Assembly: GCA_963738225.1 (NCBI GenBank)
Contig: CAVTVR010000007.1
Location: forward strand, 48,018-112,017
Length of the DNA: 64,000 nt
Direction of reading: 5' to 3'
Origin: an uncultured Verrucomicrobiae bacterium
Lineage (GTDB): Bacteria > Verrucomicrobiota > Verrucomicrobiia > Limisphaerales > UBA11358
The position numbers and the translations under genes were made by a program. Below, piece after piece: positions 1 to 64,000 of the stretch. Numbering within the stretch: position 1 is the stretch's first letter; every line of letters begins with the position of its first letter. The notes beneath the pieces are model-generated. The model ran no database searches. It was given only the letters and a program-made list of their open reading frames with translations, and had not been told where the DNA came from.

Positions 1-2162
1 CTCAAGAGCGACGCCAACGCCGCGACAATCGCCACGCCCGCGCTCGGCCCGTCCTTTGGCGTCGCGCCGGCGGGAACGTGAATGTGCAAATCATGTTTGC
101 CGTAGTCGTCAAGATCGAGATCGAGTTTTTTGGCCTGCGAACGCAAATAACTGACTGCGGTTTGTGCGCTTTCCTTCATCACCTCGCCGAGCGAACCGGT
201 CAGCAGCAGGCCGCCGCGCCCGCGCATCCGCGTGGCTTCAATGAACAAAATATCGCCGCCGACGGGCGTCCACGCCAGGCCGGTGGCGATGCCGATTTCG
301 GTGATTTTTTCCGCGCTTTCGGAGACGAACTTCGGATGGCCGAGGTAGTTTCCCAAATCTTTCGCGTCGAGCTTGATGGTTTCCGCCGTGCCGTTTTTGG
401 CGATGATTTTGCGCGTGGCTTTGCGGGTGAGCGCGGCGATTTCGCGTTCGAGCTGGCGCACGCCGGCTTCGCGCGTGTATTCGCGGATGAGTTCGCGCAG
501 CACGGCGTCGGAAAACTTCACATCGCTCTTCGTCAGGCCGTGCTCCTCAATCTGGCGCGGCACGAGAAAGCGTTTGGCGATCTGCAATTTTTCCGACTCG
601 GTGTAGCTCGGCAGTTCGATCACTTCCAGCCGGTCGCGCAGTGCGGGATGAATCGGCTCCATCCAGTTCGCGGTGGCAATGAACAGCACGCGCGACAAAT
701 CGAACGGCAAATCCAGATAATGATCGGTGAACGTGTGGTTCTGCGCCGGATCGAGCACTTCAAGCAGCGCCGCCGCCGGGTCGCCGCGAAAATCCGCGCC
801 GACCTTGTCGAGTTCGTCGAGCAGAATCACGGGATTGCAGCTTTCGATGCGGCGGAGCGTCTGGATGATTCTTCCGGGCATCGCGCCGACGTAAGTGCGG
901 CGGTGGCCGCGAATCTCCGCCTCGTCGCGCATTCCACCCAATGAAATCCGCGCGAATTTGCGGCCCAGCGCATCGGCGACGCTTTTGCCGAGCGACGTTT
1001 TGCCGACGCCGGGCGGGCCGACGAGGCAGAGGATCGGACCTTTGATTTGTTTGCGGCGTTTGAGCACGGCGAGAAATTCCAGCAGCCGATCCTTGATTTT
1101 TCCGAGGCCGAAATGCTGGTCGTTGAGGATTTTTTCGGCCGTCTTCAAGTCCAGCTTGTCGTCGGTGGCCGTTTCCCACGGCAGGCTCAAAATCCAATCG
1201 AGGTAGTTGCGCGCGACGCCGTATTCGGCGGCGGCGGGCGGCGTCTGCTGGAGCCGTTCGAGTTCCTGCTCGGCAGCTTTGCGCGCCTCGGCGGGCATTG
1301 GCGTCTTTTCGATTTTTTCGCGGAGCGTTTTGATTTCGCCGCTGTTGGTTTCGCCGTCGCCGAGTTCGCGCTGGATGACGCGCAACTGTTCGCGCAGGAA
1401 AAAATCGCGCTGGGTCTTGGCGATGGAGGTGGCGACGTCGCTCTGGATTTTGGAACTCAACGTCAGGACTTCCTGCTCGCGGTTGAGCATCGGCAGAAGC
1501 GTCTGGAGCCGTTCGCGGACGGAAACCATTTCGAGCAGTTTCTGACGGTCGGGGAGCGGCAAATTCAGGTTCGCGGCGATCAGATCGGCGAAGTGGCCTG
1601 GATGTTCGGTGTTCAGCGCGGCGATTTTCACCTGGTCGGTGAGCGCGGTGGACATTTTGGCGATTTCCTCAAACTGCTTGTGCGCGTTGCGGAGCATGGC
1701 CTGCAGTTCGACGGTGTCCTCGGCCTCGTCGCGCAACAGTTCGTAGCTGGCGTGCAGATACGGCGCGGGCGGGGAAAAGGTTTTGATGCGGATGCGCCAC
1801 AGTCCTTCGATGAGCACGCGCACGGTGCCGTCGGGAAATTTCACCATTTTCGTCAGGCGCGAGACGCAGCCGACGCTGTGCAGATCGTCCGGGCCGGGTT
1901 CCGCGACATCCGGATTGCGCTGCAACACCGCGCCGAGCAGTCGGTCGCCGACGACGAGATCGTCCACGAGCTTGAGGCTGGGGCCGGTTTCGACGAGCAG
2001 CGGCACGACCGCGCCGGGGAAAATGACGATGTCGGACAAACCCAGAATCGGCAACGTCTCCGGCAGTGAACGCGAAGAAAAGCGGTTGGGCACGTCGGAT
2101 TTCTCACCCGTGCCGAGGATGCTGATAAATTCTGTTTCTGGCGGTGTTTCTTTCAAATTCAT
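1..2162 (-). CDS. lon: ATP-dependent Lon protease, C-terminal end cut by the window start
   Basis: Own minus-strand translation from ATG 2162-2160 (MNLKETPPETEF...) stays open to position 1. It shows Walker A GPPGVGKTSLGKS and the catalytic-Ser segment HIHVPAGATPKDGPSAG. It is absent from the ORF track because no stop is reached. The + ORFs 78-944 and 1047-2069 are antisense shadows. Confidence 0.93.
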   Translation of the reverse strand, partial: MNLKETPPETEFISILGTGEKSDVPNRFSSRSLPETLPILGLSDIVIFPGAVVPLLVETGPSLKLVDDLVVGDRLLGAVLQRNPDVAEPGPDDLHSVGCVSRLTKMVKFPDGTVRVLIEGLWRIRIKTFSPPAPYLHASYELLRDEAEDTVELQAMLRNAHKQFEEIAKMSTALTDQVKIAALNTEHPGHFADLIAANLNLPLPDRQKLLEMVSVRERLQTLLPMLNREQEVLTLSSKIQSDVATSIAKTQRDFFLREQLRVIQRELGDGETNSGEIKTLREKIEKTPMPAEARKAAEQELERLQQTPPAAAEYGVARNYLDWILSLPWETATDDKLDLKTAEKILNDQHFGLGKIKDRLLEFLAVLKRRKQIKGPILCLVGPPGVGKTSLGKSVADALGRKFARISLGGMRDEAEIRGHRRTYVGAMPGRIIQTLRRIESCNPVILLDELDKVGADFRGDPAAALLEVLDPAQNHTFTDHYLDLPFDLSRVLFIATANWMEPIHPALRDRLEVIELPSYTESEKLQIAKRFLVPRQIEEHGLTKSDVKFSDAVLRELIREYTREAGVRQLEREIAALTRKATRKIIAKNGTAETIKLDAKDLGNYLGHPKFVSESAEKITEIGIATGLAWTPVGGDILFIEATRMRGRGGLLLTGSLGEVMKESAQTAVSYLRSQAKKLDLDLDDYGKHDLHIHVPAGATPKDGPSAGVAIVAALASLL

Positions 2163-2212
2163 CGTCGTGTCAACAGCCGACTGATTCCCTGTGCCCGGAA
2201 ATGCCTGCGCGT

Positions 2213-2635
2213 TCAGGCTCCTTCGGAAATGGGGACTTTGGTCGTTTTGGTTTGCGGTTGATGCGCGGGCGGCACATCCACACGCAGAAAACCATTCACG
2301 TAAATCGCCTTGGCCCGGGTCAGGTCAAATCCCGCCGGCAAGTCCAGCGCCGCTTCAAACGGCCCGTAGCTGATCTCCATCACCAGAAAACTGCAGTGCG
2401 GCGCGCGGCAGCAGTCCGGCCGGACGCCGGTGATGCGCAGGCGCTGGCCTTCGACGATGATTTCGAGGCTGTCGCTTTTCATGCCGGCCAGCTCGACCTT
2501 GATGACCAGGCCGGTCTCGCTGACATAAACATCGGTGTGCGGCGTCCAGCGCCCCGTGGCGGTTTCGCCCGATCCGCCCATCGCGGATTTGTGGGAAACG
2601 AAATGGATTGTGGAACTGACTTTGGTGACGGCCAT
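2213..2635 (-). CDS. Hsp20/alpha-crystallin family small heat-shock protein
   Basis: ORF 2213-2860 trimmed to the internal ATG at 2635 (MAVTKVSS..., 140 aa). Alpha-crystallin-like core GLVIKVELAGMKSDSLEIIVEGQRLRITG...AIYVNGFLRVDVP. Adjacent to lon. Confidence 0.82.
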   Translation of the reverse strand: MAVTKVSSTIHFVSHKSAMGGSGETATGRWTPHTDVYVSETGLVIKVELAGMKSDSLEIIVEGQRLRITGVRPDCCRAPHCSFLVMEISYGPFEAALDLPAGFDLTRAKAIYVNGFLRVDVPPAHQPQTKTTKVPISEGA

Positions 2636-2667
2636 GACTTGAGTTTTTCTGCTAATGGTTGAACCGT

Positions 2668-2826
2668 TCAGCGCGCGGTGTTTTCTTTCTTGGCCTCGGA
2701 ATCGTGCCGGTGCGAACAGCCGGATTGGCAGCCGCAGCCGCCGGTTTTTTTGCCGGAACTGCGCCACACAAAAAACACCACGGCGACCAAGACAATGACC
2801 AATGGAAGAAACTGCTGCCAATTCAT
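2668..2826 (-). CDS. small Cys-rich membrane protein (FeoB-associated Cys-rich type)
   Basis: Last 52 codons of ORF 2668-3408 from ATG 2826. One TM helix (FLPLVIVLVAVVFFVW) followed by a GGCGCQSGCSH tail. The family pattern is recalled from memory, and the ORF is short, so this is uncertain. Confidence 0.4.
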   Translation of the reverse strand: MNWQQFLPLVIVLVAVVFFVWRSSGKKTGGCGCQSGCSHRHDSEAKKENTAR

Positions 2827-2991
2827 GCAGCCAACATAACCGTAAAAGCCAATCGCGCAACTGTGATTTTTTAGTTCACAATCCTGCTCAAAATTGCCAT
2901 TGCGGTGACAAAAAAAGTTGATGCCAATCATAAAAAAGACGCCTTCAGTTTTCAGCGTTGAACTTTTGGGCGGGGTCTTTACGCTGCGCGC

Positions 2992-3414
2992 ATGGCTGAA
3001 CCGTTCCGTCACCCGCACCGCGTCTCCTACGCCGAATGCACCCTCGGCGACCACATTTACCATTCGCGCTATCTGGATTTGCTGGAAGCCGCGCGCGGCG
3101 AATTCATGCGGTCGCTTGGCTCGCCGGTTTTGGAATTGCAGGCTGCCGACTATATTTTCCCCATCATCGAAGCGCGGCTGCGCTACAAATTGCCCGCGCG
3201 CTACGACGACCTGCTGACGATTGAAGTGTGGCTGACGCGCGTCGAGCGCGTGCGGCTGAACTTTGGCCACCGCATTTTGAACCAGAATGGAAAACTCATT
3301 CTCGAAGCCGAAACATTCCACTGCTGCACCAGCCGCGAGGAAAAGCCGAAACGGTTGCCGGAAGAACTGGTGGGAAAATTGAAACCGTATTCGGACCCAA
3401 TGATTCAAAAGTGA
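2992..3414 (+). CDS. acyl-CoA thioesterase, 4HBT/YbgC hot-dog family
   Basis: 140-aa ORF. HRVSYAECTLGDHIYHSRYLDLLEAARGEFM and TIEVWLTRV...FGHRI match the YbgC/4HBT pattern. Confidence 0.78.
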   Translation: MAEPFRHPHRVSYAECTLGDHIYHSRYLDLLEAARGEFMRSLGSPVLELQAADYIFPIIEARLRYKLPARYDDLLTIEVWLTRVERVRLNFGHRILNQNGKLILEAETFHCCTSREEKPKRLPEELVGKLKPYSDPMIQK

Positions 3415-3579
3415 AAGATGACGATTTCCGAATACATCGTGACCGCTTTACTCGTTGGCGTTTTTATTTGTGCGATTTTATACGATCCCAAAAACTAATT
3501 TGTGGTTACAAAATGGTTTGCAAAGTCAAGCGTTGGGACTATAATCGCGAAACCCGCAAGCAAGACTAAATTTGACGCC

Positions 3580-5229
3580 ATGAAAAACAGGTCAAATGGG
3601 AAATCCCGAGTAAAAGCTTACTTCTGTCGGATTGAATCGGCTTTGTGCATAACGGCAGTGCTCGTTGGGTCCAGGATAAACGCCCAAGCCCAGAGCAGTC
3701 AGCCTCTGGGCACAATCACGGGCTGGGGAAGCAACGGCAGCGGCGAAAGCACAGCCCCTGCGGATCTGAACGGCATCATTGCCATTGGTGGCGGGGGGTG
3801 GGGCAGCCTGGCGCTCAAGTCCGACGGGACAGTAATGCCTTGGGGAGACAATTCCGGAGATCGGAATGTAGTGCCTGAGGGATTAGCCGGCGTGTCAGCC
3901 ATTGCTGTAGGATGGCTGCACAATCTTGTTCTCAAGACCGATGGCACGGTGGTGGCTTGGGGCTATAACAGCGAGGGCGAGGGCGCGGTGCCGTCAGGCT
4001 TGGCCGACGTTGTAGCCATCGCGGCTGGTGGTTGGCACAATATTGCTCTCAAATCTACCGGAATAGCCGTTGCTTGGGGAGATGATGGCTACGGACAATG
4101 CAGAGTGCCCCAGGGCTTGAGCGGGATAACACAAATTGCCGGAGGAGGATTTCATACGCTCGCGCTTTTGACCAATGGCACTGTGGTTGCCTGGGGCGAC
4201 AACTTTAACAACTGGGGGGCATTTGTGGGCCAGAGCTTCGTCCCGCCCGGCTTGTCCGGGGTTGTAGCCATTGCCGCTGGAGGATACCATAGTCTGGCGC
4301 TCAAGACCGACGGAACAGTTGTCGCGTGGGGAGAGAACTTTTACGGACAGAGCAGCGTGCCAGACGGGCTACAGCATGTCATAGCGATCGCCGCAGGCTA
4401 TAGGCACAGTTTAGCGCTCAAAGCTAATGGCACCGTCGTGGCTTGGGGAGACAATTCTTACGGCCAAAGCATGGTGCCAGGCGGGTTGAATGGTGTCATT
4501 AGGATCGCGGCAGGGTATGAACACAGCCTAGCCTTGGTTTCAGAAATTCCGAGCGTGTCAACTCCATCAAGTCAAACAGCGGAGACGGACTCCTCAGTCA
4601 CGTTTAGAGTGCGCGGTGCCGGCACCCCCCCGCTCTACTACAAGTGGTTTTTCAACGCCACCAACGCCATCGGCAGCGCCACGACCAACTCTGGCCTCCA
4701 CTTGGCCAACGTCCAACCAGACAACGCTGGGGCTTACACAGTGGTTGTCACCAATGTGTTTGCAGCCGTCACCAGCGCGCCGGCCATGCTCAACATCATC
4801 CCGCCCGTTGAGCGACGGGCTGTCCCGGCACTGCAGCTGCTCGGCCAGCCAGGAAGCCTATTGCGCCTGGATTACGCCGATGCCCTCGCCCCGGAGCCAG
4901 CTTGGTCATCTCTGGCCGTAGTCTCAATGCCGAGTGCCTCGCAATTCTATTTTGACACCTCCACACCATCCCCCCTACAGCGGTTTTACCGCGCCAGTCA
5001 GAGTGGCACCTCTAATGGCGCTCCGACACTAAGCCTCACTATTGTGCCCGCCATCACAGTGACGGGCACGCCCGGCGGCCAACTGCGGGTGGACGCGATC
5101 AATGCCATTGGGCCTACCGACGCTTGGTTTCAGCTCGGCACGCTAATCCTTACCAATACCTCGCAACTTTATTTTGACGTCACCGCACCTGGACAACCGA
5201 CCCGTCTATACCGATGCGTGCCCTTATAA
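3580..5229 (+). CDS. secreted RCC1-repeat (beta-propeller) protein with Ig-like C-terminal region
   Basis: Seven consecutive blades of the form VAWG.N..GQ..VP.GL..V.AIAAG..HSLALK.DGTV. Start moved from GTG 3502 to ATG 3580 (MKNRSNGK...INAQAQS, signal-like). Confidence 0.8.
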   Translation: MKNRSNGKSRVKAYFCRIESALCITAVLVGSRINAQAQSSQPLGTITGWGSNGSGESTAPADLNGIIAIGGGGWGSLALKSDGTVMPWGDNSGDRNVVPEGLAGVSAIAVGWLHNLVLKTDGTVVAWGYNSEGEGAVPSGLADVVAIAAGGWHNIALKSTGIAVAWGDDGYGQCRVPQGLSGITQIAGGGFHTLALLTNGTVVAWGDNFNNWGAFVGQSFVPPGLSGVVAIAAGGYHSLALKTDGTVVAWGENFYGQSSVPDGLQHVIAIAAGYRHSLALKANGTVVAWGDNSYGQSMVPGGLNGVIRIAAGYEHSLALVSEIPSVSTPSSQTAETDSSVTFRVRGAGTPPLYYKWFFNATNAIGSATTNSGLHLANVQPDNAGAYTVVVTNVFAAVTSAPAMLNIIPPVERRAVPALQLLGQPGSLLRLDYADALAPEPAWSSLAVVSMPSASQFYFDTSTPSPLQRFYRASQSGTSNGAPTLSLTIVPAITVTGTPGGQLRVDAINAIGPTDAWFQLGTLILTNTSQLYFDVTAPGQPTRLYRCVPL

Positions 5230-5324
5230 GCCCCAGCCCAGCCACGTGCCTTATGATCCGCGCGCGCTGAACCAAGGTTTCCCGTCACGACTTCGTGGAC
5301 TGGTTGCCATAGTTTGGGCGGAAA

Positions 5325-5399
5325 TGTGAGGATTGGTGAGAAAGTGAAGTTGAGAAAAGCCAATGAAATCAATGGGTGAGGACGTGTGAGGATTCGTGA
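5325..5399. repeat. direct repeat TGTGAGGATT(G/C)GTGA x2 in the gap upstream of purF
   Basis: Copies at 5325-5339 and 5385-5399, with a related GGTGAGGACG at 5375-5384. Confidence 0.4.
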
Positions 5400-5462
5400 A
5401 AACAGCATCCACCAAATTTCAAATCAGGATACTGGCTGTTTTCATTCCGACTTGCGCCCTTC

Positions 5463-6980
5463 ATGCCTGTCTGCAAAAATTCAGCGACGCGCGCGATGCA
5501 AAGAGAGCCACACAATTATCCCAAACATTATTGCGGAGTCTTCGGCGTTTTCGGCCATCCGAACGCCGCCGAACTGGCCTACTACGGCCTTTACGCGCTC
5601 CAGCATCGCGGCCAGGAAAGCGCCGGCATCGTCACCTGCCACGACGGAAAATTTTTCAAGCATCACGGCATGGGCCTCGTGCCCCAGATTTTCAACGACC
5701 CGAAAATTTTGCACGACCTGATCGGCGAAATGGCCATCGGCCACACCCGTTATTCCACCACCGGCTCGTCGCAGTTGTCCAACGCCCAGCCGCTCACCGT
5801 GGATTGCGCGCGCGGACAAATCGCTGTCGCGCACAACGGCAACCTGACCAATGCCGCCGTGCTGCGCGACGAGTTGGAATCGCGGGGACTTGTTTTCCAA
5901 ACCAGCGTGGACAGCGAGATCATCATCATGATGCTCGCCCAGCCGGAAATGGGCGGCGTGGCCAATTCGCTCGTCCACACGCTGCGCCGCATCGAAGGCG
6001 CGTTCTCGCTCGTCATCATGACCGAAAAGGAACTGATCGGGGCGCGCGACCCGCACGGGTTCCGGCCGCTTTCCATCGGGCGCACGGCGGAAGGCGCGTA
6101 TGTGCTTTCCAGCGAGACAACCGCGTTTGATTTAATCCACGCGCAATTCATCCGTGACGTGGCGCCCGGTGAAATTGTCATCATCAACGAAAAGGGGCTG
6201 ACGAGCATTCAGGCGTTTCCCGACCAGCAGAAACGCGCGTTCTGCATTTTTGAATACGTTTATTTCGCGCGGCCCGACAGCGTCATCAACGGCCACAGTG
6301 TCTATGAAGTCCGCAAAGAAATGGGCCGCCAGCTTGCGCGCGAGCACAATGTCAAAGCCGATCTGGTAATTCCCGTGCCCGACTCCGGCGTGTGCGCCGC
6401 GATGGGCTATGCCGAGGAATCTCGCATCCCCTACGAAATGGCGTTCATCCGCAACCATTACGTCGGGCGCAGTTTTCTCCAGCCCACGCAACTCATCCGC
6501 GATTTCAACGTCCGCGTGAAGCTCAACCTCATCGAGTCGCTTGTGAAAGACAAACGCGTGGTGATCGTGGACGACTCCATCGTGCGCGGGACGACGTGCC
6601 GTGCGCGGGTGAAGACGCTCAAGGAAGCCGGCGCGCGTGAGGTTCACGTTGCCGTCAGTTGTCCGCCGCACATGAACCCGTGCGTCTATGGCATAGATTT
6701 TCCCGACCGCAGCAAGCTGATGGCCGCGAACAATACCGTGGACGAAATCCGCCGATACTTAAACGCCGACTCGCTGCATTATCTGTCGCAGGCCGGCATG
6801 GTGGCGGCCACCGGCCAGCCGGCGGAAGTGTTCTGCATGGCGTGTTACAATGGCAATTATCCGGTGGCCTATGATCCGATGCAGGACAAGCACATCATCG
6901 AGCGCCGCCGCAAACAGACGCAAACCCTCGGCGAGGCCGCCGCGCGGGAGAATGAGCAGATCAAGCTGTTGCCGGTTTGA
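5463..6980 (+). CDS. purF: amidophosphoribosyltransferase
   Basis: N-terminal nucleophile CGVFGVFG, glutamine amidotransferase class II pattern and PRTase loop VVIVDDSIVRGTT. ATG 5496 (MQREPHNYPKHYC...) is an equally possible start. Confidence 0.95.
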   Translation: MPVCKNSATRAMQREPHNYPKHYCGVFGVFGHPNAAELAYYGLYALQHRGQESAGIVTCHDGKFFKHHGMGLVPQIFNDPKILHDLIGEMAIGHTRYSTTGSSQLSNAQPLTVDCARGQIAVAHNGNLTNAAVLRDELESRGLVFQTSVDSEIIIMMLAQPEMGGVANSLVHTLRRIEGAFSLVIMTEKELIGARDPHGFRPLSIGRTAEGAYVLSSETTAFDLIHAQFIRDVAPGEIVIINEKGLTSIQAFPDQQKRAFCIFEYVYFARPDSVINGHSVYEVRKEMGRQLAREHNVKADLVIPVPDSGVCAAMGYAEESRIPYEMAFIRNHYVGRSFLQPTQLIRDFNVRVKLNLIESLVKDKRVVIVDDSIVRGTTCRARVKTLKEAGAREVHVAVSCPPHMNPCVYGIDFPDRSKLMAANNTVDEIRRYLNADSLHYLSQAGMVAATGQPAEVFCMACYNGNYPVAYDPMQDKHIIERRRKQTQTLGEAAARENEQIKLLPV

Positions 6981-6995
6981 TGCCGGCGACGCAGG

Positions 6996-8567
6996 TCACA
7001 GCGCGTCGAACTCGCACGCGGCGTATTTGTCCAGTAGTTGGTTGTAAAGCTTCGCGGTCTGCTTGTCCGGGCGGATTTCGCTGCCGGGCACCGGCGCGGT
7101 AAAACCGGCCACCAGCTTTTCCCACTTCGGATTTTTGCCCGCCGCCGTCAACCAGCCGTGCGCGGCCTGCAACGCAGCGCCGAGCGCGGCGCTCTTGGAA
7201 ACTTCGATCCGCAGCACGCGGCATTGCATCACGTTGGCCAGCACCTGCAACAGGGCGGTGTTCTGTGCCGCGCCGCCGGTGACGAGGACTTTTTCCGGCG
7301 CGACCTGCATCCATTGCGAATGCAGCCGCATCGAAAGCATCTGCGCCTCGAAAATGGCGCGGCAGTTGGCGGCGGCATTGTTCTCGTCGAGATCAAAACG
7401 GTGAATGCCCGGCTGGTTCACGCGCGGGACAATTTCCGCCTCGAACCACGGCAGCAAAATCCCGCCGTTGTTGCCCGGCGGCGTCTGCTCCACGAGTTCG
7501 CCGAAATTTTTCCAGTCGGAAATCTTGTAAAGCTCGCGGATTTTTTCGCGCGCGAGCGAGCCGTTCTTGAAACAAATCAGCGTCAGGTAGCCGCCGGCGG
7601 GCGAGCCGAAGACGTGGCCTTCGCCGCTCTCATCCGTCTGGCATTTTTCCATCGTGCCGAAAAACGTGTCGCTCGTGCCGAGGCTGATGGCCACTAGGCC
7701 GGGCTGGATGAGTCCCAGACCGATGACGCTCGCCGGATTGTCGCCGGTCCAGACGGTGGCGACGGCTTCGGGATTCAACCCGAATTTCTGGACGAAGTAG
7801 GCGCTGACCGGGCCGATGACCTGGCCTGAATCTGCCAGCGGCGGCAGTTTTTTCGTCAGGCTCGGAGCGGTGGCTTTGAGCGCGTCGTGGTTCCAGTTTT
7901 TCCGGCGGATGTCCATGAGGTTCATGCCCGCGCCGTCACCGAAATCAATCGGCGCGATTTTCCCCGCGAGCAGCGAGGCCATGAACGAACTGACCAGCGC
8001 GATGTGCGCGGTCTTGGCAAAGGCCTTCGGCTCGGTCTTGTAAAACTTGCGAATTTGCGGGCCGGTGAAACGCTCGAACGTGTCCGAACCGGTGCGCGAG
8101 GCGGTGAACTTAATGCCGCCGAGTTTTTTGCGGATTTCGGAACATTCCTTCGCCGTGGAAGAATCCATCCAGATGGGCGAAGTTTTGCGCGCGAACACGC
8201 CGGTGAGATTTTCCACCAGCGATTTTTTGGGATCAAGATTGGCCAGCGCCGGCTCCGCTTTTTCGTTGAGATAAACCGAGCCGTGTTGCTGGCCGCTGCC
8301 GCTGATGGCGAGAATGTTTCCGAGCGCGACACCGTCGGTTTTCATCTGCGCGAACAGCAGGTCGAGCGCGGCGGCCCAGAGCAGCGGCGAACTGTGCTTG
8401 ACCAACGGATCGCGGCAGGGCAGCACGCCGTTTTTGGTTTTGAACTGCGGCAGCGCCTGGTCGAAGTTGATTGATTTTTCGTAGATGACTTTGCGCGTAT
8501 CGAGGTCAATGACGACGGCGCTCAAGCTTTGTGTGCTGGAATCGAGTCCGAGAAATAATCTGGCCAT
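6996..8567 (-). CDS. FGGY-family sugar kinase, xylulokinase-like
   Basis: ORF 6996-8693 trimmed to ATG 8567 (MARLFLGLDSSTQS...). FGGY N- and C-domain motifs are present (GLDSSTQS, VLVTGGAAQN). Overall it resembles eukaryote-type xylulokinases. Confidence 0.83.
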   Translation of the reverse strand: MARLFLGLDSSTQSLSAVVIDLDTRKVIYEKSINFDQALPQFKTKNGVLPCRDPLVKHSSPLLWAAALDLLFAQMKTDGVALGNILAISGSGQQHGSVYLNEKAEPALANLDPKKSLVENLTGVFARKTSPIWMDSSTAKECSEIRKKLGGIKFTASRTGSDTFERFTGPQIRKFYKTEPKAFAKTAHIALVSSFMASLLAGKIAPIDFGDGAGMNLMDIRRKNWNHDALKATAPSLTKKLPPLADSGQVIGPVSAYFVQKFGLNPEAVATVWTGDNPASVIGLGLIQPGLVAISLGTSDTFFGTMEKCQTDESGEGHVFGSPAGGYLTLICFKNGSLAREKIRELYKISDWKNFGELVEQTPPGNNGGILLPWFEAEIVPRVNQPGIHRFDLDENNAAANCRAIFEAQMLSMRLHSQWMQVAPEKVLVTGGAAQNTALLQVLANVMQCRVLRIEVSKSAALGAALQAAHGWLTAAGKNPKWEKLVAGFTAPVPGSEIRPDKQTAKLYNQLLDKYAACEFDAL

Positions 8568-8691
8568 ATCGCACAGACTATCCAAAACACGGGCGTTTGG
8601 CGAATGTAAAAAATGCGGGGTCGCCCGCCTCATCGCGGTCCCGGCTTTCCAAGCCGGCGCTGATGAATTAAATTTCCGCACTCTCGAAACC

Positions 8692-10092
8692 ATGCCGAGC
8701 GTTTTTATAAAAACTTACGGTTGCCAGATGAACGAGCGCGACAGCGAGGCCGTCGCCGCGCAGCTCGTGACCAAGGGCTATTCGCTAGCTCCGTCCGAAG
8801 CTGCCGCCGACGTGGTGCTGCTCAACACATGCAGCGTGCGCGATTTTGCCGAGCAGAAGGCCATCAACAAAATGCGCAACATCGTCGGCGCCGCGCGCAA
8901 CCAGAAGCGCGACCAGATTGTCGGCTTCATGGGCTGCATGGCGCAAAGCCGCGGCAAGGAGCTGATTGATAAATTGCCGGACGTGGACTTGGTTCTCGGC
9001 ACGCAGAAATTTCATCGCGCGGCGGAATACATTGATGAACTGCTCGCCGGCCAGCGCAAAAAAATCGTGGACGTGGAGGCCGAGGCCAAAAGCGAGGCGA
9101 CCATTCGCGAACATCTGCTCAATGGCAGCGCCAAGACTTCCGTGTCCGCGTTCGTCAGCATCATGCAGGGCTGCAACCAGCACTGCACCTTCTGCATTGT
9201 GCCCAGCACGCGTGGCGAGGAACGCAGCCGCACCATTCCCGACATCGTCGCCGAATGCCGCGAACTCGTTTCGCGCGGCGTCAAGGAAATCACTTTGCTC
9301 GGCCAGATTGTGACGAGCTTCGGACGACGCGAGAAACGAGACGAGTGGCAAGTGGCGCGTGACGTGGCCGCCGCATCACGCATCACGCAACACGCATCAC
9401 AAAATTCGCCCTTCGTCCAACTGCTCGAAGCCGTTCACGAGATTGAAGGCTTGGAAAGAATCCGTTTCACCTCGCCGCATCCCAAAGGTTACGGCGATGA
9501 TTTGGTGGACGCCTACGCGTGCCTGCCGAAATTGTGCGAGAGCGCGCACATTCCGCTGCAAAGCGGCAGCGACCGTATTTTGAAATTGATGCACCGCGGC
9601 TACACGCGCGAAAAATTTCTCGGCATCGTGGAGAAGCTGCGCAAGGCAAAACCGGAAATGGGCGTTTACACGGACATCATCGTCGGCTTTCCGGGCGAAA
9701 CCGAAGAGGATTTTGAAATGACGCTCTCGCTCTGCCGTGAAGTGCAGTTCGACAATGCCTACATTTTCAAATACTCGCCGCGCCGCGACACGCCCGCCGC
9801 CGAAATGCCCGACCAAGTGCCGCAGGCCATCTGCGAGGAGCGCAATGAGCGGCTGCTGAACCTCGTCAACGAAATCGCCGCGCGCAAATACGACGCCTTC
9901 ATCGGGCGGCAGGTGGAGATTTTGGTGGAAGGACCGAGCAGGAAAAATCCCGCGCGCTACACTGGACGCACGCGCTGCAACCGCATCGTGCTGTTCGACG
10001 GCAGTGCCCGTCATCAAGGGCAACTCATGGAAGTGAAGATCGAGCGCACCGGCTCCTTCACGCTCTACGGCGACCCGGCGGTGAATTTGTGA
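8692..10092 (+). CDS. miaB: tRNA-2-methylthio-N6-dimethylallyladenosine synthase
   Basis: Trimmed to ATG 8692 (MPSVFIKTYGCQMNERDSE). Radical-SAM motif GCNQHCTFCIVP and a TRAM-like C-terminus. Carries an extra segment encoded by a heptamer array (see 9329-9402). Confidence 0.92.
   Translation: MPSVFIKTYGCQMNERDSEAVAAQLVTKGYSLAPSEAAADVVLLNTCSVRDFAEQKAINKMRNIVGAARNQKRDQIVGFMGCMAQSRGKELIDKLPDVDLVLGTQKFHRAAEYIDELLAGQRKKIVDVEAEAKSEATIREHLLNGSAKTSVSAFVSIMQGCNQHCTFCIVPSTRGEERSRTIPDIVAECRELVSRGVKEITLLGQIVTSFGRREKRDEWQVARDVAAASRITQHASQNSPFVQLLEAVHEIEGLERIRFTSPHPKGYGDDLVDAYACLPKLCESAHIPLQSGSDRILKLMHRGYTREKFLGIVEKLRKAKPEMGVYTDIIVGFPGETEEDFEMTLSLCREVQFDNAYIFKYSPRRDTPAAEMPDQVPQAICEERNERLLNLVNEIAARKYDAFIGRQVEILVEGPSRKNPARYTGRTRCNRIVLFDGSARHQGQLMEVKIERTGSFTLYGDPAVNL
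9329..9402. repeat. intragenic heptamer array (ACGCATC units and partner) inside miaB
   Basis: CCGCATC ACGCATC ACGCAAC ACGCATC at 9371-9398, preceded by GAGTGGC AAGTGGC GCGTGAC. GCGTGACGTGG and CCGCATCACGC are near-complementary. Encodes ...EWQVARDVAAASRITQHASQNS... in frame. Confidence 0.6.
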
Positions 10093-10149
10093 TTGCTGTC
10101 GGGCGGAATACGCCAAATTCAAAAAGGAGTCATGCGACCGGCCAACCTG

Positions 10150-12222
10150 TCAGTTCGGAGGAATTGTTTTGATTGGCTGGGGCGGTGAAAGGTTCCACAC
10201 GCACTCGTCGCTCAAATTCCGGCCGTTGCGCTGTGCCGACGTGGAAATTTTATTTTCACCCGGCGCGAGCGCGAGATTTTTCCAGAGGAAAACGCCGTTC
10301 ACGCCGTCGCTGCGTTTGCCTTGCGAGACGCCGTTGAGGAACAACTCCGGCTCCGTCGCGTTGGAATAAATTTTCACGTCCGTCACCGCGTTGGTGCGTT
10401 CGGTGAAACGCCGGCTGGTGATATAAAGCACCGGCTCGTCGGACCAATTGGCCTTGTAAAAATAAAAGGCGTCCTTTTTCGTCTGGCGGTCGCGGGTGAC
10501 AAGCCCCTTGTCGTTCAGTCCGGGCTGACCGCCTTCGTGCCGGGTGTTGACGGCGAAATCAAACATGCACCACACGAACGATCCCCAGACAAACGGACGC
10601 TGTTTGATCGCCGCCCACGCCGCTTCGTGGACTTCCGCCTGCCATTCTTCAGGATGCCATTGGCCGCCCGGCTTGGGCTGATTGGGATTTTGCTCGTGCT
10701 GCGTCGTATTCGCGCCGGCGCCGTATTCGCTGACGCAAAAGCCGCCGTGCCGGCTGGAGTCGCGGCGGGCGTCCAGATCGCGGCCATAATTCTCCTTCGC
10801 CCCGCCATACCAGCCGGGATAAATGTTCCAGCCCAGCAGATCGGGAATTTTGTTCATCTGCGGACGCGCGTCCGTCATGGTGGCTTCAATCGTGGGCCGC
10901 GTCGGGTCTTCGCCGTGGGCCAGCGCGGCCAAATCCTGCAACTCGCGGTGCGGATCGTCGCTGCCGGAACCAATCTCGTTGCCGAGGCTCCAAACAAAAA
11001 TCGCCGGGTGATTTAGGCTTTGCCGGATCAGGTCGAGCAATTGGTTGCGCGAGGTGTTCTCAAATTCCGGCGTGTCGCGGATGATGTTGACCTGCGGAAT
11101 TTCCGCCCAGACGAGAATACCCGCGCGGTCGCACAGGCTGTAAAAGTAATCGCTGTGCTGGTAATGCGCGCAACGCACGACCGTCGCGCCAAGTTCTTTG
11201 AGCAGCGAAATGTCCTCGTCCATATTCGACTCGGAAATCGCCCAGCCCTCGTTCATATAATCCTGATGCCGGTCCACACCATGCAGAGAATATGGCTGGC
11301 CGTTCAGGAAAAATCCTTTGTCGGGATCAATCGAATAAAAGCGCAAACCCAGCGGCTGCCCGATCGAATCCACCACGTCATCCGCCGAACGCAATTCGAC
11401 AACGGCCTTGTAAAGATAAGGGTCTTTGCGTCCGTTCCACAAATGCGGCTGCGGCACGGTGACGCGCAGAAAATATGGCGCGGTGTCGCGCGGGGCGAGC
11501 GTGATGGCCTGCTCGCTGGTGGCGATGATTTTCCCGTCCGCATCCATGACGCTGGCGGCCAGCTTCAAAGAAGATTTCTTTTGGGTGCCATTGGAGATTT
11601 GTGCCGTCACATCCAGCACCGCCTGCGTTTCGGTCACGCTGGTCTGCGACCACACGACGCCGGGCGAGCCGTGATCCGTCAGCGAAATATTTTCCGCGTC
11701 CGTCACAATCAAATGCACCGGCCGATATAGCCCGCCATAAACGGAAAAATCTCCGGCCAGCGGCGCGATGTCCGGCGCTTTGGCGTTGTCCACGCGCACC
11801 GCGAGCAGGTTTGTGCCGGTGTCCGAAAGTGCTTTCGTGATTTCAAAACAAAACGCGCCGAAGCCGCCGCGATGTTGACCCAGCAGTTTGCCGTTCAAAT
11901 AAACATCGGCAATGAGGCTCGCCGCTTCGAACCGCAGGAAATATCTTTTGCCCGGCTGCGCGACGACCTCCAATTCGCGGCGATACCAGCCCGGCCCGCG
12001 ATAATAATTCTTGCCGGCCTGCGCTTCCTGCCAGCCCCAGTTGTGCGGCAACGAAACCGTTTCCCAACCGCTGTCGTCAAAGCCGCTTTTTTCCGCGTCT
12101 GGAACGTCAGCGAGTTTGAAATGCCAGCCTGCATCCAGACGCTGATTTTCCCGCGCGTGAATGTTGGCGGGCAGGCTCAAGGCAAAGAAAATACTGGTGG
12201 CCAGAAATAAAATGGGACGCAT
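10150..12222 (-). CDS. glycoside hydrolase family 2 (beta-galactosidase/beta-glucuronidase-like), secreted
   Basis: Signal peptide MRPILFLATSIFFALSLPANIHA. GH2 domain order with NHPAIFVWSLGNE (acid/base Glu segment). Confidence 0.85.
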   Translation of the reverse strand: MRPILFLATSIFFALSLPANIHARENQRLDAGWHFKLADVPDAEKSGFDDSGWETVSLPHNWGWQEAQAGKNYYRGPGWYRRELEVVAQPGKRYFLRFEAASLIADVYLNGKLLGQHRGGFGAFCFEITKALSDTGTNLLAVRVDNAKAPDIAPLAGDFSVYGGLYRPVHLIVTDAENISLTDHGSPGVVWSQTSVTETQAVLDVTAQISNGTQKKSSLKLAASVMDADGKIIATSEQAITLAPRDTAPYFLRVTVPQPHLWNGRKDPYLYKAVVELRSADDVVDSIGQPLGLRFYSIDPDKGFFLNGQPYSLHGVDRHQDYMNEGWAISESNMDEDISLLKELGATVVRCAHYQHSDYFYSLCDRAGILVWAEIPQVNIIRDTPEFENTSRNQLLDLIRQSLNHPAIFVWSLGNEIGSGSDDPHRELQDLAALAHGEDPTRPTIEATMTDARPQMNKIPDLLGWNIYPGWYGGAKENYGRDLDARRDSSRHGGFCVSEYGAGANTTQHEQNPNQPKPGGQWHPEEWQAEVHEAAWAAIKQRPFVWGSFVWCMFDFAVNTRHEGGQPGLNDKGLVTRDRQTKKDAFYFYKANWSDEPVLYITSRRFTERTNAVTDVKIYSNATEPELFLNGVSQGKRSDGVNGVFLWKNLALAPGENKISTSAQRNGRNLSDECVWNLSPPQPIKTIPPN

Positions 12223-12392
12223 GATTCAAATTGGGAGTTGTTTTTGAACGAAGCAAGTCAAAGTTTAAATGAATTTGCGCGTTCGAACCGGCAGATCAAT
12301 GATCATTTGTTCAATGGTCGAACTTGACCCGGGAGTTTGGGTGGTGTCATTATTGCGCCGATTCCAGAGCATAACCCAAACTAAATTGTTCC

Positions 12393-12989
12393 ATGAACGA
12401 AACCGCGACGACTCAACTCAAAGACACCACCGCCAACCCCGCGCCGCTCGGCCTGCTCGGATTCGGCATGACGACCGTGCTGCTGAACCTGCACAACGCG
12501 GGATTTTTTGAACTCAACAGCATGATCCTGGCGATGGGCCTCTGCTACGGCGGGATCGCGCAGGTCATCGCGGGCATCATGGAATGGAAGAAAGGCAACA
12601 CCTTCGCCGCCACGGCATTCGTTTCATACGGATTCTTCTGGCTTTCATTTGTGACCATGGTGTTGCTGCCCAAAATCATTTCCACCGTTGTCCCGGCCAA
12701 TGAAACGGCGGTGGCCACTTATCTCGCCATGTGGGGGCTTTTTACCGCCGCAATGTTCCTTGGCACTTTCCGCCTGAACCGTGCGCTGATGGTTGTTTTT
12801 GGCACGCTGACAATTTTGTTTTTCCTGCTTGCCCTTGGTGATTTCACCGGTGCCAGCGCGGCTTTCAAACACGCCACCGGCTACGAAGGCATCGTCTGCG
12901 GTTTGGCCGCGATTTACACCGGCCTCGCGCAAGTGTTGAATGAACTTTTTGGGAAAATCGTGCTGCCGCTCGGCGCGGTCAAAAAATAA
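12393..12989 (+). CDS. GPR1/FUN34/YaaH-family acetate(succinate) channel
   Basis: Signature [23 protein letters not shown] and six hydrophobic segments in 198 aa. Confidence 0.85.
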
Positions 12990-13003
12990 TTGCCGGCAAA
13001 GCC

Positions 13004-13336
13004 TCAACCGATGCCGAGCAACTCCACTTCAAAAATCAGCGTGCTGTTCGGTGGAATCGCGCCCGGATAACCATCGCGACCATAGGCGAGTTCCGGAGGA
13101 ATGATCAGCTTCACCTTGTCGCCAACTTTCATCCGCGCCACGCCGAGATCCCAGCCGGCAATGACTTCGCCCGCGCCGAGCTTGAAGCTGAACGGCTCAT
13201 CGCGATCCACCGAGCTGTCGAACTTTTTGCCGTCGGTGAACATGCCGGTGTAATGCACGGTCACGGTGTCGCCATTTTGTGGAGCTTTGCCGTTGCCGTC
13301 CGTGAGTTTCTCGATCTTCAATTCAGGTTTTGCCAT
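13004..13336 (-). CDS. FKBP-type peptidyl-prolyl cis-trans isomerase
   Basis: Trimmed to ATG 13336 ([11 protein letters not shown]...). FKBP core [39 protein letters not shown]...[12 protein letters not shown]. Confidence 0.88.
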
Positions 13337-13420
13337 GCCGGATTTTTGCCGCTGCCGCAACGGGCGTCAAACAAACCTTTTTATGTCGCGCGAAGGACGC
13401 GAAAACGGCGAAGGATCCGG

Positions 13421-13455
13421 AAATAAAAAAAGGCGCGCAGCCGGAACTGCGCGCC
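13421..13455 (-). terminator. rho-independent terminator downstream of gnd
   Basis: On the minus strand: GGCGCGCAG-ttccgg-CTGCGCGCC followed by TTTTTTATTT, about 75 nt after the gnd stop. Confidence 0.55.
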
Positions 13456-13529
13456 TGGAGCCATCGGCAGGGCAGGGCGGCGGTGCTGCGCCGCCGCCAT
13501 TCGGCTGACCAGCAGGTCAGCCCTACCAG

Positions 13530-14996
13530 TTACACGTTGTAAGTGCTGCTGGCGATGGTGCCGCCGCGGCCGGTCCAGTTGGTGTGGAAAAATTCGCCGC
13601 GCGGCTTGTCCACGCGCTCATAAGTGTGCGCGCCGAAATAATCGCGTTGCGCCTGAAGCAGGTTCGCCGGCAACACGGCAGAACGATATTGATCGAAGAA
13701 GTTCAACGCCGTGCTGAACGCCGGAGTGGGAATGCCTTTCTTCGCCGCCGTGGCCACGATGTTGCGCCAGCCTTTTTGCGAGCGCTTGATTTCGCCACGA
13801 AAATAATCGTCCAGCATCAAGTTCATCAGCTTCGGATTGTTGTCATACGCCGTCTTGATTTTGCCGAGGAAGCGCGAGCGGATGATGCAGCCGCCGCGCC
13901 ACATCAGCGCGATGCCGCCGTAATTCAAGTTCCAGCCGTATTCCTTGGCCGCCGCGCGCATGAGCATGTAACCCTGCGCGTAGCTGACAATTTTCGAGGC
14001 GTAAAGCGCGTCGCGGATGTCGCCGATGAACTGTTTTTTCTTTTCCGGATTCGCGGCGATGCTCGTGAGGGCGGGGCGCGGGCCTTTCAATTTCCTCGCC
14101 GCCTTCACGCGTTCGTCTTTCAACGCGGAAACGCAGCGCGAATAAACGGCTTCGGCCATCAGCGTGATCGGGATGCCGAGTTCCTGCGAATTTATGACCG
14201 TCCATTTGCCGGTGCCTTTCTGCCCGGCGGTGTCGAGAATCTTGTCCACCAGCGGCGAACCATCTGCATCCTTGTGCGCGAGAATGTCGCGGCTGATTTC
14301 AATGAGGTAGCTGTCCAGTTCGCCTGTGTTCCATTCGGCGAAAACCTGGTGCATCTCGTCGGCGCTCAGGCCGAGTCCGTTTTTCAAGATGTTATACGCT
14401 TCGCAAATCAACTGCATGTCGCCGTATTCGATGCCGTTGTGAACCATCTTCACGTAATGACCGGCGCCGGCTTCGCCGACCCAGTCGCAGCACGGCGTGC
14501 CGTCCTCCACCTTGGCGGCGACGGCCTGGAAAATATCCTTCACATGCGGCCATGCGGCGGGCGAACCGCCGGGCATGATGCTGGGACCGTGGCGCGCGCC
14601 TTCCTCGCCGCCGCTCACGCCGGTGCCGACGTAGAGCAGGCCCTTGCTCTCAACGTATTTCGTGCGGCGGTTCGTGTCCTCGAATAACGAGTTGCCGCCG
14701 TCAATGATGATGTCGCCCGGTTTCAGCGCGGGAATAAGCTGCTCGATGAAATCGTCCACCGGCTTGCCGGCCTTGACGAGCATCATCACGCGGCGCGGAG
14801 ACTTGAGCTTGGAAACCATTTCCTCAATCGAATGCGCGCCGAGGACTTTTGTTCCTTTCGCCTCGTTCGCGAGAAAATGATCCACCTTTTCGGTGGTGCG
14901 GTTGTAGGCGACGACGGTAAAACCGTGGTCGTTCATGTTCAAAATCAAATTCTGGCCCATGACGGCCAGGCCGATGAGTGCGATGTCAGCTTCCAT
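13530..14996 (-). CDS. gnd: 6-phosphogluconate dehydrogenase, decarboxylating
   Basis: 488 aa. NADP-binding N-terminus IGLAVMGQNLILNM and GHYVKMVHNGIEYGDMQLI. Full-length match to the decarboxylating 6PGDH pattern. Confidence 0.95.
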   Translation of the reverse strand: MEADIALIGLAVMGQNLILNMNDHGFTVVAYNRTTEKVDHFLANEAKGTKVLGAHSIEEMVSKLKSPRRVMMLVKAGKPVDDFIEQLIPALKPGDIIIDGGNSLFEDTNRRTKYVESKGLLYVGTGVSGGEEGARHGPSIMPGGSPAAWPHVKDIFQAVAAKVEDGTPCCDWVGEAGAGHYVKMVHNGIEYGDMQLICEAYNILKNGLGLSADEMHQVFAEWNTGELDSYLIEISRDILAHKDADGSPLVDKILDTAGQKGTGKWTVINSQELGIPITLMAEAVYSRCVSALKDERVKAARKLKGPRPALTSIAANPEKKKQFIGDIRDALYASKIVSYAQGYMLMRAAAKEYGWNLNYGGIALMWRGGCIIRSRFLGKIKTAYDNNPKLMNLMLDDYFRGEIKRSQKGWRNIVATAAKKGIPTPAFSTALNFFDQYRSAVLPANLLQAQRDYFGAHTYERVDKPRGEFFHTNWTGRGGTIASSTYNV

Positions 14997-14999
14997 AAG

Positions 15000-15134
15000 A
15001 TTTACGATATTCGATTTACGATTTACGATGCACGCGATGTCCGCGCGGTTTTGGCCGATGCGACCACGATGGGGAAAATTTCATTTCCTCGCGAATCATA
15101 AAAGCGCGTAAATCGTAAATCGTAAATCGTAAAT
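15000..15134. repeat. hairpin element with heptamer arms (ATTTACG x5 / CGTAAAT x4)
   Basis: Left arm 15000-15034 (ATTTACG ATATTCG ATTTACG ATTTACG ATGCACG). Right arm 15107-15134 (CGTAAAT x4, exact reverse complement unit). 72-nt loop. Lies between the hypothetical gene and gnd. Confidence 0.8.
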
Positions 15135-15146
15135 TTGAAAGCTGTT

Positions 15147-15653
15147 TTAACTGTGGTTGCCCAGCTGCAGCCGCGCGTCGGATTCGAGCAGCGTTTTGAG
15201 GTTTGCCCAGCCGGCGGTGTTCATGTCGTTGAACGCGTTCAGATACACCGCCACGACTTCGTGCGGATATTTGGCGAGCAAAATTTCAATCGCGGCTTTC
15301 AACTTCGCGTCATCCATTGCGGACGGCAAATCCTCGACCACGCCGTTTTCGTTTTTGATTTCCAGCGCGTTCAGAAAATCCACCAGCATCGCGGCGTGTT
15401 TTTTCACCAGCCAGGCGCGGATGAAGGCGGCGGCGGCGGCATCGAGATTGGGCTTGGTCAGCGCCGAGAGCATCGTGACATGGCGCTCGGCGCGCGGCTG
15501 GCGTTCGAGAAAAATCGGGCGGACGTGCTTGGCTTCGGCGACGGCGGCAAGCGTGGCTTTGTAGGCCGGCTTGTCCGACTCGAAAGTGAAGGATAAAATG
15601 TCATTCGCCAGCGCGGGCGACATGAAACCGAGAAGTTCGTGCGAGGTGAGCAT
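15147..15653 (-). CDS. hypothetical protein
   Basis: 168-aa ORF with ATG start and ordinary composition, 36 nt downstream of lpxI on the same strand. No motif I recognise. Confidence 0.55.
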   Translation of the reverse strand: MLTSHELLGFMSPALANDILSFTFESDKPAYKATLAAVAEAKHVRPIFLERQPRAERHVTMLSALTKPNLDAAAAAFIRAWLVKKHAAMLVDFLNALEIKNENGVVEDLPSAMDDAKLKAAIEILLAKYPHEVVAVYLNAFNDMNTAGWANLKTLLESDARLQLGNHS

Positions 15654-15689
15654 CGGAAAAGTTGATGGGGATTAGTTGATGGTTGATCG

Positions 15690-16511
15690 TTAAGAAATGG
15701 TTGTGACGGAAATTTTATTTTTCCGGGCGAGTTCCTCGCAGGCTTCGCGTTCGAGCAGGAGCGATTTGCCGGATTCGATGGCGAGCACGGAAATTTTGGC
15801 CGTCGCGCAGGTCGCCAAAGTTTGCGCGCCAAGGCAGGGGACATCGAATCGCATGTCGTGATTCAGCTTGGCCACTTTCACGGCCACCGCGCCGCCGTCC
15901 TTGCCGGCGAGTTCGCCGCCGCGCGCGAGACATTTGTCCGTGCCTTCAAATCCCTCGACGGCCAGCACCGTGCCGTTTTTCACGACCACGAGCTGTCCGA
16001 TTTCCAGGCGCGAAGTTTCTTTGGCGATGCGGAAACCAAATGCCACATCCGCCGTTTGCGCTTCCGAAAGTTTCGGGCCGAGCGCAAATCCAGTCTGTGG
16101 CATCAGCGGCGCGAGCCACGGCGTCGCCTCGATAAGTTCCACGCCGTCCTTTTTCAATTCGTCCGCGATCGCGCCGAAAATCGTGTGCGCATTTTTTTCC
16201 TCGAGCCGCATGAAGACGCCCATCGCGCGCAGGTCAGGGCGGAAATCAAAAAGATTCTTGGGCGCAATCTGGCCGAGCATGACGCATTGCTTCACGCCGC
16301 GGCTGGTGAACGTGGCGATCATTTTTCCAAGCTGGCCGACCTTGAGCCATACGATGTCATCCACGAGCTGCGCGAGCGCGGGATCGGTCTCGCCTTCGGC
16401 GGCGGCGGCGACGAGGCGTTTCACGCCGGCGGCGCGGGCCAGCCGCGCGAATTCCAGCGGCAGCGTGCGGCTGCCGGCGATCAGGCCGATGGATTCAGGC
16501 GCAAGATTCAT
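15690..16511 (-). CDS. lpxI: UDP-2,3-diacylglucosamine diphosphatase LpxI (DUF1009)
   Basis: IGLIAGSRTLPLEFA N-terminus and GTDKCLARGGEL...DMRFDVPCLG C-domain pattern. Directly downstream of lpxB. Confidence 0.83.
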   Translation of the reverse strand: MNLAPESIGLIAGSRTLPLEFARLARAAGVKRLVAAAAEGETDPALAQLVDDIVWLKVGQLGKMIATFTSRGVKQCVMLGQIAPKNLFDFRPDLRAMGVFMRLEEKNAHTIFGAIADELKKDGVELIEATPWLAPLMPQTGFALGPKLSEAQTADVAFGFRIAKETSRLEIGQLVVVKNGTVLAVEGFEGTDKCLARGGELAGKDGGAVAVKVAKLNHDMRFDVPCLGAQTLATCATAKISVLAIESGKSLLLEREACEELARKNKISVTTIS

Positions 16512-16614
16512 GCGAATCGGAACGAGGATTTTAGCGGTTCACGCGCGGGAAGCCAGCCGGGAATTTGCGTGTGTCGCAGCCAAGCCGGCGCTGCGTGACT
16601 GGTTGAAAACCGGT

Positions 16615-17799
16615 TCACAAACTCAAAATCGCTGCTGCCGCCCGTTCCGGCGCGCCGGGTTCGCCCAGCGAGGAAATAATTTTGGCGAGCTGCGCCTTGA
16701 TTTTTGCTCGGCGCGATTCGTCCTGCAACAATTCCAGCACGGCGCGCGAAAGATTTTCCGGCGTCGCGTCACGCTGGATGAATTCGGGATAAACCGTTTC
16801 ATCCGCGAGCAGGTTTGGCATCGTCAGCGATTTCACCGTCACGATGCGCCGGGCGATCTGATAAGTGAGCCACGATGTTTTGTAGAGCGTCACCGTCGGC
16901 ACGCCGAAAAACGCGCACTCCATCGTCACCGTGCCCGTCGAGGCGATGGCCACATCCGATTCCGCCAACGCCCACGGTAATTCACCGATCTGAATTTCCA
17001 CGTCTGCTTGGAGCGCGGACGACCTGTCCGCGAGTTCCTTCAAACCTAAATTCGGCAAAACCATTTTCGCCTTCGCCGCCGGTAGTTTTTCCTGAATCAA
17101 CTTTACCGCCGCAAGCATCACCGGCAAATGCCGCTGCAACTCGTTCTTGCGGCTGCCGGGCAGCAGAAGAATTTGCGATTGACGATTGACGATTGACGCG
17201 CCGCCAGCCAATTCGCGCGCAAATCGTAAATCGTCATTCGTAAATCTTCCCATCATCGGATGGCCGACAAATTCCACGCGCAACTGCGGCACGCGCCTGG
17301 CATACCAGTCCTTCTCGAACGGGAAAATGCTCAACAGCAAATCATAATCCGCCGCCAGCCGGTCCGCGCGGCCCGGACGCGACGCCCAGACTTGCGGCGA
17401 GACGAACTGGACGATCTTTGGCTCCCATTTCGAGAATGGATTATCGCGGACGTATTTCTTGACCGCCTGGCCGAAGCGCAGGTTGAACCCGCCGTAATCC
17501 ACGCCGATAACCACGTCCGGCTTGCGCTCAATCGCCAGTGCGAGCAGTTGATTGAAGAGCCGCCGGAATTTCAAAATGTTTTTCAGCACGTCCGTGATGC
17601 CGATGACCGAGTGCTGTGTCAGGTCGAAGGCCAGTTCCACGCCGGCGGCAGACATCTTCGCGCCGCCCGCGCCGAAGAAGACGGGCGAGGATGGCGGATT
17701 GAGGATGGAAGATTGGGCGCGCAGCGCGGCCACCAGTTCCGCCGCGAGCAAATCCCCGCTCGCCTCGCCGGCGATGAGCATGAAGGTTTTCGGTTTCAT
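16615..17799 (-). CDS. lpxB: lipid-A-disaccharide synthase
   Basis: MLIAGEASGDLLAAELV N-terminus, LLLPGSR and GTVTMECAFFGVPTV motifs. Contains an in-frame heptamer-array insert (17171-17245). Confidence 0.92.
   Translation of the reverse strand: MKPKTFMLIAGEASGDLLAAELVAALRAQSSILNPPSSPVFFGAGGAKMSAAGVELAFDLTQHSVIGITDVLKNILKFRRLFNQLLALAIERKPDVVIGVDYGGFNLRFGQAVKKYVRDNPFSKWEPKIVQFVSPQVWASRPGRADRLAADYDLLLSIFPFEKDWYARRVPQLRVEFVGHPMMGRFTNDDLRFARELAGGASIVNRQSQILLLPGSRKNELQRHLPVMLAAVKLIQEKLPAAKAKMVLPNLGLKELADRSSALQADVEIQIGELPWALAESDVAIASTGTVTMECAFFGVPTVTLYKTSWLTYQIARRIVTVKSLTMPNLLADETVYPEFIQRDATPENLSRAVLELLQDESRRAKIKAQLAKIISSLGEPGAPERAAAAILSL
17171..17245. repeat. intragenic hairpin with heptamer arms inside lpxB
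   Basis: ATTTGCG ATTGACG x3 (17171-17198), a 19-nt loop, then CGCAAAT CGTAAAT CGTCATT CGTAAAT (17218-17245). 75 nt, which is 25 codons. Same unit family as 15000-15134. Encodes ...FTNDDLRFARELAGGASIVNRQSQ... Confidence 0.8.
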
Positions 17800-17812
17800 C
17801 CGTTTGTAAATT

Positions 17813-17912
17813 TAGCCACGGAGTGGCGCACGATAATAGCCCACGGCGTCAGCCGTGGGAAGGCGTTGGCAAAACGATTCAAGTCCCGGCAGGGGCGAAA
17901 GAAAATTCATTC
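17813..17912. repeat. structured REP-like repeat, copy 1 (flanks the RAYT gene)
   Basis: TAGCCACGGAGTGGCG...AGCCCACGGcgtcagCCGTGGGAA...AACGATTCAAGtCCCGGcaGGGGCG. Contains several short stem-loops. About 80% identical to the copy at 18388-18488 in the same orientation. Confidence 0.75.
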
Positions 17913-18359
17913 CCACAAAAACCTTTCGTCATATTCAATTTCATGTTTTTTGAGAAACGCCACAAATTCTTCCTGAAACGAAACCTTGCGATGATGTTCC
18001 TCCTGATGGGCAACGTATTTCTCCACCTCGGCCAAAGCTGAATGGCTCACGCTGAATGCGCCATAACCGATTTGCCATGCGAACGATTTTTGATTTGGGA
18101 AATTTTTATGAATCCAGCCGGATGAATCCGCCTTCAACTCGCGCATCAAATCGGACAATGAATGTTTCGCCGCGAGCGATGCCAGAATGTGAACATGATC
18201 CGCCGGGCCGTTGATGATGAGCGCCTTTCCGTCGTGCGCGCGGATGATGCCGCCGAGATAGGGAAACAGGCGCGATTTCAAATCCGCGTCGAGCAATGGC
18301 CGCCGGTCTTTCGTGCTGAAAATGATGTGCGTCAGCAAATGGGTGAAGGTGTGCGCCAT
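17907..18359 (-). CDS. REP-associated tyrosine transposase (IS200/IS605 TnpA Y1-like, RAYT)
   Basis: 150 aa with HUH motif (PADHVHIL) and a downstream Tyr region (QIGYGAFSVS). No second IS gene. Bracketed by the two REP-like copies. Confidence 0.8.
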   Translation of the reverse strand: MAHTFTHLLTHIIFSTKDRRPLLDADLKSRLFPYLGGIIRAHDGKALIINGPADHVHILASLAAKHSLSDLMRELKADSSGWIHKNFPNQKSFAWQIGYGAFSVSHSALAEVEKYVAHQEEHHRKVSFQEEFVAFLKKHEIEYDERFLWE

Positions 18360-18387
18360 AAAATTAATTGTGAGGCGGGTTTTGTGT

Positions 18388-18552
18388 TAGCCACGGAGTG
18401 GCGTGCGATAGTAGCCCACGGTGAAACCGTGGGAATGTATTGGTAGAACGATTCAAGCCCCGGACGGGGCGGAAGAAATGGATTTTCGTTGCGGGGTTTT
18501 CTTTCGCTCCTGCCGGAGCTTGGTGGGTTTGTGGACGATTAAACCCATAGCT
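18388..18552. repeat. structured REP-like repeat, copy 2, plus a second hairpin-rich unit
   Basis: 18388-18488 parallels 17813-17912: stems are conserved (CCCACGG/CCGTGGG, CCCCG/CGGGG) while loops differ. 18495-18552 adds a further GC-rich palindromic unit (...AAACCCATAGCTGGCGCTATGGGCT...). Confidence 0.7.
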
Positions 18553-18667
18553 GGCGCTATGGGCTAGGCAACAAGCTTTGTTTGTTTTGCCATAATTGTT
18601 TGAGAATAGGCAGATAATTAACGTGATGCGAAATAAAAATATTCGAGATGAGTTTTTGGCATCGCGA

Positions 18668-19699
18668 TCATTTGATCTGCTGAATCTGCCGGGTGATTTC
18701 AAACGCCAGATCCAGCGCGCGCTTGGCGGATTCGCCGCTGACGACGGGCGCCTGTTTCTCGCGGACGCAGTTGACGAAGCTTTGCAGTTCCAGTTTGAGC
18801 GGCTCGTCCTTCGCAATCGGCACCGGCTCGCGCACGATTTTTTTGCCGCCAAAATGGCTGATGATGGTGGAGTCTTTGCCGATGCCGAGCTTGGCGACCA
18901 TGATTTTTTTCAGCAGTGAACTTTCTTCCTGGTCGTCGCGGGCGACGCGTAAAATATATCCTTCCTGCACGCGGTAATCGAGCGAGATGTAGCAGGGATT
19001 GGTCGGGCCGCTGAAGACGCGGATCTTGCGCATCCGCTCCGGGCTGACGCGGCTGGCGGTGAGGTTGGCCACGCAGCCGCTGGCGAAACGCAGCCGCACG
19101 TTGGCGATGTCCTCGCTTCGGCTCAACACCGGGATGCCCACGCCATCCACGCTGGTCACCGGCGATTTGACGAACGCGAGAATCACGTCGAGATCGTGAA
19201 TCATCAAATCCAGCACCACGCCGATGTCTGTGCTGCGCGCGGGATAGGGCGAAAGCCGGTGGCATTCGATGAACTTCGGCTCGGTGGCGACATCTTGGAG
19301 AAATTTGAAAACGGGATTGAACCGCTCGACGTGACCGACTTGCAGAACGAGATTTTTTTTCTGCGCGAGTTCGCACAGTTCGGCGGCCTGCTCGGAACTG
19401 TCGGTCATCGGTTTTTCGACGAGCACATGCTTGCCTTGGGCGAGCAGCGTCCGGGCGATGTCAAAATGCGTGGTGGTGGGCGTGACGATGTTCAACGCGT
19501 CACTGGCGGCGGCGGCCTCGGCGATGGAAGTGAAGACGCGCAGCTTGTGTTTCTCGGCGACTTTGCGGGCGGTTTCGGCATGCGCGTCGAAAATGCCGGT
19601 GAGTTCCACCGCGCCGGCGGCGTGAAGTTCGGAGTAGATGCGGGCGTGATGTTGACCGAGCGAGCCGGTGCCGAGAACGGCGACTTTGACTTTAGCCAT
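18668..19699 (-). CDS. Gfo/Idh/MocA-family NAD(P)-dependent oxidoreductase
   Basis: Trimmed to ATG 19699 (MAKVKVAVLGTGSLGQHHARIY, Rossmann fold). EKP motif (VLVEKPMT). Lies upstream of the lpx genes. Confidence 0.83.
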   Translation of the reverse strand: MAKVKVAVLGTGSLGQHHARIYSELHAAGAVELTGIFDAHAETARKVAEKHKLRVFTSIAEAAAASDALNIVTPTTTHFDIARTLLAQGKHVLVEKPMTDSSEQAAELCELAQKKNLVLQVGHVERFNPVFKFLQDVATEPKFIECHRLSPYPARSTDIGVVLDLMIHDLDVILAFVKSPVTSVDGVGIPVLSRSEDIANVRLRFASGCVANLTASRVSPERMRKIRVFSGPTNPCYISLDYRVQEGYILRVARDDQEESSLLKKIMVAKLGIGKDSTIISHFGGKKIVREPVPIAKDEPLKLELQSFVNCVREKQAPVVSGESAKRALDLAFEITRQIQQIK

Positions 19700-19795
19700 G
19701 CGCGGAGTTTGCCAGCAAACGGAGGAAACTGAAATCAGAAATGTCGCGGCAAGAGTCGCGCGAAGGACGCGAAGGCGCGACAAAATCTGAAAATC

Positions 19796-20302
19796 TTATT
19801 CATTCCACGACCTGCCCATGAATCGGCCTTTGCCGCCGGACAAAACATGAATTGCCCGCTGAACATTTCGTGTTTGCGCTTCGGCTGATTTCAGCCATGA
19901 GAAGTAACGCAGAATTTCTTTTTGGCGGCTCGGAATCAATTCGCTCCACGCCTGCTTCGCCTTTTGATTTTCGTCGAGCGCATTTTTGAACCACGACGGC
20001 ATCGGATGCGCCGGGCCGCTCCGGTATTCGCCGTCAAATTCCAATTCCACGGTCACGGCGTCGCCCACTTGGGTGTTCGACGCTTTGCGGACGTTGCCGT
20101 GCAGGTAAAGATAAAAACTGCCGTCGCCAACCGGCATAAGATTGATGCGCCACGGCTTTTCCGGTTCGCCATTCACGCGCACGCGGACCGGCAGCGGTTT
20201 GCGCCAGCCTTTTTGGATTTGCGCCGCGCGCCGCGCGCTGACGAGCACGTAGGGATTGATGTTGTTGATTTCTATCACCGAACGAAATCGCAATTGGCTC
20301 AT
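19796..20302 (-). CDS. DUF1905 / YdeI-like protein
   Basis: Trimmed to ATG 20302 (MSQLRFRSVIEI...). The C-terminal EILRYFSWLKSAEAQTRNVQRAI segment resembles the YdeI/OmpD-associated family. Confidence 0.65.
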   Translation of the reverse strand: MSQLRFRSVIEINNINPYVLVSARRAAQIQKGWRKPLPVRVRVNGEPEKPWRINLMPVGDGSFYLYLHGNVRKASNTQVGDAVTVELEFDGEYRSGPAHPMPSWFKNALDENQKAKQAWSELIPSRQKEILRYFSWLKSAEAQTRNVQRAIHVLSGGKGRFMGRSWNE

Positions 20303-20338
20303 AGTTTTCGTTTTCAAAGGCGCGTTTCGCACGACTAT

Positions 20339-20380
20339 AACTTTCAACTTTCAACTTTCAACCTTGAACCGCTAAACTTC
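20339..20380. repeat. tandem heptamers AACTTTC x3 plus 3 degenerate units
   Basis: AACTTTC AACTTTC AACTTTC AACCTTG AACCGCT AAACTTC, immediately upstream of the plsY GTG. No inverted partner seen. Confidence 0.7.
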
Positions 20381-20383
20381 CGC

Positions 20384-21055
20384 GTGCCAATTTTGAGTTA
20401 CATCATCGTTGCGGTCACGGCGTATCTGCTCGGTTCGATTCCCTTTGGCTTTCTCGTGGCGAAGGCGAAGGGCATTGACATCCGCAGCGTGGGCAGCGGC
20501 AACATCGGCGCGACGAACGCCATGCGCGTGCTCGGCAGGCCGATGGGAATTGTCGTGTTGCTGATGGATGTGCTGAAAGGTTACGTCGCATGCGCTTTGA
20601 TTCCGCCGCTGATCTGGAATTGGCTCGCGCCGCATTATTCAGGACTTGTTCAAACTTTCCACGAAACGCCAATTGAAAATCAGATGAAATATTTTTTGGT
20701 CGCCGGCATTTTCGCCGTGCTTGGTCACAATTACACCTGCTGGCTGAAGTTCAAAGGCGGCAAGGGCATTGCGACGACGGCGGGTGTTTATCTCGCGCTC
20801 GCGCCGTGGCCGCTCTTAATCGCGCTCATCGTTTTTCTTCTCGCGGTGGCCATCACGCGCTACATGTCGGTCGGCTCGATTGCGGGCGCGATTGCTTTGC
20901 CGGTCGCGGTCTGGGTGATGTCGCCGCAAAACATTCTTCTCGGCATCGTCACCACGGCGCTCGGCGCGCTGGCGATTTACAAACACAAATCCAACATCCA
21001 ACGGCTCATGGCAGGAACCGAAAACCGTTTCGGCAAAAAAAAGGAGACCAAATGA
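20384..21055 (+). CDS. plsY: glycerol-3-phosphate acyltransferase PlsY
   Basis: GTG 20384 is in frame ([23 protein letters not shown]...). Motifs [10 protein letters not shown] and [14 protein letters not shown]. The track start at 19922 overlaps the opposite-strand gene and is rejected. Confidence 0.87.
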
Positions 21056-22029
21056 GAATCTGCGTTTTGGGCGCGGGCGCGTGGGGCGCGGCGCTGGCGA
21101 AAATCCTCCACGAAAATGGAAATTCCGTCGTGCTGTGGGACATCAACACCGCGCTGCTGGCGGAATTGCAATCCGGCCGCAGTGAAAAACTGCTGCCCGG
21201 CGTCGCGCTGCCGACCGATTGGAAAACGGAACCGGATTTCGCGAAGGCCGTCGGCGGGCGCGAAGTGCTGGTGCTGGCGATTCCATCCCAATTTTTCCGC
21301 GAAGTGGCGGTGAAATTGAAGGGGCATCCGGGCATTTTCGTCAGCGTCACGAAAGGCATTGAATTTGAGACGGGCGACACGATGAGCCGTATTTTGCGCG
21401 TGCAGGCGCCGGCGGACCGCGTGGCGGCGTTGTCCGGTCCGAGTTTTGCGCGCGAGGTGGCGATTGGCATTCCCACGTCCGTCGTATGCGCGTGCGAAAG
21501 TGAAGGCACGGCGAAAACGGTGCAGGGATTGTTCCACCGCCCGGAGTTCCGCATCTATCGTAGCCAGGATGTGGTGGGCGTGGAATATGGCGGCGCTCTG
21601 AAAAATGTCATCGCCATCGGCGCGGGCGTGAGCGACGGCCTGGGCTACGGCGACAACACGAAGGCCGGGCTGGTCACGCGGGCGTTGTCCGAAATGCGCC
21701 GGCTCGGCGTGGCGTGCGGCGCAAAAGCGGAGACGTTCACCGGCTTGAGCGGCCTGGGCGATTTGATGCTGACGTGTTTTTCCAAGCAGAGCCGCAACCG
21801 CGATTTGGGCGAGCGGCTGGGCCGCGGCGAGACGATTGAACAGATTCAGGCGTCGCATCCCAAGCTGGCGGAAGGTTATCCCACCGCGCGTTCGGCCTAT
21901 CGGCTGGCGCGGCAGAAGAATGTTTCGACGCCGATCATGGACGAGGTTCACGCGATGCTTTACGAGGGGAAAAATCCGAAGCAGGCCGTGCGCGATCTGA
22001 TTTCAAGGGCGTTCAAGGCCGAGGATTGA
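21052..22029 (+). CDS. gpsA: NAD(P)H-dependent glycerol-3-phosphate dehydrogenase
   Basis: ATG 21052 overlaps the plsY stop (ATGA). [16 protein letters not shown] and GALKNVIAIGAG motifs. Confidence 0.93.
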   Translation: MRICVLGAGAWGAALAKILHENGNSVVLWDINTALLAELQSGRSEKLLPGVALPTDWKTEPDFAKAVGGREVLVLAIPSQFFREVAVKLKGHPGIFVSVTKGIEFETGDTMSRILRVQAPADRVAALSGPSFAREVAIGIPTSVVCACESEGTAKTVQGLFHRPEFRIYRSQDVVGVEYGGALKNVIAIGAGVSDGLGYGDNTKAGLVTRALSEMRRLGVACGAKAETFTGLSGLGDLMLTCFSKQSRNRDLGERLGRGETIEQIQASHPKLAEGYPTARSAYRLARQKNVSTPIMDEVHAMLYEGKNPKQAVRDLISRAFKAED

Positions 22030-22032
22030 GGC

Positions 22033-23181
22033 ATGTTGCGAACTGTGATACATCCGATTCACGAGATTGCCGCCGAAGTCATCCGCAAAACCGGCAAGGA
22101 CAAGCCGGCGGACGCTGCATTGCGCGAAGTTCTTAAACAGGTCAAAAATCTCGCGCCGTTTGACGCCACGGAAGTTGCCAAAACGGTTTTCATTTATTAC
22201 CGCTGGCACGTCTGGCTGCGCGACGAGCGCGGCGTGGAGGCGAAAATGCGGCTCGCCCTGCGGCTGAACCAGCGGTTTCAGGATAACGAAACCAACGTCC
22301 CGCTGTCCGAACTGCGCGCCAAGGCCGTTCCCGCGTGGACGGCGAATTGCATGGAAGTCAGCGACGACTGGCTGCGCTCCTTGCAGCGCGAACCGAAACT
22401 CTGGCTGCGCGCCAAACACGGTCAGGCGGAGTTGCTGGCGGAAAAACTGCCCGGCGCGGAAGTCAGCGAGATGTTGCCGAATGCCTTGCTCTATCGCGGC
22501 GGAGAAGATTTGTTCAAGACGCCGGAATTCCACGCGGGAGAATTTGAGATTCAAGACCTCGCGTCGCAAATCGTCGGCGTGCTTTGCGATCCGCAGCCGG
22601 GCGAGACGTGGTGGGACGCCTGCGCCGGCGAAGGCGGCAAGACGCTGCATCTTTCCGACCTGATGCGGAACAAGGGAATGATCTGGGCGAGCGACCGCGC
22701 GGAATGGCGTCTGGCCAAACTCAAGCGCCGGGCGGGTCGCGCACAAGTTTTCAATTATCGTTCGGCATTCTGGGACGGCGGCGCGAAGCTGCCGACGAAA
22801 ACGAAATTTGACGGCGTGCTTGTGGACGCGCCGTGCAGCGGCATTGGCACCTGGCAGCGCAATCCGCAGGCGCGCTGGACGACGAGCGAAAATGATGTGC
22901 GCGAATTGTCGGCGATTCAGAAAAATTTGCTGGCCAATGTCGAGCCGAGCGTGAAGCCCGGCGGCAAATTGATTTTCTCGGTATGCACTTTGTCGCGTGC
23001 CGAGACGGCGGACGTGGCGGAACATTTCAGTGCGAGCCAGCCGGATTTTGAGCCGCTGATGTTGCCGGAAATTATGGGAAGTCAGAGTCTCCTCACGTCG
23101 GCTGCTGCGAAAACAATCTGGCCGCAGGATTTGGATGGCAACGGAATGTTCATCGCCGGCTGGCGACGAAAGAAAGTTTAG
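22033..23181 (+). CDS. NOL1/NOP2/Sun (RsmB-like) RNA cytosine-C5 methyltransferase
   Basis: SAM-binding WDACAGEGGKTLHL, and the catalytic Cys motifs VLVDAPCSGIGTW and FSVCTL. Confidence 0.83.
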   Translation: MLRTVIHPIHEIAAEVIRKTGKDKPADAALREVLKQVKNLAPFDATEVAKTVFIYYRWHVWLRDERGVEAKMRLALRLNQRFQDNETNVPLSELRAKAVPAWTANCMEVSDDWLRSLQREPKLWLRAKHGQAELLAEKLPGAEVSEMLPNALLYRGGEDLFKTPEFHAGEFEIQDLASQIVGVLCDPQPGETWWDACAGEGGKTLHLSDLMRNKGMIWASDRAEWRLAKLKRRAGRAQVFNYRSAFWDGGAKLPTKTKFDGVLVDAPCSGIGTWQRNPQARWTTSENDVRELSAIQKNLLANVEPSVKPGGKLIFSVCTLSRAETADVAEHFSASQPDFEPLMLPEIMGSQSLLTSAAAKTIWPQDLDGNGMFIAGWRRKKV

Positions 23182-23993
23182 CGGCTTGCGGAAGTTTCCA
23201 AAATCTTGCCGAGGATTTTCCGGATGTCCTCATTGTGCTGCTGCGAAGCGATGCCGAAGGCGTGAACGATGTCGAGCAGGAAGGCGGCGTTCTCCGAGTT
23301 GAAATCATAAAAAACCGTTTCCTTGGAATGGGCCTTGCCGGCTGGTCGCGGCGAGCCGTCCGCCGACAAAACTTCGTTCATCGGCAGGCACACATAAATC
23401 ATCGCCTGATAGCCGACGGCGCGCTGTTTCTGCTTCAACTGGATTTGCACCCAGCCGTGCGGCGTGGTCTTGGTGAACTGCGGGAGCCGTTGCACGGCGC
23501 TTTGAAAACCGTCCGCTGCTGCGTTGGTTGAAACTTCAACCTGCACGGACTGGCTTTCTTCAAAGTCCTCCGGCTGAATTTTCTTCAAGGCTATAATTTC
23601 ACGAACCAGATCGTTCGTCGAAATCAAACCGAGCCGCACCGCTTCAAGAAGAATTTTGGAAAGCTCGTGGCCATATTTCGTCTCACCATTGCGGATGAAT
23701 TTTATTTCGCGAACAACCGTCGGACTGTTCGTGTTCGGAATATCGTAGCCGATTTGCCATTCGAGATAATGCCGTTCGCCGAGAACCGTTTTGCTGGGCG
23801 CCACGGGCAGGCCGAAACCGTCGGAAGATTTTTCCTTCACGCGGACTTTGCCGGTCACATCCGTGAGCGGCAGGCGCACGCGCACCACGTTGGTAAGCGT
23901 TTCGATGCGGACGAGCTTGTATTCCGCGTCGGCGCAAAACGCGCGCAGCGACATTAAAACCAAGGCGAAAAGAATGACAGCAACCTTCCGCAT
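23178..23993 (-). CDS. hypothetical secreted protein
   Basis: ATG 23993 (MRKVAVILFALVLMSLRAFCADA, signal peptide). No recognisable domain. Confidence 0.55.
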   Translation of the reverse strand: MRKVAVILFALVLMSLRAFCADAEYKLVRIETLTNVVRVRLPLTDVTGKVRVKEKSSDGFGLPVAPSKTVLGERHYLEWQIGYDIPNTNSPTVVREIKFIRNGETKYGHELSKILLEAVRLGLISTNDLVREIIALKKIQPEDFEESQSVQVEVSTNAAADGFQSAVQRLPQFTKTTPHGWVQIQLKQKQRAVGYQAMIYVCLPMNEVLSADGSPRPAGKAHSKETVFYDFNSENAAFLLDIVHAFGIASQQHNEDIRKILGKILETSASR

Positions 23994-24000
23994 CACGCAT

Positions 24001-26574
24001 TCAGTTTTCCGGCCTCACGATGGCCACCACGAACGCGTCCGGCTTCAGATATTTTTGCGCGATGGCTTTGGTTTGTTCCAGCGTCACGGCTTCATATTTG
24101 GCGTCGTCCAAATCGGCGCGCTGCCAGCCCAGGCCGTAAAGCTCGTCCGAGCGCCGAAGTTGACGCAAGGTTGCCGAGGTCCGCGCGGGCGATTTTTTTC
24201 TGGCCGATGATCTTGGCCTTGGCGCGTTTCAATTCTTCGGCGGTCAAGCCTTCGGTGCGCAGCAACTCGGCTTCGGCGAGCAATTCTTTTTCCACGAGCG
24301 CAACCTTCGTCGGCTCGGTGCCGGTGTAAAACGCGAAGTAGCCCGGCACTAGGCCGGCGAAATTCTGCGCGCCGACGTAATAAGCCAGGCCAAGCTGTTC
24401 GCGGATGCGCAAAAACAGCCGTGAGCCGAGGTCGCTGCAACATTCCTGCAACAAATCCAGCGCGTATCGGTCGTCGTCTGCCAGCGTCGTGCCGGGAAAA
24501 CCGATGACGAGCACGGCCTGTTTCTTGTCGCGCGTTTCCTCGACGCGGGCGGGCAGGATGGTAGGACTCGCTGTCCCTGACGAGCCGTCGGGCGGCGCGC
24601 ATGGAGTTGACGATCTGCCACTGCCGCCTGCCAGCTGCCAAAGGACTTTTTCCACGGCGGCTTTGAGTTCCGCCGTTTTCACGTCGCCGAAAATCGCCAG
24701 CACGCAGTTGTTCGGCACGGTTAATTTTTGATGAAAGGATTTCAAGTCGGCGACGGAAACTTTGCCGGCGGATTCCTCGCGTGCCGAGCGAATCGAGGCC
24801 GTAGCCGGCCTCGCCAAACAAGGCGCGGCGCATGGCGAGGCTCGCGCTCTTGAGCAGGTCATCCTTGCGGGAGCGGATGCCGGCGATCTGGATTTCCTTT
24901 TCGCGCTCCAGTTCGTCGGCGGGAAAAATCGGATTCAAAATCACGTCGGCCAGCAAATTCAAGCCGGTCGCAAAATCCTCGCTCAACACTTCGGCGTTGA
25001 TGCCAAAACTGTTGTTGCCGCCATAGCTGTCAATGCTGCCGCCGACGGATTCGATTTCCGTCGCGATTTTTTCCGCGCTGCGCGTCGTCGTGCCTTTGAT
25101 GAGCATTTTGGCGAGCAGCATCGTGGTGCCGTTGTTCGCGGCGTTTTCCGCGAGAACGCCGCCTTTGAACACGGCGCGAAATTCCACGAACGGCAGGCGA
25201 TGATCTTCCTTCACCAGCAGCGTCAGTCCGTTCGGCAAAACGATTTTTCTGGATGGCGTTGTCGGTGTTTGACTCGACGTTCGCCTTCGCTTTGGGCGCG
25301 GCGCCTTCGGGCAAGAGCGCGTAAAGCGTGCGGTTTTCCGGCGTGAGATACTGGCGGGTCACGCGCTGGACATCATTGGTCGTGACCTGTTTGACGGCGG
25401 CAAGATAGCGCTCGGAGAAATTCAGGTCGTTCGCGGCGAGCCAGTTGCCGCCGAGATTTTGCGCCTGGCCTTCCATCGTCTTGCGCGAGGAGAGCGTGGC
25501 GGAAATGAACTGCTTGATGGCCTTGTGCAATTCATCGGACGAGACGGAAAGGGATTTTATTTTTTCAATCTCGGCAAGGATGGCGGCGTTGGCGGCTTCA
25601 AACTTGTCGCCGTCCACGACCGCGCTGACACCGAAAAGTCCCGGCAATCCGGGGCTGTAAGTCCACGCGTCCACGTGATGCACGACGCCTTGCTTCTCGC
25701 GCACCTGCTGGAAAAGCCGCGAACTGCGTCCGCTGCCGAGCAAAACGGCGAGCACATCCAGCACCGGCACGTCGGCGTGGCGCAATTCGGGAATGTGCCA
25801 GGCAAAATGGACATGGCCGAGTTCCACCGGCGATTCCTCGATGATTTCGCGCGACGCGGTTTGTCTCGGTTCCAGCGGCAAGACCACTGGCGGCATCGCC
25901 TTTGACTTGGCGTTGGCGTAAGCCGTTTTGATTTGCGCGACGACTTCGTCATTTTTCACATCGCCGGCGACGACAAAGAAGACATTGTTCGGCGCGTATT
26001 TTTCGGTGTAGTAATTACGGATGTCGTCCGGCTTTACTTCGTTGAAAATATCCGGGTAGCCGATGATGGTGAAGCGATACGGACTTTTCGTGTAAGCGGT
26101 TTCAAACAGCCGGCGGCTGGCGCGGCGGCCCGGATCGTCGTGGCACATGTCCATTTCGCGGCGGATGACGTCCATTTCCTTGGCCAGTTCGTCCGGCGGC
26201 AGCGTGGCGTGCTGCATGATGTCGCACAAAATATCAATGGCCTTCACCGCGCCGGTGTTCGGCACGTCAATGTGATAAACCGTGCGGTCAAAGCTGGTGT
26301 AGGCGTTCATGTAACCGCCGGCCTCCTGCACTTCCTGGTCAATGCGGCTGCCGGGGCGCGTCGTCGTGCCTTTGAAGAGCATGTGTTCGAGCACGTGCGA
26401 CAGTCCCGCGCCGAGCCAGCGGCCTTCGTGGATGCTGCCCGCCATCGCCCACGCCTGCGCGGAGACGACCGGCGCGTTGTGGTCCTCGCGGACGATGATG
26501 GTCAGGCCGTTTTCGAGCGTGGTGAGCTTGACGCCGGGCGGGACGGACGGGATGATGGAAAAATCTTTAGTCAT
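24001..26574 (-). CDS. fused double M16 (pitrilysin/insulinase) zinc peptidase, reading frame broken three times as sequenced
   Basis: ATG 26574 (MTKDFSIIPS...) with zinc motif HVLEHMLFKGT. The second M16 unit starts at ...IQK|IVLPNGLTLLVKEDHRLP. Frame changes are needed near 25244-25248 (T5 run), about 24775 and about 24155. The corrected C-terminus is ...KPDAFVVAIVRPEN, with stop at 24001. Confidence 0.75.
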
Positions 26575-26712
26575 TTCAAAGCAATGTCGAAGCGGAAGAG
26601 TATTCGGAAATGCGATTTGGGCAAACCAATTTGGCTGAATCCCAATTCCATATTTTGGTCGGCATAAAATCATCTTGTTTTTAAATGTGTTCCCGTTCAA
26701 GCTCATCATTCC

Positions 26713-27066
26713 ATGAAAAATTTTTCCCCGATTGTTATTCTGCTGATCGCCATTTCCTTGACGGGTTGCGCTTGGATGAAACACAAACCGGCCGCTCCCA
26801 AGCCCGCGCCGGTCGCCGGCAAAAAAATTGTCACGCCGGACGAATCCCTGGCGGCGAAGGTGATCAAAGTCGACACCGAGGGCCGGTTTGTCATCTTGAA
26901 TTTTCCGGAAGGCCAGATGCCCAGGCTGGACCAACACTTGTTCCTTTACCGAGGGGGATTGAAAGTGGCCGAGGTGAAAATCACCGGACCGCAGCAGGAA
27001 ACCAGCATCGTTGCGGACATCGTTGCCGGCGACGCGCAGGCTGGCGAAACCGTTCGCGACCAATAA
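26713..27066 (+). CDS. hypothetical lipoprotein
   Basis: MKNFSPIVILLIAISLTGC lipobox. 117 aa. Confidence 0.62.
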   Translation: MKNFSPIVILLIAISLTGCAWMKHKPAAPKPAPVAGKKIVTPDESLAAKVIKVDTEGRFVILNFPEGQMPRLDQHLFLYRGGLKVAEVKITGPQQETSIVADIVAGDAQAGETVRDQ

Positions 27067-27068
27067 GA

Positions 27069-27413
27069 TTATTCCGCCGGCCTGGGTGATTTTTCCACAA
27101 ACGGCTGCACCGTTTTCGGCAGCGAACTTTTTTTGTAGGGCGAGTGGAGGTTGAAATAAATCCCGCACAACGGCCGCTCTTCATCGCTCTGGCTCAAGAT
27201 GATGGTGACTTCCTTGTCCAGGGCGATGCCGTGGCGCATTCCGGCGCGCGCGGGTGTCGTAGGCTTTGATGGCCTTTTGCAGCAGCGATGTCAGCGAGCG
27301 GCAAATTCCTCCGGCGCTTTTTGCAGGCAGACAACGTAGCGGTCGTAATTTCTTACGGCCTCGTCAATCTCGCGTTGAAAATTGTCCACGGTCATGCTCA
27401 AGCTTAAACTCAT
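27069..27413 (-). CDS. hypothetical small protein, frame broken about twice
   Basis: Own translation gives MSLSLSMTVDNFQREIDEAVRNYDRYVVCLQKAPEEFAA, then SLTSLLQKAIKAYDTRA, then GMRHGIALDKEVTIILSQSDEERPLCGIYFNLH... in three frames. No family recognised. Confidence 0.25.
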
Positions 27414-27451
27414 ATCGGCTGGTTTGCGAAATTATTTAGTCCGCCGCGCGT

Positions 27452-28155
27452 TTAAATTGGCTCGACGCGCTCGCCGAACAGCGCCGTGCCAATGCGCACA
27501 ATCGTCGCGCCTTCTTCAATCGCCACTTCAAAATCGCCGCTCATGCCCATGCTCAAATGCGGCAGGGGCACGCCGAGGATTTTTTCACACTCGGTTTTCA
27601 ATTCCCGCAGCCGCTGAAAATACGGCCGCGCCTTTTCCGGCGACCGGCGTGAACGGCGGAATGGCCATCAGCCCGTGAATCTCAATTTTCGGCAGCGCGT
27701 TAAGCTCGTTCAGCTCCGCCAGCAACTGTTCGGGCTGGTAGCCAAACTTGCTGCCTTCGCCCGCCACGTTCACTTCGAGCAAGATCGGCATCGTCTTGGC
27801 CGCCTGCGCCGCGCGTTTGGAAATTTCCGTCGCGATGCCCAAGCTGTCCACGCCTTGGATCATTTCAAACAATTCCACCGCGTCGCGCACTTTGTTCGAT
27901 TGCAAATGGCCGATGAATTGCCAGCGCGCCTTGCCGGGACAGAGCGGAATTTTCGCCTTGGCCTCCTGGATTTTATTTTCGCCAAAAAGTAATCTGACCG
28001 CAATCCACGGCGGCTTGGATGGTCTCCGGCGGATGCGTTTTGGAAACTGCGAGCAGCATGACAGAATTTTCATCGCGCCCGGCCCGGGCGCACGCGGCGC
28101 AGCAATCCGGATTGAATTCGAATTTTCTGCAAATCACAGCGTTCTCGGCAAACAC
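27452..28155 (-). CDS. yggS: YggS-family pyridoxal-phosphate homeostasis protein, two frame breaks as sequenced
   Basis: LLAVSKTHP (PLP Lys), [17 protein letters not shown]. After a frame change the C-terminus reads ...[29 protein letters not shown]. Breaks near 27985 and 27600. Start (GTG 28155) is uncertain. Confidence 0.8.
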
Positions 28156-28207
28156 ACATGGACACAGATAAAAATTCGTAAATAGTAAATCGTACAATCT
28201 GTAAATT
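28155..28207. repeat. CACATGGACACAGATAAAA unit followed by CGTAAAT-type heptamers
   Basis: CACATGGACACAGATAAAAA at 28155-28174, then CGTAAAT AGTAAAT CGTACAA TCTGTAA at 28177-28204. Confidence 0.6.
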
Positions 28208-28213
28208 TTTTAC

Positions 28214-28628
28214 ATGAATTATTGGCTCGTAAAATCCGAACCCGAAGCCTACTCGTGGGCGCAACTGGTCAAGGACGGCAAAACCGCGTGGACGGGCGTC
28301 CGCAATTTTCAGGCGCGGCTCAATCTGCGCGCGATGAAAAAGAGCGACCTCGTTTTCTTTTATCACAGCGTCAGCGAAAAACAAGTGGTCGGCCTCGCGC
28401 GCGTGGCGAAGGAATTTTATCCCGACGCGACGGCCACCGAAGGCGACTGGTCGTGCGTGGATCTGGAGCCGGTCAAGCCGTTGAAAAATCCGGTGACACT
28501 CGCAGCCGATCAAGGCCGACAAGGTTTTGAAAGAAATGAAGCTGGTCAAACAGTCGCGCCTGTCGGTGACGCCGTTGACGCCGGCGGAATTTGCGCGGCT
28601 GCTGGAACTGGCGGGAACGGTTATTTGA
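28214..28628 (+). CDS. EVE (PUA-like) domain protein, one frame break
   Basis: MNYWLVKSEPEAYSW...VFFYHS... After a shift near 28507 the tail reads IKADKVLKEMKLVKQSRLSVTPLTPAEFARLLELAGTVI, with stop at 28626-28628. Confidence 0.75.
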
Positions 28629-28698
28629 ACGGATTTCCAAGCCGGGCAACGCGCTGAATTTGCTTTCGCGGGCGTCCGGGGTCTGTTAGAAAACCGAC

Positions 28699-29550
28699 GT
28701 GCGTTATTTCCTTATCCTATTAAGCATTTGGCTGGGTTTGGCGGCAAATGTTTTTGCAGCGGAGACATTGACGCTGACTTTGACGGACGGCACATCCGTG
28801 ACCGGCGATATTGTGAAATCCGACGACTATGGCGTGATGCTCCACACGGCAGGGGAAACTTATACGACCACGACCATCCCATGGCCGCAGTTCTCGCAAG
28901 ACTCATTGAAACAGCTCGCAAAAATTCCAAACCTTCAAGCTTATGTGGAACCGTTCATCGAGCCGACGGAAGCCGACCGCCCGCCGAAGGCGGAAATCAA
29001 GGTCAATGCGGTCACCCGAATGCATCGTCCCGAAACATCCGTCCATCTTCGGCGGTCTGTTGCGTTCGTCGGTGGGCTGGTTCATCCTGCTGGTGATTTA
29101 CGCGGCCAATCTTTACGCGGCGTATGAAATCGCGGTTGTGCGCGGCAGGCCGGCGGGCGTGGTGATCGGTCTTTCGGCGGTGTTGCCGTTGATCGGGCCG
29201 GTTTTTTTCCTGACGAAATCCGATCCAGCCGGAGCCAGTGGCAGACGAACCGGGAGCCGTGGCGGCGCCCACTCCGCCGGTATCGTCGGCAGAGTCGCCG
29301 GCAGAGTCATCGGCAGAGGAGATTCCCATGGTCTCCGCCACGTGGCAGTCGTCGCACGGAGGAAAAGAAACCGCAGCCGCAGGTGTTTGCGCGCGGCAAA
29401 TTCACGTTCAACAAGCGCTTTATCGAAACGAAATTTGCCGGCTTCATCGGCGAGACCAAGGGCGAAGCGAAAAATTGTGCGATGGAGGTCAAGACCCTGA
29501 AGGCAACATTTGCCGTCGAGCGCATCATGCAGGTCGGCAGGCTGAAATGA
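28699..29550 (+). CDS. hypothetical signal-peptide/membrane protein, about three frame breaks
   Basis: GTG 28699 (MRYFLILLSIWLGLAANVFAAE). Continues through frames 28943 (two TM segments), 29238 and a fourth frame ending ...KATFAVERIMQVGRLK, stop 29548-29550. Confidence 0.4.
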
Positions 29551-29627
29551 TTTTTGAAACCCCGAACGGCCAAGTCACGGTGCCGTTTGCCGACATCCAG
29601 GAAATAAAACTCAACCCCAAAACCGAT

Positions 29628-30209
29628 TTGAAATACAGCACGATACTCTTGTTTGGCGCGCCCGGGTCGGGCAAAGGCACGCAGGGGAAAATCCTCGGCG
29701 CGATTCCCGGATTTGTCCATTGCAGTTGCGGCGAAGTGTTCCGCAACTTGAGTCCGGAAACGCCGCTGGGCAAAATTTTTGTCGAATACTCCAGCCAGGG
29801 CCGGCTGGTGCCGGACGAACCGACCATCGAGTTGTGGCAGCAGTTCGCGCACGGCCTCACGGTGACCGGACGGTTTCATCCCCGGCGCGACACGCTCGTG
29901 CTGGACGGCATCCCGCGCAATGTCCATCAGGCGGAAATGCTCACTAAATTTGTCCGGGTCGTCGCCGTGTTTTACCTGTGCAGCAGCAATGTAAATAATC
30001 TCATTGCGCGTTTGCAGCGCCGCGCGCTCAAGGACAACCGCTTGGATGACGCCAACATCAACGTCATCCGCGCGCGTTTGAAAACTTATGAAGAGGAAAC
30101 CAAGCCGGTGCTGAATTTTTACGGCAAAAAATTCATTCACCGCGTCAGTTCCGACGGGACGCCGCCGGAGACCTTCCTGGAAATCCTCCGGCACATCGTC
30201 AAATTGTGA
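29628..30209 (+). CDS. adk: adenylate kinase family nucleoside-monophosphate kinase
   Basis: P-loop ILLFGAPGSGKGTQG, then GRLVPDEPT and LVLDGIPRN. In-frame TTG 29628 gives a canonical N-terminus. ATG 29547 is an alternative start. Confidence 0.72.
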   Translation: MKYSTILLFGAPGSGKGTQGKILGAIPGFVHCSCGEVFRNLSPETPLGKIFVEYSSQGRLVPDEPTIELWQQFAHGLTVTGRFHPRRDTLVLDGIPRNVHQAEMLTKFVRVVAVFYLCSSNVNNLIARLQRRALKDNRLDDANINVIRARLKTYEEETKPVLNFYGKKFIHRVSSDGTPPETFLEILRHIVKL

Positions 30210-30258
30210 ACCGGTGGCCGGTTTGCTTTTGCCCGCGCAAGTCACCCTCGCTTGATCC

Positions 30259-31211
30259 GTGAACGCATTGAAAATCATTTTCATGGGCACGGCGGAACTG
30301 TCCTGCGCCAGCCTCGAAATGCTGGCGCAGGATGAAAAGTTCCGCGTCAGCGCGGTTGTCACCCAGCCGGACAAACCCAAGGGGCGCGAACTCAAGCTCA
30401 CGCCGTCGCCGGTCAAAGTTGCTCGCACAGAAATTGAATCTGCCCGTGCTCCAACCGCTGCAAGGCGCGCGAGGAGATTTTTTTGGGCGAACTCCGCGAA
30501 TTGAAACCGGACTTGATCGTCGTCGTCGCCTACGGACAAATTTTGCCGGCAACGATTTTGGAACTGCCGCCGCATGGCTGTTTGAACGTCCACACTTCGC
30601 TTCTGCCGAAATATCGCGGGGCCGCGCCGATCCAATGGGCCATTGCCAATGGCGAGGCCGAAACCGGCGTGACCATCATGAAAATGGACGCCGGCCTGGA
30701 CACCGGGCCGATTTTGTCCGTGCGCCGCACGCCGATTTTGCCAGCCGACGATTCGCAAAAGCTGCACGATCGCCTTGCCCGGCTCGGCGCGGCACTGCTT
30801 GGCGAAACGATTCCCGCATACGTTGCCGGTGAAATTTTACCGCAGCCGCAGTCCGCCGAAGGCTGCACCTACGCTGCGAAGATCAAAAAAGAGGATGGCA
30901 AAATTGACTGGAACATGCCGGCGGCGCAAATCTGGAACCGGTTGCGCGCTTTCACGCCGTGGCCGGGCGTGTTCACTTTTTTTCAAACCGAAACCAAACC
31001 ACAATTGCTGAAAATCTGGAAGGCGGAAGTCGTCGAAAAAAACGGCCGGGCGGGAGCCATTTTATCCGCGGACAAAACGGGCATCGTGGCCGGATGCGGA
31101 GAAAATGCGCTGAGGATTTTGGAACTGCAACGCGAAGGCGGTCGGCGATTGACGGCGGGTGAATTTCTCGCCGGATTTCCATTGCCGACGGGCGCTAGGT
31201 TTGAAGGTTAG
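30259..31211 (+). CDS. fmt: methionyl-tRNA formyltransferase, two frame breaks
   Basis: MNALKIIFMGTAELS..., VVTQPDKPKGR, HTSLLPKYRGAAPIQWAI. Frame changes needed near 30420 and 30465. Confidence 0.88.
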
Positions 31212-31236
31212 AGATTTTCAATGGAAAAACGGTCAC

Positions 31237-32307
31237 TCATTCCCGCGCGATGATTTGCAGCGCCGCCTTCAGGTAGCCCATCGCGAACGCCATGCCCGCG
31301 TGCCACGGCGCGCCGCATGACATCTGCGGCGTGTGGTCGGGAATCAGCACGCCGTCAAAATCATTCTTCCGCAAAATCCGCAGCACGCGCAGCATGTCAA
31401 TGTCGCCGTCGTCAATGAAGGTTTCTCGATAAAACGGAACTTTGCCCGTGACATTGCGGAAATGGACGTAGGCAAGTTTTTGCTGGCGGCTGTATTGTTC
31501 AACCGTTTCGTAGATGTCGCCTTCGGTCATTTCCGCAAGCGAACCGAGACAAAATTCCAGCGCGTTTGCGCGGCTCGGCTTCAAATCAATGACCCGCTGG
31601 TAAAGCTGCGGTTGATAAACCAGCCGCGGCTGGCCGCGCATCGTGGGCAACGGCGGATCATCGGGATGCAGCGCCAGTTTCACGCCGGCTTCCTCGGCCA
31701 CCGGAATGATTTCGCGCAGAAAATCGCCGAGCCGCTGCCAGAGTTGTTCTTGCGTGGCGGAGGGAACATTGCCCGCCGGCGCGTTTTCGTCCACGACCAT
31801 GTTCCACGCCATGCCGTTGGGCATCGGCATTTCGAGCGGGCCTTCCATGCCGACGGACATCGCGCCGCCGCGCGCATAAGGCCGATGCGTGCGCCCGCAA
31901 ACGCCCGCGATGCTGAAATTGTAGCCCAGAATCGGAATGCCGGCCCGGCCGAGGTTGCGGATAATCGTTTTGCAGTTTTCCAGGTGCGCGTTTTTTTCGG
32001 GACCGTCGAGCAGCACGTCATGCCAGTGTGCCGGATCAAAATTTTCAATCGCTTCCAGTTTCAAATCCTCAGCCTCGATGCTCTGGCGCAACTGAATCAA
32101 TTCCTCTGCCGTCCAGAGTTTGTCCGGGTCGCCGGCCAGCCCCCAGCCGCGCTCGGCGCCGGTGGGCTGGTTGTCGCGTGGATTTTTCGCGCCGCCTTTG
32201 AAGTAGTCCACCAGATGCGCGACGATGTGGGTCGCCCCCGCCTGCCGCGCGAATTGAAAATTTTCGCGGGTCAGCATGTGCCGGTAAAGTCCGAAGCCAA
32301 GTTTCAT
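31237..32307 (-). CDS. uxuA: mannonate dehydratase-like (UxuA family, xylose-isomerase-like TIM barrel)
   Basis: 356 aa. The pattern MKLGFGLYRHML...ARQAGATHIVAHL... is recalled from the non-enterobacterial UxuA group. Assignment is by resemblance only. Confidence 0.68.
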   Translation of the reverse strand: MKLGFGLYRHMLTRENFQFARQAGATHIVAHLVDYFKGGAKNPRDNQPTGAERGWGLAGDPDKLWTAEELIQLRQSIEAEDLKLEAIENFDPAHWHDVLLDGPEKNAHLENCKTIIRNLGRAGIPILGYNFSIAGVCGRTHRPYARGGAMSVGMEGPLEMPMPNGMAWNMVVDENAPAGNVPSATQEQLWQRLGDFLREIIPVAEEAGVKLALHPDDPPLPTMRGQPRLVYQPQLYQRVIDLKPSRANALEFCLGSLAEMTEGDIYETVEQYSRQQKLAYVHFRNVTGKVPFYRETFIDDGDIDMLRVLRILRKNDFDGVLIPDHTPQMSCGAPWHAGMAFAMGYLKAALQIIARE

Positions 32308-32407
32308 GGAAACAATCGTTGCCCCGACACTGTTGACTTCAAGCGCGACCGGTTCAAGCTGGAAATTTTTTCAGAAAAGCGCTCTGCGCGGCCCAATTCA
32401 TCACCAA

Positions 32408-33901
32408 CTACGGTCCGCCGTTGTGGCAGTCAATGCAGGACGGATTTTCGTCCAGATCGCCGGCGGGATGGATGAATTTCTGGCCGCCGGGTGTGAGTTT
32501 CTGCAACTCCGCGCCGCTGCCTTGCGCGAGAATGGTGTGGCAGGCATTGCAATCGTTGGCCTTGATGCTGCGCTTGCCGTCGTCAGTCTTGTGCCGGCCA
32601 TCGTGACAGCGGAAGCAGCCGGGCCAGATCATGTGGCCGATGTTGTCGGGATAAACGTTCCACTGCGCTTTCATTTCCGGGAAGAAGTTGTCGCGGTAAA
32701 TTTGCTGCAACGCGGAGATGGCGGGTTTGACGCGCGGCTCGTTGGGATAATGTTCGGCCATGAACGTCGCGATGCCGTTGGTGGCTTCGTTTTCGTTTTG
32801 GTATTTGCGGGTCAACGCCCAAACCGCGTTGGTTTTGACCCACGGCAGTGTGCGATCAATCTGCCCCAGTTCCATGGCAAGATTGACGGCGTTGTCCGGC
32901 GCGACATAACGATGGGATGGGCGGTTGTGGCAATCCATGCAATCCATTTTGCGGATTTCAAACTGGCTGATGTCGTTCGTGAATTTCGGATCGTGATAGA
33001 CGGTGACCACGCCTTGCTGATCGGTGATGCGCACCCAGGGGATTTTCTGCCGTTCGGCATCCGTGGCGATGTATTCCACGCTGTTGCCCACCACCATGTG
33101 CCAGTGGATGCCGCCCACGGGTCCATGCGTGGGATCCGAGCCGCCGATTTTGACGGACAAACGGATGGACCACGGCGTGTTGGTGGCGTCGCCTTGAAAA
33201 TAGGCGAAAGTGCGGTCGAGATTGCCGTAAAATTTTTGCGGCCAGTGACATTCCTCGCAGGTCTCGCGCGCGGGGCGCAGATTTTTGATCGGCGTCGGAA
33301 TCGGGCGCGGATATTTATTGAACAATACGGAGTAGACCTGATAGCTGCCCGAAAGTTTTGAGCGCACGAACCAGGTGGCGCCCGAACCGACATGACAGGC
33401 GGCACAGGCGACCCGCGCGTGCGGCCCGTGGTCGTGCGTGGTCAGTTCGGGTTTCATCACGCCGTGGCAGGTCTCGCCGCAAAATTGCACTGATTCGGTG
33501 AACTGAAAGGTATTATAGCTGCCGATCGCGGCGACCATGAGAAACACCACGGTGCCGGATAGAAACGCGGCCATGATGCGGCGGTCGCGCGGACGCGACA
33601 GATCAATTTGCATTGGCGCAACCCCAACCCAGACGGCCTGCCGGCTGCGACGGCGACGCTCGTGAAAAATGCCCAGCGCCGTCAGAAATAATCCGAAGGT
33701 TAAAAAGCCCGGCGCGATCATCCATTTCAAGATGCTGACGTAGGGATTTGAAAAATGGGCGAACAAGTCCAGCACGAACAACAGAAAGAACGAAAAGAAA
33801 CTGCCAATGACGATGACCAATCCCGTCAAACTTATCCAATTGCGCATCAGGGAGGGACGCGCCGGCGGTTGTTCGGAAGCTGCTTTGTTTTCTAAATTCA
33901 T
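32408..33901 (-). CDS. inner-membrane heptahaem c-type cytochrome (NapC/NirT-related, ImcH-like architecture)
   Basis: Three N-terminal TM segments, then seven CxxCH motifs: CGETCH, CAACH, CEECH, CMDCH, CFRCH, CNACH, CIDCH. Confidence 0.8.
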   Translation of the reverse strand: MNLENKAASEQPPARPSLMRNWISLTGLVIVIGSFFSFFLLFVLDLFAHFSNPYVSILKWMIAPGFLTFGLFLTALGIFHERRRRSRQAVWVGVAPMQIDLSRPRDRRIMAAFLSGTVVFLMVAAIGSYNTFQFTESVQFCGETCHGVMKPELTTHDHGPHARVACAACHVGSGATWFVRSKLSGSYQVYSVLFNKYPRPIPTPIKNLRPARETCEECHWPQKFYGNLDRTFAYFQGDATNTPWSIRLSVKIGGSDPTHGPVGGIHWHMVVGNSVEYIATDAERQKIPWVRITDQQGVVTVYHDPKFTNDISQFEIRKMDCMDCHNRPSHRYVAPDNAVNLAMELGQIDRTLPWVKTNAVWALTRKYQNENEATNGIATFMAEHYPNEPRVKPAISALQQIYRDNFFPEMKAQWNVYPDNIGHMIWPGCFRCHDGRHKTDDGKRSIKANDCNACHTILAQGSGAELQKLTPGGQKFIHPAGDLDENPSCIDCHNGGP

Positions 33902-34069
33902 AGTGACAACTGCAATGTTTCGTCTTGTGCTTTTGGAACGGGAGCATGGTCCGCGCTCGCATGAAGAATCTGACAGGGATGGCTTGTTCTGGCGCGTCCT
34001 CTATTGCCAAAGGCTAAACATTTCTTGTCTGCCAAATAACAAATTATGTCCTACGGATGGAAGCGAGAG

Positions 34070-35317
34070 TCAGGTCGCCCCGGCCACGGACGAGCCGTGC
34101 TGCGGCCCGGAATCACTGGAAGGCAGCCGTTCGGAGAGAAACAATTTCACCAGCACGGTCAGGATGATGAACGGCAGAATCAAAATGAAACCGCCGAGCA
34201 GCAAACCTTCGGAGCCCATGAAATCCAGATGGTAGCCCATCACGCCGCGCAGACTCTTGGAAAACATCTGGCCGCCCATGACCACGTTCCAGCGCATGGC
34301 CAGCACGCCGATGAGGACCATGAAGGAACTGCAGTAAATCATCCGCCGCCGGATTTGCTCCGGCACGCGCTTGCGGAGGAGTTGGAGCGAGCCGAGCAGC
34401 AAAAGCGGCGTCAGCGTGCCGACGGTGACCTGCGCCAGATTCATGGTGTAAAAAAGTTTTTCGCGCATCATGATGGCGATTACCGAATAGCCTTCCTCGG
34501 CGGCGTAGGAACGATGCAGCCAGTCCAATCCTTCGATCGTCCCGTCCACCACCAGCGCATAAAAAAGAAACATCGCCATCGTGTCTAGGCAGGCCATGTC
34601 CACGATTTTCCGCCGCGCCCATGTGAGGTTGACGTAGTTAAACACGCACAGCGCGATGCCCGAAACGACGGCAGACAGGATGAAAATAATTGGCATCAGC
34701 ACATTGCCCCACAAAGGATTTGCCTTGATGGAACCGAAGATGAAGCCGACATAGCCGTGCAGCAAAAACGCCGACGGAATGCCGATGATCGAAAGGATGC
34801 GGCCAAATTTCATGTCCAATCCCACAGCCGCCGGCGACACATCGTTCACGCCCAAAGTCAGCGCGCGATACAACATGCTGCGAAAACCTGTGGCCGTCTT
34901 CGACCATTCCACGAAGTCGCGGCGAAAATCAAACCATAGTTCCAACAGCAAAACCGCCATTAGATACCACGCATAAACAAAGCCGAAGCACGCCATCGGC
35001 GAAGTCAGATGCGGCGTCATCATGATCTCGTAGTTCCGTTCCGGATGGCCGAGGTGGCACAGCAATGGCAGCGGCGCGCACAGCAAAAACGCAAACGCCG
35101 TCAGCAGTGAAAAGCGATAAATGGGTTCCAGCGCCTTCACTTTGAACACGCGCACCAGCGACGCCATGATGAACGCGCCGGCCACCAATCCGGTGACATA
35201 GGGATAAACGACAATCAAAAAGCTCCACAGGGGATGGGCATGAGCTTCGTTGGGATAAACATATCCCTCGAACATCGGCTGCGCCTCGGCGACGAGATTG
35301 GCTACTTCATTTGTCAT
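34070..35317 (-). CDS. NrfD/PsrC-family polytopic quinone-interacting membrane subunit
   Basis: 415 aa, about 10 hydrophobic segments. The N-terminal region HPLWSFLIVVYPYVTGLVAGAF is typical of the NrfD family. Lies next to the FeS subunit. Confidence 0.83.
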   Translation of the reverse strand: MTNEVANLVAEAQPMFEGYVYPNEAHAHPLWSFLIVVYPYVTGLVAGAFIMASLVRVFKVKALEPIYRFSLLTAFAFLLCAPLPLLCHLGHPERNYEIMMTPHLTSPMACFGFVYAWYLMAVLLLELWFDFRRDFVEWSKTATGFRSMLYRALTLGVNDVSPAAVGLDMKFGRILSIIGIPSAFLLHGYVGFIFGSIKANPLWGNVLMPIIFILSAVVSGIALCVFNYVNLTWARRKIVDMACLDTMAMFLFYALVVDGTIEGLDWLHRSYAAEEGYSVIAIMMREKLFYTMNLAQVTVGTLTPLLLLGSLQLLRKRVPEQIRRRMIYCSSFMVLIGVLAMRWNVVMGGQMFSKSLRGVMGYHLDFMGSEGLLLGGFILILPFIILTVLVKLFLSERLPSSDSGPQHGSSVAGAT

Positions 35318-35320
35318 GGC

Positions 35321-36133
35321 TTATCTTACCTCCTTGTCCAAACCGGCGTAACTAACACTCGGCTCCGTGCCCAAATGCGGTTTCAGCACCTGGACGCGAT
35401 TGTTCTGCAGAAATTTCTGGAGCGGATCGTCATCCCCCGTCGGATTTTTCAAATCGCCAAACACTCGCGCCTCTGCCGGACAAATTTCCACGCACGCCGG
35501 TTTCAGTCCGCGCGTCGTGCGGTGATAACACAGCGTGCATTTCTCGGCGGTCTTGGTGACCGGACTCAGAAAGCGCGCGCCGTAGGGACATGCCTGGACG
35601 CAAAACGCGCAGCCAATGCAGTAATTTGGATCTACCAGCACGGCACCGTCGGGCGCTTTGAACGTCGCGCCCACGGGACAAACTTGCGTGCAAGGCGGTT
35701 TTTCGCACAAGTTGCAAAGTTTTGGAACGAAGAAGGAATGTTCGATCTGATCTTTCGGCACTTCAGGTTCGGGAAAACCGTGCATCCCGCCATTGGGGCA
35801 ATCCACGACAGTTTCGCCGCGCGTCTCGCCCGATCCCGGCTTGGGCTTTTTAATAATGTAACGCTCAACCCATGTGCGATAGTAAGGTCCGTCCGGCACG
35901 CCATTTTCCTTCTTACAGGCTTCCGCGCACAAACCACAACCGATGCACTTTGTGTCGTCAATGCAAATCAACCATTTGTGTTTGGTCGGATCGTAAGCGC
36001 GGGGGGCGGTGGTGGAAACCAAAACCTTTTGCACGGCGGCCTTGGCCGCGCGCGCGGCCGAAAGCGACAGCAATCCGGCGATGGCGCCGCCGACTTTGGT
36101 CAATGCGCTGCGACGATTAAATTGAGTTTTCAT
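35321..36133 (-). CDS. Tat-exported 4x[4Fe-4S] ferredoxin subunit (NrfC/PsrB/HybA-like)
   Basis: Twin-arginine leader MKTQFNRRSALTKVGG. Cys clusters CIGCGLC...C, CNLCEKPPC, CIGCAFC and CTLC. Confidence 0.87.
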   Translation of the reverse strand: MKTQFNRRSALTKVGGAIAGLLSLSAARAAKAAVQKVLVSTTAPRAYDPTKHKWLICIDDTKCIGCGLCAEACKKENGVPDGPYYRTWVERYIIKKPKPGSGETRGETVVDCPNGGMHGFPEPEVPKDQIEHSFFVPKLCNLCEKPPCTQVCPVGATFKAPDGAVLVDPNYCIGCAFCVQACPYGARFLSPVTKTAEKCTLCYHRTTRGLKPACVEICPAEARVFGDLKNPTGDDDPLQKFLQNNRVQVLKPHLGTEPSVSYAGLDKEVR

Positions 36134-36621
36134 GGCTTTTTAACAGGCGCTTTGGCGGACGTTTCCTTTGGTTCCTTCGTGGGTTCGTGCGGCGCATGAC
36201 ATTCCTTGCAGTTCTGGCCGTAATGATCCTTCACCACAATTTGCTTGAGCCACTTCGGACGGGAAATGTCCGCTTCGTGGCACCGGATGCAGTGGCTGCC
36301 CGTGGCCTTGACCGGCAGGATGTCTGGATTATTTGCATGATCCGAGCACACGCCGTGACAGCCTTCGCAGGAAAGCGTCTTGTGCGCGCCGGTCGCCAGC
36401 GTGTGCAGAATATCGGAGTGACATTCATCGCACGCCTTTTTGCCAGCGAACAGGGGATCGCGCGAGTTGGCAATCTCGCCCAATGCCGCCCCGCGATACC
36501 ATCCGTATTGCCGGAAAGAAGGCGGGGTCAAAAATGTCCGGGCGACCAGATAAGATCCCACGATGGCCGAGGCCAGGAGAATCAACCTTAAGATTTGCGG
36601 TGGCAGCTTGAAACGGCGCAT
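36130..36621 (-). CDS. membrane-anchored tetrahaem cytochrome c (NrfH/NapC/NirT-like)
   Basis: N-terminal TM anchor (ILRLILLASAIVGSYLV) and four CxxCH motifs (CDECH, CEGCH, CIRCH, CKECH). Its stop overlaps the start of the FeS gene (ATGA). Confidence 0.8.
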   Translation of the reverse strand: MRRFKLPPQILRLILLASAIVGSYLVARTFLTPPSFRQYGWYRGAALGEIANSRDPLFAGKKACDECHSDILHTLATGAHKTLSCEGCHGVCSDHANNPDILPVKATGSHCIRCHEADISRPKWLKQIVVKDHYGQNCKECHAPHEPTKEPKETSAKAPVKKP

Positions 36622-36685
36622 AATTTATGCTTGGCCCGGGTGGAGGGCCGCCGGTTCGACGGCTCCCGCAGGCCAATAAGACGGT

Positions 36686-37030
36686 TCATTTTTTTAATCC
36701 GCGAACGTAGGCAATCAGCGCCTTGACATCGTCGTCCGAGAGCGGCGTGTCCGCGCCGGTCACGAACGCTTTCATCTTGGTTTTGCCGTCGGCGTCCTTG
36801 ATGCCTTCCTTTACCGCCTTGGCCATGTCTTCATCCTTCATATCCGCCTGCACCTTGGCGTCGGTGAAATCCTTGGCGCCGAGCTTCTGGCCTATCTTGG
36901 TGTCGGCCTTGCCGTCGGGACCGTGGCACTTGGCGCACAGGTTGTCATAGTTCTCTTTGCCAACGGCCGCCTTCGCAGACCAAGCCGCAGCGAGACCAAA
37001 CAGCGTGACTAACAGAATTATTTTTTTCAT
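36686..37030 (-). CDS. periplasmic monohaem class I cytochrome c (paralog 1)
   Basis: Signal peptide MKKIILLVTLFGLAAAWSAKA and a single CAKCH. Very similar to the paralog at 37461-37790. Confidence 0.8.
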   Translation of the reverse strand: MKKIILLVTLFGLAAAWSAKAAVGKENYDNLCAKCHGPDGKADTKIGQKLGAKDFTDAKVQADMKDEDMAKAVKEGIKDADGKTKMKAFVTGADTPLSDDDVKALIAYVRGLKK

Positions 37031-37113
37031 TGTTGTATGTCGTTATGATTTGTTTTCGCCGATGAAAAGCACCGGGTTCGAGAGAATCATCGTCCAACCA
37101 ATTAATTTCAACT

Positions 37114-37153
37114 AACCGTATTTTGCCGAATGGCTGACATATTTTGATAAGCC
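37114..37153 (-). promoter_or_regulatory. conserved 40-nt upstream element of cytochrome c paralog 1
   Basis: AACCGTATTTTGCCGAATGGCTGACATATTTTGATAAGCC matches 37874-37913 at 34 of 40 positions. Both sit 84 nt from their ATG. Confidence 0.3.
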
Positions 37154-37402
37154 GCGCTGGCTTTGAAGAGCGCTCGAAGATTTCTGGGTCCACCGACGCG
37201 GTTGGGTGGGAAAAGTTCCATCTGCATGAAGATTGACGGATTGGGAAAATTGGCTGGCCACGAAAATCGGAAGGAAAGCAGCGCGAGAAAAGGTCTCCAT
37301 GTTAATGAAGCTGATCCGACGCGCACATCGCCCTAAGGTCAGTTCCCTCGGCGCAAGAAGATTCCCCGGCGAGACGGCCCGGCGTCCACTATCAGGCTCG
37401 AC

Positions 37403-37448
37403 AAAAAAACTGGCTGCCAGACGGAACCATCAGCCGGCCGGCAGCCAG
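37403..37448 (-). terminator. rho-independent terminator after cytochrome c paralog 2
   Basis: Minus strand: CTGGCTGCC...loop...GGCAGCCAG followed by TTTTTTT, just downstream of the stop at 37461. Confidence 0.6.
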
Positions 37449-37460
37449 AACCACACCAAA

Positions 37461-37790
37461 TTATTTCTTCAAACCACGAACATAGGCCACGAGAGCCTTC
37501 ACTTCATCATCGGACAAAGTGTCAAACGGCTTCATCAAAGTTTTGTCTTCCGGCGATTTCAAACCTTCCTTGATGGCCTTCGTGGCGGCGTCATCCTTCA
37601 TATCGGCCTGCACCTTGGCGTCGGTGAAATCCTTGCAGCCGAGTTTCTGGCCCATCTTGGTGTCGCCCTTGCCTTCGGCACCGTGGCATTTTTGGCACAG
37701 GTTATCCCAGTTTTCCTTGGCGTCGGCCGCCTTTGCAGACAAGGCTGCGGCGAGACCGAACAGCGTGACCAGCAGAATAATTTTTTTCAT
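37461..37790 (-). CDS. periplasmic monohaem class I cytochrome c (paralog 2)
   Basis: Trimmed to ATG 37790 (MKKIILLVTLFGLAAALSAKA). Single CQKCH. The C-terminus ...DDEVKALVAYVRGLKK parallels paralog 1. Confidence 0.8.
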   Translation of the reverse strand: MKKIILLVTLFGLAAALSAKAADAKENWDNLCQKCHGAEGKGDTKMGQKLGCKDFTDAKVQADMKDDAATKAIKEGLKSPEDKTLMKPFDTLSDDEVKALVAYVRGLKK

Positions 37791-37873
37791 CGTCGTATAT
37801 CGGTTAAGTTTTACGTTGCCGATGCAAAGCATCGCGTTCAAGCAGAGTGTCACTCACAATGGGAAATTCGACC

Positions 37874-37913
37874 AACCATATTTTGACCAATGGTTGACAT
37901 TTTTTGAAAAGCC
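37874..37913 (-). promoter_or_regulatory. conserved 40-nt upstream element of cytochrome c paralog 2
   Basis: AACCATATTTTGACCAATGGTTGACATTTTTTGAAAAGCC. Contains the inverted repeat CAACCAT...ATGGTTG. Same spacing to the ATG as 37114-37153. Confidence 0.3.
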
Positions 37914-38043
37914 TGCCGATCCCGGATTTTGCCGCCGGCATGAATTTCGGGTTGCCAGCACCGTCAATGAAATGCTTTTTCAGATTCACCGCCGGCCTTT
38001 TGCTTCGGTTGATTTTAAAACGGCATATCTGTGGGCTGCGTCT

Positions 38044-38955
38044 TTAATTCCCGGAACCATTGTTCCTGCCTGGAACCAAAACCTCATTCGTGCTGCCGCG
38101 CCGGTAGCCTTGCAAATCCAGCGTGACGTGTGAGTAACCCAATTGTTTCAGCGTGGCGGCGACTTTGTCAGCCACGCCATCCGCCAGGAATTTTTGCAAT
38201 TCCGCCGGGCCGACCTCGATGCGGGCGAGCGCCATTGCGGATTGCGGATTGCGGATTGCGGATTGATCCGCGCCGCCAATCGCCAATCGCCAATCACCAT
38301 TCCGAAATTCATGGTGCCGGACGCGCACATCGTGAAAGCCAAGGTCTCGCAGCGCGTATTCCGCCTGCTCGATCATGCGCAGCTTGGCCGGAGTCACCGC
38401 CTCGCCGTAGGGCACGCGCGAACTCAAGCACGCCATCTGCGGCTTGTCCGCCGTCGGCAGGCCGAGTTGCGCGGACAGCTCGCGGATTTCCGCCTTGGTC
38501 AAACCGGCCTCCTTCAGCGGCGCGCGCACTTGAAACTCCGCCGCCGCCTGCGCGCCGGGCCGGAAATCACCAATGTCACTGGCGTTTTCACCGTAGGCGA
38601 TCACCGCGAAATTTTCCGCCTTTGCGAGCGGCGTCAATTCCTCGAACAACTCGTGCTTGCAGAAATAGCAGCGGTTCGCCGGGTTCGCCGTGTAATTTTC
38701 GTTGGCAAATTCCTTGGTCAAAATCACGCGGACGGGAAAGCCAAATTTTGCCGCGATGTCGAGCGCTTCCTGCAATTCGCGCCGCGGCAGGCTCGGTGAA
38801 TCGGCAATCGCCGCCAGCGCGCGGCTGCCCAGCGCGTCGTGCGCGACGCGCGCGAGAAACACCGAATCCACGCCGCCGGAATACGCGACGAGACAGGAGC
38901 CGTAGCTTTTCAGCAACGACCGCAATTTTTCAAGTTTGTTGTTCGCTTCGCTCAT
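38044..38955 (-). CDS. larE: ATP-dependent sacrificial sulfur transferase LarE (PP-loop)
   Basis: PP-loop VAYSGGVDS, then RCYFCKHELF and ACLSSRVPYG. Has an in-frame extra segment from the heptamer array (38234-38303). Confidence 0.87.
   Translation of the reverse strand: MSEANNKLEKLRSLLKSYGSCLVAYSGGVDSVFLARVAHDALGSRALAAIADSPSLPRRELQEALDIAAKFGFPVRVILTKEFANENYTANPANRCYFCKHELFEELTPLAKAENFAVIAYGENASDIGDFRPGAQAAAEFQVRAPLKEAGLTKAEIRELSAQLGLPTADKPQMACLSSRVPYGEAVTPAKLRMIEQAEYALRDLGFHDVRVRHHEFRNGDWRLAIGGADQSAIRNPQSAMALARIEVGPAELQKFLADGVADKVAATLKQLGYSHVTLDLQGYRRGSTNEVLVPGRNNGSGN
38234..38303. repeat. intragenic heptamer hairpin inside larE (ATTGCGG x4 / CCAATCG x3)
   Basis: Ten consecutive 7-nt units in one phase: ATTGCGG x4, ATTGATC, CGCGCCG (loop), CCAATCG x2, CCAATCA, CCATTCC. 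Encodes ...NGDWRLAIGGADQSAIRNPQSAM... Confidence 0.85.
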
Positions 38956-39014
38956 CTCTTAAATTCAGGTAGGGTTGGCGCGCTACGCCGACCGGACGCC
39001 GCAGCGCGGCATCC

Positions 39015-40352
39015 CTACCGTTTCTTGTTCTTTGCCGCCGCTGCAATTTCAAAAACCTGTCTCACCGGCACGCCGGCTTTGTCCGCCAGCTTTTTGGCCG
39101 ATTCAAATTCCGGCGCGGCCTGCACCACTTTACCACCAAGTTTGCCAATTTTCACGGTCACATTTCCTAATGAGGTTTTGACCTCGGTGAACTCACGGCG
39201 CAGCTTGCGGCGTTCGGCAACCGTTTTGCGCACGCCGAACGCGGTCGCCTCGCGCAAAATCAATTCGGCAAATTTGTCGGCTTCGGCTTCCGCGCACAAA
39301 ACCGTGAGCAGCACGCCGGGCCGGTTCTTTTTCATCTGAATCGGCGTGTGGAAAACGTCCAGCGCGCCCGCCGCCAGCGCGGTTTCGACAAAGGCGCCGA
39401 GAATTTCGCCGGAGCAATCGTCCAGATTGGTTTCCAGCACGGCGACTTTGTCTGACTCCCAATCCAAACCAGGCGCGACAACTTTGGACTTTGGACTTTG
39501 GACTTTGGACAAGCCGCCAAGCACCGCGCGCAGCACGTTTGGCCGCGTTTTATTTTCGCGCGTGCCAAGGCCAAAACCGATTTTTTCGGCGACCAAATTT
39601 TCCATCGGGCCGAAACTCTCGACAAATTCCGCCAGCAGCGCCGCACCCGTGGGCGTGACCAGTTCGTGAGGTTCGTCGCATTGCGAAACGGGAATTTTCC
39701 GCGCGCCAAGAATCGCCAGCGTGGCCGGCGCGGGCACGGGAAATTTCCCGTGCGCGCAATCAATCCAACCGGTGCCTTCCACCACCGGCGAGGCGAACAC
39801 GCGCGGCTTGCCGAGCAGTTCCAGCGCGATGGCCGCGCCCACAATGTCAACGATGGAGTCCACCGCGCCGACTTCGTGGAAGTGAACTTCCGCTGGCGGC
39901 AGGCCGTGGATTTTTCCCTCCGCTTCGGCAATGCGCTGGAAGACGGCGATGGATTTCTGCTTCACCCACGGCGAAAGCTGGCTGCGGGATATGAGATGTT
40001 TTATTTCTGCGAAATTCCGTTGCCCGTCGTGAGCGTGATGCTTGATGCTTGATGCGTGACTTTCGTGGCCATGTTCATGCGCGTGGCCGTGCTCGTGAAA
40101 ATGAATTCCGCACGTGCTTTCGTGAACATGATGTTCATGTCCATGATCGTGATCGTGCGCGAGGTGGACATCAAATTTCACGCCGGCGATGGTGGATTTT
40201 TGCTGGCGCGAAATGTGGAGATGATAGCCGTCGAGCTTGAGTTTTTTCAACTCGCGTTCGAGACTGGCGGCGTCCACGCCAAGATCCAGCAATGCGGCGA
40301 TGAACATGTCGCCCGCGATGCCGCTGATGAGATCGAGATAGAGAATTTTCAT
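39015..40352 (-). CDS. larC: nickel-pincer cofactor nickel insertase LarC
   Basis: Trimmed to ATG 40352 (MKILYLDLISGIAGDMFIAALLDLG). His-rich stretch HDHDHGHEHHVHE...HEHGHAHEHGHE. Full-length LarC/DUF111 pattern. Confidence 0.9.
   Translation of the reverse strand: MKILYLDLISGIAGDMFIAALLDLGVDAASLERELKKLKLDGYHLHISRQQKSTIAGVKFDVHLAHDHDHGHEHHVHESTCGIHFHEHGHAHEHGHESHASSIKHHAHDGQRNFAEIKHLISRSQLSPWVKQKSIAVFQRIAEAEGKIHGLPPAEVHFHEVGAVDSIVDIVGAAIALELLGKPRVFASPVVEGTGWIDCAHGKFPVPAPATLAILGARKIPVSQCDEPHELVTPTGAALLAEFVESFGPMENLVAEKIGFGLGTRENKTRPNVLRAVLGGLSKVQSPKSKVVAPGLDWESDKVAVLETNLDDCSGEILGAFVETALAAGALDVFHTPIQMKKNRPGVLLTVLCAEAEADKFAELILREATAFGVRKTVAERRKLRREFTEVKTSLGNVTVKIGKLGGKVVQAAPEFESAKKLADKAGVPVRQVFEIAAAAKNKKR
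39484..39511. repeat. tandem heptamers TTGGACT x4 inside larC
   Basis: TTGGACT x3 plus TTGGACA. On the coding (minus) strand this reads AGTCCAA repeats and encodes SKVQSPKSKV. Confidence 0.85.
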
Positions 40353-40367
40353 TTGAAATTCATTTTG

Positions 40368-40450
40368 CCACGGATGGACACAGATTCGCACAGATGGAAA
40401 AGATTGCAGCTTCGAGAATGAATCTGTGTTTCATCTGTGTGAATCTGTGG
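40368..40450. repeat. CCACGGATGGACACAGAT-type inverted-repeat element
   Basis: CCACGGATGGACACAGATTCGCACAGATGG ... ATCTGTGTTTCATCTGTGTGAATCTGTGG. Lies between larB and larC and overlaps the last larB codons. Confidence 0.8.
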
Positions 40451-41195
40451 CCAGGGAATTGATCTGACTCGCGGCGTAACCCGCGCCAAAGCCGTTGTCA
40501 ATGTTCACCACCGTCAAGCCGCTGGCGCAACTGTTCAGCATGGCGAGCAGCGCGGCGATGCCGCCAAAACTCGCGCCGTAGCCGATGCTCGTCGGCACGG
40601 CGATGACCGGCCTGGCCACCAGTCCGGCGAGCACGCTTGGCAGCGCGCCTTCCATGCCGGCGACGGCCACGATGACATTCGCGCTTTGCAACAACTCCAT
40701 CCGCGCCAGCATCCGGTGCAGCCCGGCCACGCCGATGTCGTGAATGCGCTCGACGCGGTTGCCCATGATTTCGGCGGTGACGGCGGCTTCCTCGGCCACC
40801 GGCAAATCGCTGGTGCCGGCGCAGACGACGGCGATGAAGCCGGCGCGCTTGGGCAACGGTTTTTGCTCGATGGTCACACAGCGGGCAAGGTCGTGATGGA
40901 TCGCGCGCGGGAATTTTTTGCGAAGCGCGCGGGCGTGTTCGGCGGTGACGCGGGTGACCAGCACCGGCTGGCCGAGCGCAAAAAGTTTGGCGGCGATTTT
41001 GACGATCTGATCCGGCGTTTTGCCCGCGCCAAAAATAACTTCGGGAAAGTTTTTCCGGAGCGCGCGGTGCGTGTCCACCTGGGCAAAGCCGAGGTCCGCC
41101 ACTGGCGCGGCTTGAAATGCCTGCAAAACTTTTTCCCGCGGGATTATTCCCGCGCGAAATTGTTCGAGCAATTGAGTGGCCTCGCCGGTTGTCAT
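40431..41195 (-). CDS. larB: nickel-pincer cofactor biosynthesis protein LarB (AIR carboxylase-like)
   Basis: Trimmed to ATG 41195 (MTTGEATQLLEQF...). Shows VVCAGTSDLPVAEEA and AVAGMEGALPSVLAGL motifs. Confidence 0.87.
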   Translation of the reverse strand: MTTGEATQLLEQFRAGIIPREKVLQAFQAAPVADLGFAQVDTHRALRKNFPEVIFGAGKTPDQIVKIAAKLFALGQPVLVTRVTAEHARALRKKFPRAIHHDLARCVTIEQKPLPKRAGFIAVVCAGTSDLPVAEEAAVTAEIMGNRVERIHDIGVAGLHRMLARMELLQSANVIVAVAGMEGALPSVLAGLVARPVIAVPTSIGYGASFGGIAALLAMLNSCASGLTVVNIDNGFGAGYAASQINSLATDSHR

Positions 41196-41325
41196 GGCGT
41201 GACAATGCCGCACGAAATGCCCGTTGTCACGCGGGAAAACCCAGGCCGTTTCCGTTTTCCACGACTGCGCGAACAACGACTCGCCGCTTGACGACCGTTG
41301 TGAATGCAGTTCAAACTGGTTCACC

Positions 41326-42651
41326 ATGAATCCATTATTCCCGAAGCGACATCGCTTGGTTTTGCTGACCGCCATTTTTGCCGCGTTGAACACGGCGAGT
41401 TTGTTCGCTGTTGAATTCGAGTCCAAGCCGGACGATCCCTATTTCACCAAGTTTGAGCCGGTGAAAGCGCCGGCGCCCGCCGGCTTGCTGCTCCAAACTG
41501 GCGACCGTCTTGCGATCATCGGCGATTCCATCACCGAGCAGAAAATGTATTCGCGCATCATCGAGACGTATCTCACGGTTTGCGTGCCGGAACTGAAAAT
41601 CACCGCGCGCCAGTTCGGCTGGAGCGGGGAGACCGCCGAAGGTTTTTTGCATCGCATGACGAATGATTGCCTGCGCTTCCAGCCGACCGTTGCCACGCTG
41701 TGCTACGGGATGAACGACCATCGTTACCGCGCCTACGACGAGCCGACCGGCCAGTGGTATAGCAATAATTACTCCGCGGTGGCGTCCACATTAAAAGATT
41801 CCGGCGCGCGCGTCGTGCTGGGTTCGCCGGGCTGCGTGGGCAAAATTCCGGGCTGGGTCGGCGACCAAAAAGCGTCCGTCGAAGATTTGAATTTAAGCCT
41901 CTGTCACTTTCGGAACATTGACATCGAAATCGCAGCGCTGGAAAAAATCAATTTTGCCGACGTGTTTTGGCCGATGTTCACCGCCGGTTTCACCGCGCAC
42001 CAAAAATATGGAGCGGACTATGCCGTGTCGGGCCATGACGGCGTGCATCCCGGCTGGGCCGGACATCTTATCATGGCTTACGCTTTTCTGAAGGCGATGG
42101 GACTCGACGGTGATCTTGGCACCTTTACCGTGAATCTCGGCGCGGGCACGGCCACGGCGAGTTCCGGCCACACGGTGGACAGTTTTACCAACAACACGCT
42201 GACCATCACCAGCCGCCGGTATCCATTCTGCGCCGCTGGTCCATTGGACAATGACAACTCTATCCGCTCCGGCATGACGTTCGTGCCGTTCAACGCCGAA
42301 TTGAACCGGCTTAAATTAATTGTCATCGGCGGCGCCGCGCAAAATTATGCCGTGACGTGGGGCGATCAAACGCATGATTATTCCGCCGCGCAACTCGCCG
42401 CCGGCGTGAATCTCGCGGAGGATTTTGCGATCAATCCCTTTTCTGCCGCGTTTGCCAAAGTGGACGCCGCCGTCGCCGCAAAACAAAATTACGAGACGCG
42501 GCAGATCAAGGAATTGTTTCACGGGCCGGAAGGCAAGGCCGACGCCGACGCCACGGCCGCCTTGACCGAAAAAGTCCGCCAGCCGCTGGCCGATGCCATC
42601 GCCACCGCGTTCGTGCCGGTGACGCATACGATCCTGATCCAGCCGAAGTGA
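41326..42651 (+). CDS. secreted SGNH/GDSL-family hydrolase
   Basis: Trimmed to ATG 41326 (MNPLFPKRHRLVLLTAIFAALNTASLFA). Block I IIGDSITEQ, later GMNDH and DGVHPG. Confidence 0.73.
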   Translation: MNPLFPKRHRLVLLTAIFAALNTASLFAVEFESKPDDPYFTKFEPVKAPAPAGLLLQTGDRLAIIGDSITEQKMYSRIIETYLTVCVPELKITARQFGWSGETAEGFLHRMTNDCLRFQPTVATLCYGMNDHRYRAYDEPTGQWYSNNYSAVASTLKDSGARVVLGSPGCVGKIPGWVGDQKASVEDLNLSLCHFRNIDIEIAALEKINFADVFWPMFTAGFTAHQKYGADYAVSGHDGVHPGWAGHLIMAYAFLKAMGLDGDLGTFTVNLGAGTATASSGHTVDSFTNNTLTITSRRYPFCAAGPLDNDNSIRSGMTFVPFNAELNRLKLIVIGGAAQNYAVTWGDQTHDYSAAQLAAGVNLAEDFAINPFSAAFAKVDAAVAAKQNYETRQIKELFHGPEGKADADATAALTEKVRQPLADAIATAFVPVTHTILIQPK

Positions 42652-42757
42652 ACATTGCTGGAACGCAGGCAATCTACCGAGGTCGCTGGAGCGGCAAAAC
42701 ATTCCGTTTGGCTGTCGTGACGTTCTGTTGTCCGTCGGGCTGTAATTGCGACGAATA

Positions 42758-43705
42758 TCAGGTGCCGGTTTTTTTTCCGCTGGCGAAGTAGTCGAGATAC
42801 CGCACGAGTTGTTCCTTAATTTCCTTGCGCGGCACGATGGCGTCAATGAGGCCGTGTTCGAGCAGGAATTCGGCGGTTTGAAATCCGGGCGGCAGTTCGG
42901 CGTGGGTCGTGTCCTTGATGACGCGCGGGCCGGCAAAACCGATCATCGCGGCGGGTTCGGCGAGAATCAAATCGCCCAACGCGGCGTAGCTGGCCATCAC
43001 GCCGCCGTAGCTGTTGTTGGTCAGGACGCTGATGTAAGGGCAGACGCTGTTTGGCGTGGTAGGCGAGGGCGGCGGAGGTCTTGGCCATCTGCATCAGGCT
43101 GAACACGCCTTCCTGCATCCGCGCGCCGCCGCTGGTGGAAATGATGATGGCGGGCCAGGCCGCCTTCCGTGCCGCGTTCGATAAGGCGCGTCAGTTTTTC
43201 ACCGACAACGGAACCCATCGAGCCGCCCATGAAAGCAAAATCCATCACCCCCAGCGCGACGCGGTGCGCGCCGATTTTGCAGATGCCGGTGACCACGGCG
43301 TCCTGGAGCATGGTGGCCTTGCGGTCGCGTTCCAGTTTGCTTTTGTAGCTGGCGAATTTCAGCACGTCCACGCTGGTCATCTGGGCGTCCATCTCCTCGA
43401 AGGTGCAGGTTTCGACGAGGGAATGGATGCGTTCGCGCGAGCCGATGGGGAAATGATGCTGGCATTTGGGGCAGACCTTGAGGTTTTCGTCCAGTTCCTT
43501 GTCGTAAATCATCGTGCCGCACGACGGGCATTTCGTCCAGAGACCTTCGGGAATGTCGCGTTTTTTGGTCCGGGGCTTGCCGGTGTCCAGCTTCGGCTTG
43601 ACGGTGAATGCCGTATGCGTGTGCTGGATCGGCGGCGGCGTCAGCGCCGGCTCGATCTGAACAATGCCGCCAATTGTCTTCTTCGTGAAATGATGTGGTA
43701 TCCAT
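42758..43705 (-). CDS. accD: acetyl-CoA carboxylase carboxyltransferase beta subunit, at least three frame breaks
   Basis: Zn ribbon [26 protein letters not shown], then [26 protein letters not shown] and GFAGPRVI, spread over frames 43021-43512, 42843-43118 and 42758-43000. The N-terminal start is uncertain. Confidence 0.85.
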
Positions 43706-43737
43706 TGTTGCGATATGATGACAATAATAGCGGTATG

Positions 43738-44483
43738 TCAAAGTCCGCGTGCAACTGTCCAGACACACACATCCGCCGCGCCCGCGCCGCGCAAGGCCCG
43801 CGCACACGCGCTGGTCGTCGCGCCGGTGGTGAACACGTCGTCCACGATCACGATGCGTCGGCCTGCCAACCGCATGCCGGGGCGGACGGCAAAGGCGTTT
43901 TTCATGTTCCCGGCGCGCTGCTCGCGCGTGAGCAGCGTCTGGGTGGCGGTGGGATGGACGCGGCGAAGGATTTTTTCATTCATCGGAATTCCGGTGGCGC
44001 GGGCCAGATGCGCGGCGAGCCGGGTCGGCTTGGTTGAATTCGCGTTCCCGCAGCTTCAGCGGATGCAGCGGCACCGGCACGATGAAATCCCAAGCTTGTC
44101 CGCGCAAGGCCGGCGCGGCCTCGCGCACCAGCAGGTCGGCGAGGAAATTTTCAAACCACAGCGCGCGGGAGTATTTGAAGCGATGAATGGCTTCCAGCAC
44201 GACCGTCCTGGCGACGACCGCCGAGCGCGCGGAACTGAAATGCAGTTCCAACTCGCGGCAGTTGGTGCATTCAAAAGTCGTGGTGATGTCGCCGGGGTAG
44301 GGCAGCCCGCAACGCTCGCAGAACGGCGGGCGGATGAAGCGGACGCGCGACCAGCATTGCGGGCAGACCAAGTCCGTCGCGCGCAGGGGCGCAATGACGG
44401 CGGCAGAGCTGGCAGATTTCGGGATAGACCAGCCCGAGGCCGGCTTTGAACCAGTCTTGCAGCTTGCCCGCCACCGGAGTCAT
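43738..44483 (-). CDS. ComF-family phosphoribosyltransferase-like protein, two frame breaks
   Basis: N-terminal Cys pairs (CPQC...CERC), PRTase loop IVIVDDVFTTGAT. Pieces lie in frames 44271-44483, 43976-44371 and 43738-43983. Confidence 0.73.
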
Positions 44484-44580
44484 GCGGACAATTTATTTTT
44501 TTTGGCGGAGGCGGGAAGACAATTCGGAAAAAGTTTTGTTCGCTGCCGCCGCCGGCGTGTGTTAAAAATGGGTTATCAAG

Positions 44581-45427
44581 ATGGCGCGAGCATCTGCAAC
44601 AAATGAAACGACCGGCCAGGAAAAATTCGGGCGGTTTTACCTGCGCGAACAGCTCAACGCCGGCGGCATGTCGGAAATCTGGCTGGTGGCCGACGGGCGC
44701 GGCAAGCCATTCGCCCTGCGCAAACTCAAGCACGAGCTGCGGTTCAATTTCACAGCACGCCGGCGTTTCATGCGCGGCTGCGAAGTATTGTCGCAACTGA
44801 CCGAGAGCGATTACATCGTCGGCTACGTCGAACACGGCCGGGCGGAAGGCACCTGCTATCTGCTGATGGATTACGTCGAGGCGGAAAATCTTGAAGGAGC
44901 TTTACGCGCGGCAGGACCCGCTGCTGGCGGAACACGTGGCGCAGATTTTGATTGATGCCGCCACGGGCTTGAGCCACGTCCATGAGAGCGGCTACATGCA
45001 CCTGGATTTCAAGCCGGAAAACATTCTCATCACGCGCAACGCGGCGGTGCGGCTGATTGATTTTGACATGGCGCAGCCGATTCCCGAAAAGCCGGTGAAG
45101 TTTTCCAAGAATCCCGGCACGCCCGGCTACATGGCGCCGGAGCAGTTGAAACGCGAGCCGATAGACGCGCGCGTGGACATCTTTGCGTTCGGTGTCTCGG
45201 CGTATGAACTGCTGACGAACCACAAGCCGTTTCCCGGCGAAACTCCGGCGGAAATTCTCGCCGCGCAAATGGAGCCGACCGGGCCGGCGCCGCTGCGCGA
45301 ACACAATCCCGACGTGCCGCCGGCGCTGGAAAAAGTGGTTTTGAAATGTCTCGAACGCGACCCGGAACGCCGCTATCCGTTCTGCGGCGTGATGCTGCGC
45401 GAACTGCAAAACGCGCTGTATGTCTGA
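44581..45427 (+). CDS. Ser/Thr protein kinase (Hanks type), one frame break
   Basis: ALRKLK (catalytic Lys region), HLDFKPENILI, DFDMA, GTPGYMAPEQ. Frame change near 44890. Confidence 0.8.
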
Positions 45428-45449
45428 TCCGCGCCGTCATTGGAAATTT

Positions 45450-46238
45450 TCAAAACCCTTCCTTGAATCGTGAGAACTCCGTTTCCGGCGGCGTGGTGAA
45501 ATCATAATTCCGCTCGCGCCAGACGAATTGAATCCGCCCGGCGTGCAGCGCGTGCCGCGGCAGGATGAGCCGGGCGCGCTGTTCATCCGTCAAACGGCCT
45601 TCCACCAGCGCGAGATATAAATCGGGATCGCCGCCGTAAATTTTGTCGCCCACGATGGGATGGCCGAGGTGCGCGAGATGGATGCGAATTTGGTGCTTGC
45701 GTCCGGTGTGTGGAATCAGGCGCACCAGCGAAAACGCGGCGGCGGCGCGCGAAAATCTTTTTTCCACGAAAAATTCCGTCTGCGCGGGCGCGCCGTCAGG
45801 CCGGACGCAGTCCTTGATGGCGACGATGCTTGTTTCGTCTTTGCCGAGCGGCGCGTCAATGATCCCATGCTCCGCCGCGATGTGGCCGTGAACGATGGCG
45901 CAGTATTCCTTTCGCACGGCGCGAGTCTCCCAGATTTTCCCCAGTTCGCGCGCCGCCGCGGGATTTTTGGCGATGACGACGAGGCCGGATGTTTCGCGGT
46001 CGAGGCGGTGGATGAGATGAGGCGCGAGGCATGAGGCAATGGGCGCGAGGGTTTGCCCCGCGCCTCGCGCCTCGCGCCCCGCGCCAGACAAATAAATCCG
46101 CACGCGGCTGATGAGGCTGGAGTATTCGTCGCCTTTGGTGGGATGACAAACCAGATCGGCGGGTTTGTGGACGACAAGCAGGTCGGCGTCTTCATGAATG
46201 ATGGCGAAGAGTTTTTCCAAACGCGGAAATTTAACCAC
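45450..46238 (-). CDS. RluA-family pseudouridine synthase
   Basis: HRLDRETSGLVV catalytic Asp motif and PHTGRKHQIRIHL. The track N-terminus (46334) is translated repeat, so the start is set tentatively at GTG 46238. Has an in-frame insert at 46014-46085. Confidence 0.82.
   Translation of the reverse strand: MVKFPRLEKLFAIIHEDADLLVVHKPADLVCHPTKGDEYSSLISRVRIYLSGAGREARGAGQTLAPIASCLAPHLIHRLDRETSGLVVIAKNPAAARELGKIWETRAVRKEYCAIVHGHIAAEHGIIDAPLGKDETSIVAIKDCVRPDGAPAQTEFFVEKRFSRAAAAFSLVRLIPHTGRKHQIRIHLAHLGHPIVGDKIYGGDPDLYLALVEGRLTDEQRARLILPRHALHAGRIQFVWRERNYDFTTPPETEFSRFKEGF
46014..46085. repeat. intragenic heptamer hairpin inside the RluA-family gene (GGCGCGA / TCGCGCC units)
   Basis: GAGATGA GGCGCGA GGCATGA GGCAATG GGCGCGA, a 9-nt loop, then CCGCGCC TCGCGCC TCGCGCC CCGCGCC. 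72 nt, which is 24 codons. Encodes ...SGAGREARGAGQTLAPIASCLA... Confidence 0.85.
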
Positions 46239-46363
46239 GGATGGACTCGGATGGACACAGATAAAATGAAGAAGGCCGAATGATGAATGAAGAAACGGGA
46301 AATCCGTGAGCCGCCCGCGAAGAAGTTTCTTCATTCTTCATTCAAAATTCTTCATTCTTCCTT
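46235..46363. repeat. composite element: CCACGGATGGA...CACAGATAAA unit plus AATGAAG/CTTCATT heptamer hairpin
   Basis: CCACGGATGGACTCGGATGGACACAGATAAA at 46235-46265. Left arm AATGAAG-type units 46265-46292. Right arm CTTCATT CTTCATT CAAAATT CTTCATT CTTCCTT at 46329-46363. Confidence 0.8.
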
Positions 46364-46369
46364 GGAACA

Positions 46370-48248
46370 ATGCGCCGCAATTGGATCATCGCCCTGCTGC
46401 TCGCCGCCGGCACGCTGGCTCTTTACTGGCCGGTGCGACGGTTTGATCTGATTTATTTTGACGATCCGCTGCTGCTGACGAGCTGCCCGGAGGTGCAGGC
46501 CGGCCTGACTTGGGCCAGCGTAAAATGGGCGTTCACCAGCGTGGTCATCGCCAACTGGCAGCCGGTGACGAATCTCTCGTTCCTCGCGGTGTCGCAATTT
46601 TTTGGCATCGCGCCCGGCGCGCATCATTTGGCGAACGCAATGATTCACGCCGCCAACGCCGCGCTGCTGTTCCTGCTGCTGTGGCGGCTGACCAATTCAA
46701 CCTGGCGCAGCGCGGCGGCAGCGGCGATTTTTGCGTGGCATCCGCTGCGCGTGGAATCAGTGGCGTGGATCGCCGAACGCAAAGACGTGCTGTGCGCCTT
46801 TTTCTTTCTGCTGTCGCTGCTGTTTTACGCGCAATTTGCCGGGAAGTCCAAAGTCCAAAGTCCAAGGTCCAAGGTCTTTTACGGCGCGAGCCTGCTGGCG
46901 TTTATGCTGGCGCTGATGAGCAAGCCGATGGCCGTGACGCTGCCGTTCGTGCTGCTGTTGCTGGACGTGTGGCCGCTGGAACGAATTTCAAATCTCAAAT
47001 TTCAAATCTCAAATTTCAAGCCGTTGCTGGTTGAAAAAATTCCGTTCTTCGCGCTGATGCTGGTGTTTTGCGTGGTGACGTATTGGATTCAGCACGATTA
47101 CACGGCCATGACGCCGTGGGCAAAACTTGGTCTTGCCCCACGCGTGGCCAACGCCATCTCCGGCTATCTCGCGTATCCCGCGCGGCTTTTCTGGCCGCTG
47201 CATCTCGCGGCGATTTATCCCTATCCGAAAAATTTCGACTTGACGCAGACCGTTTTGAAAGCCGCGCTGCTGCTCGCGATTAGTCTCGGTTGTCTCCTGC
47301 AACTGCCGCGCCGCCCGTGGCTCGCGGCCGGCTGGTTTTGGTATGTCGTCACGGCGTTGCCCGTCATCGGCATCGTGCAAGTCGGCGAACAGGCGATGGC
47401 TGACCGCTACACCTATCTGCCGCTCATCGGCCCGGTCGTGGCGCTGGTGTGGACGGCGGCGGAAATTTTTTCGCGCGGGCGCGGCGGAAAAATCTTTCTG
47501 ACTGCGGCAACGGTTTTTATTTTGTCCGCGCTGGCGGTTTTATCAGCCCGGCAGTTGCAGTTCTGGCGCAACACCATCGCGCTCTTTACCCACAACGTGG
47601 CCGTGACGCCGGACAACGGCTCGGCGCATTTCACGTTGGGCCTCGGTTATGAACACGCCGGCGACACCATCCGTGCCGTGATCTGCTACCGTGTGGCCAA
47701 GGCGTTCTCGCCCGGCGACCTCCAGATCCGCCGCAGCCTCGCCGGCCTGCTCGCCAAGCAAGGCCAATTCGCCGCCGCCGAAGCCGAATACGCCGAACTG
47801 CTGGCCCGGCAGCCCGATGATTTTGAAAGCCATGCCGGCCTCGCCGGAGTGTTCGCCGCGCAAGGCCGAACCGTGGAGGAGATTGATCAACTCAACCAAG
47901 CCGTGCAGCTTGATCCCAATTCCGCCGACGCGCTGAACAATCTGGCCTGGGCGCTCGCCACCAGCCTGCGCCCGGAACTTCGCGACGCCCCGCGCGCCGT
48001 GACGCTCGCGCAACGCGCCTGCGAACTGACCCAGTTTAAAAAAACCATGTTCCTCGGCACGCTCGCCGCCGCGCAGGCCGACCGCCGGAAAATTTGATGA
48101 CGCCATCGGCACCGCGCAAAGAGCCTGCGTTCTCGCGGCGAAAAATGGGGAAACAGATTTATTGCAGCGAAATCAGGAATTGCTGGAACGCTACCGCCAG
48201 CATGAAACGAGCGAAGGAAGAATGAAAAAGCGAAGGATAGAATTATGA
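46370..48248 (+). CDS. PMT/TMTC-like membrane glycosyltransferase with C-terminal TPR repeats, one frame break near the 3' end
   Basis: Multiple TM segments with a DUF1736-like region (WHPLRVESVAWIAERKDVL). TPR repeats from about residue 400. After a shift near 48080 the tail reads FDDAIGTAQRACVLAAKNGETDLLQRNQELLERY..., with stop at 48246-48248. Confidence 0.73.
46845..46872. repeat. tandem heptamers AGTCCAA x3 plus GGTCCAA inside the PMT/TPR gene
   Basis: Same unit and same coding orientation as the larC array. Encodes KSKVQSPRSKV. Confidence 0.85.
46984..47018. repeat. tandem heptamers AATTTCA/AATCTCA x5 inside the PMT/TPR gene
   Basis: AATTTCA AATCTCA AATTTCA AATCTCA AATTTCA. Encodes ISNLKFQISNFK. 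Confidence 0.85.
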
Positions 48249-48324
48249 ATGAAGAATGAAGAAGCAAATGTGTCTGGGCGTCCGGACAAAATGTTTCTTC
48301 ATTCATCATTCTGCCTTCTTCATT
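48218..48324. repeat. heptamer hairpin (GAATGAA / CTTCATT units) between the PMT/TPR gene and uppS
   Basis: Left arm includes GAATGAA at 48220, 48247 and 48254. Right arm CTTCATT CATCATT CTGCCTT CTTCATT at 48297-48324. Same unit family as 46265-46363. Confidence 0.78.
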
Positions 48325-48329
48325 TCCCG

Positions 48330-49069
48330 TCAAACTCCGCCAAACCGCCGGTTGCCGCTTGGCGTATTCCTCCAGCGCGGCGAAGAATTGCGGCTTCTTG
48401 AAATCCGGCCAGAGCGTCGGCGTGATGACGCAGTTCGGCGTAGCTGATTTGCCAGAGCAGAAAATTGCTCACGCGCATTTCGCCGCTGGTGCGGATGAGC
48501 AAATCCGGGTCGGGCACGTTGCGCGTCCAGAGATGGTCGGAAATGACTTTCTCCGTGATGTCGGCGGGATCGAGCTTGCCGGATTTCACCTTCTGCGCGA
48601 TCTGCCGGACGGCATCCACAATTTCGATGCGGCTGCCGTAGCTCAACGCCATGATGAGCGTCAGGCCGTTGTTCTTGGAAAGCGTGGCGATGGATTTTGC
48701 AAGATGCTCCTGCACGTTGTCCGGCAGGCGGTGAATCTGGCCGATGACTTCGAGCCGGACATTGTTTTTGTTCAGATCCTTCGTCTCGGTCTTGAGATAG
48801 TGGACGAGATATTTCATCAGCGCGTCCACCTCGTCTTTCGGACGGTTCCAGTTCTCCGCGGAAAACGCGTAGAGCGTGAGATACTTGATGCCGAGTTCGC
48901 CCGCCGTGCGGATGATTTCGCGCGCCGAATCCGCGCCGCGCCGGTGGCCCTCGATGCGCGGCAGGTGGCGCGACTTCGCCCAGCGCCCGTTGCCGTCCAT
49001 GATCACCGCGACGTGGCGCGGGAGATTCGCGGCGGCTTCGGCGCTCAAATGTGGAATGGCGGAACTCAT
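48330..49069 (-). CDS. uppS: isoprenyl transferase (undecaprenyl-diphosphate synthase), two frame breaks near the 3' end
   Basis: Trimmed to ATG 49069 (MSSAIPH...). VAVIMDGNGRWA, YAFSAENWNRP, IRTSGEMRVSNFLLWQ. The corrected tail reads ...ITPTLWPDFKKPQFFAALEEYAKRQRRFGGV. Confidence 0.9.
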
Positions 49070-49134
49070 TTTGCTTGTCCGCAGATTACGCGAATTTTCT
49101 GAAATGAAAAATAAAACTTCCGGCAACCCGCCAG

Positions 49135-49161
49135 TTGACAAATGTATCAATCTTGATACAT
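49135..49161 (+). promoter_or_regulatory. putative higBA promoter with overlapping palindromic operator
   Basis: TTGACA at 49135-49140, followed by the perfect palindrome ATGTATCAA-TC-TTGATACAT (49142-49161). This sits 11 nt upstream of the higB ATG. Confidence 0.4.
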
Positions 49162-49171
49162 TCCCTTGCGG

Positions 49172-49518
49172 ATGAAAGCTGAACGTCCGCTCAACGTAAT
49201 CTTTTACCAGACCAGCGCGGGCAACGAGCCGGTTCGGCAATGGCTCAAAGGTTTGCCAGCGGAAGAGCGCAAGACTATCGGCGCGGATATTTTGTCCGTG
49301 CAATACGCGTGGCCGGTCGGCAAGCCGCTCGTGGACAATTTGGGCGACGGCGTTTGGGAAATCCGTTCGCGATTGCCGAACCGTATCGCGCGGACGCTGT
49401 TCGCCGTGGCCGATGAAGAATTGTGCTGCTGCATGGCTTCATCAAAAAACAGCAGCGGACGCCGGCGGACGAACTGGCTTTGGCGAAGAAACGAAAAAAA
49501 GAATATCTGAACTTATGA
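49172..49518 (+). CDS. higB: RelE/ParE-superfamily toxin, HigB/Gp49-like, one frame break
   Basis: MKAERPLNVIFYQTSAGNEPVRQWLKGL...VWEIRSRLPNRIARTLF. After a shift near 49425 the tail reads IVLLHGFIKKQQRTPADELALAKKRKKEYLNL. The stop overlaps the higA ATG (ATGA). Confidence 0.7.
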
Positions 49519-49805
49519 AAAAAAACATCCATCGCGGAAGCGACTTCCGGGACTTTCTCAAAAATGACGGCATTCTGGAAGAAGTCGAGGAACGCGCCAT
49601 GAAAAAGGCGCTGGCGCTGCAATTGGAAAAATTGCTCGCCAAAAATGAACTCACCAAGGCAGAAATGGCCGCGCGCATGAAAACCAGCCGCGCCGCCGTT
49701 GACCGCTTGCTCGACGCCTCGAATTCTTCGCTGACACTTTCAACGCTTGGCAAAGCCGCGCGCGCGCTGGGACGCAAAATCAAAATTGAACTGGTGCCGG
49801 CGTAA
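49515..49805 (+). CDS. higA: XRE-family HTH antitoxin (HigA-like)
   Basis: Trimmed to ATG 49515 (MKKNIHRGSDFRDFLKNDGILEEV...). HTH segment LTKAEMAARMKTSRAAVDRLL. Confidence 0.75.
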   Translation: MKKNIHRGSDFRDFLKNDGILEEVEERAMKKALALQLEKLLAKNELTKAEMAARMKTSRAAVDRLLDASNSSLTLSTLGKAARALGRKIKIELVPA

Positions 49806-49837
49806 GTTCCCGGCGCTCAAATGTGAAGTGGTGGAAC

Positions 49838-50464
49838 TCATTTATTTTCTAAATGCTTCAAAAATTCTTTGGTATTAATTCGTCTTTCAATTTCAAATAA
49901 CACATCTCGTTTAAGAGATTCAAAATCACAATCGTAATCTTGCTTGAATCCACAATGAGAACAAACCAGCGAAATTGGAGGATAATACTTACCCGGATTG
50001 AAACGTGCATTATTATTCAATTCGGATTTTAGTCGGCATTTACAACAATTTTGCCTCGGGCAAAATACTGACAATTGATCACTTATTTGATTTCCGACAT
50101 AGCTCCAATTCCATCGCACGCCAAAAATCTCATCATGGGTGTAATTATGCCAATCCAACTGCATCGGAATAATTGGTTGTTCATCGAACATTTTTACAAC
50201 GAACCAACAAAGCAAAGCCAGAATACAACCTCCAATTCCGAGCAAAATTAAACCCCATACTGGCCAAGTAATTGGTTTGGTTAGCCAACTTAGCCATCCC
50301 ATATGCCAAGAAGCAAGCAGTCCAAGAATAATTGCTCCAATAATAATCCAGCCAAGCCAATCTTTCCAAAATTTCGCTGCAGCTTCCCTCGTAAAAAACC
50401 AAAGCACCACAGATAACGGCAGACTCAATATCGAAGCCCAGCTTGCGTAATCTGAAAGTGTCAT
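49838..50464 (-). CDS. AT-rich orphan gene: N-terminal multi-TM domain plus C-terminal Cys4 zinc-ribbon-like domain
   Basis: ATG 50464 ([24 protein letters not shown]...). Four hydrophobic segments, then CPRQNCCKC...CSHCG. Composition is visibly far more AT-rich than the flanks. Confidence 0.6.
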
Positions 50465-50471
50465 AAAATCA

Positions 50472-51746
50472 TTAGACAAAAATCGTCTGTTCTCTCGCCG
50501 GACCGATGGACGCGATGAATAATTTCGCGTTGCGTCAATTCCGCGATCGCCTTCAAATACGCGCGCGCTTTCGGCGGCAGGTCGGCGAACTTGCGCGCCT
50601 TGTCCGTCGGCGTGCGCCAGCCTTCAAATTCCACATAGACCGGTTCACATTCGGCCAGCACCTGCGCGTCGTTCGGCACGAAATCGTATTGCTGCGTGCC
50701 GTGACGATACGCGACGCAAACTTTGATCGTCTCCACCGTGTCGAGGCCGTCGAGATTCGTGATGGCGAGGTCGTCAATGCCGTTGACCATCGTCGCGTGG
50801 CGCGTGGCGACGGAATCAAACCAGCCGCAGCGCCGCGCGCGTCCGGTCGTCGCGCCGAATTCGCGGCCCATGCCGTGCAGCAGGTCGGAAATTTCCGCGT
50901 TCTCCGTCGGCAACGGCCCTTCGCCGACGCGCGTGGTGTAAGCCTTCATCACGCCGACGACGCGATCCATGCGATGCGGCGGCACGCCCGAACCGGTGCA
51001 GGCGCCGCCCGCCGTCGTGTTCGATGAAGTGACGAACGGATACGTGCCGTGGTCAATGTCGAGGAACGTGCCTTGCGCGCCTTCAAACAAAATGTCCACG
51101 CCTGTCGCGCATCTTGTCGTGCAGCAAAACAACGGTGTTTGTGACGAACGGCGCGAGATATTTTCCGGCGGCGTTATATTCCGCGAAAACCTGACTTGAA
51201 CGAAAGCGGCTTGGCGCCGAGCGATTTCAGCACGGCGTTGTTTTCCTTGATGCGGGCGGAAAGTTTGGTTTCGAGGCGGGCCGGATCAACCAGATCGCCG
51301 ACGCGCAGACCGACGCGCGCGGCCTTGTCGCCATAAGCCGGGCCGATGCCGCGCTTGGTGGTGCCGATCTTATTTTTGCCCTTGAGCACTTCGCGCTGCG
51401 CGTCCAGTTCGCGGTGATAGGGCAGAACGACATGCGCCGTTTCGCTCAACACGAAATTCTTCGGACTGACCTTGACGCCGAGTTTTTTCAGCCCTTCGAT
51501 TTCCTCGACCAGGCCGATGGGGTCAACGACCACGCCGTTGCCGATGACGCAGAGTTTTTTCGGGCGCAGAATGCCGGACGGCACGAGGTGCAGGACGTAT
51601 TTCTTCTTGCCCAGCCAGACCGTGTGGCCGGCGTTGTTGCCGCCGGCGTAGCGGACGACGACGTCCGCCGACTCGGTGAGCACGTCAATGATTTTGCCTT
51701 TGCCTTCGTCGCCCCACTGGGCGCCGACCAGAATTGTGTTTGCCAT
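50472..51746 (-). CDS. purA: adenylosuccinate synthetase, three frame breaks
   Basis: ATG 51746 ([18 protein letters not shown]), then [45 protein letters not shown]. Shifts near 51195, 51108 and 50500. The corrected tail reads ...[18 protein letters not shown]. Confidence 0.92.
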
Positions 51747-51927
51747 AGATTTGTTTTTTCCACAGCGGCGCAGCAGCACCGCCCTACCGCCAACAATAAA
51801 AATCCCCGGACGAAAATCCGGGGCAAAGCGGCGGGGTCTTTGCGTGAAGAAATTAAGGAGGTTGCGCAATCATGTCAATTCCGCAAAGCAGTTGGCGCGT
51901 GACCTGCCGCCGAATTTTTTTTAGTCT

Positions 51928-54069
51928 ATGAAAATGAAATTACACCTTGTTGCGTTTTGCGTGGCGGCTTCGTTTCTCACCACCGCCGCCGCGGCCGAGC
52001 CGGCGTCTCCGCACAAATTCAGTGTGCAGACGAAAAATTTCTCCCTGACTTTTGAAGTCGGCGCCGACGGGCGGCTTTATCAACGTCCGATCGGAGCGGC
52101 GGGAGTTGATAAAAAATTGCAGCGGATTGATGAAAGTTATCCGCAGGCCGGGGACGGATATATTTGGGAGCCGGCGTTGCAAGTCATTCACGCCGATGGC
52201 AACACTTCCACGGCGCTGTCTTTTGATGGACTGACGCGAACGAATGACGCCGCCGGCCGCGAGGTGACGCAAATCAAATTGCACGATCCGGCTTACCCGC
52301 TCGAAGTTTTTTTGAACTTCCGGGCCGACCATGACCGGGATGTCTTGGAGCAGTGGACGGAAATTGTGAATCATGAATCCGGCGCGGTGACGCTGGAGCG
52401 CATGGCTTCCACCGCGCTGCTGCTGCCGGCGAAAAATGTCTATCTGACGCATTTTTTTGGTGACTGGGCGAAGGAAATGCTGAAGCCCATTACCGAACCG
52501 ATCACGCCAGGCACGAAAGTTTTGGATTCAAAAATCGGCGTGCGCGCGGAGCAGTTCCGCAACCCGTCGTTCGTGCTTTCGCTGGACGGACCGCCGGCGG
52601 AAAACAGCGGCCGCGTGCTGGCCGGTTCGCTGGAATGGTCGGGCAGTTTTCAGTGCGCCTTTGATGACAATGGCGAAAACATCCGCGCTTTGTGCGGCGT
52701 GAATCCGTTCGCGTCCGCGTATCATTTGAACCCGCAGGAAACTTTCACGACGCCGGTAATGATCTGGGTCTGGAGCGCGAACGGGCTCGGGGAAATGAGC
52801 CGGAATCTCCACCGCTGGGCGCGCGATTTCGGCTTGCGCGACGGCCACAAAACCCGCGCCGTGCTGCTGAATAATTGGGAGGCGACCGGCTTTGATTTCG
52901 ATTTCAACCGCATCGTCGGGCTTTTTGATCCGGCGAAGCAAATCGGCACGGAGTTGTTCCTGTTGGATGACGGCTGGTTCGGGAACAAATATCCGCGCGT
53001 GAACGACCATGCCGGTCTCGGCGATTGGCAGCCGAACCGCCAGCGCCTGCCCGATGGCCTGGCGCCGCTCGCCGCCGAAGCCGTCAAACGCGGCCTGCGG
53101 TTCGGCATTTGGATGGAGCCGGAAATGGTGAATCCCAAAAGCGAATTGTTTGACCAGCATCCCGACTGGGTGATCGCCCAGCCGAAACGCGAGCTGGAAT
53201 TGCAGCGCAACCAGCTCGTGCTGGATCTGACGCGCCCCGCCGTGCAGACGTTTGAGTGGCAGACCATCCAAAACATTCTGGGCGTGCCGGACATCAGCTA
53301 CGCGAAATGGGATTGCAATCGTTACCTCACACAGCCGGGCTCGTCGTATCTCGCGCCGGACCGGCAGTCGCACCTGTGGATTGATTATGTGAACGCGCTC
53401 TACGCGCTCATGGACAAAACCGCGAAATCGTTTCCCGACACGGAATTGATGCTGTGTTCCGGCGGCGGCGGACGCGCGGATTACGGCGCGCTGAAATATT
53501 TCCACGAGTTCTGGCCAAGCGACAACACCGACCCGACGGTGCGCGTGCCGATGCAATGGGATTATTCCTATTTCTTCCCGGCGATGGCCCTGGCCAGCCA
53601 CGTGACGCATTGGGGCAACCGCCCGATGCACTTTGCCTGCAGCGTGGCGATGAGCGCGCGTTTCGGCATGGATCTTGATCTGACCAAGTTGTCGGTTGAA
53701 GACAAAGCCATTTGCGCCGGCGCCATCAGCGCCTACAAACAAATCCGTGAAATTGCCCAGCTCGGCGATTTATACCGGCTGGAAAATCCGCATGAAAATT
53801 TTCGCGGCGCCCTGAATTTCGTTTCGCCCGACCGCGCGCGCGCCGTGGTGTTTGCGTTTCAACTAAAAGACGGTCCATCGTCGCCGGTGCATCCGCAGGG
53901 ACTTGATCCGGCAAAAAATTATACCGTCCACGAATTGAATCCCGCACCGGGACGCGCCGCGATACCGCAGGAAGGTCAAGCCGTCACCGGCGCGGAACTA
54001 ATGCGTGATGGCATTGTTCCCTCGTGTGCGCACGCGGTTGAAGCCTGCGTCATCGAATTGAGTTCGTAG
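51928..54069 (+). CDS. GH36 alpha-galactosidase, secreted
   Basis: Signal peptide MKMKLHLVAFCVAASFLTTAAAA. ELFLLDDGWF, GLRFGIWMEPEMVNP and YAKWDCNRY motifs of GH36. Confidence 0.87.
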   Translation: MKMKLHLVAFCVAASFLTTAAAAEPASPHKFSVQTKNFSLTFEVGADGRLYQRPIGAAGVDKKLQRIDESYPQAGDGYIWEPALQVIHADGNTSTALSFDGLTRTNDAAGREVTQIKLHDPAYPLEVFLNFRADHDRDVLEQWTEIVNHESGAVTLERMASTALLLPAKNVYLTHFFGDWAKEMLKPITEPITPGTKVLDSKIGVRAEQFRNPSFVLSLDGPPAENSGRVLAGSLEWSGSFQCAFDDNGENIRALCGVNPFASAYHLNPQETFTTPVMIWVWSANGLGEMSRNLHRWARDFGLRDGHKTRAVLLNNWEATGFDFDFNRIVGLFDPAKQIGTELFLLDDGWFGNKYPRVNDHAGLGDWQPNRQRLPDGLAPLAAEAVKRGLRFGIWMEPEMVNPKSELFDQHPDWVIAQPKRELELQRNQLVLDLTRPAVQTFEWQTIQNILGVPDISYAKWDCNRYLTQPGSSYLAPDRQSHLWIDYVNALYALMDKTAKSFPDTELMLCSGGGGRADYGALKYFHEFWPSDNTDPTVRVPMQWDYSYFFPAMALASHVTHWGNRPMHFACSVAMSARFGMDLDLTKLSVEDKAICAGAISAYKQIREIAQLGDLYRLENPHENFRGALNFVSPDRARAVVFAFQLKDGPSSPVHPQGLDPAKNYTVHELNPAPGRAAIPQEGQAVTGAELMRDGIVPSCAHAVEACVIELSS

Positions 54070-54173
54070 TCATTGAAGTCAATTCGGAATTCGCGGATTC
54101 GCATGGCTGTCCGGCTCCGTCGTCGCACAATTGTCACCATTTTTTCCCTGACATCCGGTGATTTTCGGCCAAA

Positions 54174-54626
54174 ATGACCGTTCATTATTTTATGCAAGCC
54201 ACCCGAATTCTCCCCGATCTCCAATGCTCGCTGCTGTGCGAAGAAGTCCGCCAGGAAGTCAACGGCAATCTCTTTCTCATCGGCGTCGTGCATTTCCTGC
54301 GCGTGCCGCAAGTGCCCATCGTTGCCGCCCGCATCTGCGTTTTCAACCGCTGGACGGCGGGCATCGGCCAGTTCAACGAAAACGTGCGCCTCATCGCGCC
54401 CGACCAGACCACGATCGTGAGCAAGGGCGAATCCAAATTTGAACTGCGCGACCCGTCCATGAGCGCGACAAATGTGATGTTTTTCGGCAATGTGAAATTT
54501 GAAACCGCCGGCACTCATTTCATCGAAGTCCTCGTGGACGACGTGATGAAGCTGCGTTATCCGCTGCCCGTCCTCGTGGTGCCGCCGCCGAATCAGCCGC
54601 CGCCGACGCCGGAAAAACAAGGCTGA
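54174..54626 (+). CDS. hypothetical protein with Pro-rich tail
   Basis: 150-aa ORF with ATG start, ending VVPPPNQPPPTPEKQG. No family recognised with confidence. Confidence 0.5.
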   Translation: MTVHYFMQATRILPDLQCSLLCEEVRQEVNGNLFLIGVVHFLRVPQVPIVAARICVFNRWTAGIGQFNENVRLIAPDQTTIVSKGESKFELRDPSMSATNVMFFGNVKFETAGTHFIEVLVDDVMKLRYPLPVLVVPPPNQPPPTPEKQG

Positions 54627-54658
54627 TTTCCGCGCCTGGTTTCTGGTAACGTCAGCGT

Positions 54659-55468
54659 GTGAGTGCGTTCACCGAGCCGGTTTTTGCCTGGGAACCCATC
54701 ACGCCGCGCGGCGTGGCGGCATTTGCGCGTGCGTCGTTCGAGCGGCTCTTCGTGATGCAGGCGGTCATGGCGGGGATCGCCGCGGCGGCGGTCGCGTGGA
54801 TTTTGTCCGATGGAATTTTCCCGACGATTGACGCCGCCATTGGCGCATTGCCGGACGCGGGTGAAATCCGTTCCGGAAAACTCAACTGGCGCGGTGATTC
54901 TCCGGTGCTGCTCGTGGAAGGGAAAATCCTCGCCTTCAGCGTGGACTTGGAACACGGCGGCAGGCTGCGCTCGCCGGCGGATTTCCAGTTTGAATTTGGC
55001 CGCGATTCTGTCCGCATCTTTTCTCTGTTCGGCGTGGCGGAGGTGGATTATCCCTCTGGCTACATCATCGCCGCCAACCAGCCGGACGCGCGGCCGGCGT
55101 GGCGTGCCTGGGCGCCGGACATCCTGGGGCTTGCGGCCATCGGCACTTTTCTCGGTCTCCTGCTGGTCTGGGCATTGCTGGCCACCATTTATTTTTTGCC
55201 GGTGTGGCTCATCTGTTTTTTCAGCAACCGTGATTTGAATTTTCGAGCCAGTTGGAAGCTTGCAGGCGCGGCCCTCATGCCCGGCGGATTGCTGTTTTCG
55301 CTGGCGCTGGTGCTCTACGACCTCGGCGGATTCGACATTGTGCAACTCTGTTTTGCCTTCGGCATGCACGTGGTCATCGGCTGGATTTATCTGTTCGTCA
55401 GTCCGATGTTTCTTCGCCGCGTTCAGCCGGCGGAGAAAAAAAATCCGTTCCAGCCGGCGATCAATTGA
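54659..55468 (+). CDS. hypothetical integral membrane protein
   Basis: GTG start, 269 aa. One N-terminal TM segment and four C-terminal ones. 32 nt after the previous ORF. Confidence 0.5.
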   Translation: MSAFTEPVFAWEPITPRGVAAFARASFERLFVMQAVMAGIAAAAVAWILSDGIFPTIDAAIGALPDAGEIRSGKLNWRGDSPVLLVEGKILAFSVDLEHGGRLRSPADFQFEFGRDSVRIFSLFGVAEVDYPSGYIIAANQPDARPAWRAWAPDILGLAAIGTFLGLLLVWALLATIYFLPVWLICFFSNRDLNFRASWKLAGAALMPGGLLFSLALVLYDLGGFDIVQLCFAFGMHVVIGWIYLFVSPMFLRRVQPAEKKNPFQPAIN

Positions 55469-55496
55469 ACTCGACACGCCAACCAAAGCATGTGCT

Positions 55497-56048
55497 TCAC
55501 ACCACTTCGCGATACACATCGGGATGCGGACGCGAAATCACCACTGCGTTCACCAGCACGCCGGCGTCGGCAAGAACTGCGCGACCAGCCGCGACACCGG
55601 ATTGCACGGACGAAACATCACCCGTCATCGAGCAAAACGCTTTTCCGCCCATCGCCATCGCGAGACGGACTTCGAGCAATTGCACATTGGAAGTTTTGGC
55701 CACGGCATCGGCGGCTTGGATCAACGTGGCAACGTTGAACGATTCAATGACGCCGAGCGCGCCGTCCGTCTCCGCCGGTTGCGAGCGGCCCAGCGCGACA
55801 AAAACATCGGGATGCAAATTCGCGATGACGAAGCTGTCAATCAAACAGCCGCCCGCGTCCACGCAGCCGGCTTCGACGGCGGCGGTCACGGCGGCGGTGT
55901 CGCCGCCGATGAGCACCATGTATTTGCCGGAACAAATCGAGCGCGACAAAATCAGCCGCACGTTGCCGGCTTTGAGCATCGTGTCAGCCACCTGGAAGCC
56001 GGCGGCGATGCTCGACAGTTCAATCAATCCAACAGATTTTTCGGCCAT
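55497..56048 (-). CDS. pduT: BMC-T shell protein, tandem BMC domains, PduT-like
   Basis: Two BMC (PF00936-type) halves: MAEKSVGLIELSSIAAGFQVADTMLKAGNV... and ...ALGVIESFNVATLIQAADAVAKTSNV... The segment SRSICSGKY matches the PduT 4Fe-4S-ligating Cys region. Confidence 0.9.
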   Translation of the reverse strand: MAEKSVGLIELSSIAAGFQVADTMLKAGNVRLILSRSICSGKYMVLIGGDTAAVTAAVEAGCVDAGGCLIDSFVIANLHPDVFVALGRSQPAETDGALGVIESFNVATLIQAADAVAKTSNVQLLEVRLAMAMGGKAFCSMTGDVSSVQSGVAAGRAVLADAGVLVNAVVISRPHPDVYREVV

Positions 56049-56052
56049 AAAA

Positions 56053-57367
56053 TTATTTCTCCAAAATGATTTGTTTATCGTTCGCCTCGCGCACCATGCC
56101 GCTCATCGGCGCATGCAGAATCGCACCGAGCGCGTTCGGCGCAGGTTCGCCGATGATTTGTCCCGCGCTCACGCGGTCGCCAGTCTTTGACTTTTGAAAG
56201 GCACGGCGTGCCGGCGCTTTGCTTGAGCGGCAGGATGAGGCGGCTTGAGGAAATTTCCTGACGCACGAGCGGCGCGGGCAAATCGTAATCGAGGACGTGC
56301 AATTTTTTGGCGAGCGATTTGATCGGCACGCGGCGGCCATCCATCATCGCGTGCGGCTTGGGGTTCATCGGGCCGGTCCACTTGATTTGTTTGGCGCGCA
56401 TGACGGCCTTCGCATCGTCGCAGGCTTCTTTCGGAAATAATTCTTCCGGGCACGCATACAACGTGCAAAGTCCGCAAGAGCAGCACATCGCGGCCCATTG
56501 ATTGAAATAATCCGCGCCCGTGCCGGTGAACGCCAGCGTGCGCATGACTTGATGCGGCTCGACCGCGTAACCGAGCAGATAGCGCGGACAAAATTCCGTG
56601 CAATAGCGGCATTGGTCGCACGCGGATTTGCCAATGCCCGCCTGCGCTTTCGGCGGCTTAAGCTTGCGCTCGATGACGTGATGCGTGCGCGGCAAAATCA
56701 CCACGCCAGTGGAAGTTTTCGTGACCGGCGTGTCGAGATCGTCCGTGTGCGTGCCCATCATCAAACCGCCGATGACCAGCACCGGATCGTCCGTCGTGAG
56801 ACCGCCGGCGTATTCGATGCACTCGCGAAACGTCGTGCCGATGGGCACGCGCAGCGTCGCGGGCGATTTCACCGCGCCGGCAATCGTGAGCATTTTGTGC
56901 GTGAGCGGCTTGCCGTCGTGCGCGGCGGCAATGTTCACAAACGTCTCGACGTTGTTGACGACCACGCCAACGGCGATGGGAATGCCGCCGGGCGGAATCA
57001 ATTTGCCCGTGACGTTGTAAACCAAATCGTATTCGTCGCCGGCCGGATAATAATCGCCAAGCAACTGGACGCGGACATTCGTGCCTTTGCTCGCGGCCTG
57101 GACGGCTTCGACGGCGTGTTTCTTTTTGCCTTTGACGCCGATGACGCCTTCCTTCGCGCCGACAGCCTCGATGGCGAGTTGCATGCCGCGCACGAGTTCG
57201 GCGGCGCTTTCTTCCATCGTCACCGCGTCCTTGTGCAGGAGCGGTTCGCACTCCGCGCCGTTGGCGATGACGGTTTCGGCCTTGGCGTTGAGCTTGACGT
57301 GCGTCGGAAATCCGCCGCCGCCCGCGCCCACGACGCCGGCCTGCCTGACTTTTTCTGCTAAATTCAT
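56053..57367 (-). CDS. pduS: PduS/RnfC-like flavin- and 4Fe-4S-containing oxidoreductase, one frame break near the 3' end
   Basis: GAGGGGFPTHVKL, an SLBB-like middle region, and two ferredoxin motifs (CDQCRYCTEFCP, CCSCGLCTLYACP). After a shift near 56190 the C-terminus reads GDRVSAGQIIGEPAPNALGAILHAPMSGMVREANDKQIILEK. Confidence 0.85.
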
Positions 57368-57389
57368 GTTAAATCAAAAATATTCTTAA

Positions 57390-57523
57390 CCACGGATGGA
57401 CACAGATGGACACAGATAAAAACAAAACGCAGAGGCGCAGAGGCCGCCAAGAGTCGCTGAGAAAATTTCCCCTGCGAGTCTCTGCGTTTTTCCCCATCTG
57501 TGTTTATCTGTGTCCATCTGTGG
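57390..57523. repeat. nested inverted-repeat element of the CCACGGATGGACACAGAT family
   Basis: Outer arms CCACGGATGGACACAGATGGACACAGATAAA / TTTATCTGTGTCCATCTGTGG. Inner stem AAAACGCAGAG...CTCTGCGTTTT. Fills the deoR-pduS gap. Confidence 0.85.
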
Positions 57524-57530
57524 TTCAAAT

Positions 57531-58314
57531 TCATTCTGCTCCATTGGCGTGCGGTGCCGGAGCCAAGATCACTTCCACACCGCGTTCGCGCAATGCCGTG
57601 ATTAAATCCTGCGGCGCTTTGCTGTCGGTGACAATCGTGTCCACCATGTCGAGTCCGCACAGCGGCGATACGGACTGCCGGCCAAATTTCGTGTGGTCGA
57701 GGCAGAAAATAATTTTCTGCGCGGCTTTCAGCATCGCGCGCTGGATGTCAATCAACAGCGCGTGCGAATTGGTGATGCCTTCGAGCGTGATGCCGCCGGC
57801 GCTCATGATCGCCACGTCGGCGCGCATTTTGGAAAACGCCTCGACCGTCATCGGCCCGACCAGCACGCCGAGCCGCGGATAAATCACGCCGCCCGCCAAA
57901 ATCACTTCCACTTTGTTCGCCGAGGCAAAAAGATTGGCCACCGGCAGAGAGTTCGTCACGATCTGCGGCGCTTTTTCTTCGAGATGCCGCGCGACGTGAT
58001 AGACCGTCGTGCCGGCATCCAAAATCACGCTTTGATTTGCGCCGATCAATTCCGCGCACGCTTTGCCGATCGCTTCTTTTTCCGAAAGCTGATGCGTGTC
58101 GCGCGACGGAGAATGCAAATTCATCCGTCTTCGGCGTGACGATGCGCGCGCCGCCGTGCGTGCGCCGCAAATTCCCTGCCGCTTCAAGCGTCGACAAATC
58201 GCGCCGCACGGTGGAAACCGACGCTTCGACGTGCTTGGAAAATTCTTCCAGCGACGCAAATTCAACACGTTGAAGATAGTCTTCAATGCGATGTTTGCGC
58301 TCTTCTGCCGTCAT
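57531..58314 (-). CDS. DeoR-family transcriptional regulator, one frame break
   Basis: N-terminal wHTH (FSKHVEASVSTVRRDLSTLEAAGNLRRTHGGA) in frame 57748-58314. DeoR C-terminal sugar-phosphate sensor domain (SVILDAGTTVYHVARHL...IMSAGGITLEG...) in frame 57531-58286. Shift near 58120. Confidence 0.87.
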
Positions 58315-58330
58315 ATTTCCAACAATTTGA

Positions 58331-58389
58331 TAGATTTTGGAAGATTTTGCAAGAAAAATGTTGACTTAAATTCTAAAATCCTGTCAAAT
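58331..58389 (+). promoter_or_regulatory. deoR/pduL divergent control region: 10-bp-phased direct repeats and a sigma70-like promoter
   Basis: TAGATTTTGG AAGATTTTGC AAGAAAAATG (58331-58360), then TTGACT (58361-58366), a 17-nt spacer and TCAAAT (58384-58389). The ATG follows at 58403. Confidence 0.3.
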
Positions 58390-58402
58390 TCAGTCAAAGT
58401 TT

Positions 58403-59081
58403 ATGTCTGTTGCTGCTCCAGCACCACATCGCGCCGTCGTCGAACATTTGGTTCGACAGGCGGTTTATGCGCGTCTTGGCAAGCCGTTGCCGCGCACTGC
58501 GAGCGGCGCCGAATCCGCTCGTCGTCAACGTCAGCGCGCGTCATTGTCATCTCACGCCGGAAGCGGTCGAGGCGCTTTTTGGCAAAGGCCACCAGCTCGG
58601 CGTCCACAAATGGCTTTATCAGGACGGCCAGTTCGCGGCGAAGGAAACCGTCACGCTCATCGGCCCGCGCAGCCGCGTGATTTCCAATTTGCGCATCCTC
58701 GGCCCGTGCCGGAGTCTGAATCAAGTCGAACTCGCTTACACGGATTCCATCGCGCTCGGTTTCGACATTCCGCTGCGCGCGTCCGGCAACATCAAGGACA
58801 CGCCCGGCGCGATGCTGATGGGCCCGGCGGGATTTTTTGAGATGCCGGATGGCGTGATCCGCGCGTTGCGGCACGTCCACATGAGCCCGACGGACGCGGA
58901 TTTTTACGGCGTGAAGCACGGCGACAACATGAAGTTAAAGATCGGCGGCGATTGCGGCATCATTCTCGACAAAATGCTTTGCCGCGTGGACAAGAGTTTC
59001 AAACTGGAAGTCCACATTGACACCGACGAAGGCAACGCCTGCAATTTGCAGCCCGACACGCCGGTCGAACTTGTAAAATAA
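58403..59081 (+). CDS. pduL: phosphate acyltransferase PduL (BMC-associated phosphotransacylase), probable frame break near the 5' end
   Basis: The catalytic part is intact in frame 58410 (VVNVSARHCHLTPE..., RHVHMSPTDA, HIDTDEGNA). Frame 58403 supplies MSVAAPAPHRAVVEHLVRQAVYARLGK. An unbroken alternative is ATG 58467-59081. Confidence 0.85.
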
Positions 59082-59120
59082 ATTTCTCACAACCCTCAAC
59101 CATCAACCAAAAAATAAATT

Positions 59121-59405
59121 ATGAGCGAAGCAATAGGAATGATTGAAACCAAGGGCTACGTCGGCAGCGTCGAAGCCAGCGATGCCATGGTCAAGGCCGC
59201 CAACGTCACGCTGGTCAAAACCATCGCCATCGGCGGCGGCCTGATCACCGTCATCGCGCAGGGCGACGTCGGCAGCATCAAGGCCGCCGTGGACGCCGGC
59301 GCAAAAGCCGCCGCCAAGGTCGGCGAACTCGTCAGTTCGCACATCATCGCGCGCCCGCACGATGAACTGCTCGCCGCCTTTCTCGGCAACGGCGTGAAAA
59401 AATAA
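59121..59405 (+). CDS. BMC-H shell protein (PduA/CcmK-type hexamer) 1
   Basis: MSEAIGMIETKGYVGSVEASDAMVKAANVTLV...GDVGSIKAAVDAGAKAA...SHIIARPH, the canonical PF00936 pattern. Confidence 0.93.
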   Translation: MSEAIGMIETKGYVGSVEASDAMVKAANVTLVKTIAIGGGLITVIAQGDVGSIKAAVDAGAKAAAKVGELVSSHIIARPHDELLAAFLGNGVKK

Positions 59406-59437
59406 TTCAACCAACCAAATTTTAACTCTTAACGAAT

Positions 59438-59717
59438 ATGTCAAAACAAGCTGTTGGAATGATTGAATGCAAAGGGTTCTGCGCCGCCGATGGAAGCCGC
59501 CGACGCCGCGCTCAAGTCCGCGAACGTCCACATCACCGGCTGGGAAAAAGTCGGCAGCGGCTACGTCACCGTGTTTTTCCGGGGCGACGTCGCCGCCGTC
59601 AAGGCCGCGACCGATGCCGGTGCGGCGGCCGCCGCGCAAGTCGGCTCGGTCGTCAGCGTCCAGGTGATCCCGCGCCCGCATGACGGTTTGAGCGGGCTTG
59701 GAAAATGGCTCGAATGA
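59438..59717 (+). CDS. BMC-H shell protein 2, one frame break
   Basis: [14 protein letters not shown] (frame 59438), then [51 protein letters not shown]...VIPRPH (frame 59463). Shift near 59482. Confidence 0.85.
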
Positions 59718-59720
59718 AAT

Positions 59721-59811
59721 AGAAGTTAGAAACTAGAAGATGGAAGTTAGAATTTCAAATCGGCCATCGCAAAAAAAATTCTGGCTTCTAACTACTAACT
59801 TCTAACTCCTG
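59721..59811. repeat. heptamer hairpin AGAAGTT x5 / AACTTCT x5
   Basis: Thirteen 7-nt units in one phase: AGAAGTT AGAAACT AGAAGAT GGAAGTT AGAATTT, a 21-nt loop, then a right arm reading AAATTCT GGCTTCT AACTACT AACTTCT AACTCCT. Lies between BMC-H2 and ackA. Confidence 0.85.
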
Positions 59812-59815
59812 AAAA

Positions 59816-61007
59816 ATGAAAATTCTCGTCGCCAATATCGGTTCGACGTCGCTCAAGTGGCGGCTGTTCGATTTTGCGAACAGCGCCGAACGCCTTTTGC
59901 ACAAAGGCGGCTTCGAGCGCGTCACCGATTATCCCAAGGCGATTGAAGATTGTTTGACAGAACTAAAAAACGCGAACGCGGTTCAAAATGAAAACGAATT
60001 GAGCGCCGTCGGTTTCAAAACCGTCATCGCCAAAAACGTCACCGGCTGCGTGCGCCTGGACGAAAAAGTTTTGCAGGCGATGACCGATTACAACGGCCTC
60101 GCGCCCGCGCACAATCCGCCCTACATCACCGGCATCAAATTGTTTTCGCAGCGGATGCCGAAAGTTCCGCTCATCGGACTTTTTGAAACGGCGTTCCATC
60201 AATTCGCACCCGAAGCGTCGCAACGCTATGCCGTGCCGGATGCGTGGTTGAACATCGGCGTGCGCCGCTGGGGGTTTCATGGCGCGAGCCACAAGTTCAT
60301 CGCCGAGCGCTCGGCGGAGTTGCTTGGGCGTCCCGATATCGCCGAACGCGCGCGGCAGCTTTATGTCAATGATGGCGAGGCGAAAATTTCCGGCGCGCCG
60401 TTGCGCGTGATCTTCGTGCCATCTCGGCGGCAGTTCGAGCGTGACGGGAATTTTAAATGGCGCATCCATCGGCACGAGCATGGGCATGAGCCCACAATCC
60501 GGGCTGCCGCAGAATAACCGCGTCGGCGATTTGGACGCCGAAGCGATTCCGTATGCGCTGAAAACTTTGGGGATTTCGGTTGAAGAGGCGCAGCGGCAAT
60601 TGACGAAAGAATCCGGACTGAAAGGCTTGAGCGGCGTGTCGAATGACGTTCGCGATATTTCTGACGCGGCGACCAGGGGAAATAAAAACGCGCAGCTCGC
60701 ACTTGACGTTTTTGTCGCGAGCGCACGGCATTGGATTGGCAGTTATTTTTTGCAATTGAACGGGTCGGACGCGATTGCGTTCACCGCCGGCACCGGCGAG
60801 AACCGCGCAGAACTGCGCGCCGCCATTTGCGCAAACCTGGAAAATCTCGGCATCAAGATTGACGCGGAAAAAAACAGTTCCTGCCGCGCGACGGAAGCGG
60901 TCATCAGCACAGCGGATTCGCCGGTGAAGATTTTTGTGATTCCCACGAACGAGGAACTTGTCGTGGCGCGCGAAGCGAAGCGATTTTTGGAATCGAAGAA
61001 AAATTGA
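59816..61007 (+). CDS. ackA: acetate kinase, one frame break
   Basis: MKILVANIGSTSLKW, FHGASHKF. After a shift near 60414 it reads CHLGGSSSVTGILNG...FTAGTGEN...IPTNEELVVARE. Confidence 0.9.
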
Positions 61008-61045
61008 TTTAACAAACAACTCCAACCATCAACGAAAATAAAATT

Positions 61046-61327
61046 ATGCCACAAGCCATTGGAATGATCGAAACACGCGGACTCGTCGCCCTTGTCGAGG
61101 GCACGGACGCAATGCTCAAGGCCGCCAACGTCGAGCTTATCGGCCCGATGACGCAGGTCGGCAACGCGCTCGTCACGGCGTGCGTCGTTGGCGATGTCGC
61201 CGCCGTGAAGGCCGCGACCGACGCCGGCGCGCAGGCCATCAAAGCCATCAAGGGCGAACTGGTCAGCGTCCACGTCATCGCCCGTCCGCACGCGGACGTG
61301 GAAGCGGTGTTGCCGAAGAAGAAGTAG
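61046..61327 (+). CDS. BMC-H shell protein 3
   Basis: MPQAIGMIETRGLVALVEGTDAMLKAANVELI...[16 protein letters not shown]...VHVIARPH. Confidence 0.93.
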   Translation: MPQAIGMIETRGLVALVEGTDAMLKAANVELIGPMTQVGNALVTACVVGDVAAVKAATDAGAQAIKAIKGELVSVHVIARPHADVEAVLPKKK

Positions 61328-61328
61328 C

Positions 61329-61405
61329 CAGAAGTCAGGAGTCAGAATCCAGAATGACGGCCTCCGCGTCACTTCTGAATTCTGGATTCTGAATACTGAA
61401 TTCTA
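61329..61405. repeat. heptamer hairpin CAGAAGT-type x4 / (A/G)ATTCTG-type x5
   Basis: CAGAAGT CAGGAGT CAGAATC CAGAATG, a 14-nt loop, then ACTTCTG AATTCTG GATTCTG AATACTG AATTCTA. 77 nt, which is 11 units. Lies between BMC-H3 and BMC-P1. Confidence 0.85.
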
Positions 61406-61408
61406 TTT

Positions 61409-61720
61409 ATGTTCCTCGCCAAAGTCGAAGGCCAGGTGGTCGCCACCAAGAAAGACCCGAACATGTCGGGCCGCAAACTGCTTTTGTTGCGCCCGCAGCT
61501 CGTGGACGAAAAAGACCCGACGAAGTTTCGTTCGGGAGCCAACACCATCGTGGCCGTGGACGCGCTCGGCGCCGGCGAAGGCGAAATGGTTTTGTTTTGC
61601 CAAGGCAGTTCCGCGCGGCTTGCGCCCGGCATGAAGGACGCGCCCGTGGACGCCGTCATCATCGGCCTGGTGGACAGCGTGGATGTTTTCGGAAAAGAAA
61701 TTTTCAGCGCGAAAGTCTGA
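61409..61720 (+). CDS. BMC-P vertex protein (EutN/CcmL family) 1
   Basis: MFLAKVEGQVVATKKDPNMSGRKLLLLRP...VAVDALGAGEGEMVLFCQGSSAR...DAVIIGLVDSVD, the PF03319 pattern. Confidence 0.9.
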   Translation: MFLAKVEGQVVATKKDPNMSGRKLLLLRPQLVDEKDPTKFRSGANTIVAVDALGAGEGEMVLFCQGSSARLAPGMKDAPVDAVIIGLVDSVDVFGKEIFSAKV

Positions 61721-61737
61721 ATCATATAAGCAATCAA

Positions 61738-61989
61738 ATGAACAATTCTGAAAAAGCACAATCTGGATTGAATCTCATTAAGGAAGCAATCCTAGGATAC
61801 TTTCATGATCACCCAAACGGTGTGACAAATGCAGAAATTGTTCGGGAATTGAAGCTTGAATCTGATTTTGAAGGCGAGAATCACAACTATCTTTCGTGGT
61901 CTGTGCTTGGACTTCTTGTTAACGATGTGAAAATTCGGTATGAGCGGCGAGGACGCAGCCGCTGTTACTTTTTAGCCAATAAGTTATGA
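61738..61989 (+). CDS. AT-rich small ORF, possible winged-helix protein, inside the BMC operon
   Basis: ATG 61738, 83 codons (MNNSEKAQSGLNLIKEAILGYFHDHPNGVTNAEIVRELKLES...). About 40% G+C by hand count against clearly GC-rich flanks. Its stop overlaps the aldehyde dehydrogenase ATG (ATGA). Confidence 0.5.
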   Translation: MNNSEKAQSGLNLIKEAILGYFHDHPNGVTNAEIVRELKLESDFEGENHNYLSWSVLGLLVNDVKIRYERRGRSRCYFLANKL

Positions 61990-63488
61990 GCGCCGTGAAC
62001 GAAACTTTAATCCGTGACGTGGTGGCCGAGGTGCTCGGCAAGCTGGGCAGCAACGCGACTGCGACTGCCAAACCCGCTCCTGCTTCGGCACCGAAATCGG
62101 ATTCATGCGGTTGCGGCACAAAAAAAACTTCTGCGACGAACGTCGCCTTGCGCGGCAAGTTCGGAGTGTTTCAGGATGCGAACGAAGCCTGCGCCGCCGC
62201 ACAGGAAGCGTATTTGCAGTTGAAACAGAAGGGTGTCGAGGCGCGCCGCAAAATTGAAAACATCGTCAAGACGCTCGCCGAAAAAAATGCCGAGGCGTGG
62301 GGCAAACTCGAACTTGATGAAACAAAAATTGGCCGGCTCGACCACAAGATCGCCAAGCTGCAAATCATCAAGCTTGTGCCCGGCGTGGACTGGTTGCGGC
62401 CCGACGCGCGCAGCGGCGATCATGGTATCACGCTGGAAGAATTCACGCCGTTCGGCGTCGTCGGCTGCGTCACGCCCAGCACGCATTCGATTCCCACGAT
62501 GAGCGGCAACATCGTGAACATCGCCGCCGCCGGTAATGCGATGGTCTTCAATCCGCATCCGGGCGCGTCGCGTTGCGCCACCGCCGCCGTGCGCGCCTAT
62601 AACGAAGCAATTTATCGCGAGACGGAAATTGAAAACATCGCATGTGTCATCGAAAAGCCGACGCTCGATTCGTTCAGCGCGATTTGCAAAAACGAAAACA
62701 CGCGGCTGCTGCTCGTCACCGGCGGACCGATGGTGGTGAAGGCCGCGATGCAGACCGGCAAGCGCGCGATTTGCGCGGGGCCGGGAAATCCGCCTGTTTT
62801 TGTGGACGACACCTGCTGTCTGATACGTGCGGCGAAGGCGATCATTTCCGGCGCGGCGTTTGACAACAATCTGCTGTGCATCGGCGAAAAGGAAGTTTTT
62901 GTGCTCGATTACATCGCGGATAAATTGATGCAAAAAATGTCCGAGAACGGCGCGGTGAAATTAAATTCCGCGCAGCTCGACCGGCTGACCAAGGCGGCAT
63001 TCACTTACAAGGAAGGCCAGGGCAGCGGTTGCGCGCACGCGAGCGTGAACAAGGATTTCATCGGCAAAGATCCATCTGTTTTGGCACAGTCGGCGGGAAT
63101 CAATTTGCCGCCCGGCACGCAGCTTTTGTTCGCCGAGACCGACGCGAAACATCCGTTCGTTGAAGAAGAACAGATGATGCCGTTTTTGCCGATCGTGCGC
63201 GTGAAAAGCGTCGAGGAAGGCATCGAACGCTCGCTCGATGCGGAACACGGTTACAAGCATACGGCCGTCATCCATTCGCATGACGTGGAAAACATCACCG
63301 CGATGGCGCGTGCGCTGGACACGACAATTTTTGTGAAGAACGGCACGAGCATGGCCGGTCTCGGTCTCGGCGGCGAAGGTTATTTGAGCTATTCCATCGC
63401 CACGCCGACGGGCGAAGGCATCACGAACCCGCGCACGTTCACGCGCATCCGCCGGTGCGTGATGGTGGATAATTTGAGGATTTATTAG
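61986..63488 (+). CDS. CoA-acylating aldehyde dehydrogenase (PduP/EutE-like) with N-terminal encapsulation-peptide-like extension
   Basis: ALDH core with FDNNLLCIGEKE (catalytic Cys) and ...EEEQMMPFLPIV... The N-terminus NETLIRDVVAEVLGKLGS is followed by an Ala/Pro/Ser-rich linker. Confidence 0.92.
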   Translation: MSAVNETLIRDVVAEVLGKLGSNATATAKPAPASAPKSDSCGCGTKKTSATNVALRGKFGVFQDANEACAAAQEAYLQLKQKGVEARRKIENIVKTLAEKNAEAWGKLELDETKIGRLDHKIAKLQIIKLVPGVDWLRPDARSGDHGITLEEFTPFGVVGCVTPSTHSIPTMSGNIVNIAAAGNAMVFNPHPGASRCATAAVRAYNEAIYRETEIENIACVIEKPTLDSFSAICKNENTRLLLVTGGPMVVKAAMQTGKRAICAGPGNPPVFVDDTCCLIRAAKAIISGAAFDNNLLCIGEKEVFVLDYIADKLMQKMSENGAVKLNSAQLDRLTKAAFTYKEGQGSGCAHASVNKDFIGKDPSVLAQSAGINLPPGTQLLFAETDAKHPFVEEEQMMPFLPIVRVKSVEEGIERSLDAEHGYKHTAVIHSHDVENITAMARALDTTIFVKNGTSMAGLGLGGEGYLSYSIATPTGEGITNPRTFTRIRRCVMVDNLRIY

Positions 63489-63574
63489 CCACAGATGAAC
63501 ACAGATGAAACACAGATAAAAATGCAAAGCAGATCGTTTGGGCATATCTGTGTTTCATCTGTGTCAATCTGTGG
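63489..63574. repeat. inverted-repeat element of the CCACAGATG...CACAGAT family
   Basis: CCACAGATGAACACAGATGAAACACAGATAAAAA ... ATATCTGTGTTTCATCTGTGTCAATCTGTGG. Lies between the aldehyde dehydrogenase and BMC-P2. Confidence 0.85.
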
Positions 63575-63583
63575 CTTGAACCT

Positions 63584-63862
63584 ATGCAATTAGCGCGCGT
63601 CGAAGGCAACATCGTGGCGACCCGGAAACATCCGAGTCTCAATGCGTGGCGTTTGGTGATCTGCCAGCCGATTGGCAAGAGCGGTGAAACTGAAGGCGCG
63701 CCGATCATTGCAATTGATTCGCACGGCGCAGGCATGCATCAGCAGGTGGTAATTTCGTCGGATGGGATCGCAGCGCGCAAGGCGGTCGGCGTGGACAAAA
63801 GTCCGGTGCGCTGGCTGGTCACCGGCATTGTGGATGAATCCGAACCGGGAAAAAGAATTTGA
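63584..63862 (+). CDS. BMC-P vertex protein (EutN/CcmL family) 2
   Basis: MQLARVEGNIVATRKHPSLNAWRLVICQP...IAIDSHGAGMHQQVVISSDG... Confidence 0.88.
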   Translation: MQLARVEGNIVATRKHPSLNAWRLVICQPIGKSGETEGAPIIAIDSHGAGMHQQVVISSDGIAARKAVGVDKSPVRWLVTGIVDESEPGKRI

Positions 63863-64000
63863 ATGAAACTCGGAACCGTCATCGGTCGCGTGACTTTGAG
63901 CCGCGGCGAGGAATCGCTGAAAGGCGGACGTTTCCTCGTCGTCAGCCCGTTCAGCCGCGAGCAATACGCCGCCGGCCTCGATGCCGGCGCGGGCATGGGC
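63863..64000 (+). CDS. BMC-P vertex protein (EutN/CcmL family) 3, 3' end beyond the window
   Basis: ATG 63863 directly after the previous stop. MKLGTVIGRVTLSRGEESLKGGRFLVVSPF... is open to the window end. Confidence 0.75.
   Translation, partial: MKLGTVIGRVTLSRGEESLKGGRFLVVSPFSREQYAAGLDAGAGMG

Follow-up and report, generated by a model that had tools for sequence, protein, structure and literature searches.

The lpxB gene for the lipid-A-disaccharide synthase of an uncultured Limisphaerales bacterium contains a hairpin of two inverted heptanucleotide arrays that is translated in frame as part of the enzyme. The gene is located on the minus strand (16615..17799; a 394-residue open reading frame) of the 64,000-nucleotide stretch of DNA that was analysed, which is referred to here as the window. 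We give a probability of about 0.55 to the view that the hairpin represents an old, vertically inherited pair of inverted heptamer arrays (ATTTACG / CGTAAAT) that occupies the variable inter-domain linker of the LpxB enzymes of one clade of Limisphaerales (soil Verrucomicrobia of subdivision 3). A strong period-7 slippage or duplication process would operate in this lineage, intrastrand template switching between the arms would keep the arrays complementary, and conversion among the tandem units would keep them alike. Selection on lpxB would remove only frameshifts and stop codons, an effect through which the array would have become frozen at 4+4 units. The hairpin itself would contribute nothing to the chemistry of LpxB, and its persistence would be due to a linker in which nearly any 19-65 residues are tolerated.

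Anatomy of the hairpin and its translation

Judged by its family profile and by the sequence of a solved structure, the host gene is a full-length LpxB (GT19): its product matches Pfam PF02684 over residues 7-380 (E = 5.6e-75) and, in a phmmer comparison, the E. coli LpxB protein 5W8S over residues 2-392 (E = 3.6e-39). A look-up of the exact window protein returned no match; a 100% identical protein (P0001) is annotated six residues shorter.

An inverted-repeat search of lpxB found two arms of 31 nt each (17171-17201 and 17215-17245) that are 84% complementary and separated by 13 nt, and TRF detected a period-7 array in each of them (17176-17198, CGATTGA x3.3; 17221-17246, AAATCGT x3.7). Read unit by unit, the hairpin consists of 4+4 heptamers with one to two substitutions per unit, and in both arms a 7-nt unit occurs head to tail in three or more copies, as is characteristic of a heptanucleotide simple sequence repeat. 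In mRNA sense, the 5' arm (17215..17245, minus strand) is composed of ATTTACG, AATGACG, ATTTACG and ATTTGCG followed by CGC; with the A of the preceding AGA codon counted in, the arm specifies RFTNDDLRFA (residues 185-194), after which Arg195 is the first codon of the loop peptide. The 13-nt loop (17202..17214, minus strand) lies within the codons for RELAGGA (residues 195-201), and the 3' arm (17171..17201, minus strand), GCG followed by three CGTCAAT units and one CGCAAAT, encodes (A)SIVNRQSQ(I) (residues 201-210). The element reads through as RFTNDDLRFARELAGGASIVNRQSQI, and the translation across it, GRFTNDDLRFARELAGGASIVNRQSQILLLPGSR, is free of stop codons. A sequence-only reading of this DNA had reported the 4+4 hairpin inside the open reading frame and its uninterrupted translation, and both are real. 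The 19-nt loop that it described holds by its own counting and shrinks to 13 nt once the GCGC/GCGC closing pairs are included; the element ends that it placed at 17171 and 17245 coincide with those of the arms, but additional GAAGA/UCUUC pairs outside the heptamer arms carry the predicted stem a few pairs further, to about 17165..17250 (minus strand).

The hairpin is not due to chance. Folded as RNA it reaches -39.4 kcal/mol (z = -3.87) and folded as DNA -24.6 kcal/mol (z = -4.12), and in both cases none of 200 shuffled sequences was as stable. With up to two mismatches, CGTAAATCGTAAAT is present 14 times in the window as against 0.38 expected occurrences, and 13 of the 14 fall within the lpxB hairpin and an intergenic hairpin that is built from the same unit.

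The encoded peptide is a by-product of the repeat; the repeat DNA came first and the protein second. When a perfect (CGTAAAT)4 array is substituted in silico for the 3' arm, the lpxB frame reads A-stop-IVNRKS-stop-I. Perfect arrays would thus be read as RFTIYDLRFT and stop-IVNRKS-stop, while the actual sequences are RFTNDDLRFA and SIVNRQSQ in the window, the latter being SIVNRKSQ in relatives. Systematic departures of the 3' arm from the repeat are confined to the two codons TCA (Ser202; 17194..17196, minus strand) and CAA (Gln209; 17173..17175, minus strand), the very positions at which a perfect unit would create an in-frame TAA. Across 23 aligned hairpins, the T and C of the TCA codon (columns 52-53) are invariant, and the C of the CAA codon (column 73) is present in at least 90%. 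Since the identical stop patch is found in every carrier, the sequences point to a single origin of the hairpin. The arms are hence the literal translation of heptamer arrays, with patched stops and rare codons, and the earlier suggestion that this is a nucleic-acid-level element is upheld. We regard it as an unusually clear example of repeat DNA turned into coding sequence of an essential enzyme, with patched stops and frozen rare codons in more than 20 species.

The LpxB linker in relatives

A linker delimited by GH[PT] and LPGSR is universal in 113 diverse LpxB proteins; its modal length is 29 residues, and it comprises 31 in the window protein. The hairpin replaces this canonical inter-domain linker almost one-for-one in length, and it therefore does not add a segment that orthologs lack: the 25 residues that had been taken as an addition of 25 codons align to the E. 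coli LpxB protein, the sole gaps being of 1 and 3 positions. The presumption that the segment would not correspond to conserved residues of distant orthologs was correct in part, as it aligns in all LpxB proteins but is poorly conserved in sequence there. That the element occupies a tolerant site proved right, since it falls in a variable, length-tolerant stretch of the enzyme, and we infer that the linker is a solvent-exposed permissive region; an AlphaFold model computed with 32 close homologs as input had a mean pLDDT of 45.9, too poor to place the linker.

Another 22 species, with LpxB cores about 75-88% identical to that of the window, carry the hairpin and both stop patches at the orthologous position, a distribution that speaks against a recent landing of the element in the gene. 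An assembly artefact is ruled out, as over 30 independent assemblies contain the hairpin structure. Length polymorphism among relatives, which had been suggested as a check, is lacking, as all 23 full hairpins are equal in length and copy number; length varies only through loop inserts or the replacement of one allele by another. This uniformity is to be expected if changes by one 7-nt unit are lethal frameshifts.

Taken over 78 orthologous loci, the linker holds at least seven recognisable repeat alleles. The full hairpin accounts for 23 of these loci, a 5' arm combined with a GTAG-tagged palindrome pair in place of the 3' arm for nine (the nested loop inserts of L010, L013, L019, L025, L030, L042, L049, L057 and L059, each from a different species), and the palindrome pair on its own for four. 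The remaining loci carry a GC-rich palindrome (10), AGAA-type sequences (12), (GGAGTTC)n (three), a GTAGGGAC palindrome (two) or other sequences (15), among the latter (CAGAAGG)n, (GATGGAA)n, (AGTCCAG)n and (CAGAATC)n. The hairpin is dispensable: numerous relatives lack one in the linker altogether, some of them possessing tandem-only arrays or plain sequence, and their enzymes function with unrelated linkers of 19-65 residues. This position of LpxB is hence a repeat hot spot. A neighbour-joining tree of this single protein interleaves hairpin and non-hairpin alleles, a pattern that could reflect recombination rather than repeated replacement; the single-protein UPGMA and neighbour-joining trees are too weak for counting gains and losses.

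A second period-7 array was detected by TRF near the start of lpxB (17687..17715, minus strand; units approximately CCATCCT / CAATCCG). It encodes QSSILNPPSS (residues 29-38) and, unlike the hairpin, is a true insertion of about six residues that is missing in many relatives and corresponds to a gap in the E. coli alignment. At this site, the SALRGQLPDAQ of relatives (11 residues) stands against AALRAQSSILNPPSSPV (17 residues), and other arrays are found there as well.

With its tolerance of nearly any stretch of 19-65 residues, the linker can be viewed as a natural linker-scanning experiment in an enzyme that is an antibiotic target. Annotators should also be warned that what look like peptide motifs of these genomes, for example SRGDEAQ...PHVVSY, SEGRVPRAP, KSKVQSP and NPQSAIRNPQ, are translated repeats.

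Nucleotide-level constraint on the arms

Both arms are constrained in their nucleotide sequence, whereas the loop is free to change: amino-acid diversity is 0.72 in the loop, 0.23-0.30 in the arms, and 0.21 in the flanks and the rest of the enzyme. The GC content at third codon positions is 0.37 and 0.43 in the two arms as against 0.73 in the flanks, and the arms contain the rare codons AGA, TTA and CGA (3% each of their families) and TCA (5%), to which GTA (2%) is added in relatives; all five are retained across species. Synonymous codon diversity amounts to 0.19 in the arms and 0.38 in the flanks (p = 9e-5) and, when two-fold codons alone are considered, to 0.07 and 0.35 (p = 9e-5). Pairing between the arms is retained in 76.6% of cells, compared with 23-33% in slid registers, and four of five pairing measures were reached by none of 500 shuffles, the fifth by three. 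At pair 21-59, AU is found in 11 sequences and GC in seven, a change that couples a synonymous Leu substitution with a Val/Ala replacement. The RNAalifold consensus covers the stem incompletely, at a weak energy of -2.87 kcal/mol, and the pairing count on the named structure is more informative than RNAalifold alone.

Could the peptide itself be what is selected? RFTNDDLRF...SIVNRQSQ would then be a functional LpxB motif, and the periodicity and self-complementarity of the DNA would be coincidental. We regard such purely protein-level selection as scarcely credible; the amino-acid diversity of the arms is indeed close to that of the enzyme as a whole, but heptamer periodicity and complementarity lie far beyond chance, synonymous sites are more conserved than those of the flanks and rare codons are kept, the peptide is a translated array with patched stops, and relatives function with unrelated linkers.

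The same features lend more substance to a functional cis-acting RNA element in the lpxB message, one that slows ribosomes for co-translational folding or serves as a site of RNase processing or stability of the lpxB-lpxI-gnd transcript. Reduced synonymous change in the arms, the retained pairing with one well-populated compensatory pair, a stability far beyond that of shuffles, the maintenance of AGA, TTA, CGA, TCA and GTA, and the position of the stem-loop and its rare-codon cluster at the junction between the N- and C-domains (two Rossmann-like domains) would all suit such an element. We nevertheless think it rather improbable, given that more than half of the relatives are devoid of such a hairpin at the linker, that the 3' arm has decayed in four species and been replaced in nine with the 5' arm kept, and that the downstream operon synteny is common to only two relatives. 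A covariance search against Rfam 15 (E up to 1) gave no match on 17165-17250 or 14998-15143, and no terminator-like or promoter-like site was found on the lpxB hairpin. Programmed frameshifting was dropped as a candidate because the sequence has no slippery heptamer, and an internal start codon because no ATG, GTG or TTG follows the 3' arm.

In the 13 species with a replaced or decayed 3' arm, the 5' arm by itself retains 23-30 of 30 nucleotides. Conserved in this way without its partner, it shows that pairing with the local 3' arm is not the sole conserving force. The conservation of the lone 5' arm could be better explained by an RNA function or by a factor that reads the sequence than by concerted evolution of only four units, and the nucleotide-level constraint on the arms is fully accounted for by none of the present explanations.

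Period-7 arrays beyond lpxB and their known counterparts

The hairpin in lpxB has a sister copy about 2 kb away. This intergenic hairpin (14998..15143, minus strand), recovered by the inverted-repeat search, consists of (ATTTACG)4 followed, after about 79 nt of spacer, by four CGTAAAT-type units; its arms extend over 14998-15036 and 15105-15143 and the heptamer arrays within them over 15000-15027 and 15107-15134, in agreement with the earlier report that the two hairpins share their unit. It is located between an open reading frame of 168 residues (15147..15653) and gnd (13530..14996; identified by its Pfam 6PGD and NAD_binding_2 domains), and its 3' arm in mRNA sense ends 3 nt before the gnd start codon (ATG, 14994-14996). 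A role as a conserved gnd leader is ruled out by L005, the only relative showing the complete arrangement of lpxI, the 168-residue open reading frame and gnd, which has no ATTTACG hairpin there. Further ATTTACG hairpins are present at non-orthologous intergenic sites in L008 (5285-5366), L068 (719-809 and 5266-5346), L035 (5520-5587) and L043 (6926-7001).

Period-7 arrays are a genome-wide trait. The window contains 11 strict arrays of this period, as against none in shuffles and none of periods 8-12, and the relatives' loci (676 kb) hold 78 in comparison to 30 or fewer for any other period. Arrays are also found within genes, namely those for a MiaB-like protein, LarC, an RluA-like protein and a TPR protein, and in another open reading frame; this points to a lineage-wide period-7 repeat process that reaches into genes. 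Identical units recur in unrelated genes and loci, a pattern more suggestive of copying or of a restricted vocabulary than of free slippage at each site. Candidate members of such a vocabulary are ATTTACG, AAGTCCA, CAATCCG, CCATCCT and GAAAGTT, among others.

The dispersed intergenic copies raise the question of whether a miniature mobile element of the MITE or REPIN kind, with ATTTACG arms, transposed into lpxB and survived there owing to its length of 3n and a tolerant region. Both window copies have the AAGATTTACGA end and the deviant second unit in common, the L035 hairpin lies between the arms of a GTAG...CTAC palindrome pair (as apparently do those of L008 and L068), and an IS200-like Y1 transposase gene (Y1_Tnp, 17907..18359) is found 107 nt upstream of lpxB. 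We consider transposition improbable all the same, and clearly so. The canonical linker gained no net length, and neither a target-site duplication nor an empty site was found, the flanks merely extending the palindrome (GAAGA/TCTTC) with no direct duplication; the sequence-only reading's suggestion of an element that had landed in the gene thus gains nothing here. Any such event must have been single and ancient, since the stop patches are common to all carriers, and heptamer arrays of many different units at the linker argue for local generation. The arms begin with AAGATTTACG and end with CGCAAATTCTT and contain neither GTAG nor CTAC; true GTAG...CTAC pairs are present at the linker site in relatives. 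Direct repeats of about 95 nt lie on both sides of the transposase gene; they contain GTAGCCCACGG...CCGTGGG hairpins, match Rfam Acido-Lenti-1 and are not heptamer arrays.

A metagenome scan for (ATTTACG)3, the only unit scanned, found it in at least 120 contigs with GC contents of 0.32-0.68. Read in the CGTAAAT direction, the ATG of an open reading frame of at least 60 residues (or one reaching the contig end) lies within -6 to +30 nt for 52 of 146 arrays, as against 21 of 156 in the opposite direction (Fisher p = 7.5e-6). Since AATGACG interrupts the arm in lpxB, no lpxB locus was returned, and the scan informs on the distribution of the unit rather than on the lpxB locus. One may think of binding-site arrays for a factor that reads (AAAUCGU)n or (ATTTACG)n and also acts on leader arrays, the lpxB copy being co-opted or a decoy. 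The wide distribution of the unit, its proximity to start codons in one direction, with which the gnd leader of the window agrees, and the conservation of the 5' arm without a partner are in keeping with this idea, which we hold to be very unlikely: the factor has no known candidate, a start codon does not adjoin the lpxB copy, and many other units behave alike, so that a factor for one unit would leave the class unexplained.

A broader proposal is that period-7 arrays and hairpin pairs form a distinct, undescribed class of elements in Verrucomicrobia and other environmental bacteria, with restricted units, a dedicated mechanism that copies or generates them and a reading factor, that regulates translation-initiation regions where it lies upstream of genes, the lpxB copy being under nucleotide-level selection. 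If so, this copy would not be junk but would be kept, for example, as a site of mRNA pausing or processing or of factor binding. We deem this proposal unlikely; it is kept alive by the synonymous conservation of the 5' arm without its partner arm. That conservation, the recurrence of units across genes and the interleaved neighbour-joining tree also count against the favoured view of a vertically inherited, passively tolerated array.

One ingredient of the favoured view has a precedent in quasipalindrome correction by intrastrand template switching, reportedly described by Ripley in 1982 and by Dutra and Lovett in 2006. This mutational route keeps arms complementary, with apparent compensatory changes, in the absence of selection; it is known from short quasipalindromes of reporter genes in E. 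coli, and we know of no demonstration with heptamer arrays or within this lineage. The Rickettsia palindromic elements (RPEs) of Ogata et al. from 2000 are said to be translated in frame inside genes. Intragenic REPs with GTAG/CGTC tags are likewise on record, and in the example of recB they recur at roughly the same place among orthologs (PMC3733652). Like both, the lpxB hairpin is a palindromic, nucleic-acid-level element translated in frame in a housekeeping gene, is apparently tolerated rather than needed, and recurs at about the same site; being a palindromic repeat that is read in frame within a conserved protein and has sister copies dispersed elsewhere, it resembles the RPEs in particular. 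RPEs and REPs differ from it in that they add 10-50 residues and form families by sequence consensus or a terminal tag, whereas the hairpin is made up of a simple 7-nt unit, leaves the length of the protein almost unchanged, has no GTAG/CGTC tag and is orthologous across many species. With REPINs and their RAYTs (PMC3116915, PMC3733652), the hairpins share the dispersed, hairpin-forming inverted pairs; the parallel extends to GTAG...CTAC pairs that nest with heptamer hairpins in both orders and to the Y1 transposase gene adjoining lpxB. Unlike those of REPINs, the arms of the heptamer hairpins are free of a GTAG tag and do not themselves form imperfect palindromes of 20-25 nt, and the adjoining transposase has a different flanking repeat.

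An excess of heptanucleotide repeats, explained by polymerase slippage, was reported by Mrazek et al. (2007) as cited in PMC4679880 and PMC4692102, and further published cases are the cyanobacterial STRRs, the TAACTGA repeats of Beggiatoaceae, and the GGGAATC repeats of Xanthomonas and Nostoc. They have head-to-tail 7-nt units, a strong excess of this period and typically about four units in common with the arrays described here, and many of them are situated directly upstream of start codons, as is the gnd-leader hairpin. In the published cases, however, most arrays are direct repeats between genes and a single unit usually dominates each genome, while the arrays reported here comprise many units, are often arranged as inverted hairpin pairs and are found, in several instances, in frame within genes.

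The lpxB hairpin and its reading frame

The lpxB gene (16615..17799, minus strand) encodes a protein of 394 amino acids that matches both the Pfam LpxB family (E 5.6e-75) and the E. coli LpxB structure 5W8S (E 3.6e-39) over its full length. Inside this frame, a repeat search found two arms (17171-17201 and 17215-17245) of 31 nt each, 84% complementary and 13 nt apart, both of which are period-7 arrays according to TRF. In the sense of the mRNA, the 5' arm reads AG ATTTACG AATGACG ATTTACG ATTTGCG CGC and the 3' arm GCG CGTCAAT CGTCAAT CGTCAAT CGCAAAT; the hairpin is translated as RFTNDDLRFARELAGGASIVNRQSQI (residues 185-210). Its folding energy is -39.4 kcal/mol as RNA (z -3.87) and -24.6 kcal/mol as DNA (z -4.12), stabilities reached by 0 of 200 shuffles in either case, and the predicted stem extends over about 17165-17250. 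A two-unit heptamer pattern with at most two mismatches occurs 14 times in the 64-kb window (0.38 expected), and 13 of these matches belong to the lpxB hairpin or to its intergenic counterpart at 14998-15143. Both the in-frame heptamer hairpin and the unit it has in common with the intergenic element, as described in the sequence-only reading, are thereby confirmed. Neither hairpin matched an Rfam family, and searches of the lpxB hairpin for a terminator-like or promoter-like site, a slippery site or an internal start codon found none. An assembly artefact is ruled out by the presence of the hairpin in many independent assemblies.

Since 7 and 3 have no common factor, a heptamer array yields the same cyclic seven-residue peptide in every frame. 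For (ATTTACG)n this is the stop-free IYDLRFT, and for (CGTAAAT)n it is IVNRKS*, with a stop. Perfect arrays put into the lpxB frame give RFTIYDLRFT and A*IVNRKS*I; the actual 3' arm encodes ASIVNRQSQI in the window and SIVNRKSQ in most relatives, and its deviant units, CGTCAAT and CGCAAAT, stand at precisely the two places where a perfect array would have an in-frame TAA. The intergenic copy, which is under no stop constraint, has four perfect CGTAAAT units. The stop-patch positions T52, C53 and C73 hardly vary, if at all, across the 23 same-length hairpins (window included), which argues for a probable single origin followed by descent; the retention of these patches also accounts for the fixed mismatches in the stem. 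To judge from its sequence, the hairpin is a repeat first and a protein segment second, and the proposal of a nucleic-acid-level element that is translated has held up, the arms being translated heptamer arrays with patched stops.

The LpxB linker and its alleles in relatives

In a phmmer alignment, the 25 hairpin residues pair with 23 residues of E. coli LpxB, with gaps of only 1 and 3. Among 150 diverse LpxB representatives from a full-library search, the GH[PT]-to-LPGSR stretch was scored in 113 and is present in every one of them, with a modal length of 29 amino acids (44 cases; 31 in the window) and only a weak R..f....GL pattern. Hence, the hairpin occupies a universal, poorly conserved inter-domain linker of LpxB, which, given the GT-B fold of the enzyme, would join its two Rossmann-like domains. 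Measured against the refuting condition of the sequence-only reading, alignment with conserved residues of distant orthologs, the outcome is intermediate: the position of the segment is universal, its sequence poorly conserved. With these gaps and this linker length, the suggested 25-codon insertion has to be abandoned. The AlphaFold model (pLDDT 45.9) is too poor for judging whether the linker is exposed, as a surface loop would be.

Orthologous lpxB loci were collected from 80 relatives (L001-L080), one genome per species. Their FVGHP-to-LLPGSR stretches nearly all resemble translated repeat DNA between two invariant bounding motifs. Over the 78 loci classified, the linker is the ATTTACG hairpin of the same length in 23 (window included), the 5' arm with a GTAG...CTAC palindrome pair replacing the 3' arm in nine (SRGDEAQ...ETPHVVSY; for instance L019), such a pair alone in four, a GC-rich palindrome (SEGRVPRAP...GTRGARPSE) in ten, an AGAA-type array (RMQKEELRMQKK or KSELRSQKSE) in 12, (GGAGTTC)n in three and a GTAGGGACGCG palindrome in two; the other 15 include (CAGAAGG)n, (GATGGAA)n, (AGTCCAG)n, (CAGAATC)n and a few plain sequences. 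Because relatives carry such unrelated linkers, the hairpin is apparently dispensable for LpxB. Hairpin and non-hairpin alleles are interleaved in a neighbor-joining tree of this single protein, a pattern that indicates probable repeated replacement or recombination. In 120 closer metagenomic homologs (80-100% identity), arm length is constant, and the length polymorphism to be checked for in related strains is limited to loop inserts or a different whole allele.

In one relative (L062, about 4550-4650), the linker contains a GTAGCAGCCGAC...GGCTGCTAC palindrome, the translation of which is interrupted by an in-frame TAA (...RRRVGSN*KKSEP...). This may be a pseudogene or a recent insertion that disrupts the gene, or else the sequence may be in error. 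The sole match in the window to the GTAG-type palindrome arm of the relatives' linkers, GCAGCAGCCGACGTGAGGAGACTC, lies at 23085-23108 (minus strand; one mismatch, 0 expected).

Heptamer arrays outside the linker

Strict period-7 arrays number 11 in the window, whereas shuffles have none and periods 8-12 are not represented at all; in 676 kb from relatives there are 78 of them, and no other period exceeds 30. In-frame examples lie in a MiaB-like gene (9372-9396), an ORF with a weak NAD-synthase match (a hairpin, 38234-38299), LarC (39481-39510 and 40036-40059), an RluA-like pseudouridine synthase gene (46017-46085) and a TPR membrane protein gene (46844-46876 and 46984-47019). The AAGTCCA unit recurs in LarC, the TPR gene and the L076 lpxB linker, each time as the peptide KSKVQSP, and the CAATCCG unit at 38234 recurs at an N-terminal lpxB site in L017, L058 and L059. 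At this second site (17687-17715, minus strand, residues 29-38; about 4083-4127 in L001-L080), arrays of the QSSILNPPSSPV type, with about six extra residues, are present in the window and in part of the relatives; many relatives have a short SALRGQLPDAQ, and others (ATCCTCC)n, (CAATCCG)n, (GCCAGCC)n or a LLAASKRSEDGRVPQ variant. It is clearly a genuine in-frame repeat insertion with presence/absence variation.

Further intergenic hairpins with the architecture of the ATTTACG hairpins, located between divergent or convergent genes, are built from AATGAAG/TTCTTCA (46265-46360), GAATGAA/TTCATTC (48213-48300) and CAGAAGT/TTCTGAA (61329-61404). The ORF 19796..20347, some 2.5 kb upstream of lpxB, has at its start an array of about 3.4 copies of GAAAGTT (20339-20362), which is kept, apparently orthologously and with this or a one-base-variant unit, in more than 13 species (among them L019 38-69, L022 1824-1856, L025 1800-1829, L032 2052-2081, L045 2015-2047, L056 2224-2255) and may serve these species as a leader or promoter repeat under conservation. 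Period-10/11 CACAGATGGA-like arrays (57391-57417, 57494-57522, 40419-40449, 46238-46256, 63490-63521; one pair inverted) are a separate short-repeat family unrelated to the heptamers.

A metagenome scan for exact (ATTTACG)3 found at least 120 contigs (L081-L200) with GC contents of 0.32-0.68; there is no lpxB among the matches listed, and in about 30 of the contigs listed an inverted partner lies no more than 300 nt away. Among these matches, an ATG (counted only with an ORF of at least 60 amino acids or one cut off by the end of the contig) lies within -6 to +30 nt after 52 of 146 arrays in the CGTAAAT direction versus 21 of 156 in the opposite one (Fisher p 7.5e-6). The intergenic hairpin of the window matches this pattern, its 3' arm ending 3 nt before the gnd ATG; as a conserved gnd leader it was rejected, being absent in L005, the only relative with the complete arrangement through gnd. 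That the lpxB arms might be a binding array for a factor common to such leader arrays is, in our view, very unlikely. Among the metagenome matches listed, (AAATCGT)n arrays often precede an ATG start codon by 0-13 nt, arrays of different units are chained in L092, L106, L120, L162 and L169, among others, and some (AAATCGT)n arrays are in frame within long ORFs (L192, L119).

A true mobile insertion into lpxB is likewise improbable, if less so: relatives carry ATTTACG hairpins at non-orthologous intergenic sites as well, but the lpxB hairpin has no target-site duplication. An ATTTACG hairpin lies between both arms of a GTAG...CTAC pair in L035, and apparently also in L008 and L068, while (AAATCGG)n forms the center of the lpxB palindrome pair in L054 and L057; each of the two kinds, heptamer arrays and GTAG palindromes, thus occurs nested within the other.

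Upstream of lpxB, at a distance of 107 nt, there is an IS200-like Y1 transposase gene of 150 codons (17907-18359, minus strand; Pfam Y1_Tnp E 3.2e-25). Its two flanks (17814-17859 and 18389-18433) carry direct repeats, each about 95 nt long, with GTAGCCCACGG...CCGTGGG hairpins. Given these repeats on both sides, the unit looks like a REP-associated tyrosine transposase. The repeats score 51.9 and 34.1 bits against Rfam RF01687, 'Acido-Lenti-1 RNA' (gathering score 37), which suggests that this 'sRNA' may be the REP of such transposases. The gene occupies the same place in 16 of the 80 relatives with 76-94% amino-acid identity (85-94% except for a partial match in L056), above that of LpxB.

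Arm conservation, origin and known systems

Across the 23 same-length loci, amino-acid diversity is 0.23 and 0.30 in the arms, 0.72 in the loop and 0.21 in the flanks, and GC3 is 0.37 and 0.43, 0.67 and 0.73, respectively. Synonymous diversity is lower in the arms than in the flanks for all codons (0.19 versus 0.38, p 9e-5), for two-fold codons (0.07 versus 0.35, p 9e-5) and for those of higher degeneracy (0.27 versus 0.39, p 0.05), and the arms retain AGA, TTA, CGA, TCA and GTA, each of which accounts for 2-5% of its codon family in the genome. Selection at the protein level only, with which flank-like amino-acid diversity might be reconciled, is extremely improbable beside these synonymous measures.

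In the named structure, 76.6% of cells are paired, versus 23-33% in slid registers, and double changes occur at nine stem pairs. At pair 21-59, 11 sequences have AU and seven have GC, and a synonymous Leu TTA/TTG change is thereby coupled with a Val/Ala change. For four of the five pairing measures, none of 500 shuffles did as well; for the fifth, further pair types, three did. Counts of this kind are inflated by relatedness. In 13 species whose 3' arm is replaced or decayed, the 5' arm retains 23-30 of 30 nt. Such conservation without a partner counts against a simple selected stem; it is the main fact left unexplained and keeps functional readings alive, among which a cis-acting RNA element that would cause pausing or processing where the two domains meet is possible, albeit doubtful.

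We favor, with a probability of roughly 0.55, an ancient heptanucleotide-repeat quasi-palindrome that arose once, within the permissive linker, in the ancestor of the hairpin-bearing species, became readable through two stop-removing substitutions and was inherited vertically thereafter. A recent landing in the gene is at odds with a same-length hairpin at the orthologous position in 23 loci with common stop patches. Selection for frame would have frozen the array at 4+4 units, because slippage by one unit is a frameshift, and unit-to-unit conversion and template switching between the arms may keep them alike. The loop is free to change, and in nine species it is the place of GTAG palindrome pairs that stand instead of the 3' arm.

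The lpxB feature is real, and related kinds are already known. The RPEs of Rickettsia are in-frame palindromic repeats. Intragenic GTAG/CGTC REPs in frame, with one recB site used recurrently (PMC3733652), and REPINs (PMC3116915) have been described. An excess of heptanucleotide repeats, with slippage as its rationale, is known as well (PMC4679880, PMC4692102; each cites Mrazek et al. 2007). In the literature searched, a linker-replacing inverted heptamer pair with this combination of traits was not found described. In comparison with RPEs, REPs/REPINs and heptanucleotide repeats, the lpxB element consists of two simple 7-nt arrays in inverted orientation, replaces a linker without extending the protein, carries patched stops, is held at synonymous sites in more than 20 species, and lies at a site with at least seven recognizable repeat alleles.

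Follow-up and report, generated by a model that had tools for sequence, protein, structure and literature searches.

A verrucomicrobial locus that combines a tetrahaem cytochrome, a ferredoxin-like protein, an NrfD-type membrane subunit and a heptahaem cytochrome raises the question of whether these proteins form one respiratory complex, and where the electrons they carry would go.

Layout of the cluster

The whole cluster spans positions 37853 to 32408 on the minus strand, as evidenced in the ORF listing, where the four co-directional genes of a preliminary description were all found to be real and correctly placed. The two monohaem cytochrome genes it had noted upstream are likewise present, both encoding periplasmic class I cytochromes c on the same strand. 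Translation of copy 2 (37461..37853; Pfam Cytochrom_C 5e-11, Cytochrome_CBB3 5e-10) probably begins at 37790 (MKKIILLV...), within the ORF as listed; its product has a single CQKCH motif and an N-terminus resembling a signal peptide. Copy 1 (36686..37030; Pfam Cytochrom_C 1.6e-11), a paralogue with 74% identity to copy 2, ends 64 nt before the tetrahaem gene and shares 58% identity with its positional counterpart in the related locus L001. Among 138 unique monohaem relatives, conservation of CxxCHG and of a Met-Lys further downstream reaches 90% or more, and this comparison points to His/Met ligation. Such monohaem cytochromes are usually high-potential, and a soluble carrier of this kind could serve a terminal oxidase just as well as an outer-membrane conduit.

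Sequence inspection bore out the ATGA coupling of gene 1, encoding the tetrahaem cytochrome Tet_A (36130..36621, 163 aa), with gene 2, encoding the ferredoxin-like protein FeS_A (35321..36133, 270 aa). Only 3 nt lie between gene 2 and gene 3, encoding NrfD_A (34070..35317, 415 aa), which has AGGAGG close upstream. Because a 168-nt gap separates gene 3 from gene 4 (32408..33901, 497 aa), the latter is packed less tightly, so that the earlier wording of four tightly packed genes holds for genes 1-3 and not for gene 4. Scans of the cluster for promoters and terminators returned nothing above chance. Across the 64-kb window, the whole stretch of DNA analysed here, neither a porin-like gene nor any other ORF with at least two haem motifs was found. 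The window also holds genes of the GH2, GH36, UxuA-like and FGGY kinase types, from which the host looks like a saccharolytic heterotroph.

The tetrahaem, iron-sulfur and NrfD trio

Tet_A has one N-terminal hydrophobic helix (residues ~9-31) and four CXXCH motifs at residues 64, 85, 111 and 138, in line with the membrane-anchored tetrahaem cytochrome first described. Eight His residues are invariant in a comparison of 25 homologues, implying four bis-His haems, and this architecture fits the published description of CbcS from Geobacter (160 aa, anchor 1-29, linker 30-58, four bis-His haems). Among 662 homologues, those with names are all called "hypothetical protein" except for one with a cbb3-oxidase label. 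An NrfH-type quinol site in Tet_A was considered and rejected: Pfam gave sub-threshold matches only (NapC/NirT, 18 bits; cut-off 24.1), the CXXCHxM motif is absent, the haems appear to be bis-His, and the Tet_A family profile did not retrieve NrfH from the PDB. Judged by its sequence features, Tet_A is best read as the putative electron-output subunit of the trio, which would leave two quinol sites in the cluster instead of the three candidate quinol-interacting units proposed before.

FeS_A begins with an RRSAL twin-arginine motif, contains four Cys motifs for four [4Fe-4S] clusters and matches Pfam Fer4_11 (1.1e-25), upholding its description as a Tat-exported four-cluster protein of the NrfC/PsrB/DsrO/CbcT type. 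Its best NCBIfam matches are TtrB, DsrO and NrfC, each below its own cut-off, and its closest solved relative is PsrB (2vpw_B, 8.4e-41). Some homologues are annotated by JGI as "tetrathionate reductase subunit B". NrfD_A, with about nine hydrophobic segments, is an NrfD-type subunit as claimed (Pfam NrfD, E = 1.4e-36) and would provide the putative quinol site of the trio. Its highest NCBIfam score, 46.6 bits, is for NrfD, whose cut-off is 347.6, so no equivalog was reached, and no PDB sequence match was obtained by single sequence or by profile. For an AlphaFold2 model (pLDDT 70, pTM 0.72), the nearest structural match is ActC from alternative complex III (ACIII; E ~7e-7, TM ~0.6), followed by ActF and PsrC, and on this modelling NrfD_A is a predicted divergent NrfD protein with an ActC-like fold.

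Set beside known systems, genes 1-3 reproduce the order and composition of Geobacter Cbc4 (CbcS-CbcT-CbcU, GSU0068-0070), a named but poorly characterised system with an anchored tetrahaem cytochrome of ~160 aa, a four-[4Fe-4S] protein and an integral membrane subunit. The view that the cluster matches no named complex is therefore too strict for the trio, although the likeness is one of order and composition to a system that has never been purified as a complex and whose physiological role is not established; even CbcU is called a "b-type cytochrome" in some papers and an "integral membrane subunit" in others. Cbc4 has been proposed to be a quinol:cytochrome c oxidoreductase, the role suggested for the trio here. 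Geobacter lacking cbcS showed no phenotype in the reduction of Fe(III) or Mn(IV), which counts against the extracellular reading given below. Two differences stand out: a monohaem cytochrome c gene is the invariant fourth member of the verrucomicrobial module, and the trio is linked to imcH, whereas the cbc4 and imcH loci are far apart in Geobacter.

That the cluster is not ACIII, Nrf, Qrc or Hmc agrees with the absence of any NCBIfam match reaching an equivalog cut-off. ACIII (ActABCDEF) nevertheless follows a common logic, with an NrfD subunit, an FeS subunit, an anchored multihaem cytochrome c and a monohaem cytochrome c making up a quinol:cytochrome c oxidoreductase, and ActC is the closest predicted fold to NrfD_A, at an identity of only 15-18%. 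Unlike ACIII, the cluster lacks the large ActB with its molybdopterin-like domain (FeS_A being only 270 aa), counterparts in the trio of the second NrfD protein (ActF) and of ActD, and the lipobox Cys of the monohaem cytochrome c, and its multihaem subunit is tetrahaem rather than pentahaem. Shewanella SirCD and E. coli-type NrfBCD share with the trio a periplasmic FeS protein and an NrfD subunit, by which quinol is oxidised and periplasmic c-type cytochromes are reduced; SirCD can substitute for CymA, so such a pair can take electrons from quinol and pass them to periplasmic cytochromes. FeS_A and NrfD_A, however, score far below the equivalog cut-offs for NrfC and NrfD, no sulfite or nitrite reductase gene is near the trio, and the dedicated cytochrome is a membrane-anchored tetrahaem protein instead of the soluble pentahaem NrfB.

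The heptahaem protein

Gene 4 encodes three N-terminal hydrophobic segments followed by seven haem motifs; of the seven CxxCH motifs reported initially, the first is in fact CX3CH (CGETCH), while the other six are CXXCH. This combination is the signature of Geobacter ImcH, as judged at the sequence level, and Geobacter sulfurreducens ImcH (GSU3259) is also ~500 aa long with three N-terminal helices. Haem-motif spacing is nearly equal (25/49/106/108/22/38 against 24/49/106/117/20/38 in GSU3259), with a ~9-residue deletion between haems 4 and 5 in gene 4 when the two are compared via motifs and published residues. The motifs keep a constant offset of 21-22 residues from those of the Opitutus homologue, O. 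terrae Oter_2584. The conserved Glu/Lys/Gln/Tyr around haem 1 are retained, the published residues E127/H137/K173/Q179/Y188 corresponding to E136/H146/K182/Q188/Y197 with a constant shift of +9. Like GSU3259, gene 4 has a NapC/NirT/NrfH-like quinol region: its N-terminal part matches Pfam NapC/NirT (2.3e-12, 47.4 bits, cut-off 24.1), and its family profile matches NrfH 2j7a_C in the PDB at 1.6e-11. The family is a large one, with 738 clusters (50% identity) at E <= 1e-30. Spacing, helices, key residues and the NapC/NirT match thus agree with the ImcH-like character suggested before, and gene 4 is a predicted inner-membrane quinol dehydrogenase of the ImcH family.

Geobacter imcH is monocistronic and functional alone, and ImcH has been tied experimentally to extracellular acceptors there. 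In the present cluster, by contrast, the gene follows a cytochrome-FeS-NrfD operon and monohaem genes, and the periplasmic partner is likely to be a monohaem cytochrome c with His/Met ligation and not a member of the trihaem PpcA family. Geobacter ImcH showed no in vitro interaction with the monohaem PccH, which counts against the transfer from ImcH to a monohaem cytochrome proposed below.

Synteny, electron routes and their alternatives

The order monohaem cytochrome c, tetrahaem cytochrome, FeS protein, NrfD protein was found in all 50 related metagenome contigs that extend 1.9 kb or more upstream of the trio. Of the 25 contigs that extend 6.5 kb or more downstream of it, 22 have imcH on that side, and in 17/25 a second whole cytochrome-FeS-NrfD module, often with another monohaem gene, stands between NrfD_A and imcH. 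Three loci (L087, L123 and L138) have the exact gene order of the window with a cytochrome-porin pair immediately upstream; in L086 a DsrOP-like module and two CbcL-like genes are present in addition. Genes for an MtrA-like cytochrome, a porin and cytochromes of 9 to 19 haems directly adjoin the cluster in many relatives. The island of close relatives comprises a 286-aa periplasmic MtrA/DmsE-like cytochrome, matching the DmsE and GSU2203 decahaem families at ~1e-48 but below their cut-offs, large multihaem and CbcL-like cytochromes, and a ~720-aa porin-like outer-membrane protein that lacks hydrophobic helices, has a conserved LQYRF at its C-terminus and contains ~20 beta-like segments of amphipathic character. 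None of the MtrA/DmsE-like cytochrome, porin-like and CbcL-like genes occurs in the 64-kb window, and the outer-membrane part of the pathway is inferred from these relatives. Around imcH more widely, another cytochrome with at least four haems lies within 9 kb in 58 of 63 species-level loci, and an NrfD gene is present in only 7 of 80 species-level loci.

From the gene content, motifs, family assignments and conserved synteny found here, we infer the direction of flow, partners, acceptor and energetics as follows. The cluster would encode two independent inner-membrane menaquinol dehydrogenases with shared soluble acceptors. In the first route, a Cbc4/CbcSTU-like module resembling the ACIII core, NrfD_A may oxidise quinol at a periplasm-facing site and pass electrons through the four [4Fe-4S] clusters of FeS_A and the four bis-His haems of Tet_A to the His/Met monohaem cytochrome c. 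In the second, the ImcH-family protein would oxidise quinol at an NrfH-like site beside the first (CX3CH) haem and deliver electrons along its haem chain to the common periplasmic cytochrome pool. Because the cluster in relatives is contiguous with the conduit-type genes described above, the electrons most likely end up outside the cell, for example on humic or particulate organic matter or on Fe(III). Several entry points (ImcH, CbcL and CbcBA) also exist in Geobacter; two or more here would probably suit different acceptor potentials or energy yields. We favour, with reasonable though far from full confidence, these two parallel quinol:cytochrome c routes feeding an extracellular acceptor via the relatives' type of conduit. 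The relatives' synteny agrees with the earlier suggestion of a menaquinol:cytochrome c or extracellular-electron-transfer module, which remains the best functional reading.

It is also conceivable, if rather unlikely, that the monohaem cytochrome and the trio, with or without ImcH, act as a small stand-in for complex III in an aerobic or microaerobic branch, passing menaquinol electrons via a high-potential cytochrome c to a cbb3/caa3-type oxidase. The class I monohaem cytochromes, with their Cytochrome_CBB3/CcoP-type domain match and retained axial Met, would suit this role, as would the ActC-like model of NrfD_A, the constant presence of the monohaem gene, as for ActE in ACIII, and the lack of an outer-membrane conduit in the window and of a porin beside the cluster in L089 and L090. 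Against it, no haem-copper oxidase gene adjoins the cluster in the annotated related loci, many relatives have the conduit genes alongside, and ImcH serves extracellular acceptors in Geobacter; the aerobic and extracellular roles are not mutually exclusive. Flow in reverse, with electrons from extracellular Fe(II) or reduced humics shuttled inward by the monohaem cytochrome to ImcH and/or the NrfD module for quinone reduction, appears improbable. The relatives' MtrA-like, porin, monohaem and NapC/NirT-family ImcH genes are collinear with the Sideroxydans cluster, which runs decahaem, porin, monohaem MtoD, CymA. An electron-uptake scheme has been proposed for that mtoA-mtoB-mtoD-cymA cluster, NrfD complexes such as Qrc act as quinone reductases, and a high-potential His/Met carrier fits an oxidative pathway. 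Yet ImcH homologues turned up solely among Fe(III) reducers in a 2018 survey, with none in Fe(II) oxidisers, the host has the look of a saccharolytic heterotroph, and acceptors rather than donors are scarce in anoxic peat and bog habitats.

That all four genes encode one obligate complex with ImcH as a structural subunit, as implied by the preliminary description, is very doubtful. The shared strand, the close spacing and the frequent downstream position of imcH, directly after NrfD_A here and in L087, L123 and L138, are outweighed by the many imcH loci without an NrfD gene, the monocistronic Geobacter gene that works alone, the second module often intervening, the position of imcH upstream of the module in L162, and the case of L001, where an ImcH orthologue (67% identity) is paired with an NrfD module that is not orthologous. 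We give hardly any credence to a quinol dehydrogenase serving a soluble periplasmic reductase of nitrite, sulfite, tetrathionate or polysulfide, as in NrfBCD, MccCD/SirCD, TtrBC and PsrBC: the resemblance of FeS_A to TtrB, DsrO, NrfC and PsrB and the JGI label on some homologues point that way, but the NCBIfam matches all fall under curated cut-offs and neither the window nor the related loci examined showed a gene for a molybdopterin subunit, NrfA or MccA.

Returning to the two-route reading, the cluster probably forms the inner-membrane end of a pathway for extracellular respiration that has been proposed before, because its quinol-dehydrogenase types are known and an outer-membrane conduit adjoins it in close relatives. 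The phylum is not as unfamiliar in this respect as had been supposed: work from 2014 and 2018 had noted ImcH homologues in Verrucomicrobia, He et al. (2017) put forward a verrucomicrobial porin-cytochrome system, and a Limisphaerales cluster, "EET4", was reported as transcribed in peat (2026 preprint). Those clusters have phylum, order and bog or peat habitats in common with the present one, and in relatives the present genes directly adjoin an MtrA-like cytochrome and a ~720-aa porin-like protein. Both papers cover the outer-membrane and extracellular parts, whose porin and large cytochromes the window lacks, and their main texts make no mention of NrfD, NapC/ImcH or iron-sulfur subunits. The parts of the cluster are known and their combination is new.

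Genes 1–3 and their likeness to Geobacter Cbc4

The ORF listing of the window agrees exactly with the four minus-strand genes placed here by the preliminary description. Judged by protein-cluster names, the organism is a member of the Limisphaerales, Verrucomicrobiota. Gene 1 (36130-36621) encodes a protein of 163 AA residues with four CXXCH motifs and a single N-terminal hydrophobic helix. Gene 2 (35321-36133; 270 AA) starts within the stop codon of gene 1 (ATGA) and carries an RRSAL twin-arginine motif together with four Cys motifs accommodating four [4Fe-4S] clusters. Gene 3 (34070-35317; 415 AA), with about nine hydrophobic segments in its product, starts 3 nt past gene 2 with AGGAGG ahead, and gene 4 (32408-33901; 497 AA), whose product carries seven haem motifs behind three hydrophobic segments at its N terminus, starts 168 nt beyond gene 3. 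The two monohaem cytochromes suggested upstream of genes 1–3 are real: their genes (36686-37030 and 37461-37790, both on the minus strand) are tandem duplicates with 74% identity, separated by a 430-nt spacer, the second probably starting at 37790, and relatives carry one or two copies at the same position. No ORF with two or more haem motifs was found outside the cluster within the 64-kb window. Promoter and terminator scans across the cluster gave signals not above shuffled expectation, and tblastn of the 168-nt gap, the 430-nt gap and the region upstream of the second cytochrome revealed no cluster-gene remnants. An Rfam search gave no match inside the cluster; elsewhere in the window, it placed an Acido-Lenti-1 sRNA (RF01687) at 17814-17859 (-), scoring 51.9 bits (gathering score 37) over the full model. 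An RnfC-like protein (Complex1_51K, SLBB and Fer4_17 domains) is encoded at 56075-57367 (-), which suggests that an Rnf-type ferredoxin:NAD oxidoreductase locus lies nearby.

The four-gene layout had been considered not assignable to a named complex, a view that has to be given up in part, as genes 1–3 equal in order and composition those of Geobacter Cbc4 (GSU0068-0070, encoding CbcS-CbcT-CbcU), with which they were compared by published description. CbcS is a protein of 160 AA residues with an anchor (1-29), a linker (30-58) and four bis-His low-spin haems, CbcT contains four [4Fe-4S] clusters, and CbcU is the integral membrane subunit. Compared with CbcS, the gene 1 product (163 AA) carries its helix at about residues 9-31 and its haem motifs from residue 64 onwards, and eight of its His residues are invariant. 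Cbc4 has been named and is regarded as a putative quinol:cytochrome c oxidoreductase with no known role.

The proposal that gene 1 encodes an NrfH-like quinol dehydrogenase was not borne out: PF03264 (NapC/NirT) scored 18 bits, below the cut-off of 24.1, the first haem motif reads CDECHSD, and the profile of the tetrahaem family did not retrieve NrfH from the PDB. A quinol site of the NrfH/NapC/NirT type was rejected, as the CXXCHxM motif is absent and all four haems appear to be bis-His. Only sub-threshold matches were obtained for gene 1 in Pfam. Among 662 tetrahaem homologues, those with names are nearly all annotated as hypothetical protein, one being labelled cbb3-oxidase, and no Geobacter proteins were present among the best 120 of the 662 matches. 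Eight His residues are invariant in 25 homologues, suggesting that the four haems have bis-His ligation, with the ligands deduced from conservation. The AlphaFold2 model of gene 1 (pLDDT 49) was too poor to check the axial ligands and was left out of the fold search. We therefore read gene 1 as a putative electron-output subunit rather than a third quinol site.

Gene 2 is assigned to the PsrB/NrfC/DsrO/TtrB group. Its NCBIfam scores were 186.5 against a cut-off of 416 for TtrB, 170.4 against 200 for DsrO, 143.3 against 377.6 for NrfC and 81 against 400 for QrcC. Gene 3, a multi-helix membrane protein without cofactor motifs, is matched by PF03916 (NrfD) at 1.4e-36 (127 bits versus a cut-off of 25.8), and reached 46.6 against 347.6 for NrfD, 23.5 against 350 for DsrP, 22.5 against 314 for TtrC and 21.2 against 550 for HmcC; its assignment to the NrfD superfamily, outside every curated clade, is clear at the level of sequence. 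Single-sequence and profile searches of gene 3 against PDB sequences gave no match. Its AlphaFold2 model (pLDDT 70, pTM 0.72), with about 9-10 helices, is closest in fold to ActC of alternative complex III, followed by ActF and PsrC. Only close Verrucomicrobiota relatives, with at least 66% identity, were among the matches listed in three homologue searches, and none of these was a more distant protein with a name.

Membership of alternative complex III was rejected, the NrfD subunit resembling ActC in fold only. The FeS subunit of 270 AA residues aligns only to the FeS part of ActB, a single NrfD gene stands in place of ActC and ActF, and the cytochrome is a tetrahaem protein as opposed to the pentahaem ActA. 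NrfABCD, DsrMKJOP, TtrABC, Hmc and Qrc were likewise rejected as candidates, their subunits lying below the curated NCBIfam equivalog scores. The earlier exclusion of alternative complex III, Nrf, Qrc and Hmc is thus upheld by the absence of ActB, of a second NrfD and of a pentahaem cytochrome, and by the missed equivalog cut-offs.

Gene 4 and the ImcH family

ImcH has been defined in the literature by an N-terminal set of three helices, an atypical first haem motif (CXXXCH) adjoining the membrane domain with six CXXCH motifs after it, a NapC/NirT-like region and conserved residues around haem 1. All four features are present in the gene 4 product, which on this sequence basis is an ImcH-family protein, in line with the preliminary description. 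One detail of the latter required correction: the count of seven haem motifs stands, but the first is CGETCH, a CX3CH motif, which leaves six CXXCH motifs rather than seven. The hydrophobic segments lie at about residues 28-46, 55-79 and 109-127, compared to 13-35, 45-67 and 100-122 in GSU3259, the ImcH of Geobacter sulfurreducens. The haem motifs start at residue 141 (CGETCH) and then at 166, 215, 321, 429, 451 and 489; those of GSU3259 are at 132, 156, 205, 311, 428, 448 and 486 (Zhong and Shi, supplementary table), giving equal spacing except that about 9 residues are deleted from the stretch separating haem 4 from haem 5. With the Opitutus terrae homologue Oter_2584, the motif offset is constant at 21-22 residues. 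PF03264 matches residues 109-197 at 2.3e-12 (47.4 bits versus the cut-off of 24.1).

A search for the ImcH family yielded 738 clusters (50% identity) at E ≤ 1e-30, from which 31 diverse members with 33-51% identity were aligned. The Cys and His residues of the haem motifs are all invariant in this 31-member alignment, and the ImcH-family profile matched NrfH (2j7a_C) at 1.6e-11. Residues E127, H137, K173, Q179 and Y188 of GSU3259, mapped by offset, correspond to E136, H146, K182, Q188 and Y197 of gene 4 with a constant shift of +9. The likeness of gene 4 to Geobacter ImcH is thus suggested by published positions and residues rather than by a pairwise identity figure. ImcH is needed in Geobacter for respiring extracellular acceptors above about -0.1 V, and it is electroneutral and reduces periplasmic cytochromes in vitro.

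Neighbourhoods in other genomes

A species-level genome scan with the ImcH alignment gave at least 596 loci, the best 80 of which were annotated using phmmer and haem-motif counts. These 80 loci belong to Verrucomicrobiota, Acidobacteriota, Ignavibacteriota, Bacteroidota and others, with no Geobacter among them, and a NrfD module was present at only seven, suggesting that ImcH usually works without one. Neighbours were counted wherever 5 kb or more of upstream DNA was available, which applied to 63 of these 80 loci. In 58/63 loci, a further cytochrome having at least four haems lies within 9 kb of imcH, a CbcL-like cytochrome (many c haems, with a membrane domain at the C terminus) is nearby in 40/63, and a porin-like gene encoding about 720 AA residues in 13/63. 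A monohaem c gene is located directly upstream of imcH in 18/63, all of which are of the Verrucomicrobiota type. ImcH and CbcL homologues are commonly adjacent outside Geobacter. An 11-haem cytochrome of about 720 AA residues usually comes after imcH in Verrucomicrobiota, and ahead of it in Acidobacteriota (loci L006-L015 and L086, and metagenome loci); in L086 this protein contains a cytochrome b561-type membrane domain and is hence CbcL-like. Three MAGs labelled Bifidobacterium or Bifidobacteriaceae (L009, L013 and L017) carry verrucomicrobial-type loci with monohaem c, ImcH and multihaem genes, at 53-65% identity to the window protein, and their taxonomic labels or binning are probably wrong.

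In the reverse scan, in which the NrfD subunit was searched against metagenome contigs, the order monohaem c, tetrahaem, FeS and NrfD was observed in all 50 contigs with sufficient upstream DNA. Of the 25 contigs that extend at least 6.5 kb further downstream, 22 have ImcH downstream of NrfD, and 17 carry a second, non-orthologous cytochrome-FeS-NrfD module between the NrfD of the first module and the ImcH position. The NrfD of this second module exceeds the DsrP equivalog cut-off. At L086 (11990-13243), for example, a Verrucomicrobiota NrfD scored 423 versus 350 bits with no adjoining dsrMK, its partners (neighbours at 10394-13743) being a cytochrome with four haems and an FeS protein resembling DsrO. 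According to gene-call annotation, the DsrP-like NrfD in L086, L089 and L090 is followed by a protein of about 150 AA residues without family match. In L089 (11976-13709), and also in L090, the DsrP-like NrfD contains a cyclic-nucleotide-binding domain (residues 300-383, 7.7e-20) beyond the NrfD match (residues 54-246), which seems to be an insertion into the membrane protein, and a stand-alone cNMP-binding protein is encoded directly after imcH in L087. These may represent ligand-regulated quinol oxidation or a transcription factor.

The gene order of the window (two monohaem genes, genes 1–3 and imcH) recurs in three relatives (L087, L123 and L138), in which large cytochromes, an MtrA/DmsE-like cytochrome and a porin-like gene lie directly upstream of the cluster, and L086 holds the full set including two CbcL-like genes. 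The porin-like protein, which has neither a Pfam match nor hydrophobic helices, displays some 20 amphipathic segments of beta-like character, and LQYRF is conserved at its C terminus. Where the three relatives carry these conduit genes, the window has LarE-, LarC- and LarB-like genes. This set (38044-41426, minus strand), directly upstream of the cytochrome cluster, resembles that for the nickel-pincer cofactor: LarC (Ni_insertion, 8e-139), a LarB-like protein, in which an AIR carboxylase domain was matched, and a PP-loop protein similar to LarE, with a weak match to NAD_synthase.

Proposed electron routes and their significance

The best reading of the cluster, whose gene content, family assignments and conserved linkage were observed, is that two parallel routes would carry electrons from menaquinol into a pool of His/Met monohaem cytochromes in the periplasm; we infer which way the electrons flow, as well as their partners, their acceptor and the energetics. 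In one route, electrons would pass from NrfD via the FeS subunit to the tetrahaem cytochrome, for which the replacement of CymA by SirCD and the electron flow proposed for Cbc4 provide precedents. In the other, ImcH would reduce the periplasmic monohaem cytochromes. The destination is probably an outer-membrane conduit, followed by humic substances or Fe(III), as suggested by the synteny in relatives and by published proposals.

The main rivals to the two-route reading are that the cluster feeds a terminal oxidase, or that it operates in reverse for electron uptake. It is unlikely that genes 1–4 encode a single obligate four-subunit complex, given how the linkage of ImcH to the NrfD module varies, and a periplasmic reductase system is also unlikely because no catalytic subunit was seen in the window or in the relatives' loci that were inspected. 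A further interpretation, which we regard as doubtful, is that the invariant four-gene unit of a His/Met monohaem c, an anchored bis-His tetrahaem, a four-cluster FeS protein and a divergent ActC-like NrfD constitutes a minimal quinol:cytochrome c oxidoreductase in its own right. Such an enzyme would be a pared-down version of alternative complex III, abundant in peat and bog Verrucomicrobiota; together with ImcH it would provide the entry point in the inner membrane that the verrucomicrobial outer-membrane conduit has so far lacked, and its NrfD might translocate protons.

Peat, bogs and wetland soils harbour Limisphaerales and related Verrucomicrobiota in abundance, and respiring humic or particulate organic matter in these habitats is thought to divert carbon from methane. 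ImcH homologues in Verrucomicrobia, a verrucomicrobial porin-cytochrome system and a Limisphaerales 'EET4' cluster transcribed in peat have already been published. The main texts of the porin-cytochrome and 'EET4' papers make no mention of the NrfD, FeS and ImcH parts, and literature searches turned up no description of ImcH in combination with Cbc4-like or DsrOP-like modules and monohaem cytochromes dedicated to them. Published work on these Verrucomicrobiota has dealt with the outer-membrane porin-cytochrome parts and has left open how electrons exit the quinone pool.

The main value of the two-route reading is that a pathway proposed by others from its outer-membrane half gains its counterpart in the inner membrane, with an ImcH homologue, one NrfD-type module or two, and dedicated monohaem cytochromes as a concrete answer for the exit from the quinone pool. 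The little-studied Cbc4-type architecture recurs outside Geobacter, and its fixed monohaem partner here makes a tractable set of proteins for biochemistry, while the cluster genes would serve as markers for metagenome and metatranscriptome surveys.

Follow-up and report, generated by a model that had tools for sequence, protein, structure and literature searches.

A PduS/PduT-like gene pair beside a PVM-type microcompartment operon in a Limisphaerales-like verrucomicrobium: a probable MNdh/BMC-T^SE electron-transfer module

Genes at the locus

Within the window, by which we mean the whole 64,000-nucleotide stretch of DNA that was analysed, a PduS-like gene and a PduT-like gene lie on the minus strand with a gap of 4 nt between them (56053 to 56048), downstream of deoR and divergent from a plus-strand shell/enzyme operon of PVM (Planctomycetes/Verrucomicrobia) type. 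A preliminary description, made from the letters alone, had already placed both genes after deoR and opposite that operon, and the gene order confirms it. The features are as follows.

55497-56048 (-): PduT-like / BMC-T^SE tandem-BMC shell protein, intact, 183 aa (PF00936, E 6e-42, in two stretches)
56053-57367 (-): PduS-like / MNdh gene, 437 aa after removing one extra base
56071-56187 (-), approximate: C-terminal RnfC_N barrel of the PduS-like gene, in a frame that differs from the upstream part
56183-56185 (-): +1 frameshift site in the PduS-like gene, an extra base (AAAGACTGG against AAAG-TCGG in relatives)
56438-56623 (-), approximate: two 4Fe-4S motifs of the PduS-like gene (Pfam Fer4_17)
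56753-56890 (-), approximate: SLBB span of the PduS-like gene (Pfam)
56927-57349 (-), approximate: Complex1_51K span of the PduS-like gene (Pfam, E 1e-46)
57385-57530 (-): palindromic repeat element of 146 nt, between deoR and the PduS-like gene
57531-58314 (-): DeoR-family regulator (Pfam DeoRC), directly upstream of the pair
58403-59081 (+): PduL-type phosphotransacylase, first gene of the divergent operon (Pfam PTAC, E 1e-68)
59121-59405 (+): BMC-H shell protein (Pfam BMC)
59438-59717 (+): second BMC-H shell protein (ORF translations, tblastn), with an extra base at 59490
59816-61007 (+): acetate kinase, divided between two ORFs by an extra base at 60412 (Pfam Acetate_kinase in each)
61046-61327 (+): third BMC-H shell protein (Pfam BMC)
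61409-61720 (+): BMC-P vertex protein (Pfam EutN_CcmL)
61986-63488 (+): acylating aldehyde dehydrogenase, AldDH (Pfam Aldedh)
63584-63862 (+): second BMC-P vertex protein (Pfam EutN_CcmL), the last operon gene before the window end

Read along the plus strand, the operon runs PduL, BMC-H, BMC-H, acetate kinase, BMC-H, BMC-P, AldDH, BMC-P, and the locus as a whole carries the hallmarks of a PVM, namely DeoR, PduL, acetate kinase, AldDH and multiple BMC-P genes. No class II aldolase (PF00596), the PVM signature enzyme, is in view, because the operon runs past the window end at 64000; in syntenic relatives (L001, L003 and 36 loci) the operon runs on with one more BMC-P gene and then this aldolase, which closes the operon in L001, L003 and most relatives. 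The acylating AldDH, 80% identical over its full length to that of L001, is thought to be the source of the NADH that the PduS/PduT-like module serves. As for the 146-nt element, its RNA is predicted to fold at -79.4 kcal/mol (z -11.2), and it belongs to a repeat family that matches the window 11 times where 0.04 matches would be expected; the element is absent in L001 and L003, where the gap between deoR and pduS is 3-20 nt.

The two proteins and a shifted reading frame

The PduS-like gene had been described as encoding a flavo-FeS protein with two ferredoxin motifs, and both translation and Pfam bear this out. Its domain order is PF01512, PF10531, PF13534 (a 4Fe-4S dicluster) and, in a shifted frame, a C-terminal PF13375, a fragment that when scored alone reaches 24.1 bits against a cutoff of 25.6 and that aligns to the N-terminal barrel of RnfC. 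In the translation of 56053-57367(-), residues 14-26 are GAGGGGFPTHVKL, residues 250-261 are CDQCRYCTEFCP and residues 295-307 are CCSCGLCTLYACP, and the cysteines C250/253/256/260 and C295/298/301/306 form the two 4Fe-4S sites. Aligned over its full length with the annotated Salmonella PduS, the protein is 41% identical, with 8 of 8 of these cysteines and the glycine-rich GAGGGGFP loop (FMN/NADH) invariant; indeed, the cysteines are without change in all 84 related loci. The idea that the second motif, CxxCxxCxxxxCP, is aberrantly spaced was rejected, since Salmonella PduS is spaced identically.

The best matches among solved structures are RnfC (7zc6_C, 9eri_C, 8ahx_C) and NuoF-type NADH dehydrogenase subunits, with E values of 2e-56 to 7e-43. 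Those to RnfC span the FMN/NADH domain, the SLBB domain and both cysteine motifs, and the alignment also takes in the barrel, which is N-terminal in RnfC but C-terminal in the PduS-like protein, a circular permutation. In addition, RnfC docks on a membrane complex, whereas the PduS-like protein is paired with a shell protein. This four-domain layout matches that of MNdh as described by Sutter et al. (PNAS 2024; PMC11626177), and we count it in favour of MNdh identity.

The PduT-like protein was likewise recognised at the outset as a tandem BMC protein whose SRSICSGKY segment carries the PduT cysteine. Pfam finds both BMC domains, and Cys39 (codon 55932-55934; SRSICSGKY / ICSGKY), a putative ligand of a pore 4Fe-4S cluster, aligns with Cys38 of wild-type Salmonella PduT and with the equivalent cysteine in PDB 3nwg, and falls at the site that is C38S in 3n79. 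The structural matches are full length (3nwg, E 7e-48; PduT 3n79/3vcd/3pac, E about 1e-40), and the solved PduT-type structures are 41-50% identical to the protein. Compared with Salmonella enterica PduS/PduT as a pair, then, each protein is 41% identical to its counterpart, the eight cysteines and their spacing are the same, as is the pore cysteine, and the genes are adjacent in the order S then T. The differences are that the Salmonella operon also contains PduCDE, PduGH, PduO and the alcohol dehydrogenase PduQ, none of which is in the window locus, that Salmonella PduS has a 14-residue N-terminal extension not found in the window protein, and that the pore motif of Salmonella PduT is CPGK.

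The content of a PduS-like gene is present at 56053-57367, but the preliminary description needs correcting in that the 1315 nt of this span are not a single ORF. The frame opened at 57367 runs into an out-of-frame tail and reaches a stop at 56075, whereas the C-terminal RnfC_N-type barrel lies in another frame (ORF 56053-56340). Accordingly, tblastn returns two pieces, with residues 1-394 in frame -1 and residues 390-437 in frame -2. DNA alignment with four relatives (L070, L014, L005 and L001) places an extra base at about 56184, a new but minor point. Taken at face value, this would be a real +1 frameshift that puts an out-of-frame tail in place of the last ~45 residues and so deletes the C-terminal barrel, leaving a pseudogene beside an orphan shell protein and a module that is dead in this strain; the relatives' orthologues, which are intact at 437 aa and in one frame in 82 of 84, can be counted on the side of this reading. 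We nevertheless think it decidedly unlikely, because non-homopolymer single-base insertions of the same type occur in five genes within 8.5 kb of the locus. For example, such insertions split deoR (at about 58107, where the HTH domain gives way to the sensor domain, with the L001 DeoR returned by tblastn as two pieces in frames -2 and -3), pduL (at about 58504, two tblastn pieces), the second BMC-H gene (at 59490, seen as gaps in the alignment with three relatives) and ackA. Elsewhere in the window purA is broken into two ORFs in different frames, making it one of at least five genes besides the PduS-like gene that are split likewise, and fmt, accD, yggS and a protein kinase probably occur as fragments too. 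An organism with all of those genes broken is unlikely, and codon usage (GC3 0.74) and the reading frame past the insertion are fully conserved. Since the neighbouring genes and purA are broken in the same manner, the frameshift is, on this comparison, most likely an assembly error rather than the mark of a pseudogene. A programmed frameshift was also considered and rejected as unlikely, given the identical single-base insertions in neighbouring genes and the split purA.

Relatives and the B12 question

For comparison we used relatives at 80-94% identity and surveyed 84 related loci, the nearest relatives being Limisphaerales / subdivision 3 MAGs; linkage across these loci was scored by tblastn with PVM gene queries, and gene annotation was read for two relatives. 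The shell gene adjoins the PduS gene in 78 of the 84, and three of the other six loci end at, or within ~250 nt of, the PduS gene. The arrangement seen in the window, with deoR, pduS and pduT divergent from PduL...AldDH...aldolase II, recurs in 36 loci, and the pair follows the aldolase in a further 5. Whether the pairing is standard for PVM loci had been left to a survey, and the answer in this Verrucomicrobiota clade is yes: of the 57 cases that can be decided, 41 have the pair within the main PVM locus, a position that is a new but minor point. Its linkage to shell genes is plain in the two annotated relatives and, by tblastn, in 41 loci, and elsewhere in the same lineage it forms a satellite. 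Beside the pair, a recurring third gene that might be a candidate acceptor was found in none of 35 satellite or short-flank loci, with a LutA-like ORF present in only 4 of them.

The other question is what a PduS homologue does where B12 is not in use. The preliminary description saw no B12-dependent enzyme in the window, and this has held up: Pfam finds none among the ~57 window ORFs, and neither Salmonella PduC/D/E/G/H/O nor E. coli EutB/C has a tblastn match at E<=1e-3 in the window and the 84 related loci (1.28 Mb), which together led us to reject a hidden B12 enzyme. Nor does a B12-dependent dehydratase lie just past the window end in the syntenic relatives, where the operon closes with BMC-P and class II aldolase. 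The classical role of PduS, in which the flavoprotein reduces cob(III)alamin or cob(II)alamin and so regenerates adenosylcobalamin for a B12 enzyme, with PduT in support, has in its favour the full-length 41% identity to a protein annotated as 'cobalamin reductase PduS', and the literature cited in PMC4207490 and PMC11626177 credits Salmonella PduS with this activity in vitro. For the window pair we consider it highly improbable, as diol dehydratase, its reactivase, adenosyltransferase and ethanolamine ammonia-lyase are all missing from the window (tblastn, Pfam) and from the 84 related loci (tblastn), the signature enzyme of the relatives is a class II aldolase that does not need B12, and the B12 role of PduS itself is indirect at best according to Sutter et al. 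2024 (PMC11626177).

Electron transfer and the pore site

The same puzzle was raised for GRM1 loci by Axen et al. 2014 (PMC4207490), and a solution is already in print. Sutter et al. renamed the PduS homologue MNdh and the PduT homologue BMC-T^SE, proposed that NADH is re-oxidised across the shell, and tested this biochemically, demonstrating that NADH reduces the Fe-S clusters of the purified Clostridium botulinum complex (PMC11626177). In their survey the MNdh gene is next to a BMC-T gene with a pore cysteine in 97% of cases, and the pair is also listed for compartment types that do not use B12, PVM being one of them; 18 of its 20 PVM occurrences are in satellite loci (PMC11626177). The window pair shares with the Clostridium botulinum GRM1 pair a flavo-FeS protein of four domains that ends in a permuted RnfC barrel, an adjacent tandem-BMC protein with a pore cysteine, the presence of an acylating AldDH and the absence of a B12 enzyme; it differs in having CSGK where CP(G/S)K is stated and in lying in the main locus behind deoR.

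The locus is, in our view, another instance of this known kind. More specifically, and with a probability of roughly 0.78, we take the two genes to be the MNdh/BMC-T^SE module of a PVM-type fucose/rhamnose microcompartment in a Limisphaerales-like verrucomicrobium. The basis for this in our own data is domain content, ligand conservation, adjacency, synteny and the absence of B12 enzymes, together with the absence of an alcohol dehydrogenase from the locus in the two relatives read with gene annotation (L001 and L003/L004). Under this proposal, lactaldehyde would be released within the shell by the class II aldolase, an enzyme seen only in the relatives, and the acylating AldDH would convert it to lactyl-CoA with reduction of NAD+ to NADH. 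The NADH would then be re-oxidised at the FMN site of the PduS-like flavoprotein, with electrons passing via its two 4Fe-4S clusters to a third, which the PduT-like trimer would hold at its central pore through three Cys39 residues, and from there to a cytoplasmic acceptor, so that NAD+ could be regenerated without a cofactor crossing the shell and without an alcohol by-product. NADH-driven transfer by this pair is inferred by analogy with the Clostridium botulinum complex, and the nature of the acceptor is likewise a matter of inference.

It is worth asking whether the pair might move electrons for other ends, such as bringing them in to drive the reduction of lactaldehyde or of some other substrate in the lumen, maintaining Fe-S clusters by repair or insertion, or sensing redox state so as to gate the pore. 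Such roles for PduT have been put forward by earlier authors, PduS has been suggested as a substitute for a missing alcohol dehydrogenase (PMC4207490), and AlphaFold docking is ambiguous as to which face of the shell protein binds MNdh, with half of the solutions of Sutter et al. placing it on the outer face (PMC11626177). This ambiguity weighs on the main proposal too, whose topology is argued for only indirectly. We regard these options as unlikely, given that neither of the two annotated PVM loci has an Fe-S or radical enzyme that needs electrons or cluster repair, and that the published MNdh/BMC-T^SE complex is reduced by NADH (PMC11626177). Indeed, the only redox step encoded is one that reduces NAD+, so the stoichiometric need is for an electron sink.

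The notion of a shuttle that re-oxidises NADH across the shell, as the preliminary description framed it, thus finds support at the sequence level, and three points that might have told against it came out in its favour: the cysteine ligands are conserved on alignment to Salmonella PduS/PduT and to the solved RnfC and PduT structures, no B12-dependent dehydratase appears past the window end in the syntenic relatives, and the pair is linked to PVM shell genes in 41 loci. As the same module was published in 2024, the idea holds but is not new. The value here lies in confirmation, in that a hypothesis reached independently from raw sequence has all of its sequence-level predictions hold at the locus, and the survey adds modest specialist detail on a large, mostly uncultured Verrucomicrobiota clade with the module in its main PVM locus and no alcohol dehydrogenase.

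A comparison with the PVM of Planctomyces limnophilus (Erbilgin et al. 2014, as summarised in PMC4207490) is instructive. By that summary the two loci have in common DeoR, PduL, acetate kinase, AldDH and several BMC-P genes, as well as the class II aldolase as signature enzyme, which for the window is seen in its relatives. The same summary assigns NAD+ recycling in Planctomyces limnophilus to a gene of the lactate/malate-dehydrogenase family in the locus, whereas the two annotated relatives lack a gene of that kind and have the PduS/PduT pair instead. More tentatively, and with less than even confidence, we suggest that in the Limisphaerales lineage the export module has become a fixture of the main PVM locus, where it lies behind deoR. 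As that locus lacks an alcohol dehydrogenase, the pair would then be the sole route of NAD+ recycling, making the fucose/rhamnose organelle dependent on an external, probably respiratory acceptor, with no propanediol formed, and its CSGK pore site, with Ser for Pro, may differ in redox properties from CPGK. A clade with the module in the main locus and no alcohol dehydrogenase is a natural place to ask if a metabolosome can run on electron export alone.

The pore motif itself is the last point of interest. All 78 relatives that are readable at that position have ICSGKY or something close to it, CSGK occurs in every adjacent shell gene read among the 84 loci (77 complete motifs plus one ending at a contig edge), and 120 of 120 close homologues have CSGK as well. 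Among representatives at 50% identity the counts are CPGK 64, CSGK 13, CPGR 10 and CAGK 5. The PduT-like protein has Ser where the published CP(G/S)K consensus, which is descriptive and not the ligand itself, has Pro; with Cys, Gly and Lys all retained, the consensus is too narrow and should, on the sequences compared here, be widened to C-x-G-(K/R). That CSGK runs throughout the adjacent shell genes read is a new but minor point.

The gene pair and the proposed electron route

The reading that we find best supported for the PduS-like and PduT-like genes is NAD+ regeneration through electron export (probability roughly 0.78), given that the sequence predictions hold and that biochemistry on a homolog has been published.

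Gene pair
55497-56048, minus strand: PduT-like gene, an intact ORF of 183 aa with two BMC domains (PF00936, E 6e-42), agreeing with the tandem BMC protein claimed in the preliminary description
From 57367 downward, minus strand: PduS-like gene, with Complex1_51K (E 1e-46), SLBB and 4Fe-4S dicluster domains

The PduS-like translation contains GAGGGGFPTHVKL, CDQCRYCTEFCP and CCSCGLCTLYACP exactly as first reported. The claimed surroundings also stand: a DeoR regulator lies upstream of the pair on the same strand, and the opposite strand carries PduL, two BMC-H, acetate kinase, BMC-H, BMC-P, acylating aldehyde dehydrogenase and BMC-P up to the window end. Elsewhere in the window there are a GH36 alpha-galactosidase (51928-54069), a GH2 glycosidase (10150-12222) and an FGGY sugar kinase (6996-8693), consistent with a polysaccharide-degrading verrucomicrobium; fucose isomerase and GH35 genes occur near the locus in relatives.

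Electrons would pass from NADH to FMN and two 4Fe-4S clusters in the PduS-like protein, and from there through the pore 4Fe-4S cluster to a cytoplasmic acceptor, a predicted export that would serve the aldehyde dehydrogenase in a compartment processing lactaldehyde. PduS/PduT homologs with a conserved Cys were described in B12-free GRM1 loci, with electron shuttling suggested (Axen et al. 2014, PMC4207490). More recently, a survey of >7,000 loci found a PduS homolog in 2,172, with a PduT homolog adjacent in 97% of these, and no alcohol dehydrogenase in 361 loci; the pair was renamed MNdh and BMC-T^SE, the complex was modelled with ~7-9 Å cofactor spacing, and EPR showed that NADH reduces the Fe-S clusters (Sutter et al. 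2024, PMC11626177). On the strength of that model and those data, the proposal that the pair re-oxidises NADH across the shell is probably correct, and was already the leading model. The system is known, and the window locus is an unstudied new member with minor variations. Electron transfer with another direction or purpose seems unlikely, since an electron sink is the sole redox need visible in the locus.

Cluster ligands and the frameshift

Among PDB entries, the PduT-like protein matches 3nwg with E 7e-48 and three PduT structures (3n79, 3vcd, 3pac) with E ~1e-40. Its Cys39 aligns with the 3nwg Cys (vCpGKY) and with the site of the engineered C38S change in 3n79. Both window proteins were also aligned directly with those of the annotated Salmonella pdu operon, each showing 41% identity to its counterpart. 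Cys39 pairs with Cys38 of wild-type PduT, all eight PduS Cys are invariant (250/253/256/260 and 295/298/301/306), and the second motif has the same CxxCxxCxxxxCP spacing, which settles favourably the question of ligand conservation raised in the preliminary description. The Salmonella PduS has a 14-residue N-terminal extension that the window protein lacks, a small departure from the published picture that would fit recruitment through direct docking on the shell protein. The repaired PduS-like protein aligns with the RnfC structures 7zc6_C, 9eri_C and 8ahx_C (E 2e-56 to 7e-43), although the RnfC barrel is N-terminal and the matching PduS-like barrel C-terminal, a circular permutation.

The pore motif reads CSGK in all adjacent shell genes read across 84 related loci (77 complete, one truncated by the end of its contig), as well as in 120/120 close homologs. 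The PduT-like protein has 3798 homologs at E<=1e-10, of which the best 120 are 79-94% identical, those with names being Verrucomicrobia. Representatives clustered at 50% identity carry CPGK (64), CSGK (13), CPGR (10), CAGK (5) or, in ~30, no Cys. The published MNdh/BMC-T^SE picture describes CP(G/S)K as universal (PMC11626177), whereas the clade of the window has CSGK, a small difference.

What did not survive is 56053-57367 as a single ORF, its 1315 nt not being divisible by three. On translation, the frame starting at 57367 stops at 56075 with an arginine-rich tail, and the C-terminal RnfC_N barrel (…GDRVSAGQIIGEPAPNALGAILHAPMSGMVREANDKQIILEK) lies in a different frame ending at 56053; tblastn likewise recovers the protein in two frames (residues 1-394 and 390-437), and aligning the DNA with that of four relatives puts one surplus base at ~56184. 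The gene occupies a single frame of 437 aa in 82 of the 84 relatives. A real pseudogene in the window's strain is nevertheless quite improbable, because gene breakage occurs throughout the window, purA included (two adjacent ORFs in different frames, 50461-51132 and 51174-51869). Within the 8.5 kb of the locus, deoR (~58107), pduL (~58504), the second BMC-H (59490), ackA (60412) and the PduS-like gene have one surplus base each, all five outside homopolymer runs; those in ackA and the second BMC-H were located by comparison with three relatives, those in deoR and pduL through tblastn using proteins of the related locus L001. Only fragments were seen of fmt (30483-31211), accD (43021-43512), yggS (27585-28073) and a protein kinase (44891-45427). 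To judge from these reading frames, the window most probably derives from an unpolished, insertion-prone assembly and the PduS-like frameshift is most probably not biological; any pseudogene call in the window is therefore unsafe.

Long perfect hairpins, with arms of ~10-nt CACAGATG(G/A)A periods, lie at 57385-57530, 63485-63583, ~40369-40449 and 28153-28169, one copy falling between deoR and the PduS-like gene and another between the aldehyde dehydrogenase and BMC-P genes. The RNA folds reach -79.4 and -54.3 kcal/mol (each z ~ -11), and the motif has 11 matches in the window against 0.04 expected. The element recurs at the same sites in some relatives (L070, L023, L024, L012, L032, L022) and is absent from those sites in L001 and L003. 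The family resembles REP or MITE elements and might serve as a terminator or insulator.

B12 enzymes and the arrangement of related loci

Pfam found no diol/glycerol dehydratase, ethanolamine ammonia-lyase, reactivase or adenosyltransferase in ~57 ORFs of the whole window, and Salmonella PduC/D/E/G/H/O and E. coli EutB/C had no tblastn match at E<=1e-3 in the window and 84 related loci (1.28 Mb), upholding the original statement that the window has no B12-dependent enzyme. Nor does a dehydratase appear just beyond the equivalent stretch in relatives: past the position matching 64000 they have one further BMC-P followed by a class II aldolase (PF00596), after which the genes are unrelated. With B12 enzymes absent nearby, a role for the pair in cobalamin reduction is barely credible. 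No alcohol dehydrogenase was found in the locus of L001, L003 or L004.

A scan of species-representative genomes gave a PduS relative in 304. Most of the best 80 carry a Verrucomicrobiota label (Limisphaerales, 'subdivision 3', Opitutia); a minority have other taxon labels yet the same locus. Nine locus proteins were mapped onto the 84 loci.

Arrangement of the pair
36 loci: window-like, deoR, pduS and pduT divergent from PduL…aldolase
5 loci: pair immediately following the aldolase
16 loci: isolated pair, flanked on each side by unrelated genes for 8 kb or more
27 loci: undecidable, contig too short (one still deoR-linked)

The module thus sits in the main locus in 41/57 decidable loci, answering whether PVM loci of related genomes possess it. 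A count of 285 PVM loci was given earlier (Sutter et al. 2021). The 2024 survey lists PVM as a host type with 20 occurrences, 18 in satellite loci (PMC11626177); the mostly main-locus placement in the window's clade differs slightly from this. L088 is an additional satellite pair, between RNase III and glmS. A shell gene adjoins the PduS gene in 78/84 loci, and in three of the six others the contig ends at the PduS gene or no more than ~250 nt from it. A rare exception is L044 10001-11314 (L045 too), a PduS homolog with no recognisable adjoining PduT-like gene and 8-10 kb of downstream flank present.

Respiratory and lactate genes

No conserved neighbour gene emerged as a candidate electron acceptor among 35 satellite or short-flank loci. 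At 32408-37853 (minus strand) the window has a respiratory gene cluster similar to alternative complex III (multihaem cytochrome c, NapC/NirT-like; NrfD-family membrane subunit; Fer4_11 subunit; two mono-haem cytochromes c), which indicates a respiratory lifestyle; the respiratory chain could be the ultimate taker of exported electrons. At 38044-41426 (minus strand), larE-like (NAD_synthase family), larC (Ni_insertion) and larB (AIRC) genes stand in a row. Together they form the set that matures the nickel-pincer cofactor of lactate racemase, which could matter should the PVM pathway end in lactate. Finally, lutABC lactate-utilisation genes adjoin the pair in L003/L004 (11304-14112), L019 (8829-9545) and a further three satellite loci; recurrence beside the pair amounts to just 4/35 loci examined, and this neighbourhood fits lactate as a compartment product.
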